DNA of 64,000 nucleotides from a bacterium (GTDB lineage Bacteria > Electryoneota > Electryoneia > Electryoneales > Electryoneaceae): assembly GCA_963669175.1 (NCBI GenBank), contig OY769902.1, positions 1,504,001 to 1,568,000 of the forward strand, read 5' to 3'. This document shows, one piece after another, positions 1 to 64,000 of the stretch. The position numbers and the translations under genes were made by a program. Each line of letters starts with the position of its first letter. Position 1 is the stretch's first letter. The notes beneath the pieces are model-generated. The model searched no databases. It saw only the letters and a program-made list of their open reading frames with translations, and had not been told where the DNA came from.

Positions 1-1072
1 ACAACCCGGTAACCTGCCAGGTATTTTTTCCGGACGTGAACCCGTCCAGCGCTTCCGCGAGGATTTCCGCTCGTCCTTCCACATCTACGATACAGGTAAA
101 GGTGCCGTCCATCAACCCCTGCTCGGTGACACCCTTTACGAAGGACTGTTCCTCAAGAAAGGTCATCAACACTTTCCGGTCCTTGAAGGTCGCATCGTTC
201 ATGACCACTTCCACCGGTAGCGTGTTGCTTTGTTGCAGGGACCATGTCTGCACGACATCGTTCACCAGTGACTGTACCGCCTTCTGCGCTGCCTGCTCCA
301 GGGCGTTGGCGCCCGCTACGGAAGCGTTGATGTGATACGAAGATCCGATCTCGTGATGAGAAGCCAGCACCGCACGAGTATCCGCTCGATAGACCCGCAC
401 CTCCGCCACTGCCTGCACCGACGTCATGTTCGCCGCAGTAAGCGCGCTGGGAGCGCTGGCTTCTTCTGCAATCGCTGATCCGGCGAAAATCAGATCCGCA
501 CCGGAAGCATCAAAGGAACCGTCATCCCCGGATAACGCGCCCAGCACACTCTCGGTGCCGCCTGCGTCTTTTCCCTGGATCACGTTGAACCCCAGCTCCA
601 GCAACTCCTCGGTCACGGTGTTTTCCACGATACGTGAACCGCTTTCGCCAAGGCTTTCCTCGTTGATCGCCACCAGCACTCGTGGTTTGCTCATCCAGGA
701 CAGCAGCAATTCCATGGCCATACGGTCACGCAGGACTTCATCGAGAATGTCACCTACAATCGCACGAATCCGAATGCCGACCATGCCTTCCGCTGGGTGC
801 GTCTCCTGCACCACGTCATACGACTGGACATACCCCATGGAACGAGTCAGGATAACATCGGAAAACAAGGCGTAGTTCTTGACCACAGTTTCACTGGCGA
901 TGACCAGCCCGACAGCACGTTCTACGGCATCCCGTTTCGCAGCTTCGACAGCCAGCTCTTTGGTCTCGCCATAGCCCATCCCTTCAACGGTTTGAAGGTC
1001 AGCCAAGGCCAATGAGGAAAGAATACAAAGGGCCAAAACAGCCCCAAGTACATGAATATATGTACGGATCAT
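1..1072 (-). CDS. Secreted protein with FlgT-N/LPP20-like N-terminal domain (3' end runs off the window)
   Basis: Not in the ORF track; translated by hand from ATG 1072 (RBS GGGGAG): MIRTYIHVLGAVLALCILSSLALADLQTVEGMGYGETKELAVEAAKRDAVERAVGLVIASETVVKNYALFSDVILTRSMGYVQSYDVV...KPRVLVAINE. Signal peptide plus the 'A..DAVERAVG..I.SET.V.N....D.I...S.GYV' pattern; frame stays open to base 1. Confidence 0.7.
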   Translation of the reverse strand, partial: MIRTYIHVLGAVLALCILSSLALADLQTVEGMGYGETKELAVEAAKRDAVERAVGLVIASETVVKNYALFSDVILTRSMGYVQSYDVVQETHPAEGMVGIRIRAIVGDILDEVLRDRMAMELLLSWMSKPRVLVAINEESLGESGSRIVENTVTEELLELGFNVIQGKDAGGTESVLGALSGDDGSFDASGADLIFAGSAIAEEASAPSALTAANMTSVQAVAEVRVYRADTRAVLASHHEIGSSYHINASVAGANALEQAAQKAVQSLVNDVVQTWSLQQSNTLPVEVVMNDATFKDRKVLMTFLEEQSFVKGVTEQGLMDGTFTCIVDVEGRAEILAEALDGFTSGKNTWQVTGL

Positions 1073-1253
1073 GGTTACTCCCCGAATTGGGCGCCCACCC
1101 TTCTACGGGATTGTGAGGATACTATAGCGAAATATGGGCTCATTCTCATAGGTAATACAAGGGGGTTATTCTCGCGGAAACCTTTTTACACGAGTATTTA
1201 TGATCGTGTGGCCCAACGCTCGCTGTCGGGATTTCCAACCCGGCCAGGCCGCC

Positions 1254-1892
1254 TGGCCCGACTGCTTGCTGTCGGGATCTCCGCTTCCGTCTAATTGCAG
1301 ACGAGATTTCGCTACTTGTGATGAAAGATCGAGCGGTTTTCACTGGAATGCATGGCCCGATTTGCCGGTGGGTGATTCGGAGTTCGTAGAAAACCTTCTA
1401 TGAGTGAGAGTTATGCGTTACATGTGAGCTTTATGAGCAAGTCGGGCAAGATGAATCAAAACGACATGCGGACTTACTTCTCGTTTTAGAATAGACCACC
1501 GCCGGACAACCGCCTTCGCAAGCTACGGCGGTTTCAAGCCGTCGGGGCCAATAGTGTCGCGTGGCCCGACTGCTTGCTGTCGGGATCTCCGCTTCCGTCT
1601 AATTGCAGACGAGATTCCGCTACTTGTGATGAAAGATCGAGCGGTTTTCACTGGAATGCATGGCCCGATTTGCCGGTGGGTGATTCGGAGTTCGTAGAAA
1701 ACCTTCTATGAGTGAGAGTTATGCGTTACATGTGAGCTTTATGAGCAAGTCGGGCAAGATGAATCAAAACGACATGCGGACTTACTTCTCGTTTTAGAAT
1801 AGACCACCGCCGGACAACCGCCTTCGCAAGCTACGGCGGTTTCAAGCCGGCGGGGCCAATTGATCGTTTGGCCCGACTGCTTGCTGTCGGGA
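1254..1892. repeat. ~308-bp tandem duplication (2 near-identical copies plus the start of a third) made of palindromic REP-like modules
   Basis: TGGCCCGACTGCTTGCTGTCGGGA starts at 1254, 1562 and 1869; the intervening ~290 bp are nearly identical between copies. Confidence 0.95.
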
Positions 1893-2012
1893 ACTGGACA
1901 GGAAATCGCGTGGCCCGACTCCCCGCGAAGGCGGGGATCACTGTCGGGTTTCATAAAAATTTGTCTCTCACGGGAGTAGTATTCCGTGAAAAAGGATACG
2001 TATCTTTCAATG

Positions 2013-2029
2013 CCTACTAAAATAGTAGG
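2013..2029. promoter_or_regulatory. Candidate Rrf2/IscR-type operator CCTACTA-AAA-TAGTAGG
   Basis: Perfect 7-bp inverted repeat ~24 bp upstream of the Rrf2 ATG; core ACT-N5-AGT resembles IscR type-1 boxes. Confidence 0.6.
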
Positions 2030-2052
2030 GTTTGAACGGGAAAGGGTGTCGC

Positions 2053-3147
2053 ATGATTACCAGCAGAGCACGATACGCGTTGAAAACCATGCTTCATCTC
2101 GCACGAGCGGATTCGGGGCAACTGGTGCAGGCCAACGATATCGCGGACGAGGAGCATATCCCAATCAAGTTTCTCGAGCAGATCCTGATTGATTTGCGTC
2201 GGGCGGGATTGGTCAGCAGTACACGTGGACGTTATGGCGGATACCAGCTTGCTGCACCTGCGAAGGATATTTTGCTGCTTCGTATTCTGCGAGCAATAGA
2301 CGGCCCGGTAGCGCCGTTGTCCTGCTTGAGTCAGACGGCATATGTAGCCTGTACGGATTGTGACGACGAAGAGCTGTGCGGAGTGCGTAATCTCATGGAG
2401 GGCGCGTACAAAGCCAGTATACGATACATGGAGAATACCACACTTGCGGATGGTATTGTCGGAAGGGGCAGAAAGATGAGTACAAACAACGATGGTGAAG
2501 CGTTTGGCTGGAAGCTTGATGATTGGGGATTCCTGGAGAACTTCAACCACTGGGATCGTGATTTTGCCCAGGCGATGGCGGAACGTATCGGCATGCCGGA
2601 CAAGTTGAGCGATAAGCAGTGGGGGGTACTGGAGTATATCCGGTCGTTTTTCCGTTCCAACGGGCAGTGTCCGTTGGTCTTTCAAACCTGTCGTGCAAAC
2701 AAACTGCGGTTACGTGAATTTAACCAGTTGTTCCCATCCGGGTATTTACGCGGGGCATGCAGGCTTGCCGGGTTGACCTATACGGCTGGGTATCCCACGT
2801 ACGCGATCCTGACCCAATATGTGGATGGCCCGGAAGAAGCGGATGACATTCTGGCGCAGTTCAAGCTGGACGACTACGGTTTTCTGCTTGATGCGGAGTC
2901 ATGGAATCGCAGCTTCGCTACAGCCATGACCACGCGACAGGGCGGCAAGGTTCCGTTGACGGATGCGCAGTGGCGAGTATTGGAGTATATGCGGGAAAAG
3001 TATACGGCGAACGCTGTTGTGCCGACGGTAATTCAGACCTGTGAAGATCTGGAGCTTGAGCTGGATGATCTGGAAGATCTGTTCCCTGCGGGCTATAACC
3101 GTGGCGCGGTACGTTGTGCCGGACTCAGACCCGCGACGGGAGGATGA
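2053..3147 (+). CDS. Rrf2-family regulator fused to two tandem DsrC/TusE-like domains
   Basis: N-terminus MITSRARYALKTML..IPIKFLEQILIDLRRAGLVSSTRGRYGGYQLA..CLSQTAYVACTDCDDEELC (Rrf2 wHTH plus Cys cluster); then two repeats of LDD.GFL....W...FA......L.D.QW.VLEY.R....P......C.........LFP.GY.RGA...AGL (DsrC fold). Confidence 0.85.
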   Translation: MITSRARYALKTMLHLARADSGQLVQANDIADEEHIPIKFLEQILIDLRRAGLVSSTRGRYGGYQLAAPAKDILLLRILRAIDGPVAPLSCLSQTAYVACTDCDDEELCGVRNLMEGAYKASIRYMENTTLADGIVGRGRKMSTNNDGEAFGWKLDDWGFLENFNHWDRDFAQAMAERIGMPDKLSDKQWGVLEYIRSFFRSNGQCPLVFQTCRANKLRLREFNQLFPSGYLRGACRLAGLTYTAGYPTYAILTQYVDGPEEADDILAQFKLDDYGFLLDAESWNRSFATAMTTRQGGKVPLTDAQWRVLEYMREKYTANAVVPTVIQTCEDLELELDDLEDLFPAGYNRGAVRCAGLRPATGG

Positions 3148-3164
3148 GTCATTAAAAGCTTTTT

Positions 3165-3625
3165 TATTGGCCTCACTGGCTTGAGACTGCTGCAGCCTAC
3201 GACACTGTTGGCCCCGTCGGCTTGAAACCGCCGAAGCTTGCGAAGGCGGTTGTCCGGCGGTGGTCCACTAGTTATGTAGCGATACTCTAAAAAAAATGTC
3301 GCATCATGTCATCCCCGAGCTTGACCGGGGATCTCGAAGTTTTGCTGTCCTATGCAACATCATTTAAGCAACCCACTATAAGTCGAACCTTCAGTAGTCT
3401 TCTTTCAGGAAACCCGACAGTGATCCCCGCCTTCGCGGGGAGTCGGGCCTGGCGGCTTTTGTGCTTCGAACCTCGAGATCCCCGATCAAGTCGGGGATGA
3501 CATGAGTGAGTCGGGGATGAAATGAGTGAGTCGGGGATGACATGAGTGAGTCGGGGATGAAATGAGTGAGTCGGGGATGAAATGAGAGTGGCGTGTAGCC
3601 CGGTGTGCTTGCACCCGGGATTTGC
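3165..3625. repeat. Intergenic mosaic of REP-like palindromes
   Basis: 3208-3266 is the reverse complement of 1494-1551; 3411-3449 is the reverse complement of 1911-1952; GTCATCCCCG..GATCTCG occurs at 3306-3336 and inverted at ~3473-3503. Confidence 0.85.
3490..3590. repeat. 20-bp tandem repeat (GTCGGGGATGAMATGAGTGA) x5
   Basis: TCGGGGATGA recurs at 3491, 3511, 3531, 3551 and 3571. Confidence 0.95.
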
Positions 3626-3643
3626 TTTAGTGTCATGCAAGAA

Positions 3644-3673
3644 AAAGCCGATCCACATTCATGGATCGGCTTT
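3644..3673 (-). terminator. Rho-independent terminator after apgM
   Basis: AAAGCCGATCCA-cattca-TGGATCGGCTTT hairpin with a T-tract on the minus strand. Confidence 0.75.
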
Positions 3674-3700
3674 GAATTTCTCAATCCAAAATAAATACTC

Positions 3701-4903
3701 TTACGCCCCGAACTTGGTCAGCTTGTCCGCGTGGGCCAGGGCGATGGGCAGCATGTGCATCATGGGCATACGTCCAAGGCCACCGGTAATGCAGGCGGTC
3801 TCGCCGAATTCGGTCGCCGTATCAGTGCGGACATTGTTCCCCCAGATCAGCACCGGGACCGGATGCCAGGAATGGCCCGCCATCGTAGCCGGGGTGGAAT
3901 GATCACCGGTAATGATCAGCACATCTGGTTTGGACTCCAGAATCGCCGGAACTGCGGCGTCAAATTCTTCCACTGCCTCCACCTTCGCATCGAAGTTACC
4001 ATCTTCGCCACGTGCATCGGTGTACTTGTAGTGGACGTAAAAGAAGTCATAATTCTCACGGTTCTCGCCGACCGCTTTGCAACGATTGACCAGGCTTGGA
4101 TCCTGGTTGATCACGCTCATGCCAACAAGCTTGGCCAGCCCACGATACATCGGGTAGTCGGCCAAAGCCGCCGCCTTCAGGCCGAAACGGTCCGCCATGG
4201 AAGGAATCGGCGCCTTGGAGGCAAACCCACGCAACAATACGCCATTGGCTTTGGCCTGTTCGGCCAGGATATGCTTGGCCTGTGCGGAGAAATCATCCAT
4301 CAGGCGCGCGGTACGTGCCGCATTTTCCGCCAATGGCTTGCATTTGAGCGGGGGAACGCCTGTCTTCTGCGGGTCAGTGTCCATCAGCTTGGCATCGAGC
4401 TTCTCGCCACGCATGACGATCAGGAAACGGTGATCCTTCACCGAACGCACGAACACCTGGACATCACCTAGGTTGATCTGTTCTTCCAGCAGTTTACACA
4501 GGGGTTCGGATTCTGAGGTCGGGATACGTTGGGCACGGCGGTCGGTCACATTGCCATCAGCGTCCAGCGTACAGAAGTTGCCACGAGCTGCGACATCGCC
4601 TTCCCGGATATCAAACCCGGTTCCCAGGGCTGCCAGGAGCCCACGTCCCACATTGTTCTCTATCGGGTCGTAGCCGAACAGCGCCAGGTGCGCCGGACCG
4701 CTGCCGGGAGTGATGCCGGGGCCGATTGGGTCCAACAAGCCCAGGGCGCCTTCTTTCGCCAGTTTGTCCAGGTTCGGGGTTTTGGCGGTTTCGAGTTCCG
4801 TCTTTCCGCCCGGGGTCTGGGGCAACCCACCCAAGCCATCGGCGATCATTAAAACAATTCGCTTGTCAGAGCTGACAATCTGGTTTTCTGTAATCAGACG
4901 CAT
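3701..4903 (-). CDS. apgM: 2,3-bisphosphoglycerate-independent phosphoglycerate mutase (archaeal-type)
   Basis: DGLGG, TELETAKTPNLD, PGSGPAHLALFGYDP, GRG.L.ALG, RGNF.T, DRRA.RI, TGDHSTP, HSWHPVP. Confidence 0.92.
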   Translation of the reverse strand: MRLITENQIVSSDKRIVLMIADGLGGLPQTPGGKTELETAKTPNLDKLAKEGALGLLDPIGPGITPGSGPAHLALFGYDPIENNVGRGLLAALGTGFDIREGDVAARGNFCTLDADGNVTDRRAQRIPTSESEPLCKLLEEQINLGDVQVFVRSVKDHRFLIVMRGEKLDAKLMDTDPQKTGVPPLKCKPLAENAARTARLMDDFSAQAKHILAEQAKANGVLLRGFASKAPIPSMADRFGLKAAALADYPMYRGLAKLVGMSVINQDPSLVNRCKAVGENRENYDFFYVHYKYTDARGEDGNFDAKVEAVEEFDAAVPAILESKPDVLIITGDHSTPATMAGHSWHPVPVLIWGNNVRTDTATEFGETACITGGLGRMPMMHMLPIALAHADKLTKFGA

Positions 4904-4936
4904 AGTGTATCTCCTTCATCCGGTTCTGCCGGAATA

Positions 4937-6472
4937 TCACCGCTTTTTACGGTTCTTCTTTTTGTCGGACTTCGGTTTGACCTTGCTCAACTCATCACCG
5001 AACAAATCGCCTAAAGTTCCCTTTTTCGGCTGCTCTTTCAGGTTACGGCGATGATTGAAGCAGTTCGACAGTCTCAGCGAGTAAAACACGCAGCTTTTGT
5101 CCAGGCATTTGTCGTCCGGACAATAGGGTTCTGGGAGCTTCTTCTCCGGTTGAACGGCACAGGAGACGATCTCGATCAGTTCCGGGTACGTGAAGGCAGT
5201 ACGCGCCACATCCGGCGCTTTCTGGCTGCCACGGTTGAGCAGTTGCAGTGATGGATGCAGGAACCAGCCGCCAACCATACCGACTCCGTCCACATTATCC
5301 AGCTTGGGCCGTTTGCCGCGCTTGATCAGCTCTGCCAGCCGCAATGTTGCCGCGACCTGCTTCAGGTCGAGGCGTGGATTGCCATCCGGCTTCAGTCCGG
5401 CCTGTACGGTTACATTGCCAGTACCGGGATCAAAATAGAGGACTGCATGATTGCCACGGCGATAACGCGCCGCCTTGATCACCAGGCCATTACGGCTGGC
5501 GATGGCAAGCAGTGTCCCGCCACGTCCACGAATAACACGTGCGCTACGCTTGACTTCATCCAGTGCGCCGAACCAGTCAGCTTCACGCTGGACGGCAGCT
5601 TTTATCAAGGTGAACGCTGCCTGACGGAACTCGTCGCTGTCTTCGCCATACAGCAGGCTCAAGCCATGCAGAGCGGCAGGAAGGAGGACACGCTGCTCGT
5701 CTTCCTTCTCCGGTAGTGACAGGTAATCGCCGGCCAACAAGCGGGCATCGGTACGAAGCAGCTTCTCAAGCTCACGCTTCCGTTCCCAGCCATTCGCCCG
5801 TGCGTTGGTATGCGCCACGCCTTCCGTGGGCCAGGTATCGGTCTCCTGGCGGTCATACTCACTCAACGGCTGATAATCGCCATCGAAGAAAGCCGCAAGG
5901 GTACGGTCAAACAGCCCGGCATAGGCCTGCAAGTCGATGTTATCACCCTCGGCATGTTTCGCCAAGCCATCGATCAGCGGAACCAGGGCGTTGATGACTT
6001 TCTCATCATCCTCGAGCAAACGATGCAGGCCATCTAGCAGGCTGTGCGGCGCCAACAGGTGATGAGTCGCATCCTTGCTGGTCAGCGATCGCCCCTGGGT
6101 GTCCTGGTAGAGGGTAAACGGCAGGATGAACCGGTACCGGTTGTCCTCGTTTACCGTCAGTGCCTTGGCTACCATCTCGGCGGCGCAGGTGTCCCATTTC
6201 TCTTCGTTCAATTCACCTTGAACCGGGTGGTTATCAAAACGGCCGCCACCGGTATCAACAGCCAACAAACCTTCTTTCTCCAATTCATCGGCAGTTTTAC
6301 CGCGTGGAAGGGTATTGGCGGAAACGAACTCAAGTTTCGCGTCCGTGACACCGGGGAAATGGGTTTCACCGTGCTTACGTAACAAATAAACGCTCAACCC
6401 CGCATCGAGGTCGGGATGTGCGTGCGTCAACAACGTGTTGACTTCTATCGGGTTCTGGGGTGCAGTTGTCAT
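4937..6472 (-). CDS. Putative DHH/MYG1-like metal-dependent hydrolase with Cys-rich and polybasic C-terminus
   Basis: THAHPDLDA and VDTGGGRFDNH motifs, GWFLHPS; C-terminal CPDDKCLDKSC...C; start at ATG 6472 is a judgement call (ORF track starts at 6535). Confidence 0.55.
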   Translation of the reverse strand: MTTAPQNPIEVNTLLTHAHPDLDAGLSVYLLRKHGETHFPGVTDAKLEFVSANTLPRGKTADELEKEGLLAVDTGGGRFDNHPVQGELNEEKWDTCAAEMVAKALTVNEDNRYRFILPFTLYQDTQGRSLTSKDATHHLLAPHSLLDGLHRLLEDDEKVINALVPLIDGLAKHAEGDNIDLQAYAGLFDRTLAAFFDGDYQPLSEYDRQETDTWPTEGVAHTNARANGWERKRELEKLLRTDARLLAGDYLSLPEKEDEQRVLLPAALHGLSLLYGEDSDEFRQAAFTLIKAAVQREADWFGALDEVKRSARVIRGRGGTLLAIASRNGLVIKAARYRRGNHAVLYFDPGTGNVTVQAGLKPDGNPRLDLKQVAATLRLAELIKRGKRPKLDNVDGVGMVGGWFLHPSLQLLNRGSQKAPDVARTAFTYPELIEIVSCAVQPEKKLPEPYCPDDKCLDKSCVFYSLRLSNCFNHRRNLKEQPKKGTLGDLFGDELSKVKPKSDKKKNRKKR

Positions 6473-6694
6473 GCCGAGTAAGCTAGCGAAGTGAGTCGAT
6501 AAACGCAATGACTCCCCCGGCTTGCCGGACAACATCGAGACTTACACTGATTGGCTGAATCTCGGGAGAATGTAGTTGGGAAAAGGGAAACCCGAATGTT
6601 ATATTTTCCTAATTTTTCTAATCCCTATTATCACGTCGTGTGCTGAAGTATATTGTCACCTTACAGGTGCGGAGAACCGGCAACGGAGCTACTC

Positions 6695-8401
6695 ATGGCA
6701 GATGAACAGCAGCAGAACCCCATACAGTTCAGTGAGAATCCCCAGGTCCACCGTCTGATCAAGGGTATCGTTGAGGATTTGAAGGATTTTACTGAATCCC
6801 AGGCAGCCCATCTGAACGAATTAGCCCAGATTGGTCGTGCGTTGAGCGCACAACGTGACCCGGATGTCATCCTGGAAATGATTGTGCAACAGGCGCGCCG
6901 GTTCACGCACGCGGATGGCGGCACTGTTTACCTGATGACCGATGACGAGAAGGAACTGGCCTTTCATGTTGTCCAGACTGAATCTCTGAACATCGCCATG
7001 GGTGGCATGAGCGGGAACCCGGTCACCATACCCAATGTTCAGCTTTGTTGTACGGATGGCAGCTCCAATCATGCCAATGTTTCAGCCTATGTTGCGACTA
7101 CAGGCGAAGTGGTCAATATTCCCGATGTGTATGAAGCGGAAGGTTTTAATTTCGAAGGCACCAAGAAGTTTGACGCCGCCCTGAACTATCGCAGCATGTC
7201 CATGCTGGTTATGCCGTTACGTGACCACGAAGACGAAATCATCGGTGTGCTGCAACTCATCAACGCCCGTGACAAGTCCGGTAAGACAATCCCTTTCAGC
7301 ACGGAACTTGTCGATATGACGCTGGCGTTAGCCAGCCAGGCCGCTGTGGTGATCACGCAGCACCGGTTGATCAGCGACCTGAAAAACTTGTTCGAAAGTT
7401 TTATCAAGGCGATTGCTGCAGCGATTGAAGAAAAGTCGAAATACACCGGTGGTCATATCCAGCGTGTCGCTGAACTGACCATGCGCATCGCCGAGCAGAT
7501 CAATGGACAGACTGAAGGGCCATTCGCGGATGTTCAGTTTAATGCGGATGAGATGGACGAACTCAGGATCGCGGCCTGGATGCACGATACCGGAAAAATC
7601 ACTACGCCTGAATATGTTGTGGACAAATGCAACAAACTGGAAACGATTTTTGACCGGATTGATCTTGTCGGCACACGTTGGCAGGCAATTAAACTGCACC
7701 GTGAACTCGAGGCAGAAAAAGAGAAAGTCCGCATTCTTACCGAAGGGAAATCGGACGAACGTCTCAAGGAAATCGAAGAATCCTGCAAGGCGGATCTGGA
7801 GCAACTCGATGACGACCTGAAGTTCCTGCGTTCGAGTAACACCGGCGGGGAATTTATGGCGGATGACAAGATCGAACGCTTGCAGAACCTGGCGAAACAG
7901 ACGTACGGATCCAACGGTGATCAACACCGTTTCCTGAGCGACGAAGAACTTTACAATCTCTCAATTCGCAAGGGAACGCTGAACAACGAAGAACGCCAGA
8001 AGATGAATGACCATGCCACCATGACCATCAAGATTCTCAATCAGCTTCCCTGGCCCAAGAAGTTGCGAAATGTTCCCCAGATCGCCGGAGCGCACCACGA
8101 GAAACTGGATGGCACCGGTTATCCCAGCGGCCTCAAGGGCGACGAGATCGGCCTGGGCGCACGCATCATGGCGGTCGCGGACATTTTCGAAGCGCTTTCC
8201 GCCTCGGACCGTCCCTACAAAAAACCGATGCCGCTTTCCCAGACAATCAAGATTCTCGGATTCATGGTTAAGGATCAGCATATAGACGGACGTATCGTGG
8301 ATATGTTTGTCAATGACGGACTGCATCTTGAATATGCGAAGGAGAATCTCAAGCCGGAACAGATCGATATTGACCTGGAATCTGGCGAGAAGAAGGATTA
8401 G
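6695..8401 (+). CDS. GAF + HD-GYP cyclic-dinucleotide phosphodiesterase
   Basis: GAF (VNIPDVY..F..TKKFD....YRS.SML.MPL..IIGVLQLIN); HIQRV, HDTGK, HHEKLDGTGYP, ADIFEAL, RPYK; RBS GGAG before ATG 6695. Confidence 0.92.
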   Translation: MADEQQQNPIQFSENPQVHRLIKGIVEDLKDFTESQAAHLNELAQIGRALSAQRDPDVILEMIVQQARRFTHADGGTVYLMTDDEKELAFHVVQTESLNIAMGGMSGNPVTIPNVQLCCTDGSSNHANVSAYVATTGEVVNIPDVYEAEGFNFEGTKKFDAALNYRSMSMLVMPLRDHEDEIIGVLQLINARDKSGKTIPFSTELVDMTLALASQAAVVITQHRLISDLKNLFESFIKAIAAAIEEKSKYTGGHIQRVAELTMRIAEQINGQTEGPFADVQFNADEMDELRIAAWMHDTGKITTPEYVVDKCNKLETIFDRIDLVGTRWQAIKLHRELEAEKEKVRILTEGKSDERLKEIEESCKADLEQLDDDLKFLRSSNTGGEFMADDKIERLQNLAKQTYGSNGDQHRFLSDEELYNLSIRKGTLNNEERQKMNDHATMTIKILNQLPWPKKLRNVPQIAGAHHEKLDGTGYPSGLKGDEIGLGARIMAVADIFEALSASDRPYKKPMPLSQTIKILGFMVKDQHIDGRIVDMFVNDGLHLEYAKENLKPEQIDIDLESGEKKD

Positions 8402-8414
8402 TGGGTCGATTTTG

Positions 8415-8745
8415 TATTAGCCTCGCCGACTTGAAGCGCCAAGTCTTGCCGCAAGCCCATGTCATCCCCTCCCCGAATGTTGTAGTCGGGGATCAACCGG
8501 GGATCTCGAGATTCGATGGGAGTATACAATTGGTCCCGACGGCTTGAAGCACGCTGTAGCGAAGCGGAAGAGGCTGCCCGGCGGGGTTTATTCTACTTGA
8601 AGAGCGTCTCACCTTCTGTCGTTTTCCTCTTGAATCCCGACAGCAAGCAGTCGGGCCAAACGGCCTTGATAGTTATTCGCTAGTAACGCAAGGATAACGA
8701 GCAGGCAGCTCGTGTAGTCCGGATCGCCCTCGGTCTGGGGCAAAG
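8415..8745. repeat. Third intergenic mosaic of the same REP-like palindromes
   Basis: GTCATCCCC..GGGGATCTCG (8458-8510); CCCGACGGCTTGAA variant (~8530-8586); TCCCGACAGCAAGCAGTCGGGCCA (8635-8658) is the exact reverse complement of the 1254 module. Confidence 0.8.
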
Positions 8746-8817
8746 CGACATCTTTCGAGAGTTACTGATAGCAAGGCAGCAAATCAGCAAAGTCGTCGAT
8801 CAGGCAGAAAACGCAAC

Positions 8818-9201
8818 TCAATCCTGTTTGGCTGCCAGGAAGGTGCGGAGGTTATGGGACAGGTTTTCCAGGCTGTAAGGCTTGAATATGACACCTATAA
8901 CGCCTGTAGGCAGGGGTTCTTCTTCCATCAGTTCGCCGGACACCACCGCGATTGGGCCATCATAGCCGGTAGCACGGATTTGCTCCAGCAGTTCATTCCC
9001 ATGCAGTTCGGGCATCATCCAATCGGTGAGCATCAGGTCAATTTCACTGCCATGTTCGTGGATTTCTATCAGGGCGGATTCTCCAGACTCTGCAAGGTGT
9101 ACCGTGTACCCCAGTTTGCGCAACATACTGCCGGCTACTTTCAGTACAGCTTCTTCATCGTCGACAAGAAGGATTGTTTCTGTGCCACGAGCAATGGCCA
9201 T
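8818..9201 (-). CDS. Single-domain response regulator (receiver)
   Basis: ILLVDDEE, LTDWMMP, VSG, KPY. Confidence 0.9.
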   Translation of the reverse strand: MAIARGTETILLVDDEEAVLKVAGSMLRKLGYTVHLAESGESALIEIHEHGSEIDLMLTDWMMPELHGNELLEQIRATGYDGPIAVVSGELMEEEPLPTGVIGVIFKPYSLENLSHNLRTFLAAKQD

Positions 9202-9400
9202 TTTGGTACCTTATGGTCTTGTTCACACCCCCGCCGGCGGTTTTTGCATTCAGTTTATTATTCCCGTGCCAACTGGCGACATCCCTTACCCTACAATAAA
9301 ATGCGGAAAGGAACCCGTAAGCAAGAACTCCGTTAAAATAGCAATATTTTAGAAGAGTGGAGAGAATTCCTGCTTTCTCAAGGTAAAAGTTTGATTGTAT

Positions 9401-11731
9401 TTATTTTACGAGGATTGCTTTCCTCAACACCCGCTCCTCTCCGGCTTGGACCCTGACGATATAGACTCCGGAAGCCATGCGGTTCATGGGTAACATGAGC
9501 TGATGTCTGCCACGTTCCAGCGAACGTCTGACCGGTTCCATCACACGCTGTCCGGTGATAGCAAAGACACTGATCTCCACATCACCCGCACGAGGCAATT
9601 CAACGCTCACGGTTGTGACCTGGTTAAACGGGTTCGGGTATAACTCAGCAACAAGATGCGAGGTCGGAAGCTCGGAGTTGCTTTCTTCGTTATCCGGGGT
9701 ATGCAGTTGATCATAATAGAACGCGCCGATGTCGGCGACTGTACCGTCCGAATCGAGTTCAGTCGCAGGATTTCCGGCGTCTATCAGCGGTGAACCTTCT
9801 TGCAGGTGAAAATCCCCGGCATCAGGATCGACGAAGAGGGGATCGATGTTGCTGAAAATGGTGTTTCCGGTTTCTATGTTTGCGCCAAAGGGATGCTCCG
9901 TATCAGGGAAATAACCGGAATAATCTATGACAGAAGCTGTTCCTGAGACAAGTGTGTCCTCAAACCCATAAAAGAAGCTGTTCAGGATTTCCGCCTGTTC
10001 CTCGCCATAATTGGTTACAGCCGTTCCTTCAGCGTCATTATTCACAAAGGTGCAACGGTCAAGCTGTCTGAACCTGTTGGTCAGTTTGCCTTCTACAAGG
10101 GTGCGTTTCATCAGCTCAAACCGGGTTGTGCCGTACTTGCAGACAATGGAATCCTGCACCGCAAGGCGGGAATCCCGTATCACTGAATTTCCCTGCAACG
10201 ACCAGTTACCTTCATCTGTGATCGCATTCAGGGTGAGATTTCCTGCCTGGATGTCCGCATGTTCGAGGACGTACGGCAAATCAAGAATGAAATTATCAGC
10301 AATGATGTTCAGTCCGGTCCAGGTTGAGTCTGCACGCAGAAACCGGAATGGACCGTAGGTGTATTCCCGGGTATTGCAGTCGAACACCATATTCGGCATC
10401 ATACTCACGGTTTGCCCGGCGCTTTCCACTTCAATAATGACAGGATTCTCCGGTGTGCCGTTGATGTACAACTCGCTGAAAGGAGAGAAGAGATTACCGG
10501 ATAGCAGATCAGTGAAATTGGCGATAATATGCGCCCCCGGCCCCAGCACCAATTCGTCTGCAACGGTGATTGGTTCAGTGATGACAACGGTGGTGTCTTC
10601 GAGATGGTTGAAATAGCTGCGTTCGGGTCTGAGTCCGTCGGTACGCGGGAACCCGGGGGGAGGCGCCCAGGCGAGACGTTGGTCATACTGGGCGTCCATT
10701 TTATACCCGGTGCCGTTACAATTGGAGGTATGCCAGTACCCGCGCTGACGTTGTGCCAGCGAGCCACGAAGGTAAATGTTGCCTCGTTCGTCGCGTTCAT
10801 CCGCGTGGGGACCGTCCGGATCACACCAGATATAGTCATCTTCGGGATTGTTCTGGTGCTCGAATGTAAAAGAACCGTTCGCTGCCATCAAAGCAGCCAT
10901 GATGATCACATGTGAACTGTCGTGGTTGCCATTTGCCCGGTATAATCCATTCCCGCGTCCATTGGCCCAGGTGTCGGCGATGATAATGTCGTTCTGCGCA
11001 ACAATGCCCAGTCTATTACAATGCTCTTCCGGAACGACCTGCGGAAAATTGTTCACAGTAAAAGGGGCATGCATAATATTGTCGAGGAGGTAAATATCGC
11101 CTGAAGAGGCCAGTGTGGTTTGCCCATTGAACACACCATGTCCATCATCTTCATCGCATCCCTGTATTTCCAGTCTGCCCTCGACAAACACGCATGTGTT
11201 GCTGCCGTACATAACTATCGTTCTATTCAACATATTGGCTGGGTCATAAGGTAAATCACTACTCCACTGCTCAAGAAAAAAACTTCCAGTTCTTGAAGTG
11301 AGACGTGATTGCCATGCGCCGCTGTTATTGGAGTAATATTGCCCCTGTTCCGAAGCTATTTCGCGCAGGTACTGCAGGCTGTCGGGGAAGTAGACGGAAT
11401 CCGCATCGAAAGTCAGCCCACTAACGAACTCACCGCCAACCGCGAAGGAAGGTTGCGCGCAGGTGACCGGGAGCAGAAAGGTGACTGAATCCGCACGAAA
11501 CACCGAATTGAAATGGAACGGGCCTATGAATCGTGTTTCGTTGACGTATTCCGGATGTGGCGTCCAACCCAGTGTATCCCCTTGAGGTGTGATCTCGGAA
11601 TTGGAGATGTAGAGGTAATTGCAGAAACGTGGCAAGGATTCAGCCTGGACACTTGTTGCCAGCAGTATCAAACAGGCGGTTGCCTGCATCACGATGAGGG
11701 GAAAGCGTTGCAGATCAGTTCGATTTCTCAT
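9401..11731 (-). CDS. Array paralog 1: secreted DUF4900-like/beta-helix protein with T9SS-type C-terminal domain
   Basis: Signal peptide; GPFHFN, NGRGNG, WCDP.GPH..ERG.I.LRGSLAQ.QRG..H.SNC.GTGY....YD.RL...PP; DF.L..GSPLIDAG.P..D.DG..ADIGA; YPNPFN..MASGVY..KAILVK. Confidence 0.85.
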   Translation of the reverse strand: MRNRTDLQRFPLIVMQATACLILLATSVQAESLPRFCNYLYISNSEITPQGDTLGWTPHPEYVNETRFIGPFHFNSVFRADSVTFLLPVTCAQPSFAVGGEFVSGLTFDADSVYFPDSLQYLREIASEQGQYYSNNSGAWQSRLTSRTGSFFLEQWSSDLPYDPANMLNRTIVMYGSNTCVFVEGRLEIQGCDEDDGHGVFNGQTTLASSGDIYLLDNIMHAPFTVNNFPQVVPEEHCNRLGIVAQNDIIIADTWANGRGNGLYRANGNHDSSHVIIMAALMAANGSFTFEHQNNPEDDYIWCDPDGPHADERDERGNIYLRGSLAQRQRGYWHTSNCNGTGYKMDAQYDQRLAWAPPPGFPRTDGLRPERSYFNHLEDTTVVITEPITVADELVLGPGAHIIANFTDLLSGNLFSPFSELYINGTPENPVIIEVESAGQTVSMMPNMVFDCNTREYTYGPFRFLRADSTWTGLNIIADNFILDLPYVLEHADIQAGNLTLNAITDEGNWSLQGNSVIRDSRLAVQDSIVCKYGTTRFELMKRTLVEGKLTNRFRQLDRCTFVNNDAEGTAVTNYGEEQAEILNSFFYGFEDTLVSGTASVIDYSGYFPDTEHPFGANIETGNTIFSNIDPLFVDPDAGDFHLQEGSPLIDAGNPATELDSDGTVADIGAFYYDQLHTPDNEESNSELPTSHLVAELYPNPFNQVTTVSVELPRAGDVEISVFAITGQRVMEPVRRSLERGRHQLMLPMNRMASGVYIVRVQAGEERVLRKAILVK

Positions 11732-11810
11732 CTGTCAGTCTCCTGGTATAACCATAGTCACGTGTCGGGAAACACGATTCAACATCTCAATGCGGTAACT
11801 ATAAAAACTC

Positions 11811-12046
11811 GTTTCACGCAAAGACGCAAAGGCGCAAAGAAAAGATTAAAAACATTTTAAGATAAAATATAAACTAATCTATCCTTAATTATAAAAATAC
11901 AAATAATATATTATTATGATTATTATGATTAATATTTAGTTGTAAATTCTTATTGGCATTTTTAAATTGTTTTATAAAATTTATATATTATTCAAATTAT
12001 TTCTTTATCTTTTCTTTTATCTTTTCTTTGCGCCTTTGCGTGAAAC
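11811..12046. mobile_element. AT-rich inverted-repeat-bounded element, copy 1 (MITE-like or invertible), interior orientation A
   Basis: Left GTTTCACGCAAAGACGCAAAGGCGCAAAGAAAAGAT; right ATCTTTTCTTTGCGCCTTTGCGTGAAAC; interior almost all A/T. Confidence 0.75.
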
Positions 12047-12060
12047 ATGTAGTGAAATGT

Positions 12061-14535
12061 TTACTTCAACAGTAAAATTTTCCTGACATCCATCCCCTGT
12101 TGTCCTGAGGCACGCAGGAAATAGGTGCCTGATGCCAGCGAGGCGCCGTTAATGGTCATAGTCTGCATTCCCGCCAGCATGAGACCGTCATGGATAGCCG
12201 CAACCGAACGTCCCAGGATATCCACCAGCTCGACCCGGACAACACCGGAACGGGGCAGCGCAAGCGTAACCTCTGCCACCGGGTTGAACGGGTTGGGATA
12301 AACGCTTTCAATTCGGAAGGCGGTTGGAAGACTCTCGGTACTGGTCAGGTCATCCGGGACATCGGTGGGATCGCACCAATAGGCTCCGATATCGGCGATG
12401 GAACGGTCCGGGTCACGTGGGCTGTCAGGTGATCCCGCATCAATCAACGGGCTTCCGGGGAGCAGGTAATAGTTCATCGAATCGGGCTCAACGAACATCG
12501 GGTCGACATTCGCCAGGATATTTTCGCCCACTTCCATTGGGTTCCAGAAAGGATAACCGTTGGGGAACTGGTCGTAGGCGCAATAGTCCAGTTGTCCTCC
12601 GCTACCACGTACCAGCGCGGCCTCGTATCCCTGGAAAAAACAACTGCGGATAACAACATCACGGTTCAGATCATTGGTTATCGCACAACGTGCATTGCCT
12701 GGATCAATGAAGGTGCAACGGTCAATGGTGCTGAACTTGTTAAACAGAGAACCGATCACAAGGTTGGATGTGAAGTTGTCATATTCATTCTGTTCTGTTG
12801 AACAGAGTATTGTGTCAGCAATCAGGGTGGAGCGATTAATAGAGTGTGAACTACTCAGCCCCCTGAGCTCAATATGATTGGCAACAAATTCAGATTTGGT
12901 CAACCTGTCCGGAATATTGAGAGTGAGGCGGTTACCATAAATGTGTAAACCTGACCATTCACGATCGTCAGAGTAATCTTCATTAGCAGTACACACGATA
13001 GTATCTGCTATCAAGGTGGAATTAGATATAGAATACGGGCAGCTATCATACTCTTCACATAGTCCCCGCAACTCAATATGATTAGCTTCAAATCTTGCAT
13101 CGGTCAGCATTTCGGGCATATTGACAAGCAGGCGGTTGCCATAGATATGCAAACCAGACCATTCGTGGTTTCCAAAGTAGCTTTGCAACTCGCGCATTGG
13201 CAACCCTTCACTTGTATTGTATACAAGTGAACTTTGATATTCCCCTGCATCTGTGAAGTGAATACTAACGGGATTGTCCGCTTCACCTTCAACACGAAGA
13301 TCACCGTATCTGAACTGGAAAAGCGGTTTCCCGCCCAGGTCCGCATGGATGGTTGTGCCAGGGCCGAGTGTTAAACTCATAAATACTAGAATCGGTTGAG
13401 TGACATACACAGTAGTATCTTGCCATGTGGTACCTTCTCTATTCCAAATGACAATCTGGTCTTCTTCCGGGCTGATAGAGGGGATACCGTTCGGTGGGTA
13501 GACTGCCAACCTTTCATCATAATAGAAGTCCAGATTATAGCCAGTGCCGCCACAGTTGGAGTTGTGCAGTTGCCCACGCTGCTGTTGTGCCAATGAGCCA
13601 CGCAGGAAGATCGTGCCACGTTCGTCGGTCTGGTCAGGATGCGCGCCATTGGGATCACACCAGATATAGGCATCATCAGGATTGTTCTGGTTCTCAATGG
13701 TGAGTTGGCCCAACGTCACCAGGGCGGCAGTGATCACAACGTGTGCCCGGTCATGGGAACCGTTGCCCTCGTGGAATCCATTACCGCGACCATTGGCGCT
13801 CGTGTTTCCAATAAGGATATTCTGTTCGGAAAGCAATGCCAGTCGGCTGTAAGTAATATCAGGGATTACAAAGGGGAAGTTCTCGTTTGTATAGGGATCA
13901 ATGATGATGTCGTTCATCAATGTCATATTGCCACTGCACCCGATAGAAACCTGACCATTTATCGAAGGAGAATTGCGACGGGGAGATAAAACCTGAAGCT
14001 CACCTTCGACAAATATGCTCGTACCACTACCGCACCATATTGATTCGTGATTCACAAGGCTACATGAATCATAAGGCGCACCCATCTCCCATTGTTCAAG
14101 ATATGCTCGCGTACCTACTAATTTGATTCGTGTTTGCCAACTTCCACGATGGTTGGAATAAAACAGTCCACTCCAATCCGCAAGTTCACGTAGCGCATGC
14201 AGCGAATCAGAAAACGCGATTGAGTCAGCATTAAAAGTCAGGCCGCCCAGGTATTGGCCGCCCACATTGAAGCGTGGTTGGGCGCAGAAAACCGGGTCGG
14301 TGAAGATCGCGGCATCGGCTTTGAACACGGAATTGAAGTGGAAGGGGCCGTAGAAAGCGCTGCCGGTCCAGCCTAATGTATCGCCGTCAAGCGTGATCTC
14401 AGTGCCGGAGATGTAAGCGTAGTCGGTGAAACGTGTGTACTGTTGGGCGTGTACCGACGCAATAACGCCGGAAAGCAGGTACAGTACCAGTACGTTCAGG
14501 AACAGTCGTCTCCCGATCAAAGTAAGCTTCTTCAT
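12061..14535 (-). CDS. Array paralog 2 (has an internal ~68-aa duplication)
   Basis: Same motif set as paralog 1; RBS AGGAG; ends YPNPFNP..LASGTY..KILLLK. Confidence 0.88.
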   Translation of the reverse strand: MKKLTLIGRRLFLNVLVLYLLSGVIASVHAQQYTRFTDYAYISGTEITLDGDTLGWTGSAFYGPFHFNSVFKADAAIFTDPVFCAQPRFNVGGQYLGGLTFNADSIAFSDSLHALRELADWSGLFYSNHRGSWQTRIKLVGTRAYLEQWEMGAPYDSCSLVNHESIWCGSGTSIFVEGELQVLSPRRNSPSINGQVSIGCSGNMTLMNDIIIDPYTNENFPFVIPDITYSRLALLSEQNILIGNTSANGRGNGFHEGNGSHDRAHVVITAALVTLGQLTIENQNNPDDAYIWCDPNGAHPDQTDERGTIFLRGSLAQQQRGQLHNSNCGGTGYNLDFYYDERLAVYPPNGIPSISPEEDQIVIWNREGTTWQDTTVYVTQPILVFMSLTLGPGTTIHADLGGKPLFQFRYGDLRVEGEADNPVSIHFTDAGEYQSSLVYNTSEGLPMRELQSYFGNHEWSGLHIYGNRLLVNMPEMLTDARFEANHIELRGLCEEYDSCPYSISNSTLIADTIVCTANEDYSDDREWSGLHIYGNRLTLNIPDRLTKSEFVANHIELRGLSSSHSINRSTLIADTILCSTEQNEYDNFTSNLVIGSLFNKFSTIDRCTFIDPGNARCAITNDLNRDVVIRSCFFQGYEAALVRGSGGQLDYCAYDQFPNGYPFWNPMEVGENILANVDPMFVEPDSMNYYLLPGSPLIDAGSPDSPRDPDRSIADIGAYWCDPTDVPDDLTSTESLPTAFRIESVYPNPFNPVAEVTLALPRSGVVRVELVDILGRSVAAIHDGLMLAGMQTMTINGASLASGTYFLRASGQQGMDVRKILLLK

Positions 14536-14549
14536 GGTTCTGTCTCCTG

Positions 14550-16823
14550 TTATTTCAGCAATACGATTTTTTGTGTCAGTGTTTCTCGCTCAAACCTCAC
14601 GCGCAGGAAATAGGTGCCTGATGCCAGCGAAGCGCCGTTAATGGTCATGGTCTGCATTCCCGCCAGCATGAGACCGTCATGGACAACTGCTACCGAACGT
14701 CCCAGGATATCCACCAGCTCGACCCTTACATCACCGGAACGGGGCAGCGCCAGCGAAACCTCAGTCACCGGGTTGAACGGGTTGGGATAAACGCTCGCAA
14801 TCCGGAACGCGGTTGGAAGACTCTCGGTTCTGGTTAGGTCATCCGGGACATCGGTGGGGTCGCACCAATAGGCTCCGATATCTGCGATGGAACGGTCCGG
14901 GTCACGTGGGCTGTCAGGTGATCCGGCATCGATCAACGGGCTTCCGGGGAGCAGGTAATAGTTCATGGAATCGGGCTCAACGAACATCGGGTCGACATTG
15001 GCCAGGATATTTTCGCCCACCTCCATCGGGTTCCAGAAAGGATAACCGTTGGGGAACTGGTCGTAGGCGCAGTAGTCCAGTTGTCCTCCGCTACCACGCA
15101 CCAGCGCAGCCTCATATCCCTGGAAAAAACAACTCCTGACAGTTACATAACGATCTTGGTCGTTGGTTATCGCACAACGAGCGTTTCCCGGATCAATAAA
15201 AGTGCAACGGTCAATGGTGCTGAACTTGTTGAACAGAGAACCGATCACGAGGTTGGATTCAAAGTCCACGAATCTATTTGTTTGTGTCGTACACAGAATC
15301 GTGTCAGCGATCAGGATCGAGTTGGTAATTGTGTGTTCCAAATCTTCTTCACTGACAGAGTTTAATTCGATATGATCAGCAACAAGTTTAGAGTCGGTCA
15401 GAGATATAGGAACATTGAAAAGAAGACGGTCTGCATATACATGTAAACCTGACCACTCGTTATCTGCATAATAATTCCATTCATCCCAGAATTGGATTTC
15501 GCCATTATTATATACTAGCGTACTAGGATGTTCACCTGAATCTGTGAATACTATTGTTACAGGATTTTCTGCTTCGCCATTAACAAAAAGGCGGTTCCAG
15601 AACTGGAAAAGTGGTCGCTCACCGAGGTTTGCATAGATAGTCGTTCCCGGGCCAAGTGTCAAAGGGGCGTACAAGTAAATAGGTTGTGTAACATGTATGG
15701 TCGTGTCTTGCCAAGTACATACATCCCGAATAACAATCTGTTCTTCTTCAGGGCCGATAATGGGGATGCCATTCGGTGGGTAAGTAGCCATTCTTTCATC
15801 ATAGTAGAAATCCAGATCGTAGCCAGTACCACCACAGTTTGAGTTGTGCAGTTTCCCACGCTGTCGTTGTGCCAGCGAGCCACGCAGGAAAATTGTTCCA
15901 CGTTCGTCAGTCACATCCGGATGTGGACCATTGGGATCGCACCAGATATAGGCATCATCCGGATTGTTCTGATCTTCGATGGTAAACTGACCAAGGGTTA
16001 TCAGGGAGGCAGTGATGACAATATGCGCTCGGTCATGGGAACCATTGCCCATGTGGAATCCGTTACCACGTCCGTTTGCATTGGTATTCCCTATAAGAAT
16101 ATCCCCCTCGGCCAATAGCGCCAATCGGCTGTATGTGTCTTCAGGGATAACATAGGGGAAATCCTCGTTGGTATACGGGTCAATAAGCACATCATCCATC
16201 AGCTTCATTTTGCCGCTGCAACCTATGGACATTTGACCATTAATCGGGACGGGATTATGCAAGCGCGAAGCGATTTGAAGATCACCTTCGATGAACACGC
16301 ACACATTGCTTCCATAAGAGATAGCCATATGATCCACCAGGCTTGTTGAATCATAAGGCGCTCCGGATTCCCATTGTTCAAACAAAAAGCATCCATTGTG
16401 TACGTTTATTCTTGATTGCCAGCGTCCACCATGATTGCTAAAATAATTGCCACTCATGCTTGCGATTTCACGTACCCGGTGAAGCGTATCGGGGAACGCG
16501 ATGGAGTCAGCATTAAAAGTCAGGCCGTTCAGGTATTGGCCGCCCACATTGAAGCGTGGTTGGGCGCAGAAAACCGGGTCGGTGAAGATGGCCGCATCGG
16601 CTTTGAACACGGAATTGAAGTGAAAAGGGCCGTAGAAAGCGCTGCCGGTCCAGTCCAGTGTGTCGCCGTTAAGAGTGATCTCCGTGCCGGAGATGTAGGC
16701 GTAGTCGGTGAAACGTGTGTACTGTTGGGCAAAAACGCTGGATGGTAGAGTGTAAAAAAGGAAAAATACCATCACGGACAGGATTAACTGCCTTGTAAGA
16801 CGATAGATAGCTGGATTTCTCAT
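14550..16823 (-). CDS. Array paralog 3
   Basis: Same motif set; N- and C-terminal blocks nearly identical to paralog 2 at DNA level; ATG 16823 chosen over the ORF-track start at 16874. Confidence 0.86.
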   Translation of the reverse strand: MRNPAIYRLTRQLILSVMVFFLFYTLPSSVFAQQYTRFTDYAYISGTEITLNGDTLDWTGSAFYGPFHFNSVFKADAAIFTDPVFCAQPRFNVGGQYLNGLTFNADSIAFPDTLHRVREIASMSGNYFSNHGGRWQSRINVHNGCFLFEQWESGAPYDSTSLVDHMAISYGSNVCVFIEGDLQIASRLHNPVPINGQMSIGCSGKMKLMDDVLIDPYTNEDFPYVIPEDTYSRLALLAEGDILIGNTNANGRGNGFHMGNGSHDRAHIVITASLITLGQFTIEDQNNPDDAYIWCDPNGPHPDVTDERGTIFLRGSLAQRQRGKLHNSNCGGTGYDLDFYYDERMATYPPNGIPIIGPEEEQIVIRDVCTWQDTTIHVTQPIYLYAPLTLGPGTTIYANLGERPLFQFWNRLFVNGEAENPVTIVFTDSGEHPSTLVYNNGEIQFWDEWNYYADNEWSGLHVYADRLLFNVPISLTDSKLVADHIELNSVSEEDLEHTITNSILIADTILCTTQTNRFVDFESNLVIGSLFNKFSTIDRCTFIDPGNARCAITNDQDRYVTVRSCFFQGYEAALVRGSGGQLDYCAYDQFPNGYPFWNPMEVGENILANVDPMFVEPDSMNYYLLPGSPLIDAGSPDSPRDPDRSIADIGAYWCDPTDVPDDLTRTESLPTAFRIASVYPNPFNPVTEVSLALPRSGDVRVELVDILGRSVAVVHDGLMLAGMQTMTINGASLASGTYFLRVRFERETLTQKIVLLK

Positions 16824-16971
16824 GTCGGCCCCCACGTGCAGAGTTGTATCTTCTTCATGAAACGGGGGATGCAATTCAAGAACTACAGGAAGGTGGCCTT
16901 TTTAGCGGGTGAATCTTTACTAAAGATACTCATATCAGCTCAAAGATACAAGAGGTAAAGACAAAAAACTC

Positions 16972-17215
16972 GTTTCACGCAAAGACGCAAAGGCGCAAAG
17001 AAAAGAAAAAGAAAAGAACTGATTTACTTATTTATTTATTACGTCTCTTTTTTTTATGTAAAAAATATTAATGTATTTGCAAAATATGATCTTATATAGC
17101 GATAAAAATTGAATAGTATATATAAAAAATGAATTATATAATTGTATTGGTTTTCTTTTTAACATTAAGATTTTGTTTTTTCTTTTCTTTGCGTCTTTGC
17201 GTCTTTGCGTGAAAC
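16972..17215. mobile_element. AT-rich inverted-repeat-bounded element, copy 2, interior probably orientation B
   Basis: GTTTCACGCAAAGACGCAAAGGCGCAAAG ... CTTTGCGTCTTTGCGTCTTTGCGTGAAAC; interior starts AAAGAACTGATTTA like copy 3, otherwise diverged. Confidence 0.75.
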
Positions 17216-17229
17216 ATGTAGTCGAATCA

Positions 17230-19476
17230 TTACTTCAGCAGGAGGATTTTCCTGATATCCATCCCCTGCGGGCTTTTGGCCTGCACAAAATACGTCCCGG
17301 AAGCCAGCGCTGTCCCATCCAGGGTGAAGCAGTGCATGCCTGCCGCGAGATTCGCGTGAGCTAGCTGCTGTACTTCTCGTCCCAGCACGTCATACACCGT
17401 AACCGTAAGCAATCCAGTTTGTGGCAAGGCGATGCGGATTTCTGTGGACGGGTTGAACGGATTCGGGTAAACGCTTTCAATATGAAAAGCATCGGGTAGA
17501 GAAGTGCCGGGATCGGGATGATCGACAGACGTATAATCAAAACAATACGCGCCGATATCGGTACGTGAGCCATCAGGATCAGCGGGTGACAATGGATCGC
17601 CTGCATCGATCAGGGGACTGCCGGGTTGCAGGTGGAAATTGAAGGAGGCTGGATCGATAAATTCCGGGTCTGTGTACTCGAGTACATAATGGCCATAGGT
17701 AATATCGCCCTGCATGGCCGGAACAGCATCGGTCAGGTAAGCACAATGATCCATTTCTACCGGGTACATGGACGACAGCAGCGTGGTAGTTCCGGTGAAG
17801 CAGGTGTTGTTTATCACCAATCCATCACCGGATTGGAAGTTCTGCAGACGTTCGAAACCGTCGAACGCGAAGGTGCAGTGATCAATCGAGTTAAAATAGC
17901 TATATAACCAGCCGGTCACCTCGCTGTACTCGAGATTACGGTAACGGTCTTCCTCGGGCGAATCTGTATGCGTATAGAGCTGGTTGACACGGAAGACGGA
18001 GCTGTCGATGTCGATCGAGGCGCTTGTGTCATTGAGGAGCGACACGGGTTGGATCAGGGTAAGCTGTTCGGCGAGCACATTGATTCCAGTAATCTTGCCC
18101 GGGATTTTCAGGGCGACATTATCGCCGGAAACCTGGAGGTTGCGCCATTCGTCTGCGCCATGCAAATTCTCAAAATCACCATCGAAAGGAATGATGGAAT
18201 CGCCAGTTGTCTGGATATTGATATGAACCGGATTCTCTGCTGTGCCGTTGATCTTGACCGCTGCACTAAAAAGCTCGAGAGGTGGATCGCTGGCGCCATC
18301 CTCGATGATCAGGGTGGTGCCCGGCCCCAGTTCCAAATCACCGAATATCATCAGTGAATCACCGTTACTGATCGTTACCGTGGTGTCGTGCCAAACTCCC
18401 TTCTGGACCAGATCATCCCGGTGTTGCCATTCGATTTCCGGGGAACCGGTCGGCCAGGCATGTGCCAGGCGGGTATCATAAACATATTCACGTGTGTATC
18501 CGGTGCCGCCGCAGGTAGAACGATGCAGGTAGCCCATACGGTAAAAGGCTGCCGACCCACGGAGGTAGATGTCGCCACGTTCATCTGTTTCACCGGAATG
18601 CACACCCGCCGGATCACACCAGTAATAATCATCGTCCGGGTCATTCTGGTCTTCGAAGGAGATTTCTTCGTTCAGGGCCAGCAGGGACGCCATGATAATG
18701 ATATGAGCATTATCGTGATTACCGGCGTTGTGGTATAACCCATTGCCCCTGCCGTTGGGACAGGTATTGCCGATCAGGATATTCGCTTCCGAAGCGAGGC
18801 CCAGCATATGGGGATTGTCTTCCGGGATAAGATCGGTGAAATCGTCTACGGTGAACGGGGTCAACAGCAGGTTATCGACAAGACGCATATTGCCTGATGC
18901 GCCTATCGTTGTACTTCCCTGGATACCATCGCCGAAAATGTCAAGATGACCATCGAAAAACAGGACACTTTCACCGAACGCAACCGTTCCTTCAGACGTC
19001 ACCTGCGTACTGTCCCAAGGCTGATCCGCCGGCCAGGCCCACCATTGCCAGCCGTCCTCGGAGGTTGTACAACGGAATTGCAGGGAGTTGTCTGGATTGT
19101 CAAAGAAGTTTCCCTGCGTGGTGGCCAGTTCACGAAGGCTGTGAAGAGTGTCCGGGAATAGTACCTGGGGAAAACGAAACTGTGGCTCTGTCGGATACCA
19201 GGGCGAAGCGCCGCCGCCAAGGTTGAACTCATTGGCTGAACTGAAGATTAGTCCGTAAAACTGCGGTGAATAACGAATACCGATTTGGGTGTTGCAATGG
19301 ATAGCACCGTAAATCGTATCCGGTGTCCAGAACCAGATTACCTCATTAAAAGTGCTTTCCTGGGTGTGGTAAATATACATGTAGTCGCTGAACCTGGTGA
19401 ACAGGGCAGCCTGGGAAGCGGGAAGCACGCCAAGGAGAAGCAGAATCAGGCTCAGTGTCACGTATGTGCGCTTCAT
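17230..19476 (-). CDS. Array paralog 4
   Basis: Real start is MKRTYVTLSLILLLLG at ATG 19476 (RBS GGGAGG); IWFWTPDTIYGAIH, WCDPAGVH..DERG, HRSTCGGTGY, YPNPFNP. Confidence 0.87.
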   Translation of the reverse strand: MKRTYVTLSLILLLLGVLPASQAALFTRFSDYMYIYHTQESTFNEVIWFWTPDTIYGAIHCNTQIGIRYSPQFYGLIFSSANEFNLGGGASPWYPTEPQFRFPQVLFPDTLHSLRELATTQGNFFDNPDNSLQFRCTTSEDGWQWWAWPADQPWDSTQVTSEGTVAFGESVLFFDGHLDIFGDGIQGSTTIGASGNMRLVDNLLLTPFTVDDFTDLIPEDNPHMLGLASEANILIGNTCPNGRGNGLYHNAGNHDNAHIIIMASLLALNEEISFEDQNDPDDDYYWCDPAGVHSGETDERGDIYLRGSAAFYRMGYLHRSTCGGTGYTREYVYDTRLAHAWPTGSPEIEWQHRDDLVQKGVWHDTTVTISNGDSLMIFGDLELGPGTTLIIEDGASDPPLELFSAAVKINGTAENPVHINIQTTGDSIIPFDGDFENLHGADEWRNLQVSGDNVALKIPGKITGINVLAEQLTLIQPVSLLNDTSASIDIDSSVFRVNQLYTHTDSPEEDRYRNLEYSEVTGWLYSYFNSIDHCTFAFDGFERLQNFQSGDGLVINNTCFTGTTTLLSSMYPVEMDHCAYLTDAVPAMQGDITYGHYVLEYTDPEFIDPASFNFHLQPGSPLIDAGDPLSPADPDGSRTDIGAYCFDYTSVDHPDPGTSLPDAFHIESVYPNPFNPSTEIRIALPQTGLLTVTVYDVLGREVQQLAHANLAAGMHCFTLDGTALASGTYFVQAKSPQGMDIRKILLLK

Positions 19477-19517
19477 TCTTCCTCCCAGGGGTAGATCGTA
19501 TCCACTGAAAACTACTC

Positions 19518-19752
19518 GTCTCACGCAAAGGCGCAAAGGCGCAAAGAAAAGATAAAAGAAAAGACAAAGAACTGATTTAAATGATAAATAAATTATTATA
19601 ATACTATTTAATAATGCCAATAAGAATATATAGCTAAGTATTAATCGCGACAATTATAATAATATATTATTTATATTTTTAATTAAGAATAGGTTAGTTT
19701 ATGTTTTGCCTTAAAATGTTTTTAATCTTTTCTTTGCGTCTTTGCGTGAAAC
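19518..19752. mobile_element. AT-rich inverted-repeat-bounded element, copy 3, interior orientation B (reverse complement of copy 1 interior)
   Basis: Its reverse complement reads AAAGATTAAAAACATTTTAAG.CAAAA.ATAAACTAA.CTAT.CTTAATT..AAATAATATATTATTAT..ATTAATA.TTAG..ATTCTTATTGGCATT, colinear with copy 1. Confidence 0.8.
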
Positions 19753-19765
19753 GATCAGTTAAGGT

Positions 19766-21997
19766 CTACTTCAGCAGGAGGATTTTACTCACATCCTGTC
19801 CCTGCCGTCCGGCCACACGCACAAAGTAAGTCCCGGATGCCAGAGCTGCTCCGTTAAACGTCAGCGAGTGAGTTCCGGCCTGCACTAATCCGTCCTGAAG
19901 CAGCGCCACACGCCGTCCCAGGATATCCAGCACTTCAACCGTGATCCTGTCCGCTTGCGGAAGTGCAATGTTTACCTGCGTCACCGGGTTGAAGGGGTTC
20001 GGGAAGACAGACGCGATACCGAAGCTTTCGGGAATCGTTTTCTGCGGATAGACAGGATCATTTATCCCAAGCTGATCAAAATAGTACGCCCCGATATCGG
20101 CGACCGTTGAATCCGGGTCAAATTCCCACGAAGGATCGCCGGCATCAATCAGCGGGCTTCCGGCGCTCAGGTGGAAGTAGCTGTCCGCGAATAACGGATC
20201 CACTTCACCCAGCATGTCATCGCCGACGCTGATGGCTTGTGAAAATGGTGTATCGCCTTCAAAGCCATACCATGCAGAAAAATCAATGAAAGCGGAGAGG
20301 CCATTTACCAGCCACTCCGGGGAGCCGTCAAAGAAGGTATTCACGATATACGCGCTAGTAACCTGGTTCGAAAGCGCGACATGGGCATCACTGCTGAAAG
20401 TGATACGATCCAGCTCGGAGAACCGGCTGATCGTGGTGCCATGCATCTCGGAACGTTTTAACACGACAAACTGGTCATCCTCGTTTTCAAGTTCAAACTG
20501 GTCGCCGAGGAACACAACCTTTTCCAGCACCATCGGGTTTGCAGGGCTGGTTTCCAGGTCTTCATGCGGAACGACTGTCATATTTCCAACTTCGAAACGG
20601 GCGTTGTACAGGTTCTGCGGGATCACGCTCCGAACATTGTATCCCTTGATGACAAAGTCATTCCAGGTGGTATCAGCAAGGATTGCCTGATCGCCGGTCC
20701 TCTCATCCCAGCCAACCAGGTTTGCAGTTTCATCTTCCCCGCCTTCGATCATGATCACAACGGGATTGTCCGGGGTGCCATCGATACGGAACTGCGCCCC
20801 GGCATAGAAGAAGAAAACACCTTCCGGGTCAGGATCGACAACATGGATTTCCGTACCCGGTCCAAGTGTCAGGTTGTTCCTGCGGAAATTGAAACGTGAT
20901 TGTACCGTAACCATGGTATCGGCCCAGACCTGGTCACCGTAACGGAAATCATCCGGGTACATGTGAGGCGGCGGGTTGTTCCTGAAACGATCATCATAAT
21001 AATACTGCTTGGCATACCCGGTGCCGCCACAGTTGGAACGGTGCATGTAGCCTCGCCGTTGCTGGACGATCGAACCAATTACACGGAAAACACCACGTTC
21101 ATCGGTTTCGCCAACATGATCACCCTGCGGATCGCACCAGAAATAATCATCCCAGGTATCATTCTGGTGCTCAAAGGTGATGCTTTCATCCAGTGCGACC
21201 AGCGCCGCGGTCACTACCAGGCTGGAACTGTCCGGCATCCAGCCGTGGTACACATATCCATTGCCTTGCCCATTGGCAGGGGTATCCGCGATATAGATGT
21301 TACGCAGGCCGATGATACCGACACGGGAGGAAACGGTATCGCTGAGCGTTTCCGGCCAGGAGTCGGGATCGACCCCTTCGTAAACAAGATTGTCAATCAA
21401 GTACACATCTCCGGCAACCCCGATCCCGGTGCCACCCAGGACATGATCCCCTTCGATCATCAGGTCGCCGTTGAAGTAAAGCGCCCGGTCGGCATCATAG
21501 GGGAAGGTTCCCTCTTCGGTGATCGGGCCATCACCATAAGGCACGCCGGCCTCCCAGCTCCGTACTAGCCATCCGAGTGAGGTTGCCCGGCAGATGTACT
21601 GCAGTGAATCAACAACACCTGAAAAATACGTTCCCTGTTCAGTAGCGGCCTCTTCCAGCCAGGTAATGGTTGAAGGGAGGATGACTTCTGGGGCGTTAAA
21701 AATTGGATCGTAAGGAGATATAAAATAAGCTCCTCCGCCATGAATAAAATCCTCTTCAGTTGTGCTTACATATCCAAAGCAAACCGGGTACATTTTTACG
21801 CCAATACCATCGTTCGAATGGATGTCGCCGTAGAGACTATCCGGCGTCCAGAACCAGATGATCTCGTTGAACTCGGTAACCTCGATATCACTCATGTAAA
21901 CATAATCGAGAAAAGCGGACAGTTGGGCAAACGAGCGAACAGGAAGAGACAGTAACCCAATGGCCACTGCCAGGATAGCAATTCGCAGAGCTTTCAT
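19766..21997 (-). CDS. Array paralog 5
   Basis: IWFWTPDSLYGDIHSN, WCDPQGDH..DERG, HRSNCGGTGYAKQYYYDDRF..PPPH, FPNPFNP; alternative start GTG at 22003. Confidence 0.87.
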   Translation of the reverse strand: MKALRIAILAVAIGLLSLPVRSFAQLSAFLDYVYMSDIEVTEFNEIIWFWTPDSLYGDIHSNDGIGVKMYPVCFGYVSTTEEDFIHGGGAYFISPYDPIFNAPEVILPSTITWLEEAATEQGTYFSGVVDSLQYICRATSLGWLVRSWEAGVPYGDGPITEEGTFPYDADRALYFNGDLMIEGDHVLGGTGIGVAGDVYLIDNLVYEGVDPDSWPETLSDTVSSRVGIIGLRNIYIADTPANGQGNGYVYHGWMPDSSSLVVTAALVALDESITFEHQNDTWDDYFWCDPQGDHVGETDERGVFRVIGSIVQQRRGYMHRSNCGGTGYAKQYYYDDRFRNNPPPHMYPDDFRYGDQVWADTMVTVQSRFNFRRNNLTLGPGTEIHVVDPDPEGVFFFYAGAQFRIDGTPDNPVVIMIEGGEDETANLVGWDERTGDQAILADTTWNDFVIKGYNVRSVIPQNLYNARFEVGNMTVVPHEDLETSPANPMVLEKVVFLGDQFELENEDDQFVVLKRSEMHGTTISRFSELDRITFSSDAHVALSNQVTSAYIVNTFFDGSPEWLVNGLSAFIDFSAWYGFEGDTPFSQAISVGDDMLGEVDPLFADSYFHLSAGSPLIDAGDPSWEFDPDSTVADIGAYYFDQLGINDPVYPQKTIPESFGIASVFPNPFNPVTQVNIALPQADRITVEVLDILGRRVALLQDGLVQAGTHSLTFNGAALASGTYFVRVAGRQGQDVSKILLLK

Positions 21998-22146
21998 GGT
22001 CACCCCCCCTAAGGGCTCATCCAGCAGTTCACGCGGGGATGCGTTCCGGCTGCAACTTCTTTTATGGTGGCCAGATAATCTTTAACTAAAATATGTGCGG
22101 TCTCTTTCGAGATGCAAGCGCCTCGGAAACATTGGAAAAAAAACTC

Positions 22147-22385
22147 GTCTCACGCAAAGACGCAAAGGCGCAAAGGCGCAAAGGCGCAAAGGCGCAAAGG
22201 CGCAAAGGCGCAAAGACACAAAGAAAAGATTAAAAACATATTTTAAGGTGAAAGAATAAACAATTTTATGTATATAAACAGAATGTAAGTACTTTTAATA
22301 TTACAATACTTACAATTAAAGTATAACTACTAAATCTCATGAGCGTTTATAAAATTGTTAGAAATAAATAATATAGTAGTTAAAT
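22147..22385. mobile_element. AT-rich element copy 4: left arm expanded to (CGCAAAGR)x8, right arm absent; interior orientation A
   Basis: 22153-22216 holds eight CGCAAAG[G/A] units, then CACAAAGA, then AAAGATTAAAAACATATTTTAAG as in copy 1; no CTTTGCG arm before the stop at 22388. Confidence 0.7.
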
Positions 22386-22387
22386 TA

Positions 22388-24634
22388 TTACTTCAGCAGG
22401 AGGATTTTACTGACATCTGTCGCTTGATGCCCGGAGAGGCGCACGAAGTATGTCCCGGAGGCCAGCTCAGCCCCATTAAACGTCAGCGAGTGGGTTCCGG
22501 CCTGCATCAAACCGTCCTGAAGCAACGCCACACGCCGTCCCAGGATATCCAGCACTTCCACCATGACATGATCCGCTTGCGGAAGTGAAATATCCACCTG
22601 CGTCACCGGGTTAAAGGGGTTCGGGAAGACAGACGCGATACCGAAGGATGATGGGATAGCCTGCTGCGGTGCATCGTGATCATCCACCGCCAACTGGTCG
22701 AAGTAGTACGCCCCGATATCGGCGATGGAACCGTCCGGGTCACGCGCACTTCCCGGATCACCGGCATCGATCAGGGGACTGTTTCCGTGCAGATGGTAAT
22801 CGCCGTTCTCGGGATCGACGAATCGTGGCTCAACATCCTCCAGCATATGCTCGCCGACCGCAATCTGCTGCCAGAAAGGATTATGCCCGCTGAATCCATG
22901 ATAACCGGAATAGTCTATGCTTCCACTCGACTGAGAGATCAGCGCTTCTTCATAACCCTGGAAGAAGGTATTTAGCACGGTCAGGTCTGGATTGAGATTC
23001 TGGATCGCGAAATCGGATGTGCCGATAAAGGTGGCCCGTTCGATACGCTGGCAGGAATTTCGCAGGGTGCCATGTATCTCGGCGTTTTTCAATTCAAGGT
23101 TATGGCCGCCGGGATTGAAAACCTCCAGGATAGTGCCAGTGAACATAAAACCATTGATCAGCATGGGATTCAGAGTGTCGATTTCGAGGGCTTCGTGTGG
23201 CTGCATGGTCACACGCGGAGCATTGATCTGAACATCTTGCAAGGTGTGCGGTATTTTCAGATTAATCCAGGTATTTCCGCTACTTTCGATGACCAGTCCG
23301 GACCATGTTGAATCGCTGATAACCCCGTGACCGTCAGTGCCCAGACTTTCCTCATACAAGGTGAATTCCGGCAGGGATTCCTCGTCCAGAAAGATACGAA
23401 CCGGGTTGTCCGAAGTACCGTTGATAAACAGCTTCATGCTGTCTGAAAGGGCACAGAGACTTCTCAAATCTCCCGAAACATGGATTTCGGTGCCGGGGCC
23501 TAAAATAAGGGTATTCCTGAAATACAACTGGTTGGACAGGAACAGGGTCGTATCGGTTAATGTGTGCTCTCGTCCCCAGAATGTGTTGGGGTACATGTGC
23601 GGCGGAGGGTTGGTAAGAAACCGCGCATCGTACTGGTATCTCGTGGCATAGCCCGTCCCGCCACAGGTGGAGCGATGGGTATATCCCCGCCGCATCTGGA
23701 CCAGGTTACCGATCAGGTTAATTGTCCCACGTTCGTCGCTCTGGCCGGGGTGCATTCCCTGAGGATCGCACCAGCGATAGGATTCCCAGGTGTCATTATG
23801 ATGTTCAAAGGTGAAGCTTTCCCCAAGAGCTACCAGCGCTGATGTTACGATGACATGTGAACTGTCGAAGTTGCCCCCGGATCGGTACAGCCCATTCCCG
23901 CGACCATTGGCCCAGGTATCGGCAATCCGGATGTCCCCGGCCGCGATGATGCCAAGGCGTGAAGTGATGGTATCGGAAAGGTTGTTTTGAAATCCGTTTG
24001 TGGGAACACCATCATACACAAGATTGTCGGTGATAAAGACATCCCTGTAAGTGTGGATTCCCGTTCCGCCGAGGATATGTTCCCCTTCGATGTAAAGATC
24101 GCCTTCAAAACTCAGCGCCACGTTTGGCGAGTAAGGAACCCAGTCCTCCAGCTCCATATTTGCGCTGTCAGGGGGCGTACCCAGCGGGTAACCTGTGATA
24201 TGCCAGCCATCCATGGTGGCTTTGCATTGGTATTGACGCAGCAGGCCGTCATCAGCGCTGTAATGGTGCCCTTGTGCCTGCGCTGCTATAATCATCCAGT
24301 CATGGATAGTCGGGAAATAGACTTCCGGTGCATTAAACTGGGGGGGGTAGGCAAACCAGGGCGAATACCCGGCGCCATGAACGAAATCGTCTTCTGTCGT
24401 GCTGACGTGACCGTGGAATTGAGGGGCGTACTTTATCCCAATGGCACTGTTGGAATGCACATTACCATAAACTGTATCCGGTGTCCAGAACCAGATAATA
24501 TACCCGAACATTGTATGTTCGTCATTCGTCAGGTACATGTAGTCCAGGTAATTGGACAGTTGTGCGGATGCTGCTGGTGGCAGTAGAGAGAGTATGCCCA
24601 GAAAAGCAGTGGTGATTACTAACGATTTCTTCAT
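22388..24634 (-). CDS. Array paralog 6
   Basis: IWFWTPDTVYGNVHSNSAIGIKYAPQFHG, WCDPQGMH..DERG, HRSTCGGTGY..YDARF..PPPH; sorting domain nearly identical to paralog 5. Confidence 0.88.
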   Translation of the reverse strand: MKKSLVITTAFLGILSLLPPAASAQLSNYLDYMYLTNDEHTMFGYIIWFWTPDTVYGNVHSNSAIGIKYAPQFHGHVSTTEDDFVHGAGYSPWFAYPPQFNAPEVYFPTIHDWMIIAAQAQGHHYSADDGLLRQYQCKATMDGWHITGYPLGTPPDSANMELEDWVPYSPNVALSFEGDLYIEGEHILGGTGIHTYRDVFITDNLVYDGVPTNGFQNNLSDTITSRLGIIAAGDIRIADTWANGRGNGLYRSGGNFDSSHVIVTSALVALGESFTFEHHNDTWESYRWCDPQGMHPGQSDERGTINLIGNLVQMRRGYTHRSTCGGTGYATRYQYDARFLTNPPPHMYPNTFWGREHTLTDTTLFLSNQLYFRNTLILGPGTEIHVSGDLRSLCALSDSMKLFINGTSDNPVRIFLDEESLPEFTLYEESLGTDGHGVISDSTWSGLVIESSGNTWINLKIPHTLQDVQINAPRVTMQPHEALEIDTLNPMLINGFMFTGTILEVFNPGGHNLELKNAEIHGTLRNSCQRIERATFIGTSDFAIQNLNPDLTVLNTFFQGYEEALISQSSGSIDYSGYHGFSGHNPFWQQIAVGEHMLEDVEPRFVDPENGDYHLHGNSPLIDAGDPGSARDPDGSIADIGAYYFDQLAVDDHDAPQQAIPSSFGIASVFPNPFNPVTQVDISLPQADHVMVEVLDILGRRVALLQDGLMQAGTHSLTFNGAELASGTYFVRLSGHQATDVSKILLLK

Positions 24635-24973
24635 GTTGCCCCCTGGGCAGTGCCCGGTGTCCGTTTGCGGGGATGCGTACGGATCAAGGATTACAATAAA
24701 ATACGTTGTCTTGCATGGATTCTCAACATTTACATTAGAATCCGGTCGTTATTTATTCAGCAACCCTTCAATAAAAAAGAAGCAAGGTTCTTGTTACACA
24801 AAAGAGGGCGAAACAAATAGAAAGTCCGGATCAAGGTATTTGCCAATGTTCACTAAAGTTACCGAATCCGGTTGATGCACGATTCCTGTCAGAATTCCAG
24901 AATACTGATTGCATGAGAATCAACAGATAAGTACCTTCTTTTAGAAGATTGTTCTGGATGGGAGAGTCTGCCG

Positions 24974-25822
24974 ATGGATGAAGGTCTGGGTTTAGGCTAC
25001 AAGTTGGCGCATGGCACCGATGAGCTTCCCAGTCTCACTCCGGTTGTGAGTGAGGTACTGCGTTTGTCATCGGACTCCCGGACCTCCGCACGGCAACTGG
25101 CCAATGTGATCGGGCGCGACGTAGGCCTGTCCAGCCGTGTGTTGAGGCTTTCCAATTCGGCTTATTACGCGCACAGCCGTGAAGTTGAGAACCTCGAACA
25201 GGCAATTGTCATCCTGGGCCATAATGAGGTCCGTAACCTTGTCCTGGTTGCGGGCGCCTATGCTGCGTTCAAGAATGGATTGGACGATGAATTGTTCAAC
25301 CGCTTGTGGGAGCATATGCTTCTGACCGCATTTGCCGCAGACCGGATCAGCCAGCAAATCAGCCCGAGTGACCATCAGCTTGCCTATATCGCCGGATTGT
25401 TGCACGATGTCGGGAAAATGGTAATCGGTCTGTATTTCCCTCAGGAATACAAACGGCACCTGGATGAGCTGAGTTCAACTCCCTGCCGAATTACCTATCG
25501 TGAACGCAAAGTGTTCGGTATTGACCACCAGGATGTCGGCGGCATGTTGCTGGACCGGTGGCAATTCCCGAAAAGCCTGGTTGATGTGGCTGCGAGGCAT
25601 CATGGTACGGATATGAAGAGACCGCTGGTCAGTTCGTTAAACCGCCTGGTTGAACTGGCAGACTGGGTTGCCTATGCCGCCCAGGGAAATGAACCCCCGG
25701 ATGATCCCGTTACCAGGATTCTGGGCGCGTTGTCAGACCAGGAAATCGAATGGCGCGACTGGATCGACCAGGTGCGTGACCGGTTTGAACGTGAAGCGAT
25801 AACCTACCTAAGGCTTGGATGA
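24974..25822 (+). CDS. HDOD domain signalling protein
   Basis: LPSL, D.GLSSRVLRLSNSAYY, AIVILG, LWEH, AGLLHDVGK, DHQDVG..L..WQFP, HH. Confidence 0.9.
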   Translation: MDEGLGLGYKLAHGTDELPSLTPVVSEVLRLSSDSRTSARQLANVIGRDVGLSSRVLRLSNSAYYAHSREVENLEQAIVILGHNEVRNLVLVAGAYAAFKNGLDDELFNRLWEHMLLTAFAADRISQQISPSDHQLAYIAGLLHDVGKMVIGLYFPQEYKRHLDELSSTPCRITYRERKVFGIDHQDVGGMLLDRWQFPKSLVDVAARHHGTDMKRPLVSSLNRLVELADWVAYAAQGNEPPDDPVTRILGALSDQEIEWRDWIDQVRDRFEREAITYLRLG

Positions 25823-27324
25823 GCAGCCACAAACGTAAGACCATGTATCTGGATCGTTTGAAGGAGGTCCAGGATCTTGTTGCCTATTCGCCCATCCTAT
25901 TACGTATCCGGGAAGTCGCAAACAACCCGAAAGCGTCTGCCGCAGATCTCGCCAATGTGATTCTGCATGACCATGCGTTAAGTACACGAGTGCTGAAACT
26001 TGCCAACTCTACCTATTATTACCATTACCATAAAAAGATATCCACACTTACCCATGCAGTCGTGGTGCTTGGTTTTAACACGATCAAGAATCTGGCGCTT
26101 TCAGTAAGCTTCTACGAATATTTCCGCCAGAAAGGCGCCGGCGCCCGGATTGACATGAACATGTTCTGGGTTCACAGTATCACTACCGCCATGTGCGCTC
26201 ATATTCTCGCCGGAAAAACAGGGTACAGGTCACGCGAGGAAGCGTTTGTTGCCGGATTTCTCCATGATCTGGGCAAGCTGATTATCGCTACATTCACCCC
26301 GGATGACTGGGATGCCATCGAAACCAAAATCAGCCAGGGATACAATCCACTCCAAGCGGAGTTTTACCGGATCGGAACATACCATACTGTGGTAGGTGAA
26401 TTTGTCGCACGGCAATGGCACTTCCCCGATGTGCTGCTTAATTCAATGTTGAATCATCACCGACTGGGGTTCCAGGACAACACCAGAAGCAAAGAGCCCA
26501 TGGTGGATATCGTGTTTCTTGCCAATGTCATTGCCAACCAGCTTTTCCCGGTACTGGGCGCGCGTCGCTTGAATATGCGCATCCTTCGGAAACAGACCTC
26601 GCAACTTTTCGATATCAAGAGTGACGAACTGGACAGCCTGATCCAGGAAGTGCATAAAGCTGTTGAAGAAACAGCCGAAGACCTCGCCGTACCCATGGTT
26701 CATCCCAAGTTGCTCGATAGTTCCGGCAAACGTGCGGAAGAATACATCGTGGAAGTGGAAGAAGAACCGGTTGTGTCCACGGTACATGATCCGATCAGGG
26801 AAACGTATGTCCGTAAAGCACAGGAGCTCAGCTTCTCGCAGGAATTTATCCAGTCGGTAGTGCTAGCGGAAACCGAAGATGATATCCTTACCATGTTGAC
26901 TGAGGGATTGGTGCGCTGGCAGTTGTTTGATCGTGTCTTTGTCTTTCGCGTGAACCGCAGAAAGAAGGTTCTTGATGGGAAAATGGCCTATGGTGTCGAT
27001 TCCCAGGATTGGCTGAAAGAACTCTCAATCAAGCTGATTCCCGGGGAAGGATTATTCGCGGACGCCCTGCTGAATAACCGACCTGTGCTGGTGGCGGATG
27101 TGAAGCACTATCCGGACAAGGACGCTCTGGATACCCGTTTTATTCAATTCTCGGACACACGTTCCTTCGCTTGTGTACCGCTTCAATTGTGGGGAACCCC
27201 GGAAGCGCTTGTGGTGTTTGATAATGCCCGCTCAGACGCAGTGTTGACCGACGATCAGCTTAACTCGGTGAAGATGTATGCGCTTCAGGCGGCAATGGCG
27301 ATGGAAAGATTACAAAGGAGATAA
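25819..27324 (+). CDS. HDOD + C-terminal GAF domain protein
   Basis: D.ALSTRVLKLANS.YY, FWVHS, AGFLHDLGK, WHFP; C-terminal GAF (SFACVPL..DN); 4-bp overlap with the upstream gene. Confidence 0.88.
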   Translation: MSSHKRKTMYLDRLKEVQDLVAYSPILLRIREVANNPKASAADLANVILHDHALSTRVLKLANSTYYYHYHKKISTLTHAVVVLGFNTIKNLALSVSFYEYFRQKGAGARIDMNMFWVHSITTAMCAHILAGKTGYRSREEAFVAGFLHDLGKLIIATFTPDDWDAIETKISQGYNPLQAEFYRIGTYHTVVGEFVARQWHFPDVLLNSMLNHHRLGFQDNTRSKEPMVDIVFLANVIANQLFPVLGARRLNMRILRKQTSQLFDIKSDELDSLIQEVHKAVEETAEDLAVPMVHPKLLDSSGKRAEEYIVEVEEEPVVSTVHDPIRETYVRKAQELSFSQEFIQSVVLAETEDDILTMLTEGLVRWQLFDRVFVFRVNRRKKVLDGKMAYGVDSQDWLKELSIKLIPGEGLFADALLNNRPVLVADVKHYPDKDALDTRFIQFSDTRSFACVPLQLWGTPEALVVFDNARSDAVLTDDQLNSVKMYALQAAMAMERLQRR

Positions 27325-27333
27325 GACAAGATT

Positions 27334-28281
27334 TCAGCTTCTCCGCCTTTTCTTTTTCTTCTTCCGGTCACGTTTCCGTGTAGGCCAGTCGAGGGGTGGT
27401 TCAAAAGGCAGGTCATTTCTCCAGTTCAGCAATTCCACGAGTTGTTCATCCAACATCCCCGGCAGGCTTACATTTTCTGGTAAAGGAATGGTTTCGTGCT
27501 CTCCTCCCTTATCCTTTACGTCGGATAACACCGGCAACCGATAATGCTGTGCCGCCCTGAACAATATCTGCTGTTGTGATACCTCCATGCTTTGTGGCGC
27601 ATCCGGTATTTCCGCTGTCTTACCCAGCTTGAAACGGACTAATTGGACTATCCATTCCGTTGCATCACGCAAGTGAAGGAGGTTTGCTGTGTCAGGTTCA
27701 GGAGTGACCAGCGGTAACCTGCCCACCAGCCTGCGGATCTGGAACAACGGAAACTGATAGGGTGATTGTCCTGTTCCCCACAGGTCGGGCAGTGGGGCGA
27801 ATGTGATGCGCTTGCTATTGTCCAGGTTCTCAATTAGATCCTGTTCCGCCCGGAACAGTGAATCAGATAGGCATGCATTCTGTTCATGAGTAACGATGAT
27901 CCAGGGACAGGAGGTGCCTGATACAAGTTGTTTCGTTGCCACGAAAAACTGCTCAAGCTGCTTGTTGTACACAGCGGGGATAAATAGTCCGGTCGCAGCG
28001 GGGTACATCGTTGCTGCATGAATCCACAGGTCAATCCCTTCCCGGCCAAGCAGGTCGCGTGCTTCATTGCTTCTAATGTCGATTGGTTGCCAATTGAAGC
28101 CGGGATTTTGCGACAACAGTTCCAAACGGTGCTTGAAATACGGTTCCGGCGCTGATGCCGGCGCCATGACATCCAGCCCGGTGACGGTCCAGCCGCTTTG
28201 CAGGAAACTGAGGGTAAGGGATGAACCCAGTCCGCCCAGTGCGCCAGTTATTCCAATGTGTGGAAATTGATTGTCAGTCAC
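27334..28281 (-). CDS. Divergent NAD-dependent epimerase/dehydratase-like protein
   Basis: Rossmann [21 protein letters not shown]; no clear YxxxK catalytic motif; overlaps the kdsA stop. Confidence 0.6.
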
Positions 28282-29119
28282 GATAGAGGCTCTCCTGCAG
28301 ACGTTGTGTGACTGCGTGCAGTTCCAGCCAATAAGGAAGATGGGTTTGCAGGATTTCCGGTGTAATCATATTGGCTGCATCGGAAGGGCTGCTGTCCGGA
28401 TCGGTATGAACTTCCAGGAACAGGCCATTGACTCCGGCAGCGATGGCTCCACGTACAAGGACAGGAACCATGTCACGGTTGCCGGAAGTAAAACCACCAC
28501 CGCCACCTGGCTGCTGGACGGAATGAGTACCGTCAAAGACAACTGGAGCGTACTCACGCATGATGGCAAGGGAACGGAGGTCCACGACCAGATCACGGTA
28601 TCCGAATGAAGAACCTCGTTCGGTAATAGTCACCGGAACCTCGCCTCCCTGCAGCACTTTGTCACGGGCAAATTTCATATCTTCCGGTGCGAGGAACTGG
28701 CCTTTCTTTACATTGACTGGTTTCCCGGTAGCCCCGGCGGCAACAAGTAAGTCGGTTTGTCTGCACAGAAAGGCGGGAATCTGAAGCATATCAACGGCTT
28801 CAGCTACTGTTGACGCCTGGTGCGATTCATGGATATCGGTGATGACCGGGAGTCCGGTTTTCTCACGTATGGCCTGGAGAATAGACAGACCTTCAGCCTG
28901 ACCGGGGCCACGTTTTGAACTTCCGGAGGTCCGGTTTGCTTTATCGAAAGAAGACTTGAAAATCAGAGGGATTTTGTAGATGGAACAGATATTCTGTAAC
29001 GCTTCGGCGATACGCAAGGCGATGTCCTCAGACTGCAAGACACAGGGACCGGCTATGAGAAAAAACTGGCCGTTTTTGGACTCGCCTATAAAATTCAAGT
29101 GGTTAGCTTTGTCTGTCAT
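28274..29119 (-). CDS. kdsA: KDO8P synthase
   Basis: [49 protein letters not shown]. Confidence 0.96.
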
Positions 29120-29338
29120 GGAGTACTCCTGTTCGCTTGCTATGTCAATGTGATCCAGGTCTCATTAATTTCTACACTCTGTGTCTATTTTCAAGACTTG
29201 ATCTTGGAATATTCGGTTTTTCTCGGTTAGAAATACGTCCCTTCTCGGGAGGGAATGTACACTAAAATTTATCGCAGGGACAGGCATTGCTTGCGATTCT
29301 TGTGTACCTTGAATACTTGTCGGTTCGGTGAATTTCGC

Positions 29339-29367
29339 TTGACATGCTGAATAGGGACGGTTAGATT
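29339..29367 (+). promoter_or_regulatory. sigma70-like promoter of the TPR/Agl-Glt-like cluster
   Basis: TTGACA-17bp-TAGATT, ~75 bp upstream of ATG 29443. Confidence 0.6.
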
Positions 29368-29442
29368 CACTTTACTCCGGCAGTGAACTATGGACCGTCT
29401 TTAGTGGGAGAGAGCGGGATTCCGACCAGTCTCGGAGTTTTA

Positions 29443-32016
29443 ATGAGTCGGCAATTGTTTTTTAGTACGATAGCTGACAGTTTTTACAATGCATTTCGCA
29501 GGCCGTGGCGATTGGTGCTGGCGGCCCCAATCATTCTCTGTCTTCTTTTTTCACCTTCTTTTGCCATCCAGAGTGCTTCGATTCTAATTGCCCCGGATCC
29601 TGACGTTCTCCTGAGGGGACAGGCTGAGGCTCAGCAACTCACCCCGGAACAGCTTTCCGCACAAGCCACGCGCCTGATGTATGAGAGCTTCAGGGATTAC
29701 TACTATTTCAGGAAACAGATTCAACTGGATGTGGAAATGCTGCTGCGGGAAACCTACCTGCACGGCGTCTATATCAGTGTGAACCAGGAGTTGACGAAAC
29801 GAGATCCTTCTTCGCGATTCTTTGAAACGGGATTAGTTGAGGAGGATACGGATTCCTACGGGGAAGATCCGCGGCCGGATTTAGCCGATACGATTTCCAT
29901 TCGTGAAGAATACTTGAAGACAAACGATTTCATCAGGGCGGAATATCATCACAAACTGATTTATGTTGAAGCGCTCAAGGCCAAATTGGTAACAGAAGGT
30001 ACATCGGATGAAGTCAAGCGCATGTTTGACTATGACTTGCGGTTGGCTTACGATGCCTACGATGTTGGTTCGGATGCGTTTTATGATAAGGACGCTGAGG
30101 ATCGTCTGCTCGGGTTCCCGTTAGCCATTTTACGGCTGAACCACATTCTTGAGTTGTATCCGTATTCCAATATGGATGACATCCTGTTTTATCGCGGTGA
30201 AGCGGAATACGGCTCAGATTATTTCAATACAGCAGCCCAGACATTTGAAAAGCTGATCAGCGAATATCCCGGAAGTGATTATTATATCGATGCCTTGGCG
30301 CGTTTGTTTTTCTTGCATCAGAGGTTGGAACATTACATGCATCTCGGCGAGATGTGGACCGAGTATGGTAGCATTGATTTCGGTTTTGATGCGATTGTCG
30401 AGTTCGACCGTCGATGGGATGAAATCAGTGATTCCCTCGAGATGGAAGATCTGGAACGTGCTGTAGTCAAACAGTTGGATCGTGAACTTGATCAACTGGA
30501 CCGGGACAAGCCTTTTACACGTGAAGATGTGGAGAAATCATCCAAGCTTTATTATGCGGCCGGGATGGGCTTGTATCTGTCCGGTGTTAGTTTCGCGAAG
30601 AAAGATCCGCCAACCGCGCGTTCCATGTTTTTCATGGCACAGGATGCGTTGGGGCGTGTGCCAAACTTTACGGATAACAAGTTCAAGGCCGCCTACCTTG
30701 AGGGACAGGCTTTGACCCGGCTGGGCAAATACGAAGAGGCGATAGAGCCGTACACCCTCATCGCAGAGGAACGATTCAAGGAGTCCAAGAATCCTTCCGA
30801 GTTTGTTTTATCCAATGATGCACGGGTGAAACTTGGTTATTGCTATTCCCTGATCAACAATTATGATCAGAGTATTTTCTGGTTCAGCCAGGTTGATGAC
30901 GAGACAGAAAGCTACAAGAATGCTTTACTCGGGATGGCCTGGACCAATTATCGTTGGGATAAATACGCTCTTGTAGACAGTTTGACTCAATTGATCATAG
31001 ACCGTTATCCCAATGATCCGCAGTTCTATGAAGCCGTTACCCTGGCCGGGTATAACCGTGAAATGATCGGTCAGCATGATCGTGCAATGACAGCGTACGA
31101 AGCGATGATCAGTCGTTTGGACAACATCACGGATATCGGGGTGTATATCCAGGAGCGTCGGACAATCGCGGAACGTATCCAGGAAGCACGTTCACTTGAG
31201 CCGATGATTGTTGAAAGTGATGACCCGGATTTGTTCTCGGAGTACCTTGAAGTCACCCAGGACCTGGACCGGTTATACAAACGGGTAAAGCTTGCAGAGA
31301 TCGTAACATTGAACCCGGTCATGGAAGAATTCCTGCATGAACGGGATTCAATACGTGTTGTATTTGATTCCCTGGTTGCCTTACAGGATTCTATTTTCGG
31401 CTCGGATCGTCACAGGTCATTGCGCGGGTCGTACGAACGTCTCGCCAACCGTTTGCAGAAGCTGGCAAAGACGATCCAGATGGGTGGCTATACCATTATT
31501 CACCAGGATATGTCGGTAAGCCAGCAAATGGCCGAGATCAGGTATCACAACCAGATCACGAACGACATGATTGACAAGGCGGATGACGAGCGTACAGAAG
31601 TGGATGCGGCTCTTGCAGAAATGCGACGTGTGCGTGAACTGCTTTCACAGACGGGCAACCTGGATCAATGGATTGAACTGGAAATGGCCGAAAATGATCT
31701 ATTAAACGCGCGAAATTCCTTTGAAGAGCAGATAGTCTCTCTGTCGGAGGGACGAATGGCGGAGATCACTGTCGATATAGAAAGTTGGCGTGATTTCGCG
31801 TTCCGTCGTTACGCATTGCAGGGACTTGATTTTGATTCTCTGATTGAGCAGATGCAAATGCTGGATGACTTGAATGACCGTATCTCGGCCATTCAGACCA
31901 TTATTGAGGAGAAGGCCGGCGACGATGAAGACACTCGCCGTCCACCAACACTTGAGGAAACTGGCGCAGATGGGGAGAGTGGATCTGGGGGAGATGCGCC
32001 AGGCACCCAGGAATAG
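29443..32016 (+). CDS. Secreted TPR + coiled-coil protein (GltC/GltE-like position)
   Basis: Signal peptide, TPR repeats (FYRGEAEY..F..LISEYPGS.Y; ALLGMAW), C-terminal coiled coils; RBS GGAG. Confidence 0.8.
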   Translation: MSRQLFFSTIADSFYNAFRRPWRLVLAAPIILCLLFSPSFAIQSASILIAPDPDVLLRGQAEAQQLTPEQLSAQATRLMYESFRDYYYFRKQIQLDVEMLLRETYLHGVYISVNQELTKRDPSSRFFETGLVEEDTDSYGEDPRPDLADTISIREEYLKTNDFIRAEYHHKLIYVEALKAKLVTEGTSDEVKRMFDYDLRLAYDAYDVGSDAFYDKDAEDRLLGFPLAILRLNHILELYPYSNMDDILFYRGEAEYGSDYFNTAAQTFEKLISEYPGSDYYIDALARLFFLHQRLEHYMHLGEMWTEYGSIDFGFDAIVEFDRRWDEISDSLEMEDLERAVVKQLDRELDQLDRDKPFTREDVEKSSKLYYAAGMGLYLSGVSFAKKDPPTARSMFFMAQDALGRVPNFTDNKFKAAYLEGQALTRLGKYEEAIEPYTLIAEERFKESKNPSEFVLSNDARVKLGYCYSLINNYDQSIFWFSQVDDETESYKNALLGMAWTNYRWDKYALVDSLTQLIIDRYPNDPQFYEAVTLAGYNREMIGQHDRAMTAYEAMISRLDNITDIGVYIQERRTIAERIQEARSLEPMIVESDDPDLFSEYLEVTQDLDRLYKRVKLAEIVTLNPVMEEFLHERDSIRVVFDSLVALQDSIFGSDRHRSLRGSYERLANRLQKLAKTIQMGGYTIIHQDMSVSQQMAEIRYHNQITNDMIDKADDERTEVDAALAEMRRVRELLSQTGNLDQWIELEMAENDLLNARNSFEEQIVSLSEGRMAEITVDIESWRDFAFRRYALQGLDFDSLIEQMQMLDDLNDRISAIQTIIEEKAGDDEDTRRPPTLEETGADGESGSGGDAPGTQE

Positions 32017-32080
32017 AAATACTGTATCGTTTTGCATGAATACTGTCATGGTACATTTTCGAAGCAGAGTCAGGAGTTGG

Positions 32081-35000
32081 ATGACGAAGCGAGTATACAT
32101 AGTCCTTGGCCTTGTGGCGTTATTGTTGTTGCCGGGCGCTTTCCAGACGGTTTCTGCTCAGGAAACCGAGCAGGACAGCACCGAGCAGCATCCCATGAAT
32201 ACCGAAGCGCATATCGCGGTTTTCGGCAGGGATGTGGTGCAGCAATGGGCCTCGCTATCCGGGCGGGGGGGACGTACTCCTGAAGTTGACAGCCTGATTA
32301 CTGAGGGCGAAAGATACCTGTTCATGGCGGAACAGTTCGTAGAACAGGTTGGCTACGAAGCGCTTTCAGAGCAGCAGCGTCGCGGAAACCTGCGTCTTCT
32401 GCAGCTCCGTAACAGTTTCCTCGATGTGATGAAGTGGCTCGAGGTTGAGCGCTCCCGTGACTTTAACCTCTCCCAACTGCGTGAACTGGAGCAACGATAC
32501 GTTCGTGAACGTGATCTGCTCATGCAGCAGATGGCTGAAAAACGCAGTCAGTTGATCGATGCTTCAAGGCGCTTCCTGAATACCGTTAATCAGAATCCGG
32601 ATATTCAACGGCTTTCCGAACGTGACCGGGCGGAACTGATCGCCGATGTCGAATTCCGATTGGCTGATTTGTATGTGCGGGAAGCAGATGAAGAATTCAG
32701 CCGGCAATGGGAAGACTACGACCGTCAGTACTATGCTTGGCTGGATGCCGGTGGAACTGGTTCTGAGCCACGTGCGCCGCAGATGGATTACAGTAAATCA
32801 TTGCGCCTGTACCAGGATGTTGTAGACAATTTCAGCAATACATCGCTGTATAGTCAGGCCTTGTATAATGTGGCGTTCATCATGGATGAATCCAATGAAC
32901 CAAGCCTGAAACGTCGGGCGCAATCAAAGTTTGAAACCATTGCTGACAACTATCGTGACAGTGAATATGCGGACGAGTCGCTGTATCGTCTCGGTATGTA
33001 CCAGTTTGAAGTTGATTCCAACATGACTGCGGCGATCCCGTATTTCGAGCGTGTGTTGGAATACAGGGGATCAAAGTACTACTCAAGCTCGTTATACATG
33101 CTTGGCTGGTGCTACTTCCGTAAAGATGCCGTCGCAGATGCCGGGTTGACTGACAAACCAAACTCACTCTGGTCGCTGGAAGATTTTGCTTTATTGCAAG
33201 CGACAAAAGACAAAAACTATGATATTGCGGTTCAGTATTTCGATGATGCTGTAAAGTACTCCCGTGAGCAGAAGAAAATGTTTGGCAAGGCAGCGCCTAT
33301 TGAAGCCATTGCCATGGAATCGGAAGCCATTGAATACCTGGCTACCTGTTTCACGCTTGATTACCCTGAAATGGAATGGACTGACGCCGGCATTGATAAC
33401 GCTGTCTCATTCCTGCATGTGGAAGACTGGCGTTACCGGGAATACGGGTACAAGTTGCTTGAACAAATGGGCAAATTGTACCAGGAAGAAATTCTGATGG
33501 ATACGCTTGCGATCCTCGCCTGGGAAGCCGCGATTGATCAATACCCGCTGGAACCTCCGAACCCGGAATTGCAGCAAAAAATTATCAACATCTATTGGTT
33601 CAAAATGCATGAACCACAGGCTGCTTATGTAGCTCGTCAGTACCTGTTTGACCGGTATCGTCGCGGTACGGCTTGGGACTCTGTGAACAACGAAACTGCC
33701 TATCGTCCCTGGGCGGACTCCCTGATCGCCAATGAATACTACTTTAACTATACCATGACAATGGATACTCTCTTTAACCAGAGGCAGAACGAGGCTATTG
33801 AGAGTGCGCTCCTTGTCGCCACCAATTACCTGACTGAATTCCCATTCTCAGAACGAACGCCCAAGGTGGAATTCCAGCTCGCCTCGGTGCTTTCGCAACC
33901 CAGGTACAGCGACAACTTGCAGTTCCAGGTGAATGCGTATTGGGCGTATCGTGATGTGTTGGTGATGTGGGCAGACCATCCCAAGAATACCTACCGTGAA
34001 CAGGCTACCGTTGGCATGTTGCGTGTTGCACAAGCCCTGATGGAAGCTGAAAAGAACGGTATGGAAATACCTCCGCGAACCTTTGAATTGCCTGAAAAAC
34101 GAGGTGGACAGGTTAAAGGTGGTTCCAAGCCTGCGCCACAGCAGGTTACACCGGGCCCGCAAAGCGCTGCGGGAAGTATGGGTGATCCTGTCGAAGATGA
34201 CATGGATGTTGTGGATGATTTGGAAGAGACACCCGATGCCAATCCTCCGACGGAAGCGCCCGTTTCAGATGAAACAGAAGCTGACGTTCAGGAAGAGGAG
34301 CGCGAAGATCTGCAGGCAGACGAAGCTGAGCTTGAGGGTGGTGCCGGCGGGGCTGAGGACGCTGATACTGGCGCAGGTTTAGAGACTGAAGAACCTGAAT
34401 CTGAAATATTGCCTGATACCGGCAGCGCTCTCGTTGAACCCGAATCGGACATGCCCGTAGACGAACAGCCTGTAAAAGAACCGGCGGCAGAGCCGGATAC
34501 GGCTGGAGCGACTGCTGTTGAGCCGGATACATCAACAGGCGAGCAGCCGTCTGAAGAAGAGCCCGGGTTGCCCGTTATGAACGACACCACGAATGTGGAC
34601 GATGGTGGTGTCTGGGATGATGAAGAAGAGTTTCCGGAAGAAATTGCCCCGGCAGAAGAGGATACAACAGATAATTCCCAGGGAATGGGCTGGTTGAATG
34701 ATGTCTTTGCCGGCATGGTCGATATGACGCCTGCAGACTGGGATCCTTTCCTGTATGCGATGGCGTCTACGGAAAGAGTAACCTGGGCCATGCAGCAGGA
34801 TCCTGATACAACGCAGCAGGAAGAGGATCCCTTCGAAGAAGAGCCCATCTTTGAGGATGATGCACCTGCTGGCGAAGAGCCTGAGCAGGAAGAGGAACCG
34901 GTTGCCATACCCCCGACTGGGGCAACTCCGCCGGCAACAATGGAAGAGCCTGCTGTCGAACCGGTTAGTGCGGAAGAAGACAGCGCGATGATGGCTGTCG

Positions 35001-38000
35001 CAGATTCGGCTGCACAGGAAGAGAAGAAATACGAGCCTATCCCGCTGACAACAGCGGAAAGCATGTTCATGGAGCCTGTGGACTCACTGGTGCAGAGCTG
35101 GCCGGAAAATGAATTCACGCAGGATATGGTCATGATTGCGGCTCAGACCTATTACCGAAAGAATCATTATCAACAGTCCAGGCATTATTACAGGATCATC
35201 ATTGATCGTTTCTTCAACAATATTGACTACAGAAACATCGCGTACCGTGCGATTATCAACGGTTACGCGCGTGAAAAGAACTTCGAGAAGGTTGAAGAGG
35301 TTGCCCTCGAAATCGAGCGTGTAGGCATTGGCGGTGAACTCAGTGAAGAAGCCAACATGATGGCCGGTAAGGCGATCTATGAAGCTTCAGAAGCTGCACG
35401 CGCCAGCGGAGATTTCAATACAGCGGCTATGGAATTCCGCCGTGTCGCGCTGGACCGGCCGAACTATGCCAGTGCGGACGACGCGTTGTGGGAATCCGGT
35501 TTGACCTTTACGCAGGCGAAGAACTGGGATGAAGCGATCACCTCATTCCGGCTGCTTGCGCATACATACCCGGATTCGCAGTGGGCCGACCAGGCATTCT
35601 ATAACATTGCGTCAATCTATGGTGATGCGAACCAGAAGCCGGACAAGGCGAATGCCGCGGCCACCTGGGACTCGCTGGCTACTCTCTACCCAAAATCAGA
35701 CTTTGCAAATGTGGCGGTTTCCGAAGCTTCCCGTCTGTATGACGAGATGGAAAGCTGGGAAAAAGCGCTTCGTATGAACGAGATGTATATTGACCTTTTC
35801 CCGGAAGATACGCTAGCCTTCCACTTCCTGTTCGAGCAGGCTCGTCTCAATTTGAAGCTGGACCGTGAAGCCAATGCCATGCGTATTTACGAGGACTTCG
35901 CTCAGAAGTACCCGGATGATCCTCGAACGGTGAAGGCGCACTTGGATCGTGGTGAGTTTTACCTTGACCAGCGTTCTGATACAACTCGCGCTCGTGAAGC
36001 ATTCGAGAGCTGTCTGGTAGCAAACGAACGCATCAAGGAAGTCCAGGCACGAAAGGGAGAAAACGCTATCGGCTTCCCGGAAGCGGCTTCCAAGGCGAAA
36101 AACTACCTGACACAATGGAAGTTCAGGGAGTTCCTTGCCATCAGGTATACTGGTACGCCTGGACAGATTGAGACCAAAAAGGAACAGAAAGAAGCCCTGC
36201 GTCTTGATTTGATCGATGACTACAATGAACTGCTGAGTTACCTGCAGGATGAAGCCTTCAAGGCTCATTTCCGAATTCCGCAGATGGCGGAACAAATAGC
36301 CTTGGCTGAACAGAGTATCCAGCGCGAAGCCGCTTTCGATCCGGAAGGCAAGCTGGAAATTGACGAGGCCAATGCGATTTACAGCCAGGAAGAAACCATT
36401 GCCAACGACGCTATTTCCATTATGCTTGGCGCTGTGGAAATGTACGAGGAAGGTCTGGACAGTCTTCGCAGCCTGATGAGCAATATGCGCACCATTCGTA
36501 CGGAAACCCAGGCGACCGTTGATTCGTTGACCGAGTTCCTGGCACAGGCGCAACGTGATATCCTTACCCTGGAAGGTGACGAGAAAGCAGCGTTGGAAGA
36601 TGAGGTAAAGCAATCGCAACAGCGTCGGCAGGATTTGTCAGAAAACATCGACAAGTTTACCAGGCGTATTGATATAGCCCAGCAGTGGTCTGACTCGATT
36701 CGGGTTCGCATTCCGACCGTAATCGAAAAATGCGCTGAGATTTACAGTGTTGTACCCGGTGTGCTGTGGACCATTGAGCCTGTCGGGGATTACGACTGGG
36801 CCAAGATGATCATGCAGAAAGCGATCTTTGAAGACCTGGTCGTTCCTGCTGAAATCCTGGCGATGGACTGGCACATGCGTGCTGCGCAGACGGCAGATAC
36901 CTCCAAAGCGCTTACGGATGGCAGGCTGAACGAAGAGTTCCGAGCGATGGCCGATTCCGCACGTCAACAGATCATGGTTCGCGCTGATAAACTGTATGAT
37001 GCTTACCAGGAAGCGGTAACCTGGGCGAAAGAACGTGGCTATGAGCGTTATCGTGCACGTATGCTCCGCTTGATTGATATTGACCTTCGTACCGATTACA
37101 GTATGGGTATGGGATACGTGGAAGACCGTTGGGGATACTTCCTTAATATGTACCCGGCTGAAATTGCGAACTACCAGTACCAGATCGCTGAACTTGGCGC
37201 CAGCTACATGACCATGAGCCGGAAGGTTCTGGCGGAAATGCAGCTTGACGACAAGGGATGGGATACCTATTACGATCCCTATGCTGACAAGTTGATGAGT
37301 AAAGCAGTAGAAATGATAGCAATGGTCGACTCCCTGCAACAGGCAGATGTCGCAATGAAACATCGGTATGCTGAGCTTTCCGTCGAACATATGGATACGT
37401 TGAATGCTTATGTCGTTGCACAGGCCGGTTTCGCAGAATTGGAATTCAACTGGACCGTACTGGATTCCGCAATGCCCGAAGAGGCGTGGAAGATTCCAAG
37501 CGAGATCTATGTCCAGAACGAACCTTACGCCGAAGAGATCGGGCGCTGGCTGGTTCGTTTAGATCCGGCAAAGTGGGGACATCTTGCAGGCATCGGTGAA
37601 TCGACGAACTACCTGATTTCAGATACTACATGGTATGCGGCTGACTGGATCTGGCCGGAAGATCCTTACTTCTATTATGATCCTCCGGCTTACAAAAAAC
37701 CGATGTACAGTACCATGCCGGATCCGATTCAGAGCCTGGACTATATTAAAGGGCCGCCGCCTAATGTGATTGCGTTGTACGAGACGGAAATGCGGCTGGA
37801 GACTCGGTGGGTGCTGGAACCGGATCCGAATTATGTTCCGCCGGCGCCGGATTCGCTCCGGGTGGATTCGTTGCAGTCTGATTCAACACTCATGGATACC
37901 ACTGCTGGAGATTCAATCGGTGGCGTATTCACCGATGATGACACAACAGGCAGCATCTTTGACGATGACGCACAGTTAGCAGATACGGCGGCGGTGGGCG

Positions 38001-38626
38001 ATTCGACACTGTTGGCTGATGTTGTCTCCGATTCGTTCCTGGTTGATACAACCGGAGTTGACAGCACTCTGTCTGATTCCGCAGGTTTTGATGAACATGC
38101 AAATCCGCCGGAAGGGAAGCTGTGGGTAGAGAAAACAGACACATTCGAGGTCAAGGTTCCTTACCCGGAAATGTATTACCTGATCAACCTGAAGCCTGAG
38201 GACAGAATATCCGCGGCATCATTGAACATTACGGCTTTCCAGAACTGGTTCCTGTGGATTAATAACCAGATGATAGATGAAAACAGTTGGGACTCCACCG
38301 CAGGCAGGTGGCAATACTATGCAAACTATCCTGTATTTAACTTGTTGAATCCTGAACCGGGATCCGACAACATCATTATTGTAGGTGTTCTGAATGGGGA
38401 TACTACGAACACGGTAGGTGGTTTGTGGTTCACCATGGAATACAATACGGTAAAAGAGTTGACAGAAGAGATGTCGATCACATTACCCGAGAAGCCTGCT
38501 GACTATAATCCTTCTGCTACGGAAGGTACAAAGGATGACTCGGGTGGTAATCCACCAGTCCCGGATCCGATACCGGTACAACAGGATTCGACACAACAAG
38601 ATCCTACTCAGTTTTTTACCGAGTAG
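32081..38626 (+). CDS. Giant (2181 aa) secreted TPR protein, GltD/AgmU-like, with acidic low-complexity inserts
   Basis: RBS AGGAG, MTKRVYIVLGLVALLLL..SAQ; FRLADLY, ALYNVAF, YRLG.Y.F, LYMLGWCYF, EAIEYLA, repeated YP.S..A..A TPR units. Confidence 0.85.
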   Translation: MTKRVYIVLGLVALLLLPGAFQTVSAQETEQDSTEQHPMNTEAHIAVFGRDVVQQWASLSGRGGRTPEVDSLITEGERYLFMAEQFVEQVGYEALSEQQRRGNLRLLQLRNSFLDVMKWLEVERSRDFNLSQLRELEQRYVRERDLLMQQMAEKRSQLIDASRRFLNTVNQNPDIQRLSERDRAELIADVEFRLADLYVREADEEFSRQWEDYDRQYYAWLDAGGTGSEPRAPQMDYSKSLRLYQDVVDNFSNTSLYSQALYNVAFIMDESNEPSLKRRAQSKFETIADNYRDSEYADESLYRLGMYQFEVDSNMTAAIPYFERVLEYRGSKYYSSSLYMLGWCYFRKDAVADAGLTDKPNSLWSLEDFALLQATKDKNYDIAVQYFDDAVKYSREQKKMFGKAAPIEAIAMESEAIEYLATCFTLDYPEMEWTDAGIDNAVSFLHVEDWRYREYGYKLLEQMGKLYQEEILMDTLAILAWEAAIDQYPLEPPNPELQQKIINIYWFKMHEPQAAYVARQYLFDRYRRGTAWDSVNNETAYRPWADSLIANEYYFNYTMTMDTLFNQRQNEAIESALLVATNYLTEFPFSERTPKVEFQLASVLSQPRYSDNLQFQVNAYWAYRDVLVMWADHPKNTYREQATVGMLRVAQALMEAEKNGMEIPPRTFELPEKRGGQVKGGSKPAPQQVTPGPQSAAGSMGDPVEDDMDVVDDLEETPDANPPTEAPVSDETEADVQEEEREDLQADEAELEGGAGGAEDADTGAGLETEEPESEILPDTGSALVEPESDMPVDEQPVKEPAAEPDTAGATAVEPDTSTGEQPSEEEPGLPVMNDTTNVDDGGVWDDEEEFPEEIAPAEEDTTDNSQGMGWLNDVFAGMVDMTPADWDPFLYAMASTERVTWAMQQDPDTTQQEEDPFEEEPIFEDDAPAGEEPEQEEEPVAIPPTGATPPATMEEPAVEPVSAEEDSAMMAVADSAAQEEKKYEPIPLTTAESMFMEPVDSLVQSWPENEFTQDMVMIAAQTYYRKNHYQQSRHYYRIIIDRFFNNIDYRNIAYRAIINGYAREKNFEKVEEVALEIERVGIGGELSEEANMMAGKAIYEASEAARASGDFNTAAMEFRRVALDRPNYASADDALWESGLTFTQAKNWDEAITSFRLLAHTYPDSQWADQAFYNIASIYGDANQKPDKANAAATWDSLATLYPKSDFANVAVSEASRLYDEMESWEKALRMNEMYIDLFPEDTLAFHFLFEQARLNLKLDREANAMRIYEDFAQKYPDDPRTVKAHLDRGEFYLDQRSDTTRAREAFESCLVANERIKEVQARKGENAIGFPEAASKAKNYLTQWKFREFLAIRYTGTPGQIETKKEQKEALRLDLIDDYNELLSYLQDEAFKAHFRIPQMAEQIALAEQSIQREAAFDPEGKLEIDEANAIYSQEETIANDAISIMLGAVEMYEEGLDSLRSLMSNMRTIRTETQATVDSLTEFLAQAQRDILTLEGDEKAALEDEVKQSQQRRQDLSENIDKFTRRIDIAQQWSDSIRVRIPTVIEKCAEIYSVVPGVLWTIEPVGDYDWAKMIMQKAIFEDLVVPAEILAMDWHMRAAQTADTSKALTDGRLNEEFRAMADSARQQIMVRADKLYDAYQEAVTWAKERGYERYRARMLRLIDIDLRTDYSMGMGYVEDRWGYFLNMYPAEIANYQYQIAELGASYMTMSRKVLAEMQLDDKGWDTYYDPYADKLMSKAVEMIAMVDSLQQADVAMKHRYAELSVEHMDTLNAYVVAQAGFAELEFNWTVLDSAMPEEAWKIPSEIYVQNEPYAEEIGRWLVRLDPAKWGHLAGIGESTNYLISDTTWYAADWIWPEDPYFYYDPPAYKKPMYSTMPDPIQSLDYIKGPPPNVIALYETEMRLETRWVLEPDPNYVPPAPDSLRVDSLQSDSTLMDTTAGDSIGGVFTDDDTTGSIFDDDAQLADTAAVGDSTLLADVVSDSFLVDTTGVDSTLSDSAGFDEHANPPEGKLWVEKTDTFEVKVPYPEMYYLINLKPEDRISAASLNITAFQNWFLWINNQMIDENSWDSTAGRWQYYANYPVFNLLNPEPGSDNIIIVGVLNGDTTNTVGGLWFTMEYNTVKELTEEMSITLPEKPADYNPSATEGTKDDSGGNPPVPDPIPVQQDSTQQDPTQFFTE

Positions 38627-38665
38627 ATTAGCGGTACACTCAGTGGTACAAGGGTGAGGGAAGTG

Positions 38666-38974
38666 ATGAAAAGGTTGTTCGCATACTTGGCGGGCACAGT
38701 TTTGCTGGGGACATCGGGTACGGCCTTCGCGCAGATATATGCTGGTGAAGAGACCATCAGGGGTGAAATTCCTCAGCCGACAGCGATTATCCAGCTTTCA
38801 CGTTCTGAACCGGAGTTTGAATCGGTTACTATTGATAAAGTCAGCAAGGATTATGGGGAATCGGCTTTTGCGTTGATTTCAGACCTCATTGCTCCTGCTG
38901 CCGAGGAAGTAGAACCGAGACCGATGGATAATCTCAAGGAAATGTTGTCCCGGGAGCGGCTACCTTCGAGATAA
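38666..38974 (+). CDS. Small secreted protein, GltF/CglF-like
   Basis: Signal peptide, then EETIRGEIPQPTAIIQLSR, reminiscent of the GltF 'I.G....P......R' motif; lies between the TPR genes and the motor genes. Confidence 0.55.
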   Translation: MKRLFAYLAGTVLLGTSGTAFAQIYAGEETIRGEIPQPTAIIQLSRSEPEFESVTIDKVSKDYGESAFALISDLIAPAAEEVEPRPMDNLKEMLSRERLPSR

Positions 38975-39230
38975 GTGTTGCTGTCCATGAGAGGAGGTGC
39001 GGGATGTACAGAAAATCTCATGGAATTGGCGTCAATCCTTGCGCGTGAATAGACCCAAGCCTATATTTGGCTCCAGTGCTGCAATGGTTTGTTCCAGAGA
39101 CTGTTGTATGCCAGCGTGTGCATCCCATTTTACCCAAAGAGAGTGGTAGAAGAGCTTTTTCAGGTTGGAAACCAAGTTAAACGTTCCACATACCCACGTT
39201 TGATTGAGGGGAACATAGGAGAGGATCAAG

Positions 39231-39881
39231 ATGGGAGCAGTCTTTCAAAATCTGTACCAGTCGTTCAACCCGAATTCTCCGGGTTACGAGTTCATGTGGA
39301 TTCTGCTTTTCTTCTTTGTGTGGATGGCGACACTCGTGATTGAACGTGTGATTGCGATTTACATCCGTGCGAATGTAAATGCAGAAAAGTTCATGGCTGA
39401 GATCAAGAAGCTGGTACAGGCCGGTGATTTCAAGAAGGCGATCAACCTGTGCAAGTCCGCCGGCAAGCGTGCGCTTCCCCGTGTGGTCCTGGCTGCGTTG
39501 ATTGAGGCTGAAAAGCGTGAACTGATCGACTTCCGTGCAGTCCAGAACGCGTTGGACGAAGTTACCCTGGAAATCATTCCAGAATTGAACAAGCGCATGT
39601 CGATTCTTGGTATGATCGGTAACGTATCCACCCTTATGGGTCTGACAGGAACGATTTTCGGTCTGATCCTTTCCTTCGAAGCTGCAGGCGCAAGTGGTGG
39701 TGGTACCGGTGAATTGGCGAAAGGTATTTCTGTCGCTATGTTGACCACGCTTTTCGGTCTTCTGGTGGCGATGCCGGCTATCATCATGTACACATTCTTG
39801 AACAGCAAGATCAACTCGATTATTGAGGACATTGACGAGCACGCGGTCAAGCTGGTGCACCTGTTAACCGGAGGACGCTAA
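39231..39881 (+). CDS. MotA/TolQ/ExbB proton channel (AglR-like)
   Basis: STLMGLTGTIFGLILSF and GISVAMLTTLFGLLVAMPA. Confidence 0.93.
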   Translation: MGAVFQNLYQSFNPNSPGYEFMWILLFFFVWMATLVIERVIAIYIRANVNAEKFMAEIKKLVQAGDFKKAINLCKSAGKRALPRVVLAALIEAEKRELIDFRAVQNALDEVTLEIIPELNKRMSILGMIGNVSTLMGLTGTIFGLILSFEAAGASGGGTGELAKGISVAMLTTLFGLLVAMPAIIMYTFLNSKINSIIEDIDEHAVKLVHLLTGGR

Positions 39882-39884
39882 TCC

Positions 39885-40499
39885 GTGGCCTACAAACCGT
39901 CAAATCGGGCAAAGTCGGGCGAGGAAAGTGTCGAGCCGAATGTAACCCCTATCATGAACTTGATGGTGGTGTTGATCCCGATGTTGCTTCAGGTCGCGGC
40001 TTTCGTTCAGCTGGCTTTGCTCGAATATGCGCCGCCTGCGCTGGATGAAGGCGGCGGTGGTGGTGGTGATGCAGATACCACCCAGCATGAAGAAGATGTG
40101 GATGACCGACCCCTGCTAAACCTTACGGTCAACGTAACTGAAGAGCAGTTTGAAGTATCCATTCGTGGTGCAACTTCCGGTGAAGACTTCCGGGTAATCC
40201 CCGTGATTTCTCCAGGCAACTACAATTTTGATGCCATACATGACACTCTTGTGCATATTCGTCAGGAGGTCATCGGAACACCACTGGATACACTTCGGTC
40301 TGTTGATGAAGAGACAGGTGAAGAAGTTCTCGGCTTTAAGTGGAAATTCAAGGATGGCGACAACCTGAAGATTGCCGCTAAAGCTGACATTCCCTGGCAG
40401 GTTGTAGTCGGTTTGCTCGATGCGGCCCGGAGGTTTGAAGACAAAGATGGCATAAACAAACCGCTTTATGCGCAGCCAATTATGGGGCGTTTCGAATAA
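39885..40499 (+). CDS. ExbD/TolR family protein 1 (AglQ-like)
   Basis: PNVTPIMNLMVVLIPMLL transmembrane segment; IAAKADIPWQVVVGLLDAAR. Confidence 0.85.
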   Translation: MAYKPSNRAKSGEESVEPNVTPIMNLMVVLIPMLLQVAAFVQLALLEYAPPALDEGGGGGGDADTTQHEEDVDDRPLLNLTVNVTEEQFEVSIRGATSGEDFRVIPVISPGNYNFDAIHDTLVHIRQEVIGTPLDTLRSVDEETGEEVLGFKWKFKDGDNLKIAAKADIPWQVVVGLLDAARRFEDKDGINKPLYAQPIMGRFE

Positions 40500-40553
40500 A
40501 GCGTGATGTCAACTTTGTCTGAATGATTCTGGCCGTAAACGAGGAGAAGGTAT

Positions 40554-41114
40554 ATGGCGTTTGCACCGTCAAAACGAAGGCGCCTGAAGCGGAACGATGA
40601 TCCCAAGATGAACCTCAGCTCGATGATGGACATGATGACCATTATTCTGCTGTTCCTCTTGAAATCATATTCTGCGAGCGGTGCGCTGATTAAGCCGGCG
40701 TTGGACATCCAACTGCCGCAGTCGTCGGTCCAAACCGAACCCAAGCGTGCGTTAGCCGTTGTGCTGATAAAGAATTCCAATTTCCTGCAACCGGGGCTCT
40801 ACCTGGACACTGAAGAGATTGGTGACGCAGGAAACGAGAAGCTTCCACCGGCACGTCGCGCTGAAATCGCTAACCAGTTCATGATCGCCCCCATGGCACA
40901 GATCGAGGATGAGAATACTCCGATGATCCAGGGGTTGTACGACAAGATTGTACAACAGCAAGATCAGGACATGGACCTTGGCAAAGAAGTGACCGATGAG
41001 ATGACAATCCAGGCTGCGTCGGATATTCCGTACAACTGGATTTTAAAGATCACGGCAACCGGGTCCGCGGCCAACATAGCGACCTACGACTTTGTTGTCA
41101 TCAAGGAAGAATAG
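40554..41114 (+). CDS. ExbD/TolR family protein 2 (AglS-like)
   Basis: MNLSSMMDMMTIILLFLLKS, IQLPQS, IQAASDIPY. Confidence 0.88.
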   Translation: MAFAPSKRRRLKRNDDPKMNLSSMMDMMTIILLFLLKSYSASGALIKPALDIQLPQSSVQTEPKRALAVVLIKNSNFLQPGLYLDTEEIGDAGNEKLPPARRAEIANQFMIAPMAQIEDENTPMIQGLYDKIVQQQDQDMDLGKEVTDEMTIQAASDIPYNWILKITATGSAANIATYDFVVIKEE

Positions 41115-41123
41115 GAGAATCCC

Positions 41124-42140
41124 ATGGCTCAGCAAGCAGCACCAGCCGTAAAGAAGCAAAGCTTCGTGGGATTCCCCAAGGAGTTTAACCACCATTTCAC
41201 GGATTCGTTTGACGCGATCTATTGGACGACGTTTATCGTGAATTTTGTGGTCTTCTTTGGCTTGTTTGGTTATTTGCAGTCGATTCCGCCCAAACCAATG
41301 TCGGCGGAAGACTTGAAGAAGTACATGCAGGCGATTTACCGTGTGGAACAAACCCCCCCGGTAACTCAGACGCAGAGCGCTACTGAAGCTGCGGGCATGG
41401 AAGAACAGGGTGAAGAGGAAGTTACGCCTGATGCGGACGCCCTTCGCGCTGAGAAAGCGGCTCAAGCCCAGGAACGTATGGCAAAAGTCGCCGCAGCCCG
41501 TCAGGCACGGATGGACGCAGCTCGTAACGCTGCTCAGCAACATGCGATTTTCGCGGCAGCCAGTGGCGCTTCACGTCGAGGCGCTGGTGGAGCGCGTGGT
41601 CATGCTGCACGACGTCTGGAAGGTGGCGGCGCCGGTGGTGTAAGTCTGCAGGGTATGCGTGGTGTGGCGACTTCCGGTCGTCAGATCCAGGCAGTGCAGA
41701 CCGCACGTGCTGGTGGCGCGATTACCGAAGGCGCCGGTGGCGCGGCCGGTGGTGAATTGAGTATCGAAGAGATCGAACGTATTCTCGGTACCTCCACCGT
41801 CGAACTGGATGCTCCGCCGGAAATCACTTCTCCAACAGGTGGCGCAGCGTCACGTAGCGGAGAAGAAATTCGTGCCCAGGTACAGCGTGAGTCCAACGTC
41901 CTGAAGGTTTGTTACAACAACCAGAAGCGTCAGGATCCGCGTCTTACCGGTAAGATTACTGTTGAGTACACGATTCGTCCGGATGGTTCTGTGACAGGCG
42001 TGAACTTCAAGAATCAGCAGTGGTCGAACCCCGGCCTTGGCCGTCGTGTTGAGAGCTGTGTAAGGCAGCGCGTGTCCAGATGGAGATTCCCACCGGCATC
42101 CGGTGATACAAGGGCAAGTTTCTCGTTGAACTTCATCTAG
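41124..42140 (+). CDS. AgmX/PglI (TonB-C-like) C-terminal domain protein, GltG-like
   Basis: N-terminal TM, Ala/Gly-rich linker, RS.EEIR..V......LKVCYN..KRQDPRLTGKITV.YTI.PDGSV....VESCV...V.RWRFP. Confidence 0.85.
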   Translation: MAQQAAPAVKKQSFVGFPKEFNHHFTDSFDAIYWTTFIVNFVVFFGLFGYLQSIPPKPMSAEDLKKYMQAIYRVEQTPPVTQTQSATEAAGMEEQGEEEVTPDADALRAEKAAQAQERMAKVAAARQARMDAARNAAQQHAIFAAASGASRRGAGGARGHAARRLEGGGAGGVSLQGMRGVATSGRQIQAVQTARAGGAITEGAGGAAGGELSIEEIERILGTSTVELDAPPEITSPTGGAASRSGEEIRAQVQRESNVLKVCYNNQKRQDPRLTGKITVEYTIRPDGSVTGVNFKNQQWSNPGLGRRVESCVRQRVSRWRFPPASGDTRASFSLNFI

Positions 42141-42162
42141 GCTTTCATCATTTGAGAGTATC

Positions 42163-42196
42163 AGGCCATGGCGCTGGCGTCATGGCCTTTTTCTTT
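42163..42196 (+). terminator. Rho-independent terminator closing the cluster
   Basis: AGGCCATGGCG-ctgg-CGTCATGGCCT followed by TTTTCTTT. Confidence 0.8.
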
Positions 42197-42242
42197 GTAC
42201 GTTTGCCGACTGTAATCGGTGTTTTACGTTGGAGGAAGTCCT

Positions 42243-44003
42243 GTGTATAGGACACATACATGTGGCCAGTTGAGGGCCGCGAATACAGGTGAATCCGTCG
42301 TTCTGGCGGGGTGGGTAGCGAGACTGCGTGACCTTGGTGGTCTGATATTTGTCGATTTGCGCGATCGATATGGACGTACCCAGGTCGTGTTTGATCCGGC
42401 AGAGGACAGCGAATTGGCTGAAACGGCCAAGCGTTTACGTTCCGAGTGGGTTATCCAGGTGGATGGCGTAGTACGGGAACGTCCGGACAACATGAAGAAC
42501 CGGAAAATGGATACCGGGGAAGTGGAAGTAAGTGCAAAGCGCATTACAACACTTGCGACATGTGAAACTCCTCCCCTCCAGCCGGAAGATGAGTTTAAGC
42601 CCTCTGAGGAGCATCGTCTTCGCTATCGTTTCCTGGATCTTCGCCGTGAAGAAATGCAGCGCATTTTCATCAGCAGGCACCAGTTGTTGCAGGAGACGCG
42701 CAAGTACTTCTCAGACAATGATTTCCTCGAGATAGAGACTCCGTTTCTCACTCGTTCCACTCCTGAAGGTGCGAGGGACTTCATCGTTCCCAGCAGAATG
42801 CACCAGGGACAATGGTACGCGCTTCCTCAGTCGCCGCAAACGTACAAGCAGATCCTGATGACTGCCGGTTTTGACCGGTATTTCCAGATTGTTCGCTGCT
42901 TCCGTGATGAAGATTTTCGGGCCAACCGTCAGCCGGAGTTCACCCAGATTGATGTGGAAATGGCTTTTGTGCACCAGGAAGACATCATGAAGGCTGCCGA
43001 AGGGATGATGAAGGCCCTGTTTGAAAAGGCGCACGAGCAGGAGTTCCCGAAAGTCATTCCACGGATCAGTTACGCGGAAGCCATTCAGCGCTTCGGCAGT
43101 GATAAACCGGATACGCGTTTCGGAAATGAACTCATCGAGTTGACCGGGGAACTGCAGGGACACGGTTTTGGAGTCATCGATAAAATCGCCGCGTCTGGCG
43201 GTGGTGTTGTCGGCTTGCGGGTTCCGGGACGTGGAAAAGCTTCCCGCAAAGACATCAAGGAGCTCGAAGATTACGTGAAGGAGCGTGGCCTTGGTGGTCT
43301 CATGCCGCTCAAGCGTGGTGATGATGGCGCCTGGGGTGGTCCTTTAGGGAAATTTATTCCGGGTGAGCAGCTCGATGTTGTCGCGGCAAAGCTGGGAATG
43401 GAAGAAGGCGACCTCGGTCTGGTCGCAGCAGACGGCACCATGCGCAGGTACGAAGTCATGGGCATGCTCAGGCTGCACCTGGCGAAACGCGAAGGTTGGA
43501 TACCCGAAGGGCGCAACGAGTTTCTTTGGGTCACAGAATTTCCGCTTCTGGAGTGGGATGAAGAAGAGCAACGCTATATCGCATTGCATCATCCTTTCAC
43601 CGCTCCTGATCCGTCAAGTTGGGCGAAATGGAAGGAAGAAGACCCGACAAAGATTCTCAGTCAGGCGTACGACCTCGTCTGGAACGGAGAGGAAGTCGGA
43701 GGCGGGAGTATCAGGAATCATGACCAGGCTATTCAATTAGAACTGTTTAGCTTGCTTGGTTTTGGCCCGGAGGTTGCGCAACAGAGATTCAGTTTCCTGT
43801 TGGAAGCGCTGGAATTTGGGGCGCCGCCTCATGGAGGCATAGCATTCGGATTTGATCGTATGGTTATGTTATTTAATGGAGTAGACTCGATTCGTGACGT
43901 AATCGCGTTCCCCAAGACTACTCAAGCAGTAGCTCTATTTGAGGGTGCGCCTAATGAAGTTGATATCAAACAGTTAGAGGAACTTGGGATAAAAAGATCC
44001 TGA
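42243..44003 (+). CDS. aspS: Aspartate-tRNA ligase
   Basis: YRTHTCG, RDLGGLIFVDLRDRYG, STPEGARDF, LPQSPQ, FRDED.R.NRQPEFTQID, GAPPHGG.AFG.DR; GTG start after GGAGG. Confidence 0.97.
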   Translation: MYRTHTCGQLRAANTGESVVLAGWVARLRDLGGLIFVDLRDRYGRTQVVFDPAEDSELAETAKRLRSEWVIQVDGVVRERPDNMKNRKMDTGEVEVSAKRITTLATCETPPLQPEDEFKPSEEHRLRYRFLDLRREEMQRIFISRHQLLQETRKYFSDNDFLEIETPFLTRSTPEGARDFIVPSRMHQGQWYALPQSPQTYKQILMTAGFDRYFQIVRCFRDEDFRANRQPEFTQIDVEMAFVHQEDIMKAAEGMMKALFEKAHEQEFPKVIPRISYAEAIQRFGSDKPDTRFGNELIELTGELQGHGFGVIDKIAASGGGVVGLRVPGRGKASRKDIKELEDYVKERGLGGLMPLKRGDDGAWGGPLGKFIPGEQLDVVAAKLGMEEGDLGLVAADGTMRRYEVMGMLRLHLAKREGWIPEGRNEFLWVTEFPLLEWDEEEQRYIALHHPFTAPDPSSWAKWKEEDPTKILSQAYDLVWNGEEVGGGSIRNHDQAIQLELFSLLGFGPEVAQQRFSFLLEALEFGAPPHGGIAFGFDRMVMLFNGVDSIRDVIAFPKTTQAVALFEGAPNEVDIKQLEELGIKRS

Positions 44004-44200
44004 CAGGCCATGAAAGATATCCCAAAAGTACGAAACAGCTCTTTTCCTTGTCAGTGCTGATTCTCTTGACTTCTTTCTCAGCCGTTTCGTACTTTTGGTA
44101 CGGTGAAGCTCCCGCTTGATCAGCGGGCTAAATACGCGACAGATAACGTACCCTTTCAGGGTGATTTAAATTGGTAACCTGCCAAACGGCGAGGACAAAC

Positions 44201-44521
44201 ATGTTAAATACGTTGAAGCGTGCAACCGGGGTAGCACTTGTCAGTGCACTCTTCCTGGTGATGGTACTGGGCACCGGCTGCACCAAGATGGCAACCCAGG
44301 AGCAGTTGGACCAGCTTGAAGCGTTGCGTGATGAAGCGCTTGGCGCTGAAGCTGTCCGGGATAGTCTGCGCCGGGAGAAGGCCGATCTGGAAGCTCAGAT
44401 TGCTCAGAAACAGGCTGAACTTCAGGCAGTGCAGCAGGAAAAGGAAAAGGTCGCACAGCGCTTGAAGGAACGTCAGGCAAAACAAGCCGCTGAAATGCAG
44501 ATGGAAGGAGGTGGCAAATGA
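44201..44521 (+). CDS. Small coiled-coil lipoprotein
   Basis: Lipobox LGTGC, then heptad repeats; overlaps the next gene by 4 bp. Confidence 0.8.
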   Translation: MLNTLKRATGVALVSALFLVMVLGTGCTKMATQEQLDQLEALRDEALGAEAVRDSLRREKADLEAQIAQKQAELQAVQQEKEKVAQRLKERQAKQAAEMQMEGGGK

Positions 44522-45363
44522 CACGTCACCTGATCATCCGCGTTGCGATTATTTCGCTTGTACTCCTCGGGTTTGGTCTCCAGCCAGTGTTTGCCCAGCG
44601 GGAGATGGAGTACGAGCAGTGGACCAAGGAAATGGAGCGTTGGCAGGGTCGTTTGGACGCAGCAAACGCTGAGATTTTGAAGCTTCAGGGCGAGATTGAT
44701 TCTCTGAAGGCCGTTCTTGCGGACCTGCAGAGCCAGATTGACGCCACGTGGCAAGAGATTTACGACATGCTCGGCATTACACCGGCTAGCATTGCCGCCT
44801 TTGTGAAGGATCTTGAAGCTCTTGAAAAGGATGTGGCAGCATTCGGTCGCCTGAGTGGTGAAGAGATTTACAAGCGTCGTGATGAACTGGATGTACTTGA
44901 TACGCGTTTGGCCGATATGCGTGGTCGTCCGGAAGCGTTGTTGACTGAGTACATGGTTCGCCTTGATGAAGTTGGCGCCCAGCTTGAGAACATCCGCAGA
45001 AGGATGGCGATGCCGCGAAATTTGACCTACACGGTGGTCCGCGGTGATCACCTGTGGAAAATCGCCGGCATGGAACGTCACTATGGCGATCCCATGAAGT
45101 GGATGCGGATTTATTCGGTGAACACCGACCAGATCAAGAACCCGGATTTGATTTATCCGGACCAGGTCTTCACCGTACCGAAGGATATTGACAACAAGAC
45201 TCAGTACCTGGTCTCCAAGGGTGATTACCTGTACGGCATCGCCGAGACCCTGTACCGTGATCCCTTCAAGTGGCGCAAGATCTACGAAGCAAACCAGGTA
45301 TTGATTTCCGATCCGAACATCATTTATCCGGAAATGATCCTGACGTTGCCGGGTGGAAAATAA
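44518..45363 (+). CDS. Secreted coiled-coil protein with two LysM domains
   Basis: YTVVRGDHLWKIA..YGDP.KW..IY..N...IKNPDLIYPDQ, twice. Confidence 0.9.
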   Translation: MTRHLIIRVAIISLVLLGFGLQPVFAQREMEYEQWTKEMERWQGRLDAANAEILKLQGEIDSLKAVLADLQSQIDATWQEIYDMLGITPASIAAFVKDLEALEKDVAAFGRLSGEEIYKRRDELDVLDTRLADMRGRPEALLTEYMVRLDEVGAQLENIRRRMAMPRNLTYTVVRGDHLWKIAGMERHYGDPMKWMRIYSVNTDQIKNPDLIYPDQVFTVPKDIDNKTQYLVSKGDYLYGIAETLYRDPFKWRKIYEANQVLISDPNIIYPEMILTLPGGK

Positions 45364-45479
45364 GTCGCAGTGCGAAGAGAGTAATACTTCGGTTCAACGA
45401 AGTGTTCGATAGAACGTTCGGGCGGCCCGATCCTTCCTGAGAGAAGGAGCAGGGCCGCTCTTTTGAGTTGATAGGAATC

Positions 45480-46451
45480 GTGCAAACACAGTTCAAAATC
45501 CAGGTGAATCCGTCGCTGTTGCCCAATATGCTTGGCAGCAACGATGCTAACTTGCGTCGGCTGACTGCGGTTATTCGCTCCAGGTTAAGCGTGCGTGGCG
45601 ATGTCGTAACCGTGGAAGGGCCTTCTGAGGAAGAGACAACCATCAGGCAGGTATTCCGTGACCTGTCTGAGATGGCGCGCAAGGGTCCGGTTGATGATAC
45701 CGGGCTGAAGGCTATCCTTGCGCTGGCGGGATTCTCGACCAACGGTACGGCTGCGGATGAAGAGGGCGGCGTTCTGATACTCGAAAGCACACGTTCGAAT
45801 ATCAGGACCAGGAGCCGGAACCAGGAAGAGTACGTTCGGGCGGCGATGAAGTCGGACCTGGTGTTTGCCGTGGGGCCGGCAGGAACCGGGAAGACATACC
45901 TGGCTGTTGCGATTGCAGTGCGGGCTTTCCTGGAACGTGAAGTGGACCGGATCATCCTGGTGCGTCCGGCGGTTGAGGCGGGCGAAAGGCTTGGATTTCT
46001 GCCGGGTGACCTGAAAGAAAAGGTGGACCCTTACTTTCGGCCGATCTACGATGCCCTGATGGAAATGATCCCGGCGAACCGGTTGAAACGCCTGGTTGAT
46101 GAGAACAGGATTGAGATAGCGCCGCTGGCTTATATGCGTGGGCGCACATTGTCCAACGCTTTTGTGATTCTTGATGAAGCACAAAATACGACCGGCGATC
46201 AGTTGAAGATGTTCCTTACCCGCCTGGGTATGGGAACAAAAGCAATTGTAACCGGTGATCTGACCCAGATTGATCTCGTGGAAAAAGAGGCCAGCGGGCT
46301 CAAGGAAGCGCTTTATATTCTCCGTAACATACGGGGAGTAGGTTTCGTAACGCTTGACAGTCGTGATGTTGTGAGGCATGCCCTGGTGCGGGATATTATA
46401 CATGCCTATGATTCAGTTTCACAGCATAAGGATGAAAGCGGTACAACGTGA
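45480..46451 (+). CDS. phoH: PhoH-family ATPase
   Basis: GPAGTGKTYLA, RPAVEAGE.LGFLPGD, APLAYMRGRTL, ILDEAQN, GD.TQIDL. Confidence 0.95.
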   Translation: MQTQFKIQVNPSLLPNMLGSNDANLRRLTAVIRSRLSVRGDVVTVEGPSEEETTIRQVFRDLSEMARKGPVDDTGLKAILALAGFSTNGTAADEEGGVLILESTRSNIRTRSRNQEEYVRAAMKSDLVFAVGPAGTGKTYLAVAIAVRAFLEREVDRIILVRPAVEAGERLGFLPGDLKEKVDPYFRPIYDALMEMIPANRLKRLVDENRIEIAPLAYMRGRTLSNAFVILDEAQNTTGDQLKMFLTRLGMGTKAIVTGDLTQIDLVEKEASGLKEALYILRNIRGVGFVTLDSRDVVRHALVRDIIHAYDSVSQHKDESGTT

Positions 46452-48760
46452 GCGATCAAAAACCTGAAAAATGGTTCCGACGTTATTTGTATCCAGGTCT
46501 GCCACTGCTTTTGCTGGTGGTTTTGACTGTGGGCACGGGACTGCTCTTTCCCCGTAAGCAGGGCGCTTTCCGCTTCTCAGAATACTCGGTTGGTTCTGTC
46601 AGCGACAAGGAAATCATCGCGCCCTTCCAGTTTGAAATCCTGAAAAGTGATGATGAACTGGAGGCTGAATACAAGGCTGTTCGTGAAGGTGTTGCACCGA
46701 TCTATATGCGACGGGACAGCCTTGCTCTGAATCAGCTTCAGGCGTTGGAAGAATTCCTGCGACACGCCAAGGCAGCCAGCGATTCAGTTCGTGTGATGGA
46801 TCAGACTGATCCGGTTGAAGTTGACAGTCTTGTCAAGTTGTTTTGGAAAGAAAGCCGCGCTTTTTACCATGGGCCACTCAGTTATACTTCCTGGATTCAA
46901 TTCCTGCAACGGCTGGGTGAACAGTCTGACGGCAAGCGCTCTGTCAGTGTCGCCTTTTTCTCCAACCTGTTGCGTGGATTATATGAACGTGGCGTGCTGG
47001 ACCAATTGCCGGAGGAAGGGGCTTCACCGGAAGATTTGATTCGTGTTGTTCAGGGTGGGCAGGAATCAGAAGCGCCGATCAGCAATTATCTGCTTGAATC
47101 AGAAGCTCGTCGTGATTTGCCGCAGGTTATCCGGCGTGGTCTGGGCGCACGTCCTCCGGCGCAATTGGATTCACTTTCCAGGTTGGGATATGAAGCGCTG
47201 GCTCCCTTCCTGATTGCGAATGTGTATTACGATGCGGAAGAGACAGTTTCACGCAGGGAAGCGGCCGTAGCCAAGGTGCCTATCGCAAAGGGCATCGTGC
47301 TTCGGGATGAACGAATTATCGATTCAAATGAACGCTTTACCCAGGAGCACATTGATATTCTGCGCTCCATGGAGATCAAGCGGGCTGAACTGGCTGCCGA
47401 GGAAGGTGTGTTTACCAACCTTCTGGCATGGGTAGGGCGATTCCTCTTGCCTGCCCTGATCTTTGGTTTGCTCGGGTATTGGATGAGGCGCTTCAGGCAG
47501 GATGTATTTTTTAAACCAAATGCCCTGTTGCTGGTCAGCTTTATGCTGGCTCTTGAGATTGCTTTCTTCGGGCTGGTGATTTTGCCCATGAAGCTGTCGA
47601 TCTATTTATTCCCGGCCGCTTTAGGTGCAATTATTCTTACCGTAGTGTTTGATACAAGCATTGCATTGTTATTCCTGGTTGCGCTGTCCCTTACAATTGG
47701 CGCGCTTACCGGCAATGATTTCTTTGCCATCTTTACAACTTTCTTCCCTGCTGCGTTGTCCGTGTTTGCTGTAATCCGGGTTCGGACCCGGGTGCAGATC
47801 ATGCGGTCATTCATCCTGATTCTCGGTGGCGCCCTGTTTGTTATCCTGGCGGATCGGATGCTGACATTGCAGATGAACATGGGGATGCTGCAGGAATTTG
47901 CTTATGCAACGATCAATGCTTTTGGGTCGCCATTGCTCGCTTTGGGGATGCTGATCGGCATCGAATATGTTTTCCGGGTTACAACGGAATTGACCCTGCT
48001 GGAATTATCCGATTTGAACCGGCCGTTACTCAAGCGTCTTTCCCTGACAGCGCCGGGGACATATCACCACAGCCTGCTGGTTGGCAGCCTGGCAGAGGCG
48101 GCGGCGGAAGCAATCCAGGCAAACCCGCTGCTGGTACGGGCGGGCGCCTATTATCATGATATCGGGAAAATGGTCCGCCGGGAATACTTTGTGGAAAATC
48201 AGCCGGGTTCCTTCAATATTCATTCAACGCTTGACCCTGAAGAATCTGCAAAGTTCCTGCGTCAACATGTTCTGGATGGGTTGCGAATAGCCGACAAATA
48301 TCACCTTCCGGAAGCGGTAAAAGCGTTTGTCAGGGAACATCATGGCACCAGCCTGATGGTCTATTTCTACAACAAGGCGCTTGAAAAACGAAATGGAAAA
48401 GAGATTGACGAGGCGATGTTCCGCTATCCTGGTCCGAAGCCGCAGTCACGTGAAACCGGAATACTGATGATGGCAGATGCCAGTGAAGCGGCAACTCGAA
48501 GCCTGGATGACCCGACTCCTGAACGGATTGAGGAATCTGTACGGAAGATTATTATTAATAAATATATGGACAAGGAACTCGATGAATGTCCCTTGACATT
48601 GCACGAGATTCACAAAATTATCGAAGCTTTTGTGCCGATTCTGGAAGGTATGCATCATCACAGGATCAAATATCCGACTCGCGAAGAGCTGGAAAGCAGG
48701 CACAAGGAACTGGAAGAACAGAAAGCCCTGTCAAAAAAGACTGAAGAGGTGGATGAATGA
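46448..48760 (+). CDS. 7TM-HD (HDIG) membrane phosphohydrolase, PgpH-like
   Basis: Extracellular domain, multiple TM segments, APGTYHHS, YYHDIGK..YFVENQ, EHHGTS, FRYPGPKPQSRE. Confidence 0.92.
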   Translation: MSDQKPEKWFRRYLYPGLPLLLLVVLTVGTGLLFPRKQGAFRFSEYSVGSVSDKEIIAPFQFEILKSDDELEAEYKAVREGVAPIYMRRDSLALNQLQALEEFLRHAKAASDSVRVMDQTDPVEVDSLVKLFWKESRAFYHGPLSYTSWIQFLQRLGEQSDGKRSVSVAFFSNLLRGLYERGVLDQLPEEGASPEDLIRVVQGGQESEAPISNYLLESEARRDLPQVIRRGLGARPPAQLDSLSRLGYEALAPFLIANVYYDAEETVSRREAAVAKVPIAKGIVLRDERIIDSNERFTQEHIDILRSMEIKRAELAAEEGVFTNLLAWVGRFLLPALIFGLLGYWMRRFRQDVFFKPNALLLVSFMLALEIAFFGLVILPMKLSIYLFPAALGAIILTVVFDTSIALLFLVALSLTIGALTGNDFFAIFTTFFPAALSVFAVIRVRTRVQIMRSFILILGGALFVILADRMLTLQMNMGMLQEFAYATINAFGSPLLALGMLIGIEYVFRVTTELTLLELSDLNRPLLKRLSLTAPGTYHHSLLVGSLAEAAAEAIQANPLLVRAGAYYHDIGKMVRREYFVENQPGSFNIHSTLDPEESAKFLRQHVLDGLRIADKYHLPEAVKAFVREHHGTSLMVYFYNKALEKRNGKEIDEAMFRYPGPKPQSRETGILMMADASEAATRSLDDPTPERIEESVRKIIINKYMDKELDECPLTLHEIHKIIEAFVPILEGMHHHRIKYPTREELESRHKELEEQKALSKKTEEVDE

Positions 48761-49275
48761 ACCTGTGGAATGACAATGGCGGATGGAAAATCCGGGGGAA
48801 AGAGTCTTTACTGAACTGGCTGATGGATGAAGCCAGGCGTGAAGAACACCAGATGAACTTTGATTTCATCCTGGTTGATGATGAGCATATACTGGATCTG
48901 AACCGGCAATACCTGGATCACGATTACATAACGGATGTCATTGCCTTTGATTTGCGTGATGAAGGTGAAGAAGAATCGATAGAATTTCCCCTTTCGGAGC
49001 AGGAAGGGTTTGAAGATAGTGCTGGAGAAGTGTACGTTTGTCTTGATCAGGCGGCGAGGCAGGCAGAAGAGTACCACACGACGGTTGCCGAGGAGGTAGG
49101 ACGTTTGCTGTTGCATGGCTTGCTGCATCTGATGGGCTGGGATGATGGTACAGATGAAGAGCGCTCACAGATGCGTACCCGTGAAGATGCAGGATTAAAA
49201 CGCGCTGCGACGGACACGGGATCACTGCCCTGGGCAGTGATAAAATCAGCCGCCCGTAACGGAGGGAAAGAGTAG
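48757..49275 (+). CDS. ybeY: rRNA maturation endoribonuclease YbeY
   Basis: LN..YL.HDY.TDVIAF, GEVYV, HGLLHLMGWD. Confidence 0.92.
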   Translation: MNLWNDNGGWKIRGKESLLNWLMDEARREEHQMNFDFILVDDEHILDLNRQYLDHDYITDVIAFDLRDEGEEESIEFPLSEQEGFEDSAGEVYVCLDQAARQAEEYHTTVAEEVGRLLLHGLLHLMGWDDGTDEERSQMRTREDAGLKRAATDTGSLPWAVIKSAARNGGKE

Positions 49276-50595
49276 GTGGACCCAACCAATCCTATTACGG
49301 CTGGCCTGATACTGGTCGGCCTTCTAATACTGTCAGCATTTTTCTCCGGAAGTGAGACTGCCTTTTTTTCTTTGAGCAAGGCCGCCCTGCGTGTTCTGCG
49401 CAGTCGTGAAGATGCAGCCGCACGGCGCGTTATTCGACTGGTAGATCGTCCTCGTGAACTGCTTATCACCATCCTCATCGGGAATACTGTGGTTAATGTT
49501 GCCACAGCATCTGTTGCAGCGATAACAGTTCATAATCTTGCTTCTTCGGCCGGCTTTAACCCGACCCTTGCGCTGGTGCTGGATATACTGGTAGTGACAT
49601 TTGCGCTTATCGTTATATCGGAAATCAGCCCCAAGGTATTTGCCCACAAAAATAATGAACAGTGGGCGACCTCCATGGCTGGATTGGTACAACTCTGCTA
49701 TTACCTGTTCTACCCCGTCATGCGGATCATGGTGCTCTTTGTCGATATCCTGGCGAAAGTGCTGGGGGTAGAATCGCAGCGAGTGCTGTTCAGCGAAGGT
49801 GAATTGCGTACCCTGGCTGAAGTGGGCGAAGAGCACGGCGTTCTGGAAGAAGAAGAGCGGGAAATGATTCACTCGATCTTCGAATTCGGTGAAACCGAAG
49901 TCCAGGAAATCATGGTGCCGCGGATTGACGTTGCATCCCTTGCCAAGACGGCAACGGTTCAGGAAGCCGCGGAGCTGGTTCTGGAAAAGGGACATTCCAG
50001 GATTCCCGTTTTTGCTACTGATATGGATCATATTGTCGGGATTCTCTATGCCAAGGATTTGATCGGCAAGGATCACCCGGAAGCAACCATTGAGGAATTG
50101 TTACGTTCGCCCTATTTTGTCCCGGGCGCACAGAAAATCAGTGTGCTGTTACGCAAATTCCAGACTGAAAAAATCCATATGGCAATCGTAGTGGATGAGT
50201 ATGGCGGCACAGAAGGTATCGTAACCATGGAAGATGTAATTGAAGAAATCGTAGGTGAAATTCAGGACGAGTACGACCAGGAAGAAGATCTTTTTAAACG
50301 GCTGGACAACGGCGACATTCTCGTGTACGCGAAAATAGAGAACGAAGAGTTCAACGCTTTAATTGGTGAAGACCTGATCCCGGAAGAAGAGGACTACGAA
50401 ACCCTCGGAGGTTTTATTTTCGCCCTTGCCGGTGAAGTGCCTCAAGTAGGACAGAGTTATCCTTACGAAGGATGGGTGTTCATCATAGAAGCGGTCGAAA
50501 CCAACCGCGTTATTCGCCTGCGTATTCGTCCCCCTGAAGATGCAGCCATGCAAAGCGAAGAGGAAGAAGAATACCGCTCGGAAATGCATCGCTAG
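49276..50595 (+). CDS. HlyC/CorC (CNNM + CBS pair) transporter
   Basis: SAFFSGSETAFFSL, ILIGN, EI.PK, IMVPRID, HSRIPV, VVDEYGGTEG.VT.ED.IEEIVGEIQDEYD. Confidence 0.93.
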   Translation: MDPTNPITAGLILVGLLILSAFFSGSETAFFSLSKAALRVLRSREDAAARRVIRLVDRPRELLITILIGNTVVNVATASVAAITVHNLASSAGFNPTLALVLDILVVTFALIVISEISPKVFAHKNNEQWATSMAGLVQLCYYLFYPVMRIMVLFVDILAKVLGVESQRVLFSEGELRTLAEVGEEHGVLEEEEREMIHSIFEFGETEVQEIMVPRIDVASLAKTATVQEAAELVLEKGHSRIPVFATDMDHIVGILYAKDLIGKDHPEATIEELLRSPYFVPGAQKISVLLRKFQTEKIHMAIVVDEYGGTEGIVTMEDVIEEIVGEIQDEYDQEEDLFKRLDNGDILVYAKIENEEFNALIGEDLIPEEEDYETLGGFIFALAGEVPQVGQSYPYEGWVFIIEAVETNRVIRLRIRPPEDAAMQSEEEEEYRSEMHR

Positions 50596-50681
50596 CATTG
50601 TCTGGTGTTTTAGTATTCCGAAAACATGTACCATTTACAGCGGGGCCAGGTTGCCCAGGCCTGGTCGGGAGCTGATTGAAG

Positions 50682-53288
50682 ATGATGTTCAGAGAACAGG
50701 TAGCGAAAGAGTTTTTACCGTTTGTGCGTCGTCCGCAGCGATATGCTGGCGGCGAGATGAACCGTGTGGTTCGCCCCGACGCATCCGTCCGTATCGCGTT
50801 GTGCCTGCCGGATATGTATGAGATAGGCATGAGTCATCTCGGCTTGCAGATGCTGTATCATCGGGTCAATACCAGCTTCAACGACGTCGTCGCGGAACGG
50901 GTGTTTATCCCGGATGATGACGCGCGTGAGTTGCTTAGGAAAAAGAACTTCCCGCTATTTACCCTGGAAACACGCACTCCACTCCGTGAAGTGGACCTGA
51001 TCGGGTTCAGCCTGCCCAGTGAACTGCTGATGCCCGGTATGCTGGAAGCGCTCGATCTTGGCGGGATCACCCTGAAAGCTGCCGAACGTGATGAAGATGA
51101 GCCTATTATCATCGCGGGTGGCCCGGTGATGTTCAACCCGGAGCCAATGGCAGATTTTCTCGATGTCGTGTTCATCGGAGATGGCGATGAAGCCAGTGTA
51201 GAGATCGCACAAATGCTTCGGCAAGCCAAATCGGAGGGTATTTCCCGGCAGGAAACATTGCTGCGTCTTGGAAAAATCAAGGGCATCTATCTGCCTCATG
51301 CTTACCACCTGGAATCGGGGCCGGAGGGTGAGATATGTATCGGGAAGCCGACAGTTGAAGGCTTGCCGGAACAGATTGTATCACGCACGGAAGCGGAATT
51401 AAAACCGGAATACTATCCTGAACGTCCACTGGTGCCGACTACTGAAGTAGTACACGACCGCATCTCGCTGGAAGTCATGCGCGGTTGTACACGCGGTTGC
51501 AGGTTCTGCCATGCGGGTATGGTATATCGTCCGGTCCGGGAGCGTCCTGTTGATGAAGTGCTGGCGCAGGCTTGCCGAAACATGGATGCCACCGGGTATG
51601 AAGAAATCGGGTTGCTGTCACTTTCAACATCAGACTACGGTCCCTTATCGCTACTGATCCAGGGATTACGGGAGCAGGTGCGCGGTAAGGGCATATCGCT
51701 GTCGTTTCCCTCGCTGAGGCCGGATTCCTTCACAGAGGAGATGGCCCGGGCGTTACCGGAAGGACGTAAGGGCGGGATTACCTTTGCGCCGGAAGCCGGA
51801 ACACAGCGATTACGGGATGTGATCAATAAAAATACACGCGAAGAAGATCTGCTTCGCGCGGCGAAGCTGGCCTTTGACGAAGGCTGGAACGGAATCAAGC
51901 TTTATTTCATGATCGGTCTTCCGACAGAAACACAGGAAGACCTCGACGGTATCGTAGACCTCGCCTTGAAGACGGCGAAACTTCGCGCTCAGAAAAGACA
52001 ACGGGTGACAGTATCTGTCAGTTCGTTTGTTCCGAAAACGCATACTCCTTTCCAGTGGGTGAAGCAGGATACGCCGGATAGTCTGCGTGAAAAGCTGAGC
52101 TACTTGCGCGGCAGGTTCAAGGGAACGGCAATCAAGTTTAACGGGCATGATCCGGATTCCGCGTTGGTGGAAGCTGCGTTATCGCGTGGTGACCGGCGTT
52201 TGGGACGTGTGCTGTTGCATGTGTGGGAAAACGGTGGTGTACTGGAGAGCTGGCGGGATCGATTCAACCTGCAACGATGGCTGGATGCGTTCGAGGCGGC
52301 AGATCTGGACCCGTTTTTCTATACCCGCGAACGTGATATGGAAGCGCGCCTGCCCTGGGAACACATCAACAAGGGTGTTTCGTTCAAGTTCCTGGCGCGA
52401 GAAAGCCGGAAAGCGCTTGAGGAGAAGACGACCGAAGAGTGTCGTTTCGGGAAATGCTCAGCCTGCGGGTTGATGGATTTCTTCCCGGAAGGGGAGACGT
52501 TATGTAACCGGTATGAACGCCAGGTAGCTCCTCTGGAGACCGTAAAACAGCCGCTACCTCCAGGAGGTATCGGGCTGACTGCGCGGGTACGTTATACGCG
52601 TGGTGAGGCCATGCGCTGGACTGGGCACCTCGACCTGGTCCGTGTCTGGGACAGGCTGTTGCGCCGTGCGGAAATACCGATTGCATTTTCACAGGGATTT
52701 CATCCTCATCCCCGGGTGTCGTTTGGACCTCCGCTGCCGGTAGGGCTATTATCTTGTGAAGAATACATCGATTTAGAGCTTGCGAAACCGTTGCAGGCAT
52801 CCGAACTTCTGAGTCGGCTGAGAGACTACGCTCCGGACGGACTGGACGTAGTAGAGATCAGGACGTATCCCGGTTCACCACCAAGTCCGGCGGCAATTGT
52901 AGAACGCATACAGTACCAGGTTCCATTCCCGCTTGAACAGGATGCAGTCGAACGGATAACAAATTGGTTGAAGCTGGATAGTTCTACCGTTGAACGTGTA
53001 AAAAAAGGCAAGGTGAAACGGGTGGATATCCGTCCGTTCATTGAGCAAGTGACTCTTGCCCCGGAAAGCAGTACCTTTACAGTACGGTTGATTAACGGGG
53101 CTACTGTTCGGTTGGATGAGCTGGAGAAGGTCTGGGAACTGTCTCCCGGCAGTTTGTCCGGCGTGATTCGGCAATGGCAGTGGACCAGCCGTGACGGTGA
53201 ATTCATATCGCTATACCAGGCTGCGGATGCAGTCTTGAAGGCAACATCAGTAGCACACGTAGAAGAAACGGAAGGCCCGAAGGAGTAA
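50682..53288 (+). CDS. TIGR03960 B12-binding radical SAM fused to TIGR03936/DUF2344 domain
   Basis: P.RY.GGE.N, PD.YEIGMS.LG, RGCTRGCRFC, TFAPEAGTQRLR, FVPK.HTPFQW; C-terminal HLDL.R...R..RRA.IP.AFSQGFHPHP. Confidence 0.93.
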   Translation: MMFREQVAKEFLPFVRRPQRYAGGEMNRVVRPDASVRIALCLPDMYEIGMSHLGLQMLYHRVNTSFNDVVAERVFIPDDDARELLRKKNFPLFTLETRTPLREVDLIGFSLPSELLMPGMLEALDLGGITLKAAERDEDEPIIIAGGPVMFNPEPMADFLDVVFIGDGDEASVEIAQMLRQAKSEGISRQETLLRLGKIKGIYLPHAYHLESGPEGEICIGKPTVEGLPEQIVSRTEAELKPEYYPERPLVPTTEVVHDRISLEVMRGCTRGCRFCHAGMVYRPVRERPVDEVLAQACRNMDATGYEEIGLLSLSTSDYGPLSLLIQGLREQVRGKGISLSFPSLRPDSFTEEMARALPEGRKGGITFAPEAGTQRLRDVINKNTREEDLLRAAKLAFDEGWNGIKLYFMIGLPTETQEDLDGIVDLALKTAKLRAQKRQRVTVSVSSFVPKTHTPFQWVKQDTPDSLREKLSYLRGRFKGTAIKFNGHDPDSALVEAALSRGDRRLGRVLLHVWENGGVLESWRDRFNLQRWLDAFEAADLDPFFYTRERDMEARLPWEHINKGVSFKFLARESRKALEEKTTEECRFGKCSACGLMDFFPEGETLCNRYERQVAPLETVKQPLPPGGIGLTARVRYTRGEAMRWTGHLDLVRVWDRLLRRAEIPIAFSQGFHPHPRVSFGPPLPVGLLSCEEYIDLELAKPLQASELLSRLRDYAPDGLDVVEIRTYPGSPPSPAAIVERIQYQVPFPLEQDAVERITNWLKLDSSTVERVKKGKVKRVDIRPFIEQVTLAPESSTFTVRLINGATVRLDELEKVWELSPGSLSGVIRQWQWTSRDGEFISLYQAADAVLKATSVAHVEETEGPKE

Positions 53289-54805
53289 TGGGCGTGAACG
53301 AACTCATCATCAACGCCACAACGACTGAGACCCGAATCGCTCTCATGGAGGAAGGCCGTCTGGCTGAACTCTTTGTCGAGCGGCCCGAGCATGAACGGAA
53401 TGTCGGCGATATTTACAAAGGCCGTGTTCGTAAGGTGCTGGCGGGGATCTCTGCGGCGTTCATTGAGATCGGATGGGAACAGGATGGTTTCCTCCATTTC
53501 AATGATGCCGGCCACTTGTGGGAAGGTGATGACGAGGATAGTGAAAGCAACGGACGTGGTCCCAGCCGTAAGGGTGAGATCAACCTGAAATCCGGCCAGG
53601 ACGTGTATGTCCAGATTACCAAAGAACCAATCAGCAACAAGGGACCACGCGTAACCAGCGAAGTCTCCCTGCCGGGCCGCTTCGTCGTTTTAGTTCCTCA
53701 CGCTTCCAGCATCGGTGTCAGCAGAAAGATCGCTGATCCCAAAGAGAAGCGTCGGTTGAAAGCGTTGGCACGCAAACTGAAGCCGGTTGGTTGTGGTTTG
53801 ATTGTACGGACTGTGGCGGCGGATAAAAGCGAAGAATTGTTATCAAAGGATATTGAGTCTCTCCACCAATTATGGAAAAAAGTAGAAAAGAAGGGCGCTG
53901 AAGCCCAGGCTCCGGCGTTGATATATAAAGAGGTATCTCTGGCCAGCAGTGTCATTCGTGACCTCTTCACCCCCCAGATTGATCGCCTGATCGTTGATTC
54001 GAAGAAAATATTTGATGATATACAGCATTATCTCGAACCGATCTCGCCGCAATTGCTGGAACGTGTCGAGCTGTACCGTAAAAACGCTCCCATCTTTGAT
54101 CATTTTCATATTGAACAGGAGATTGAAAAGGGGATCCGTCGCAAGGTCTGGCTGGAGGGCGGCGGGCATATCATTATTGAGCATACCGAAGCAATGGTGA
54201 CCGTCGATGTAAACTCAGGCAAGTATGTCGGGAATCAGAATCACGAAGAAAACAGCTTGAAGATTAACCTGCGTGCTGCGCGTGAGCTGTGTCGCCAGTT
54301 ACGTCTGCGTGATATTGGCGGCATCATCGCCGTAGACTTCATTGATATGTGGGAAGATAAGAATCGCAAAAAAGTTTACGATGAAATGAAGAAAGAGCTG
54401 AAACGAGACCGTGCCAAAGCTGATGTTGCACCGATTGGTCCCTTCGGCATAATGGTCATGACTCGGCAGCGTATCAAACCCTCCCTGCTGTTCACATTTA
54501 AAGAAGTATGTCCTGCCTGTCACGGAACCGGGATGGTGGCATCAAAAGAGACGGTCGTCACCGAACTCGAGAGATGGATCAGCCGTTTCAGAACACGTTC
54601 CGGTGAGAAGCGAATCCAGATCAGAGTCCACCCGGACATGAGGCGGTATCTGCTGGAGAATCCTCCCATTAACCGTTTAAATCGCATCATGCTACGTAAG
54701 CGAATCTTCATTCGTCTGCACACCGATTCCACGATATCCCCCAGCGAGTTTTTCGCCTGGAGCTATCGTAGAAATGCAGATGTGACAGACGAATACCGCA
54801 CGTAA
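53288..54805 (+). CDS. rng: Rne/Rng family ribonuclease
   Basis: VGDIYKGRV, VQITKEPISNKGPR, G.IVRT, IEHTEAM..VDVNSG, QLRLRDIGGII.VDFIDM. Confidence 0.9.
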   Translation: MGVNELIINATTTETRIALMEEGRLAELFVERPEHERNVGDIYKGRVRKVLAGISAAFIEIGWEQDGFLHFNDAGHLWEGDDEDSESNGRGPSRKGEINLKSGQDVYVQITKEPISNKGPRVTSEVSLPGRFVVLVPHASSIGVSRKIADPKEKRRLKALARKLKPVGCGLIVRTVAADKSEELLSKDIESLHQLWKKVEKKGAEAQAPALIYKEVSLASSVIRDLFTPQIDRLIVDSKKIFDDIQHYLEPISPQLLERVELYRKNAPIFDHFHIEQEIEKGIRRKVWLEGGGHIIIEHTEAMVTVDVNSGKYVGNQNHEENSLKINLRAARELCRQLRLRDIGGIIAVDFIDMWEDKNRKKVYDEMKKELKRDRAKADVAPIGPFGIMVMTRQRIKPSLLFTFKEVCPACHGTGMVASKETVVTELERWISRFRTRSGEKRIQIRVHPDMRRYLLENPPINRLNRIMLRKRIFIRLHTDSTISPSEFFAWSYRRNADVTDEYRT

Positions 54806-54821
54806 CCCGAGAAACCAAAGC

Positions 54822-54890
54822 TTGACAACCCTTGGAGTTTGACTTACCTTCCTTTTCGTTAGGAGACCCTATCGGTTAGGGTATTCTTAT
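54822..54890 (+). promoter_or_regulatory. sigma70 promoter plus candidate DtxR/MntR-type operator
   Basis: TTGACA-17-TACCTT (54822-54850), then TTAGG-AGAC-CCTAT (54859-54872) and overlapping ACCCTA-N5-TAGGGT. Confidence 0.6.
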
Positions 54891-54962
54891 TTCGAAGAAG
54901 ATTGGGAGCCGTTTCATTGCTGCAACTTGATAGTGTAGACCAAGCCAGCCGGAGGTTACTGC

Positions 54963-55439
54963 ATGCCGCATAAACCGAGGAATAGCGATCTCAGCCCCAA
55001 TATGGAGGATTACCTTGAGACGATCTATCTGCAGGATTTGGAGGGTGTACCAGCCAAGGTGAAGAGCATTGCGGACGCAATGAGCGTGTCTAAGCCTTCG
55101 GTTACGGAAGCCTTGTCTGTTTTGCAGGATCGTGGCCTGGTACTTCACCAGAAATATGGTGATATCGAATTAACGGAACGTGGTCGAGCTGCCGCCAGCC
55201 AGATTTATTTCCGTCACAAGTTGTTTACGGATTTCCTGTATACAATTCTCGGGGTGCCGGAAGAGACAGCGGAAGACGATGCCTGCAAAATTGAACACCT
55301 GGTGAGTGACACAACCGTGCAGCATGTATTTGCCATGGTAAAATTTCTGGAAAAGCACACCGGCGAGGGCGGCCAGTTTGAGGGTTTCCTGGAATCGTAT
55401 CGTGAACAGGCGGCTAACCTGATTGAAGATGAAGAATAG
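54963..55439 (+). CDS. DtxR/MntR-family metal-dependent regulator
   Basis: MEDYLETIY, IA..M.VSKPSVT, LT..GR, RH, AE.DACKIEH. Confidence 0.93.
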   Translation: MPHKPRNSDLSPNMEDYLETIYLQDLEGVPAKVKSIADAMSVSKPSVTEALSVLQDRGLVLHQKYGDIELTERGRAAASQIYFRHKLFTDFLYTILGVPEETAEDDACKIEHLVSDTTVQHVFAMVKFLEKHTGEGGQFEGFLESYREQAANLIEDEE

Positions 55440-55466
55440 TCTATACGTGATTTGACAGTCATAGAG

Positions 55467-55500
55467 AAAACCCGGGTTCTGCAACCCGGGTTTAGCGTTT
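55467..55500. terminator. Bidirectional terminator between the DtxR-family gene and flgB
   Basis: AAACCCGGGTT-ctgc-AACCCGGGTTT. Confidence 0.75.
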
Positions 55501-55518
55501 TCCCTACTCAACTGCAAA

Positions 55519-55956
55519 CTACATGCGTCCCTTGATCGCCCCTTGCAGCATTCTGTATCGAGTACTCATAACTTTAGCGGCAGCTTCGTATTGCAATGAA
55601 TTGGATGCGAGCAATGTCATTTCCTCTTCAATATCTACATTGTTGACACCGTTGTAGAACGGTTCAGTCATGTCTTCAACAATTTCCGGATGCAGTTTCT
55701 CCAGCTCACGCAGAGCGCGTCCGTGTGGCAGGTGGCTTTGAGCCGTGCGCGCCACACCTGAACCATCGCCTGTCAGGATCTCACGCAATTTATCCTCAAA
55801 GCTCACACGTTTCGCGGTATACCCGGGAGTTTCAGCATTTGCGATATTAGCAGATATCACTTTCTGCCTGGTCGAGTAGGCATCCAGCCCCTTTTTCAGC
55901 GTGGGCATGGAGTCCATTCGCTTGAATAGAAAGGAAAAAGTAGTGTTCTCAAACAT
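55519..55956 (-). CDS. flgB: Flagellar basal-body rod protein FlgB
   Basis: LD....RQKVISANIANAETPGY.AK.V.F, NNVDIEEEM..LA.N.L.Y; ATG 55956 has RBS GAGG. Confidence 0.93.
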   Translation of the reverse strand: MFENTTFSFLFKRMDSMPTLKKGLDAYSTRQKVISANIANAETPGYTAKRVSFEDKLREILTGDGSGVARTAQSHLPHGRALRELEKLHPEIVEDMTEPFYNGVNNVDIEEEMTLLASNSLQYEAAAKVMSTRYRMLQGAIKGRM

Positions 55957-55986
55957 GGCATACCTCATGGTTTTGCCTATGAGTGA

Positions 55987-56001
55987 GCAATATGTATGCC
56001 C
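55987..56001 (-). promoter_or_regulatory. sigma54 (-24/-12) promoter for flgB
   Basis: Minus strand GGGCATACATATTGC is GG-N10-GC with GGCA and TTGC, ~30 bp upstream of the start. Confidence 0.65.
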
Positions 56002-56066
56002 TTTGAGTGGAAGTGTAAGTGCTTGTTTATTAGTCGTTAATTAAGTTGTATCAGTGTAGTAAGTGG

Positions 56067-56098
56067 AAAAAAATACCGGGATGGCAGCATCCCGGTAG
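56067..56098 (-). terminator. Terminator after the small basic gene
   Basis: TACCGGGATG-gcag-CATCCCGGTA with a T-tract on the minus strand. Confidence 0.75.
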
Positions 56099-56117
56099 AA
56101 AAGTCGCAAACTTCAGT

Positions 56118-56363
56118 TTACGCTTCTTTGACTTTCTTGGCACGAGCGCGTTTCTTCGCACGCGGTCCACGCTTCCGGTCCTTCTTGGATGTCTTTTGAT
56201 CCGTAAGAGCGCCATTCATTTCATCCGGATCAAACATGTACACCATGCTTTCTCCCTTTCCACTGGAGAAGAAAGCAATATCCAGACGTTTGACCATCTT
56301 ACGAACCTGTTCAACACTGAGGCCCATGTCCTCAGCATATTTCCGGTCGCTTACGTGATGCAT
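56118..56363 (-). CDS. Small putative DNA-binding protein (HTH-like N-terminus, Lys/Arg-rich tail)
   Basis: Strong RBS GAGGAGG and its own terminator; KYAEDMGLSVEQVRKMVKR resembles a MerR/excisionase HTH. Confidence 0.6.
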   Translation of the reverse strand: MHHVSDRKYAEDMGLSVEQVRKMVKRLDIAFFSSGKGESMVYMFDPDEMNGALTDQKTSKKDRKRGPRAKKRARAKKVKEA

Positions 56364-57245
56364 CTGTACCTCCTCTGGGGATTGTTGAAATTTGTACCGA
56401 GAGAAGATAGATGACTATAAGCCTCTTGTCAATAATGATATAAGGAAAAATTGTAAAAAATGCACTTTTTGGTATTCTCAGTTCTGTATTCAGCATGCAA
56501 TATAAATATTGGCAACAAGATACTTTCAGTACATCTCGTATAAGACAGGAATAATAAAATAAATACTGAAGGAACGAAACAAAATGCCAGAAATACCATA
56601 TTTAAGAAAAATACGAAATTGTTACATGATTATTGTTCAAGTTCATGCCTGCAGATGAGAGAGAAGATGCATATTATTTACTAAGATATGCAAAAAATAC
56701 CACAAATACAAAATACACAACAAACACGAAAAACACCAAAATACTACACCTCAATCTGTTGGTGTTTTTGATAATAATGGTAGAGTCTTGCAGACGATTT
56801 AGTATAATCAATCTTGGGAAGAAACAGGCAGGGAAAAGGAGGGAAATTTGTGTCAAAATCCTTAGTGTAATTAATATAATATGTTACGAGCGGCTTGTAG
56901 TGGTTTCGTTGATACGAGTTGTAACGGAGCACATATACCGGATCCGGAATCTCCAGTGTAAGTTAATCATAGAAGATGGCGGAAGCGTGGGAAGCCTACA
57001 GCCGAATCAGACTCGACAAATTTACCCTTCTGATAGTTTTTTGATGCAATACCATTGAATACAACTGGCAGATATCAGGAGATGACATCTTCTATCACCC
57101 GATATGGGAGGGTACTTCACCTTGTGGAGTACAATAGTGTAAAATGAAGCATTTTACCCGGTCGCAAATGTCCGCAAGTGAGGGTCGACCTCGATGGATT
57201 TTCACCCAATCTCCTCAATAAAACCAATGACTTTATTTTTATATA

Positions 57246-57278
57246 GCAACGCCGGGCCATTATGGTCCGGCGTTGTTG
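57246..57278 (-). terminator. Hairpin after the HD-GYP gene
   Basis: CAACGCCGGGCCAT-t-ATGGTCCGGCGTTG. Confidence 0.6.
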
Positions 57279-57300
57279 TTTTCTGAGTGAAGAAGATTGC

Positions 57301-58479
57301 CTACAAAATGATTTCCAGCCTTGAGCGTTCATCCATGGAAAAATCGACTTTAAACGGTTCAACACGTTGACGCTGAGGATTATGGGTAACCACAACCATC
57401 GGCGCCAGGGGGGTAATCTCATTTGCTTCAACCACGACGCCAAAATGTCCTGATGTTTCCATGATCTGAGTTTTTGCAATCCTGACTCTGACACCAACGG
57501 GCAAAATCGAGACGATACCTGACAAGGCACGGACAATATGACTATTCCACGCTGTTCCTGCTTCACGTATGACCTGGACCAGGGCGTGTTCGGGCGTCAT
57601 TGATTGCCCGGTAGCCGCACCAGAAACGAGGTTGTCATAGCGGTTGGCGACTGCAAGAACCTGCGAAAGCCGATAAATCTGGTTCTCACCTTTCAGGCGT
57701 CTTCGTTCCAGGGGCAGGTCAAGCGCACGCAACCTGTTCGGGTAGCCATTCCCATTTATCTGTTCATGGTGTGCTTCAATGGTCAGTTGTTCTTTAAAAC
57801 TGGCTGGATCACTGCTTTTCAGTATCATGGTGGAAAACATGGAATGTTGGCGATACAGGTTGAAGCGCTCCGATTTGGAGACGGTGTTTTCCAGGTTTTT
57901 CGCGCCGAGAATTTCCTTACCGATATCGTGCATCAGAGCAGAAGAAGCCAGTGCGCCAAGATCACGCCAGTCAAAGCCAAGTTCCTGCCCCACCAGCATG
58001 CTAAGCAATGCCGTGTCAATCGCATGTTCCAGGCTTCTTGCGTCTTTGGTTCGAAAAGGAAGGGCGGTATACATCCGAACATGATTGTCCAGCAAATCTT
58101 CCAGGAGTTCGCCAGCCTGCTTTCGTATGGAGCTGACATTCAGCAGACGCTTCAGGGCTTTATCCGTCTGAAGCCTGGCCCGGAGATCTGCTGGGGGCAC
58201 AGAGCGCAAGATTCTGTGATGAACGACTTCTTTAAAGGATGAATGAATGTTCCGTGAAACGCTGCGTCGTGTCGAGTCGCGAATTACATCAACCGGTTTT
58301 GCATAATCAGTGATCCCGTCTTTGACAAAGACGTATGTGTATCCTCTTTCTCGCAGTTTACGGATAACCACACTGTCGAGTGTGTAGCCGTCCGCGACCA
58401 GCAATCTCTGTTGATCGTCGTATAAGGGTTTGCCGATTTGCAGTCCAGGCTTCAAACGGTCAACGCTGATGAGAGGCAT
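57301..58479 (-). CDS. HD-GYP domain protein (degenerate motifs)
   Basis: EH, MHDIGK, HHEQINGNGYP, LPVG..V; AD..DA is ANRYDN and RPY is absent. Confidence 0.85.
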   Translation of the reverse strand: MPLISVDRLKPGLQIGKPLYDDQQRLLVADGYTLDSVVIRKLRERGYTYVFVKDGITDYAKPVDVIRDSTRRSVSRNIHSSFKEVVHHRILRSVPPADLRARLQTDKALKRLLNVSSIRKQAGELLEDLLDNHVRMYTALPFRTKDARSLEHAIDTALLSMLVGQELGFDWRDLGALASSALMHDIGKEILGAKNLENTVSKSERFNLYRQHSMFSTMILKSSDPASFKEQLTIEAHHEQINGNGYPNRLRALDLPLERRRLKGENQIYRLSQVLAVANRYDNLVSGAATGQSMTPEHALVQVIREAGTAWNSHIVRALSGIVSILPVGVRVRIAKTQIMETSGHFGVVVEANEITPLAPMVVVTHNPQRQRVEPFKVDFSMDERSRLEIIL

Positions 58480-58726
58480 GGCGAGTTACCAGTTGATTGG
58501 CTTTGTAGTGGACCGAATTATATGAATCGATCCACCCGATTCTCCATAATAAGATATTCTACAGCAAAGCGAAAGAAAGTGAGGAAGAACAACTGCTTAC
58601 GGATTCCAGTATCTTGTCAAATTTCAGTGCCAGGTTTGACTCTTCCCCTGTCATGGACTACTTTATCCTTACTTGCTTTCTGGTGTTGGAAGTGGGAGCC
58701 GGAAGACAAACCCCACTTTTGGAGGG

Positions 58727-61700
58727 ATGATGCGCACGGTTGCTTTTGGACGGTTTACTCTGGTCTTTCTTTTGTTTTCTTCTTTCGTTCACGCTGCAAC
58801 GGAAATCGTCCACGAGAGTGATGGCGTCTCTGTTACACGAACCTACCACCATGGCTCCTCGGAGCTGACAGTGCTTTCTTCGACTGATCTGTTGTCTGTT
58901 CTGGAAGAGTATGCCCGTTCCGAAAAGGACGGCGATAAGGTAGAGTTGCAGCAGTCGTTGACGCGGCAGGCTTTGCTTCCCTGTCCTCGTGGGTTCCGGT
59001 ATGAGATCCGGAATGTCGAGACCCGGGTGGGCGCTCGTGTCTCTGATCCGCAGAGTATTGCCTGGTTGGATGCGCACGCTTCGAATGGTACGGAAGCTGT
59101 TGTCCTCGGTGAACCCATGATTTTCAGAGACCTGGTTCTGGCTGATGTGGCCATTACTCCGTTTACCAGGGTTGACGGCGAGTGGTGTCTTCTGGACAGG
59201 ATAGACATTGCGGCGGAACGGGTGCCTGATCTTTCGACGCAGCCCTTGGAAGGTGGCCCTGCCGCTTCGTTCATGGAAGTCTACCGCAGCATCATGACAG
59301 ACGATGAACTGGATGAGATCGGCACACCCACAACAAAAGGTGGGTACCTGCTGGTTTCGCATTCAAGCTACATCGAAGCGTTGAGCGACTGGATTGACTG
59401 GAAAGAGAAAACCGGCTCGCATGTTGAGGTTGTTCAAACTCCTAATCACCCTTCTTATGCAACTGTGCGTGGTCTGATTCAGGCCGCATGGGGCGAATTG
59501 GATGTAAAGCCTGAGTATATCCTCCTGGTTGGTGATCCGGTTTTTGGTAATAACGCCACCATGCCCGGCAATTTTATCGAAAGTGAGTATTCCGGTGAAG
59601 TGATTACAGATTACTCCTATTCGCTTCTTTCCGGGTTGGATTACTGGCCGGAAGCCTGGATTGGCCGCTTTTCCGTGACAAGTTACGCGGAAGCTGTGCG
59701 AGTAGCGAACAAGACGGTCAGTTACGAGCGTGGTGATAACCTTGCCATTGATTCTGACTGGGTCACACGTGGGCTGGTTGTTTGTGACAATACCTACAGC
59801 TCAACCGGGTTGACCAGCAGTTGGATCAGACGGGAGATGCTATCCGGTTCATTTACCGAGGTCGATTCCGTCTGGTATCCACCTACGCAGGTGCCCGGTC
59901 CGATTATCAGTGCGATCAACCTGGGTGTGAGTTGGGTGAACTATCGTGGTTTTGGCAATCCTGCCGGGTGGACCTTCCCGATATTCAGGACGACGGACGT
60001 CAATAGCCTGGTCAACGGATTCCAGTTGCCTGTTGTAACCAGTATTGTCTGTGGTGGGGGTGATTTTGTTGATGGCACAGATCCCTGCCTGGGTGAAGCG
60101 TTTTTACGTGCCGGAAGTGTTAATGAACCAACAGGTGCGGTCGCATTCGTCGGACCAAGTGAACACAATACGCATACACGCTGGAACAATGCCATCAGTA
60201 TGAACCTGTATGCCGGATTGCTGCATGAGAACTTTACCACTTTCGGCAGCCTGGTCTTTCGTGGGAAAATGGGCGTGTATAGTGGTTTTCCCAATAATCG
60301 TTTCCTGGGTACGGAAGAGGAGTCGGTATACTTCTATTTCTTCACGTACAACATTCTCGGCGATCCGGGCTTGACGGTCAGGAATGCGACGCCGGTTGAG
60401 CTTCATATGGCAGTTGCCGATACACTGCTCCTTGGAAGCAATGACCTGCCGGTACTGATTACGGATGATAACGATACGCCGGTTGAAGGCATCAATGTTA
60501 CGGTTGTTACTGAAGATTGGGGTCCGATAAGTCTTCTTTCTGATGCGACCGGGCAGGTGCGCTTTGACTTTACTACTTTCGAACCCCCTGCCGGTAATCT
60601 CTTTATCACTGCGACAGGATTCAACACAATAGCTGCTGTTGATACACTGACAGTGTCCGCTACTCCTGTTACGGTTGCCTTGAGTGACCTTGTCATGTTA
60701 CCGGCTGCAACGGCAGGCGCAACTGTTGAAATTACCCCTACTCTGTGGAACAGAAGCGAAGAAACACTCAGCAATCTGAGCGGGGTTCTGGTTGCTCTTG
60801 AAGAAGGTGTAACTGTTACAGTCGCTGAACAGGAATATGAGGGATCTGTTGCACCGAACGCGCATTTTGGAGAACTAAGCTATGAGATTGAAATAGATGA
60901 AGATGTTCCGAATGGGTTCGATCCTGGCCTGATACTTGAGTTGTATGAAGACGATGATTTAGTGTCAACCGTACGAATTTCGATGAGTGTGGACGCTCCC
61001 TTGATGGCAGTCGTGAATTCTGCTGTTGTAGCTGATGGACCAGGAGATTCAGAGACATTTGCACTGACTTTCCGGAATCATGGTGACGCTGCAATTGATG
61101 CCAGTACGGTGACAATCAGTACCGAGCATCCATGGATTACCCTTGTCAACGCGAGTTCTTCGCTTCAAGCTATTGATGCAGACAACCAGGCGCCAACCGA
61201 GCAGATGTTCAGCTTGACAGTGGCAGAGAATGCTTACCAGGGGTGGACTCTTCCCATGACCTGGACACTAGAAGCCGAGTCTGGGAGAACTGAATCAGGC
61301 GCGTTAGTGTTGGTCCTGGGCGATGCGGATACGACAGATCCCTACGGGCCCGACAGTTATGGGTACGTCGCCTTTGATGATTGTGATGAAAACTACTTCC
61401 ACCGTCCACGTTTTGACTGGTACGAGATTGATCCTGAATATGGTGGATCCGGGACGGCGCTTGATTTCTCCGATAACTGGTATGAACAGGATGAGAGCGC
61501 CATGCTGGCGCTGCCCTTCTCATTCACGTTCTATGGGCAGGAATTTGATACGATTACAGTTTGTACAAATGGCTGGTTGAAGTTTGGCGATACCGGTGAA
61601 GTGCAATTCCGGAATTGGAATCTCCTGGGTGGTCCCTCTCCGAACAACCTGGTCGCCCCGTTCTGGGATGACCTGATCATGGCTGGCGGACGAGTTGTTT

Positions 61701-63505
61701 TCAAGTACCAGGAAGAGCTGGACCGTTACATCGTGCAATGGTCACGGATGAAGCTTCCGACTCAATATCACACGGAGATAACCCAGACCTTCCAGGCCAT
61801 TCTTTATGACCCTGCTGAACACCCGACAACGACAGGGGATGGTATTATTGATTTTCAATACCTGGAAGTCAATGATGGCGATACCGGTGAAAATTACTCC
61901 ACTGTCGGGATTCGTAACTGTGATGGCACAGCCGCGACAGAGCTACGCTACGCAAACATCTCACCGGATGCTGTCAGTGCGATTGGCGCGGAACGAGCGT
62001 ACAGGATCACGACCGATACGGAACCGGCAGGCTCCGGAACCAGGATCGCATCCATCAACATGATTGATGATGGCTCCATGGGGTCTGGGGGTGATGGTGA
62101 TGGCTTCCCTGACAATAACGAAACGATAGCCTTGAGGCTGTCGGCAATAAACCTGGGGACATTGCAAAACCAGGATGTTACCGTAAGTGTCAGTACAGAA
62201 GATCCCTATATCGATATTGCCCAGGGATCGGCAACATTCAGCAACCTTGATCCGTTTGAAACCGTACAGGCTGATCAACCGCTTCTGGTTTCGATCAGCC
62301 AGGTTGTGCCTGACCAGGAACAGGTCGTGTTGTTATTGACGCTTACGGATGAGGACAACAACACCTATCTCGAGTGGCTTACCCTGGAAATCCGGTCAGC
62401 GAGGTTGGAGATATCCAATACTGTAGTTTACGACCTTGCTCCCGGTGGCAATGGCAATGGCTGGGCGGAACCCGGTGAAACGATTGAACTGGGAATGATG
62501 TTGACCAATGCCGGGCGCAATGATATTGGCGCCGCAACCATTGTTCTTGAAGCGGATCTTGACAATTACGTTACGATTGTTCAAGACGAACTTACTCTCG
62601 AATCGCTGGAAGCCGGTCAGACGGTAACACTGCCGGACAGGTTTGAAATAGAAGTGTCGCCTGACTGTCCGGAATTTGCTGTCCTGCGCCTGCCGATTCG
62701 TTTCAGCCAGAATGGCGAGGAATTCCCGGTTGATTCGATGGCGCTTTCGATTGGTGAGTATTGTTTCTACGAAGACTTTGAAGGAGAGCTGAACAACCAG
62801 TGGGGGATGGTGCAGGGAGAATGGCATGTCTCGACTCTGGAAGCCTTCTCACCTTCTCATTCAATTCGCTGGGGTGCAGAAGACGGTAGCGACTATTCTG
62901 CAAACCGACGGGACCGGTTGATCACCAATCCATTTACCACGACTGGCTCGCTGGTAACCAGTTTTAACGCCAAATGGTCACTTGGAACGGGCGATACGGT
63001 CAGGATAGACCTGGTGCAGATCGGAGCCGACACATTCCACTTGGTGACATGTACCGGCGTCATGGATGAATGGCAGAGCTACGATATGGAGACCTGGCTT
63101 TCCAACAGCGAGCGTAACATCTCCCTATTGATGACAGCCACATCTAATCCTTACGGCACCGGCACCGGTTTTTACGCGGATGACATACGAATCCGTGAAG
63201 ACGAAGTGGGTGTTTCCGAACAGGAATCTGCCGGAATACCGGAAACTTATGATCTGGTCGGACCCTATCCAAACCCGTTCAATCCACAGACCGTAGTCCG
63301 TGTTGATCTGCCACAGGCATCCAGTGTACAGGTGGACGTTTTCGATGTATTGGGCAGGCAGGTGGCCACTTTGCTGGATACCCATCTGGCCGCGGGGAGG
63401 CATGAGGTGATCTGGACCGCCGATAATTTTGCCAGTGGGCTATATTTCATTCGCATGAGGACAGCAAATGTTCGTATAATAAGGAAGGCGGTGGTTTTGA
63501 AGTAG
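58727..63505 (+). CDS. C25 (gingipain-family) peptidase-like protein with Ig-like repeats and T9SS-type C-terminal domain
   Basis: WKEKTG, YILLVGD, DY.PE..IGRFS, K...YE, VNYRG, SIVC, GEA.LRAG..GAVAF.GPS, YN.LGDP; GPD.YGY and APFWDDL; YPNPFNP..SGLYF..KAVVLK; RBS GGAGG. Confidence 0.88.
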   Translation: MMRTVAFGRFTLVFLLFSSFVHAATEIVHESDGVSVTRTYHHGSSELTVLSSTDLLSVLEEYARSEKDGDKVELQQSLTRQALLPCPRGFRYEIRNVETRVGARVSDPQSIAWLDAHASNGTEAVVLGEPMIFRDLVLADVAITPFTRVDGEWCLLDRIDIAAERVPDLSTQPLEGGPAASFMEVYRSIMTDDELDEIGTPTTKGGYLLVSHSSYIEALSDWIDWKEKTGSHVEVVQTPNHPSYATVRGLIQAAWGELDVKPEYILLVGDPVFGNNATMPGNFIESEYSGEVITDYSYSLLSGLDYWPEAWIGRFSVTSYAEAVRVANKTVSYERGDNLAIDSDWVTRGLVVCDNTYSSTGLTSSWIRREMLSGSFTEVDSVWYPPTQVPGPIISAINLGVSWVNYRGFGNPAGWTFPIFRTTDVNSLVNGFQLPVVTSIVCGGGDFVDGTDPCLGEAFLRAGSVNEPTGAVAFVGPSEHNTHTRWNNAISMNLYAGLLHENFTTFGSLVFRGKMGVYSGFPNNRFLGTEEESVYFYFFTYNILGDPGLTVRNATPVELHMAVADTLLLGSNDLPVLITDDNDTPVEGINVTVVTEDWGPISLLSDATGQVRFDFTTFEPPAGNLFITATGFNTIAAVDTLTVSATPVTVALSDLVMLPAATAGATVEITPTLWNRSEETLSNLSGVLVALEEGVTVTVAEQEYEGSVAPNAHFGELSYEIEIDEDVPNGFDPGLILELYEDDDLVSTVRISMSVDAPLMAVVNSAVVADGPGDSETFALTFRNHGDAAIDASTVTISTEHPWITLVNASSSLQAIDADNQAPTEQMFSLTVAENAYQGWTLPMTWTLEAESGRTESGALVLVLGDADTTDPYGPDSYGYVAFDDCDENYFHRPRFDWYEIDPEYGGSGTALDFSDNWYEQDESAMLALPFSFTFYGQEFDTITVCTNGWLKFGDTGEVQFRNWNLLGGPSPNNLVAPFWDDLIMAGGRVVFKYQEELDRYIVQWSRMKLPTQYHTEITQTFQAILYDPAEHPTTTGDGIIDFQYLEVNDGDTGENYSTVGIRNCDGTAATELRYANISPDAVSAIGAERAYRITTDTEPAGSGTRIASINMIDDGSMGSGGDGDGFPDNNETIALRLSAINLGTLQNQDVTVSVSTEDPYIDIAQGSATFSNLDPFETVQADQPLLVSISQVVPDQEQVVLLLTLTDEDNNTYLEWLTLEIRSARLEISNTVVYDLAPGGNGNGWAEPGETIELGMMLTNAGRNDIGAATIVLEADLDNYVTIVQDELTLESLEAGQTVTLPDRFEIEVSPDCPEFAVLRLPIRFSQNGEEFPVDSMALSIGEYCFYEDFEGELNNQWGMVQGEWHVSTLEAFSPSHSIRWGAEDGSDYSANRRDRLITNPFTTTGSLVTSFNAKWSLGTGDTVRIDLVQIGADTFHLVTCTGVMDEWQSYDMETWLSNSERNISLLMTATSNPYGTGTGFYADDIRIREDEVGVSEQESAGIPETYDLVGPYPNPFNPQTVVRVDLPQASSVQVDVFDVLGRQVATLLDTHLAAGRHEVIWTADNFASGLYFIRMRTANVRIIRKAVVLK

Positions 63506-63731
63506 GGGGCAAACAGTGTCTGGGTTGTGCTCGCTACTCATGCGCCTTACCTTGCTATGGCAGGTAGTTTGATAGGCTTTCCACAGATTTAGAAAAACAA
63601 CACTTTACGGTGTCGATGATAACAACGCTTCTGTTTGCCTTTGAGAAATAGTGCGGCACGGCTGCTACAGGTACGGAAACGACACCAACATGGAGGCGCG
63701 CAACCCGGAGAATTTGCGCAATGAGTTTACC

Positions 63732-64000
63732 ATGAAGGTTCACGCTTTCTTCCAGAGAGCGGGTGTGCTATTGGCTGTGCTGCTGATTACGGTGGCGTGT
63801 GTTCTGCCGGTGCATGCTCGCGCGGTCTACAGTGGTGGTCTCGGTGAGGTGCTTGAAGAGGCCGAGCCAGACAGCTTCATTCCTCTCCTTGTCTTGTTTA
63901 ACAAACCTTTACATGCGTCCGAAGTACGGCTTGAGATCCAGGGGATGAGTCTCCCGGAACGACGCGAACACGTGGTTGGCCGTCTGAAAGAACATCTTGT
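63732..64000 (+). CDS. Partial secreted protein (possible S8 peptidase prodomain)
   Basis: Manual translation MKVHAFFQRAGVLLAVLLITVACVLPVHARAVYSGGLGEVLEEAEPDSFIPLLVLFNKP...ERREHVVGRLKEHL, open to the window end. Confidence 0.55.
   Translation, partial: MKVHAFFQRAGVLLAVLLITVACVLPVHARAVYSGGLGEVLEEAEPDSFIPLLVLFNKPLHASEVRLEIQGMSLPERREHVVGRLKEHL

Follow-up and report, generated by a model that had tools for sequence, protein, structure and literature searches.

The locus analyzed here raises the question of what a tandem set of secreted proteins does with an N-terminal domain that recalls the tip of a pilus. The window is a stretch of 64,000 nucleotides from a bacterial genome of the Electryoneaceae (contig OY769902.1). 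A first-pass annotation, made from the sequence alone, had proposed that six of its genes carry a PilX/ComZ-type domain redeployed in adhesins, DNA receptors or enzymes.

Organization of the gene array

The array consists of six co-oriented paralogs of 743-824 aa, all on the minus strand. Each has a Sec signal, an N-terminal domain (N-domain) of ~325 aa, a right-handed beta-helix with a SPLIDAG...DIGA cap and a type A sorting domain of the type IX secretion system (T9SS). Gene 1 (9401..11731; 776 aa; signal peptide, beta-helix and cap present) has its N-domain at 10637-11635 and its sorting domain at 9413-9643, and gene 2 (12061..14535; 824 aa), built in the same way, has them at 13474-14439 and 12076-12303. 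The open reading frames of genes 3, 4 and 5 extend to TTG 16874, TTG 19653 and GTG 22003, respectively, and these called starts are probably too far upstream. The ATGs at 16823, 19476 and 21997 are preceded by purine-rich runs resembling Shine-Dalgarno sequences and each yields a normal signal peptide. Read from these ATGs, gene 3 (14550..16823) encodes 757 aa with the N-domain at 15756-16721 and the sorting domain at 14562-14792, gene 4 (17230..19476) encodes 748 aa with the two domains at 18433-19401 and 17245-17472, and gene 5 (19766..21997) encodes 743 aa with the two domains at 20948-21922 and 19778-20008. Gene 6 (22388..24634; 748 aa) likewise has a signal peptide, N-domain, capped beta-helix and sorting domain. 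GAF-HD and HDOD signalling genes flank the array, and there is no pilus context.

All six proteins can be aligned over their full length, and genes 2-6 are 33-42% identical to gene 1. The invariant columns (Y..Y, H.N, NG.GNG, WCDP.G.H, DERG, GTGY, YD.R, SPLIDAG.P, DIGA and PNPFN) include every motif that the first-pass annotation had listed as shared by six paralogs. By region, pairs of the six were 32-77% (N-domain), 31-75% (middle region) and 31-84% (sorting domain) identical. A profile built from the six recovered each array gene from the genome (E = 0 to 3e-224), well above the level of chance. In addition, the 3' ~600 nt of genes 2 and 3 are 90-95% identical, and the beta-helix of gene 2 contains an internal duplication of ~50 aa.

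Predicted export route

The sorting domain scored above the cut-offs in six of six proteins, both for PF18962 (30.9-41.1 bits; cut-off 27) and for TIGR04183 (30.3-38.2 bits; cut-off 23). In gene 6 it occupies 22400..22630 on the minus strand (residues 669-745; 33.9 and 32.8 bits). The six N-termini, read by eye from the revised starts, each contain a basic stretch, a hydrophobic stretch and an A-x-A-like site directly before the N-domain, as in a Sec signal, and none of the six contains a prepilin helix. A Sec signal in place of the prepilin helix, together with a C-terminal sorting domain, was thus found in all six, as had been proposed. Both the PorU sortase and the SprA translocon are encoded in the genome, scoring 688.8 bits (cut-off 420) and 799 bits (cut-off 200), respectively. 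The six-gene profile hits at least 151 places in the genome, nearly all through the cap and sorting part. In the N-domain, two cysteines (C264 and C299) are both present in 49 of 181 domains, both missing in 100 and found singly in 32, which was taken to fit a life outside the cytoplasm. Cargo with type A sorting domains may be released instead of anchored.

Fold of the N-domain

The N-domain of gene 6 (23582..24559, minus strand; residues 26-351) was modeled by AlphaFold (AF2) with a pLDDT of 94.1 and a pTM of 0.92. The model is a triangular beta-solenoid with a long conserved beta-hairpin at its end. The comparison with Thermus ComZ suggested by the first-pass annotation placed ComZ (6qvi_A) at rank 1 of the solved structures in both searches. 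In VIA-align (48,161 chains) it had a Z of 16.0 and an rmsd of 3.7, and the superposition spanned 232 of 326 N-domain residues and ComZ chain residues 131-508 at 13% identity. In Foldseek it had an E of 0.03 and a probability of 0.90, and no chain matched at E <= 0.001. The VIA-align runners-up were ice-binding proteins of the DUF3494 type (3WP9, 7BWX, 5UYT, 6BG8 and 4NU2; Z 13.9-15.1 over 182-194 residues), the best of which is less than 1 Z unit from ComZ, so the two are tied by Z alone. These were followed by tapirin adhesins (Z 6.3-8.2 over 165-179 residues), and all others had Z <= 5. None of the N-domain fold matches among the 48,161 chains was an enzyme. The family sequence profiles did not reach ComZ in the PDB. 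As modeled, the N-domain is a triangular beta-solenoid of the ComZ/ice-binding-protein fold class.

The domain had also been assigned to DUF4900 (PF16241), and this assignment was supported in many relatives of the array proteins but only below threshold in the array itself. Relatives of the N-domain bear the NCBI name "DUF4900 domain-containing protein," and at E <= 0.01 the model was matched by 41 of the 57 relatives of pilin form and, in the long T9SS-form alignment, by 18 of 59 rows. The family was also detected in the Thermus thermophilus control genome. In the array, however, DUF4900 was seen in only two of six proteins at E <= 0.1 and below threshold (16.8 and 13.8 bits, where the cut-off is 29.4), and PF16241 exceeded its gathering score in none of the six and nowhere in the genome. 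Only 89 positions long, the Pfam model aligns with the initial ~50 residues of the N-domain (F..Y.Y...E...H.N), and the conserved NGRGNG...DERG...GTGY core falls outside it. The GTGY...YD.R block is therefore not the DUF4900 signature it had been taken for.

Pilin forms and the N-domain family

The genome also encodes two PilX-like proteins, P0010 and P0015, that carry the N-domain at 52% and 49% identity. Their N-termini consist of R-K/R-G-S, a hydrophobic helix and W..DE..QAYY, and they have no sorting domain. P0010 lies in a type IV pilus operon whose genes run pilin, T2SSE ATPase, minor pilins, P0010, PilM, PilN, PilO, one unassigned gene and secretin, and this order recurs in a pilus operon of another genome (locus L037). 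For the first 157 residues of P0010 the nearest named Atlas cluster was PilX_N (score 0.93), which is a lead only. A pilin-like N-terminal helix joined to the N-domain was found in P0010, P0015 and 55 further relatives. The pilus-tip identity of the domain is thus indicated by three independent lines: the solved-structure match, the same-genome pilin paralogs, one of them in a pilus operon, and DUF4900 in the relatives. Together these support the core of the earlier interpretation, a PilX/ComZ-type pilus-tip domain on a helix-less Sec and T9SS scaffold.

To our knowledge, ComZ has so far been the sole structurally characterized pilus-tip receptor made from a beta-solenoid. The domain of this fold found here belongs to a very large family (1526 representative clusters at 50% identity), which almost every sampled genome of one FCB-group phylum carries (59 of 61). 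Some members are pilus-tip pilins, and others are soluble or anchored T9SS cargo. In the unrooted domain tree the pilin and Sec/T9SS forms are interleaved, and the hypothesis of one clade was rejected (p-AU 7e-47). The tree shows repeated switching between the two forms. The earlier term "redeployed" implies a direction, from pilin to T9SS, that an unrooted tree does not give. Expression should be far easier for the T9SS forms, which are without the hydrophobic pilin helix, and this would make the ligands of pilus-tip solenoids directly testable. The family also offers a working annotation for hundreds of proteins of uncultured bacteria now named "hypothetical" or "T9SS sorting domain-containing."

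Middle region

The middle region of gene 6 (22631..23599, minus strand; residues 346-668) was modeled as a right-handed parallel beta-helix (pLDDT 89.5) that ends in the cap motif SPLIDAGDP...DPDG..ADIGA. Thus the beta-helix middle that had been read from the sequence was recovered in the model and its fold matches, next to the sorting domain found in all six proteins. The best VIA-align matches were 9cdu_A (rhombotarget A; Z 17.8, 270 aligned) and 1ru4_A (Pel9A; Z 17.1, 271 aligned). The best Foldseek match was 7dmk_B (E 3.6e-5), through residues 435-747 of this PL6 lyase, its second beta-helix; 1ru4 matched at E 1.3e-3. In the long-form alignment, 30 of the 59 rows matched Beta_helix, 20 DUF5123 and 20 NosD.

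What the proteins may do

Because the same solenoid occurs in minor pilins of the pilus in the same genome, the array proteins are most likely binding proteins with a pilus-tip-type head. We think it probable that they are non-enzymatic adhesins or ligand receptors, exported by T9SS and either displayed on the surface or released. Sec would export the protein, the type IX system would move it across the outer membrane by means of the C-terminal sorting domain, and removal of that domain would leave it C-terminally anchored or released. The mature protein would be a rigid two-part rod, with the capped beta-helix next to the anchor and the ~325-residue solenoid at the far, N-terminal end. By analogy with ComZ, the solenoid of the PilX-like minor pilins would cap the pilus. 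The presence of one domain in the array proteins and in a pilus tip subunit suggests one probable binding module on two surface machines. Six diverged heads on short fixed stalks would serve related targets. From this arrangement we infer surface display with the head distal and a binding rather than a catalytic role, with DNA, a polysaccharide or a solid surface as candidate ligands.

The middle region is where a different reading, that of secreted polysaccharide-degrading enzymes whose solenoid is a substrate-binding module, finds its evidence. Its top fold matches include true lyases (Pel9A, PL6 alginate lyases and chondroitinase B) as well as rhamnogalacturonases, the Foldseek hits and the Pfam families of the long-form rows point the same way, and T9SS often exports glycan-degrading enzymes. 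However, 131 chains matched the model at Z >= 8, including the adhesins PfbA, EtpA and HMW1, so what is matched is a fold rather than an enzyme family. The helix body shows no invariant cluster of K, R, E or H among the six paralogs; the residues kept are glycines, prolines and hydrophobics plus D379, T380, N429, T561, N574 and D603 (gene 1 numbering). Over the 59 rows, the columns of the modeled middle region conserved at >= 90% are G9 and the cap motif only, with none in the helix body. Conservation is also lowest in the middle (31-38% identity when the gene 2/3 pair is left aside), and the six proteins matched no CAZy-type Pfam or NCBIfam family at E <= 1. A lyase or hydrolase is thus unlikely. 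In the head, ~20 polar and glycine positions are 90-100% conserved over 181 domains of both forms, including E14, D28, N37, N218-G219, N255, D275-x-R277-G278, G284, Q288, R291, H295, T302-G303-Y304, D311 and R313; they cluster in a single C-terminal block of loop and hairpin (secondary structure from the AF2 model). Conservation of this degree is expected more of a catalytic site, or of a site for a fixed ligand, than of an adhesin that diversifies, and it counts against the binding-protein reading. It would suit a solenoid with its own activity or cofactor site, acting as an enzyme or as the receptor of a single invariant molecule, with the pilus and T9SS forms bringing the same chemistry to different places. 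We consider this improbable: the fold matches of the head include no enzyme, ComZ, ice-binding proteins and tapirins are all binding proteins, and the conserved block may serve to cap the solenoid or to nucleate its folding.

The ligand could also be specified more narrowly. Extracellular-DNA receptors like ComZ, keeping DNA at the cell surface for uptake, nutrient or matrix, would agree with the several conserved Arg and His residues of the head and with the binding of dsDNA by ComZ. However, in ComZ (PMC6561018, which also describes this binding) the implicated lysines K98 and K233 are located between the pilin and the solenoid domain, and the array proteins have no pilin domain. With only 13% identity to ComZ and a related fold that also binds ice, cellulose and other surfaces, there is little chance that the array is specific to DNA. 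A broader and rather doubtful idea is that the solenoid is an exchangeable ligand-binding head, repeatedly moved within this phylum between the retractile pilus tip and fixed T9SS stalks, with both displays directed at one kind of ligand, such as extracellular DNA or a polymer. Static arrays would hold the substrate at the surface, the pilus version would reel it in, and both would use the near-invariant Arg/His/Asp/Tyr block for recognition or catalysis.

Comparison with known systems

The binding proteins proposed here can be compared with several known systems. ComZ of Thermus thermophilus (PDB 6QVI) shares with the N-domain a large, irregular triangular beta-solenoid, and relatives of the N-domain also occur in pilin-like proteins beside minor pilins in pilus operons. 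The array proteins differ in having no pilin domain, pilus context or detectable sequence match to ComZ, and in adding a Sec signal, a T9SS sorting domain and a second beta-helix. In ComZ, the lysines for DNA binding are partly in the pilin domain, and it is this domain that the array proteins lack. According to PMC6561018, the ComZ solenoid is the pilus-tip domain of a DNA-binding protein, with FfIBP as its own closest fold.

Ice-binding proteins of the DUF3494 type have the same triangular solenoid, but the N-domain is ~100 residues longer and has long loops and the terminal hairpin, and a DUF3494-type Pfam match at E <= 1 was found in none of the six proteins. Some of these ice-binding proteins are also T9SS or surface proteins. 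In choice-of-anchor A proteins (pAdhesive_15, PF20597) and diatom Trailins, a solenoid like those of ice-binding proteins and ComZ serves as a presumed adhesive head on proteins anchored by LPXTG, PEP-CTERM or T9SS (bioRxiv 10.1101/2023.03.06.531300); the portion consulted mentions no pilin-embedded form of choice-of-anchor A. These and the N-domain are different sequence families, and none of the six matched PF20597 at E <= 1.

The tapirins of Caldicellulosiruptor (4WA0, 6N2B and 6N2C) are beta-helix adhesins that bind cellulose and are encoded beside a type IV pilus locus. Their match to the head model is weak, with a Z at the level of common arrangements; unlike the array proteins, they lack a T9SS domain, and their hosts are Gram-positive. 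The right-handed beta-helix proteins Pel9A (1RU4), PL6 7DMK (C-terminal domain) and rhombotarget A (9CDU) share the fold of the middle region including its C-terminal cap (Z 16.1-17.8), with no family-level sequence match, and the array paralogs appear from their alignment to have no conserved catalytic residues there. ComZ-like tip pilins and T9SS beta-solenoid adhesins are both kinds already known, and the array is a variant of both.

Sequence and Domain Content of the Array Genes

ORF calling in the window found six long open reading frames within 9401-24634, every one on the minus strand (genes 1-6, numbered by rising coordinate). The six paralogs align end to end, with gene 1 sharing 33-42% identity with the other five, and the motifs listed in the first-pass annotation are all present among the invariant columns of this alignment. 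Between pairs, the N-terminal domain (the head) is 32-77% identical, the middle 31-75% and the C-terminal domain 31-84%. The annotated starts of three ORFs are probably too far upstream. Revised ATG codons on the minus strand at 16823 (gene 3, 757 aa), 19476 (gene 4, 748 aa) and 21997 (gene 5, 743 aa) are each preceded by purine-rich runs resembling Shine-Dalgarno sequences, and each gives an ordinary signal peptide that ends just ahead of the conserved domain.

The T9SS-type sorting domain proposed in the first-pass annotation scored above the curated cut-off in all six genes, with the Pfam and NCBIfam models alike. The proposed DUF4900 assignment held in part: two of the six genes gave sub-threshold matches (16.8 and 13.8 bits, cut-off 29.4), but none exceeded the cut-off, and the Pfam model spans residues ~31-79 at the start of the domain rather than the GTGY block with which it had been equated. 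In addition, weak sub-threshold matches to DUF5123 (three of six genes) and choice-of-anchor Q (five of six) fall in the cap region. The genome is a single 5.45-Mb contig, 95.9% complete, and encodes PorU and SprA, both over their cut-offs. The cap and sorting part of the six-paralog profile matches at least 151 places in this genome, and the organism therefore has a very large T9SS secretome.

Structure of the Head and Middle

The N-terminal domain of gene 6 (326 aa) was modelled from an alignment of 68 sequences, with a mean pLDDT of 94.1 and a pTM of 0.92. The predicted head is a mostly-beta solenoid with a long terminal beta-hairpin (residues 275-310) that bears the motifs of highest conservation. 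Its expected likeness to ComZ was borne out at the level of the fold. Three ComZ chains were the top Foldseek matches in the PDB (best E 0.03, probability 0.90), followed by ice-binding proteins, and no match reached E <= 0.001. Against 48,161 representative chains, VIA-align ranked ComZ first (Z 16.0, rmsd 3.7, 232 residues aligned, model residues 1-324 on ComZ chain residues 131-508), followed by four ice-binding proteins (Z 13.9-15.1, 182-194 aligned) and, at lower ranks, three tapirin adhesins (Z 6.3-8.2) and generic beta-helices (Z <= 5). In this comparison with the predicted model, Z alone does not separate ComZ from the best ice-binding protein; ComZ covers more of the model. ComZ itself is described as a ~380-residue solenoid inserted in a GspK-like pilin fold, with FfIBP as the closest fold to that solenoid (PMC6561018); the paired matches of the head mirror this closeness. 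At the sequence level, profiles of the six paralogs, the 68 sequences and 57 pilin-form relatives retrieved no ComZ, pilin or ice-binding protein among PDB chains at E <= 10. The first two profiles gave weak matches (E >= 0.03) to sorting-domain or FlgD-like chains, the six-paralog profile also to an acetone carboxylase, and the pilin-form profile had no matches at E <= 10.

The model of the middle, anticipated as beta-helix-like, covers 323 aa (pLDDT 89.5) and is a right-handed parallel beta-helix, capped at its C-terminal end. The closest matches included rhombotarget A (Z 17.8), Pel9A (Z 17.1) and the second beta-helix of a PL6 lyase (Z 16.1, Foldseek E 3.6e-5). Because 131 chains, adhesins among them, reach Z >= 8, the resemblance is one of fold only.

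Pilin-Form Relatives

Homology searching with gene 6 as query retrieved 64 proteins having the N-terminal domain in common, in two builds. The first is that of the array genes (signal, domain, long middle and sorting domain); one member is named "DUF4900 domain-containing protein" at NCBI. The second, the pilin form, is ~470-560 aa long and is without the sorting domain. Its N-terminus has a short basic stretch, G-S/N, a long hydrophobic helix and W..DE...QAYY; the shared domain begins near residue 155, and 16-39 residues remain after it. Nine copies of the domain are encoded in the window's genome. Six are those of the array, a seventh, also a T9SS form, lies 3.6 Mb from it, and the remaining two are pilin forms, P0010 and P0015, which are 52% and 49% identical to the domain of gene 6.

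By gene order and domain matches, P0010 lies in a type IV pilus operon (G000:C1:1986146-1997089; L013:5146-16089 in the extracted locus). The order is a pilin (N_methyl), a T2SSE (PilT-like) ATPase, a 179-aa ORF with sub-threshold pilin matches only, a 251-aa minor pilin, P0010, PilM, PilN, PilO, a 190-aa ORF and a secretin, after which comes an SLBB/Poly_export protein. The same order occurs at locus L037 of another genome. The array genes are thus paralogous to a PilX-like protein of a pilus operon. No PilX_N or N_methyl match was found by Pfam in any of the 57 pilin forms at E <= 0.01, and five searched with NCBIfam had no match at E <= 1; ComZ was likewise missed by PilFind (PMC6561018). 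An Atlas comparison of P0010 residues 1-157 gave, as a lead only, a nearest named cluster with PilX_N in 86% of members (score 0.93, 161 shared features). With no match to a prepilin model, the pilin identity of the 57 forms therefore rests on the reading of the N-terminus, the operon context and the Atlas lead.

Several other pilin-form loci were noted. At L037:8520-10043, a second ORF of 507 aa stands after the DUF4900 pilin form and before pilM, with no Pfam match at E <= 0.01 and an NCBIfam match of 9.9 bits only (E 0.27). In a MAG labelled Ca. Electryonea clarkiae, a tandem pair of pilin-form genes, 497 and 511 aa long (L028:5362-9044), stands apart from pilus assembly genes, close to a gene for the flagellar protein FliD. 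P0015 (L014:7846-9318) is solitary too, its neighbours being a LysM-FecR-glucodextranase-B protein and a P-type ATPase.

Distribution and History of the Family

A profile of nine domain sequences matched 1526 representative clusters at E <= 1e-3, 610 at E <= 1e-10 and 184 at E <= 1e-30. The gene 6 homologs and domain-profile matches, own copies included (202 proteins), were sorted by our own rules on domain position, length and sorting-domain motif into 58 long T9SS forms, 46 short T9SS forms (domain plus ~100-200 aa), 57 pilin forms, 22 partial domains and 19 others. With the Pfam model Por_Secre_tail, all rows of the long-form alignment matched except the query fragment (58 of 59), and no pilin form did (0 of 57); DUF4900 hits at E <= 0.01 occurred in 18 of 59 long-form rows and 41 of 57 pilin forms. 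The domain is present at E <= 1e-10 in 59 of 61 sampled genomes of the phylum, in 1-11 copies each. Carriers named by MAG label include Candidatus Electryonea clarkiae (Electryoneota, FCB group), Ca. Hatepunaea meridiana, Calditrichaeota/Caldithrix and KSB1. Tandem arrays also occur in other genomes of the phylum (G051, G033, G040, G031 and G018). The G051 array has five copies, one of them (G051:C7:218872-219846) with two in-frame stops (one TGA, one TAA) and probably a pseudogene.

A FastTree phylogeny of 162 full domains intermingles the three forms (pilin, long and short) and requires no fewer than 19 label changes; for the three labels, minima of 5, 10 and 9 changes are forced by well-supported branches. 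A quick IQ-TREE phylogeny of 57 rows, hand-picked out of 181 full domains to span the clades, has 12 label changes, 8 of them forced by starred branches, and the AU test rejects a grouping of the 23 pilin-form domains (delta lnL 733.7, p-AU 7e-47). Because the forms are interleaved and a single pilin grouping is rejected, the domain sequences indicate that the head either changed scaffold several times or, within lineages, was homogenised between scaffolds; being unrooted, the trees give no direction.

The array itself might have arisen by simple recent local amplification. This was rejected: genes 1-3 form one clade of the domain tree, genes 4-6 and the remote seventh copy belong to a 21-member clade made up wholly of T9SS forms (FastTree, 162 domains), and of these two old lineages only genes 2 and 3 are close. 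These two, the closest pair in the array, are 90-95% identical over their last ~600 nt and 60-84% over most of the upstream part, the exceptions there being two windows of higher identity and two of much lower identity at the gene 2 insert. Since the 3' tract is more alike than most upstream sequence, it indicates recent conversion or recombination. The beta-helix of gene 2 also has an internal duplication of ~50 residues.

Surroundings and Intergenic Elements

The array is bordered on one side by a GAF-HD_5 protein (6653-8401) and on the other by two HDOD proteins (24974-27324), and the adjoining ORFs in the window include no pilus or T9SS genes. Scans for sigma-70 promoters (22 sites, 22.2 expected) and terminators (11 sites, 17.1 expected) were uninformative. 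Four of the five intergenic gaps (11790-12060, 16875-17229, 19477-19765 and 22004-22387) carry a long palindromic repeat element of ~230-270 nt. Its inverted arms are tandem 8-mers, TGTTTCACGCAAAG-N-CGCAAAG ... CTTTGCG-N-CTTTGCGTGA[A/G]ACGAG, with up to nine repeats at 22153-22223; the core between the arms is AT-rich and ~190 nt long, and a T-run follows the element. Within the window the arm pattern is matched 18 times, each time in one of the four gaps (0.01 expected); the whole genome has 42 matches (reversed control 0), among them four copies spaced 271 bp apart at G000:C1:2296110-2296945. One copy folds into a single long hairpin (-67 kcal/mol, z -7.3). The element is probably a dispersed MITE/REP-like element and may act as a terminator between array genes.

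Two further ORFs of the window were noted. One (2032-3147) joins an Rrf2-type regulator domain and a DsrC-like domain; the other (31874-38626, 2250 aa) has TPR matches only and overlaps the end of an 877-aa TPR protein.

Conservation and Proposed Function

The analysis established export signals, T9SS machinery, a rod of two solenoids and a head of the ComZ/ice-binding type. T9SS processing takes place at the C-terminal end, so the head would be the distal end of the rod, whether anchored or released. Relatives of the head are reported to bind DNA, ice, cellulose and underwater surfaces (PMC6561018; bioRxiv 10.1101/2023.03.06.531300). Polar conservation comparable to that of the head was not found in the beta-helix body, either in the six paralogs or in the long-form alignment. 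Since no conserved catalytic constellation was seen in the beta-helix of these alignments and the relatives of the head bind, the most likely role of the array proteins, by analogy, is binding. About 20 head positions are 90-100% conserved across 181 domains of both forms, including E14, D28, N37, N218-G219, N255, D275, R277-G278, G284, Q288, R291, H295, T302-G303-Y304, D311 and R313. Given such strong polar conservation, the head may instead have a fixed ligand or a catalytic role. On the binding interpretation, the array proteins would be adhesins or ligand receptors with six diverged heads. Two head cysteines co-occur: of the 181 domains, 49 have both, 100 lack both and 32 have a single one, which fits a disulfide in an exported protein.

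Comparison with Known Systems

ComZ-type tip pilins are already known, as are ice-binding-like solenoid adhesins anchored by T9SS or otherwise (choice-of-anchor A; bioRxiv 10.1101/2023.03.06.531300). In the available portion of that diatom paper, ComZ and type IX secretion appear in separate contexts. No description of a ComZ-related head on a T9SS scaffold, of its arrays or of its exchange with pilins was found in the literature on DUF4900 or on ComZ with type IX secretion. Compared with these systems, the new elements are a ComZ-related head family carried on a T9SS scaffold, its tandem arrays of T9SS-form heads and near-universal presence in one phylum, and a head that appears to have been repeatedly exchanged with a pilin scaffold, or homogenised between the scaffolds.
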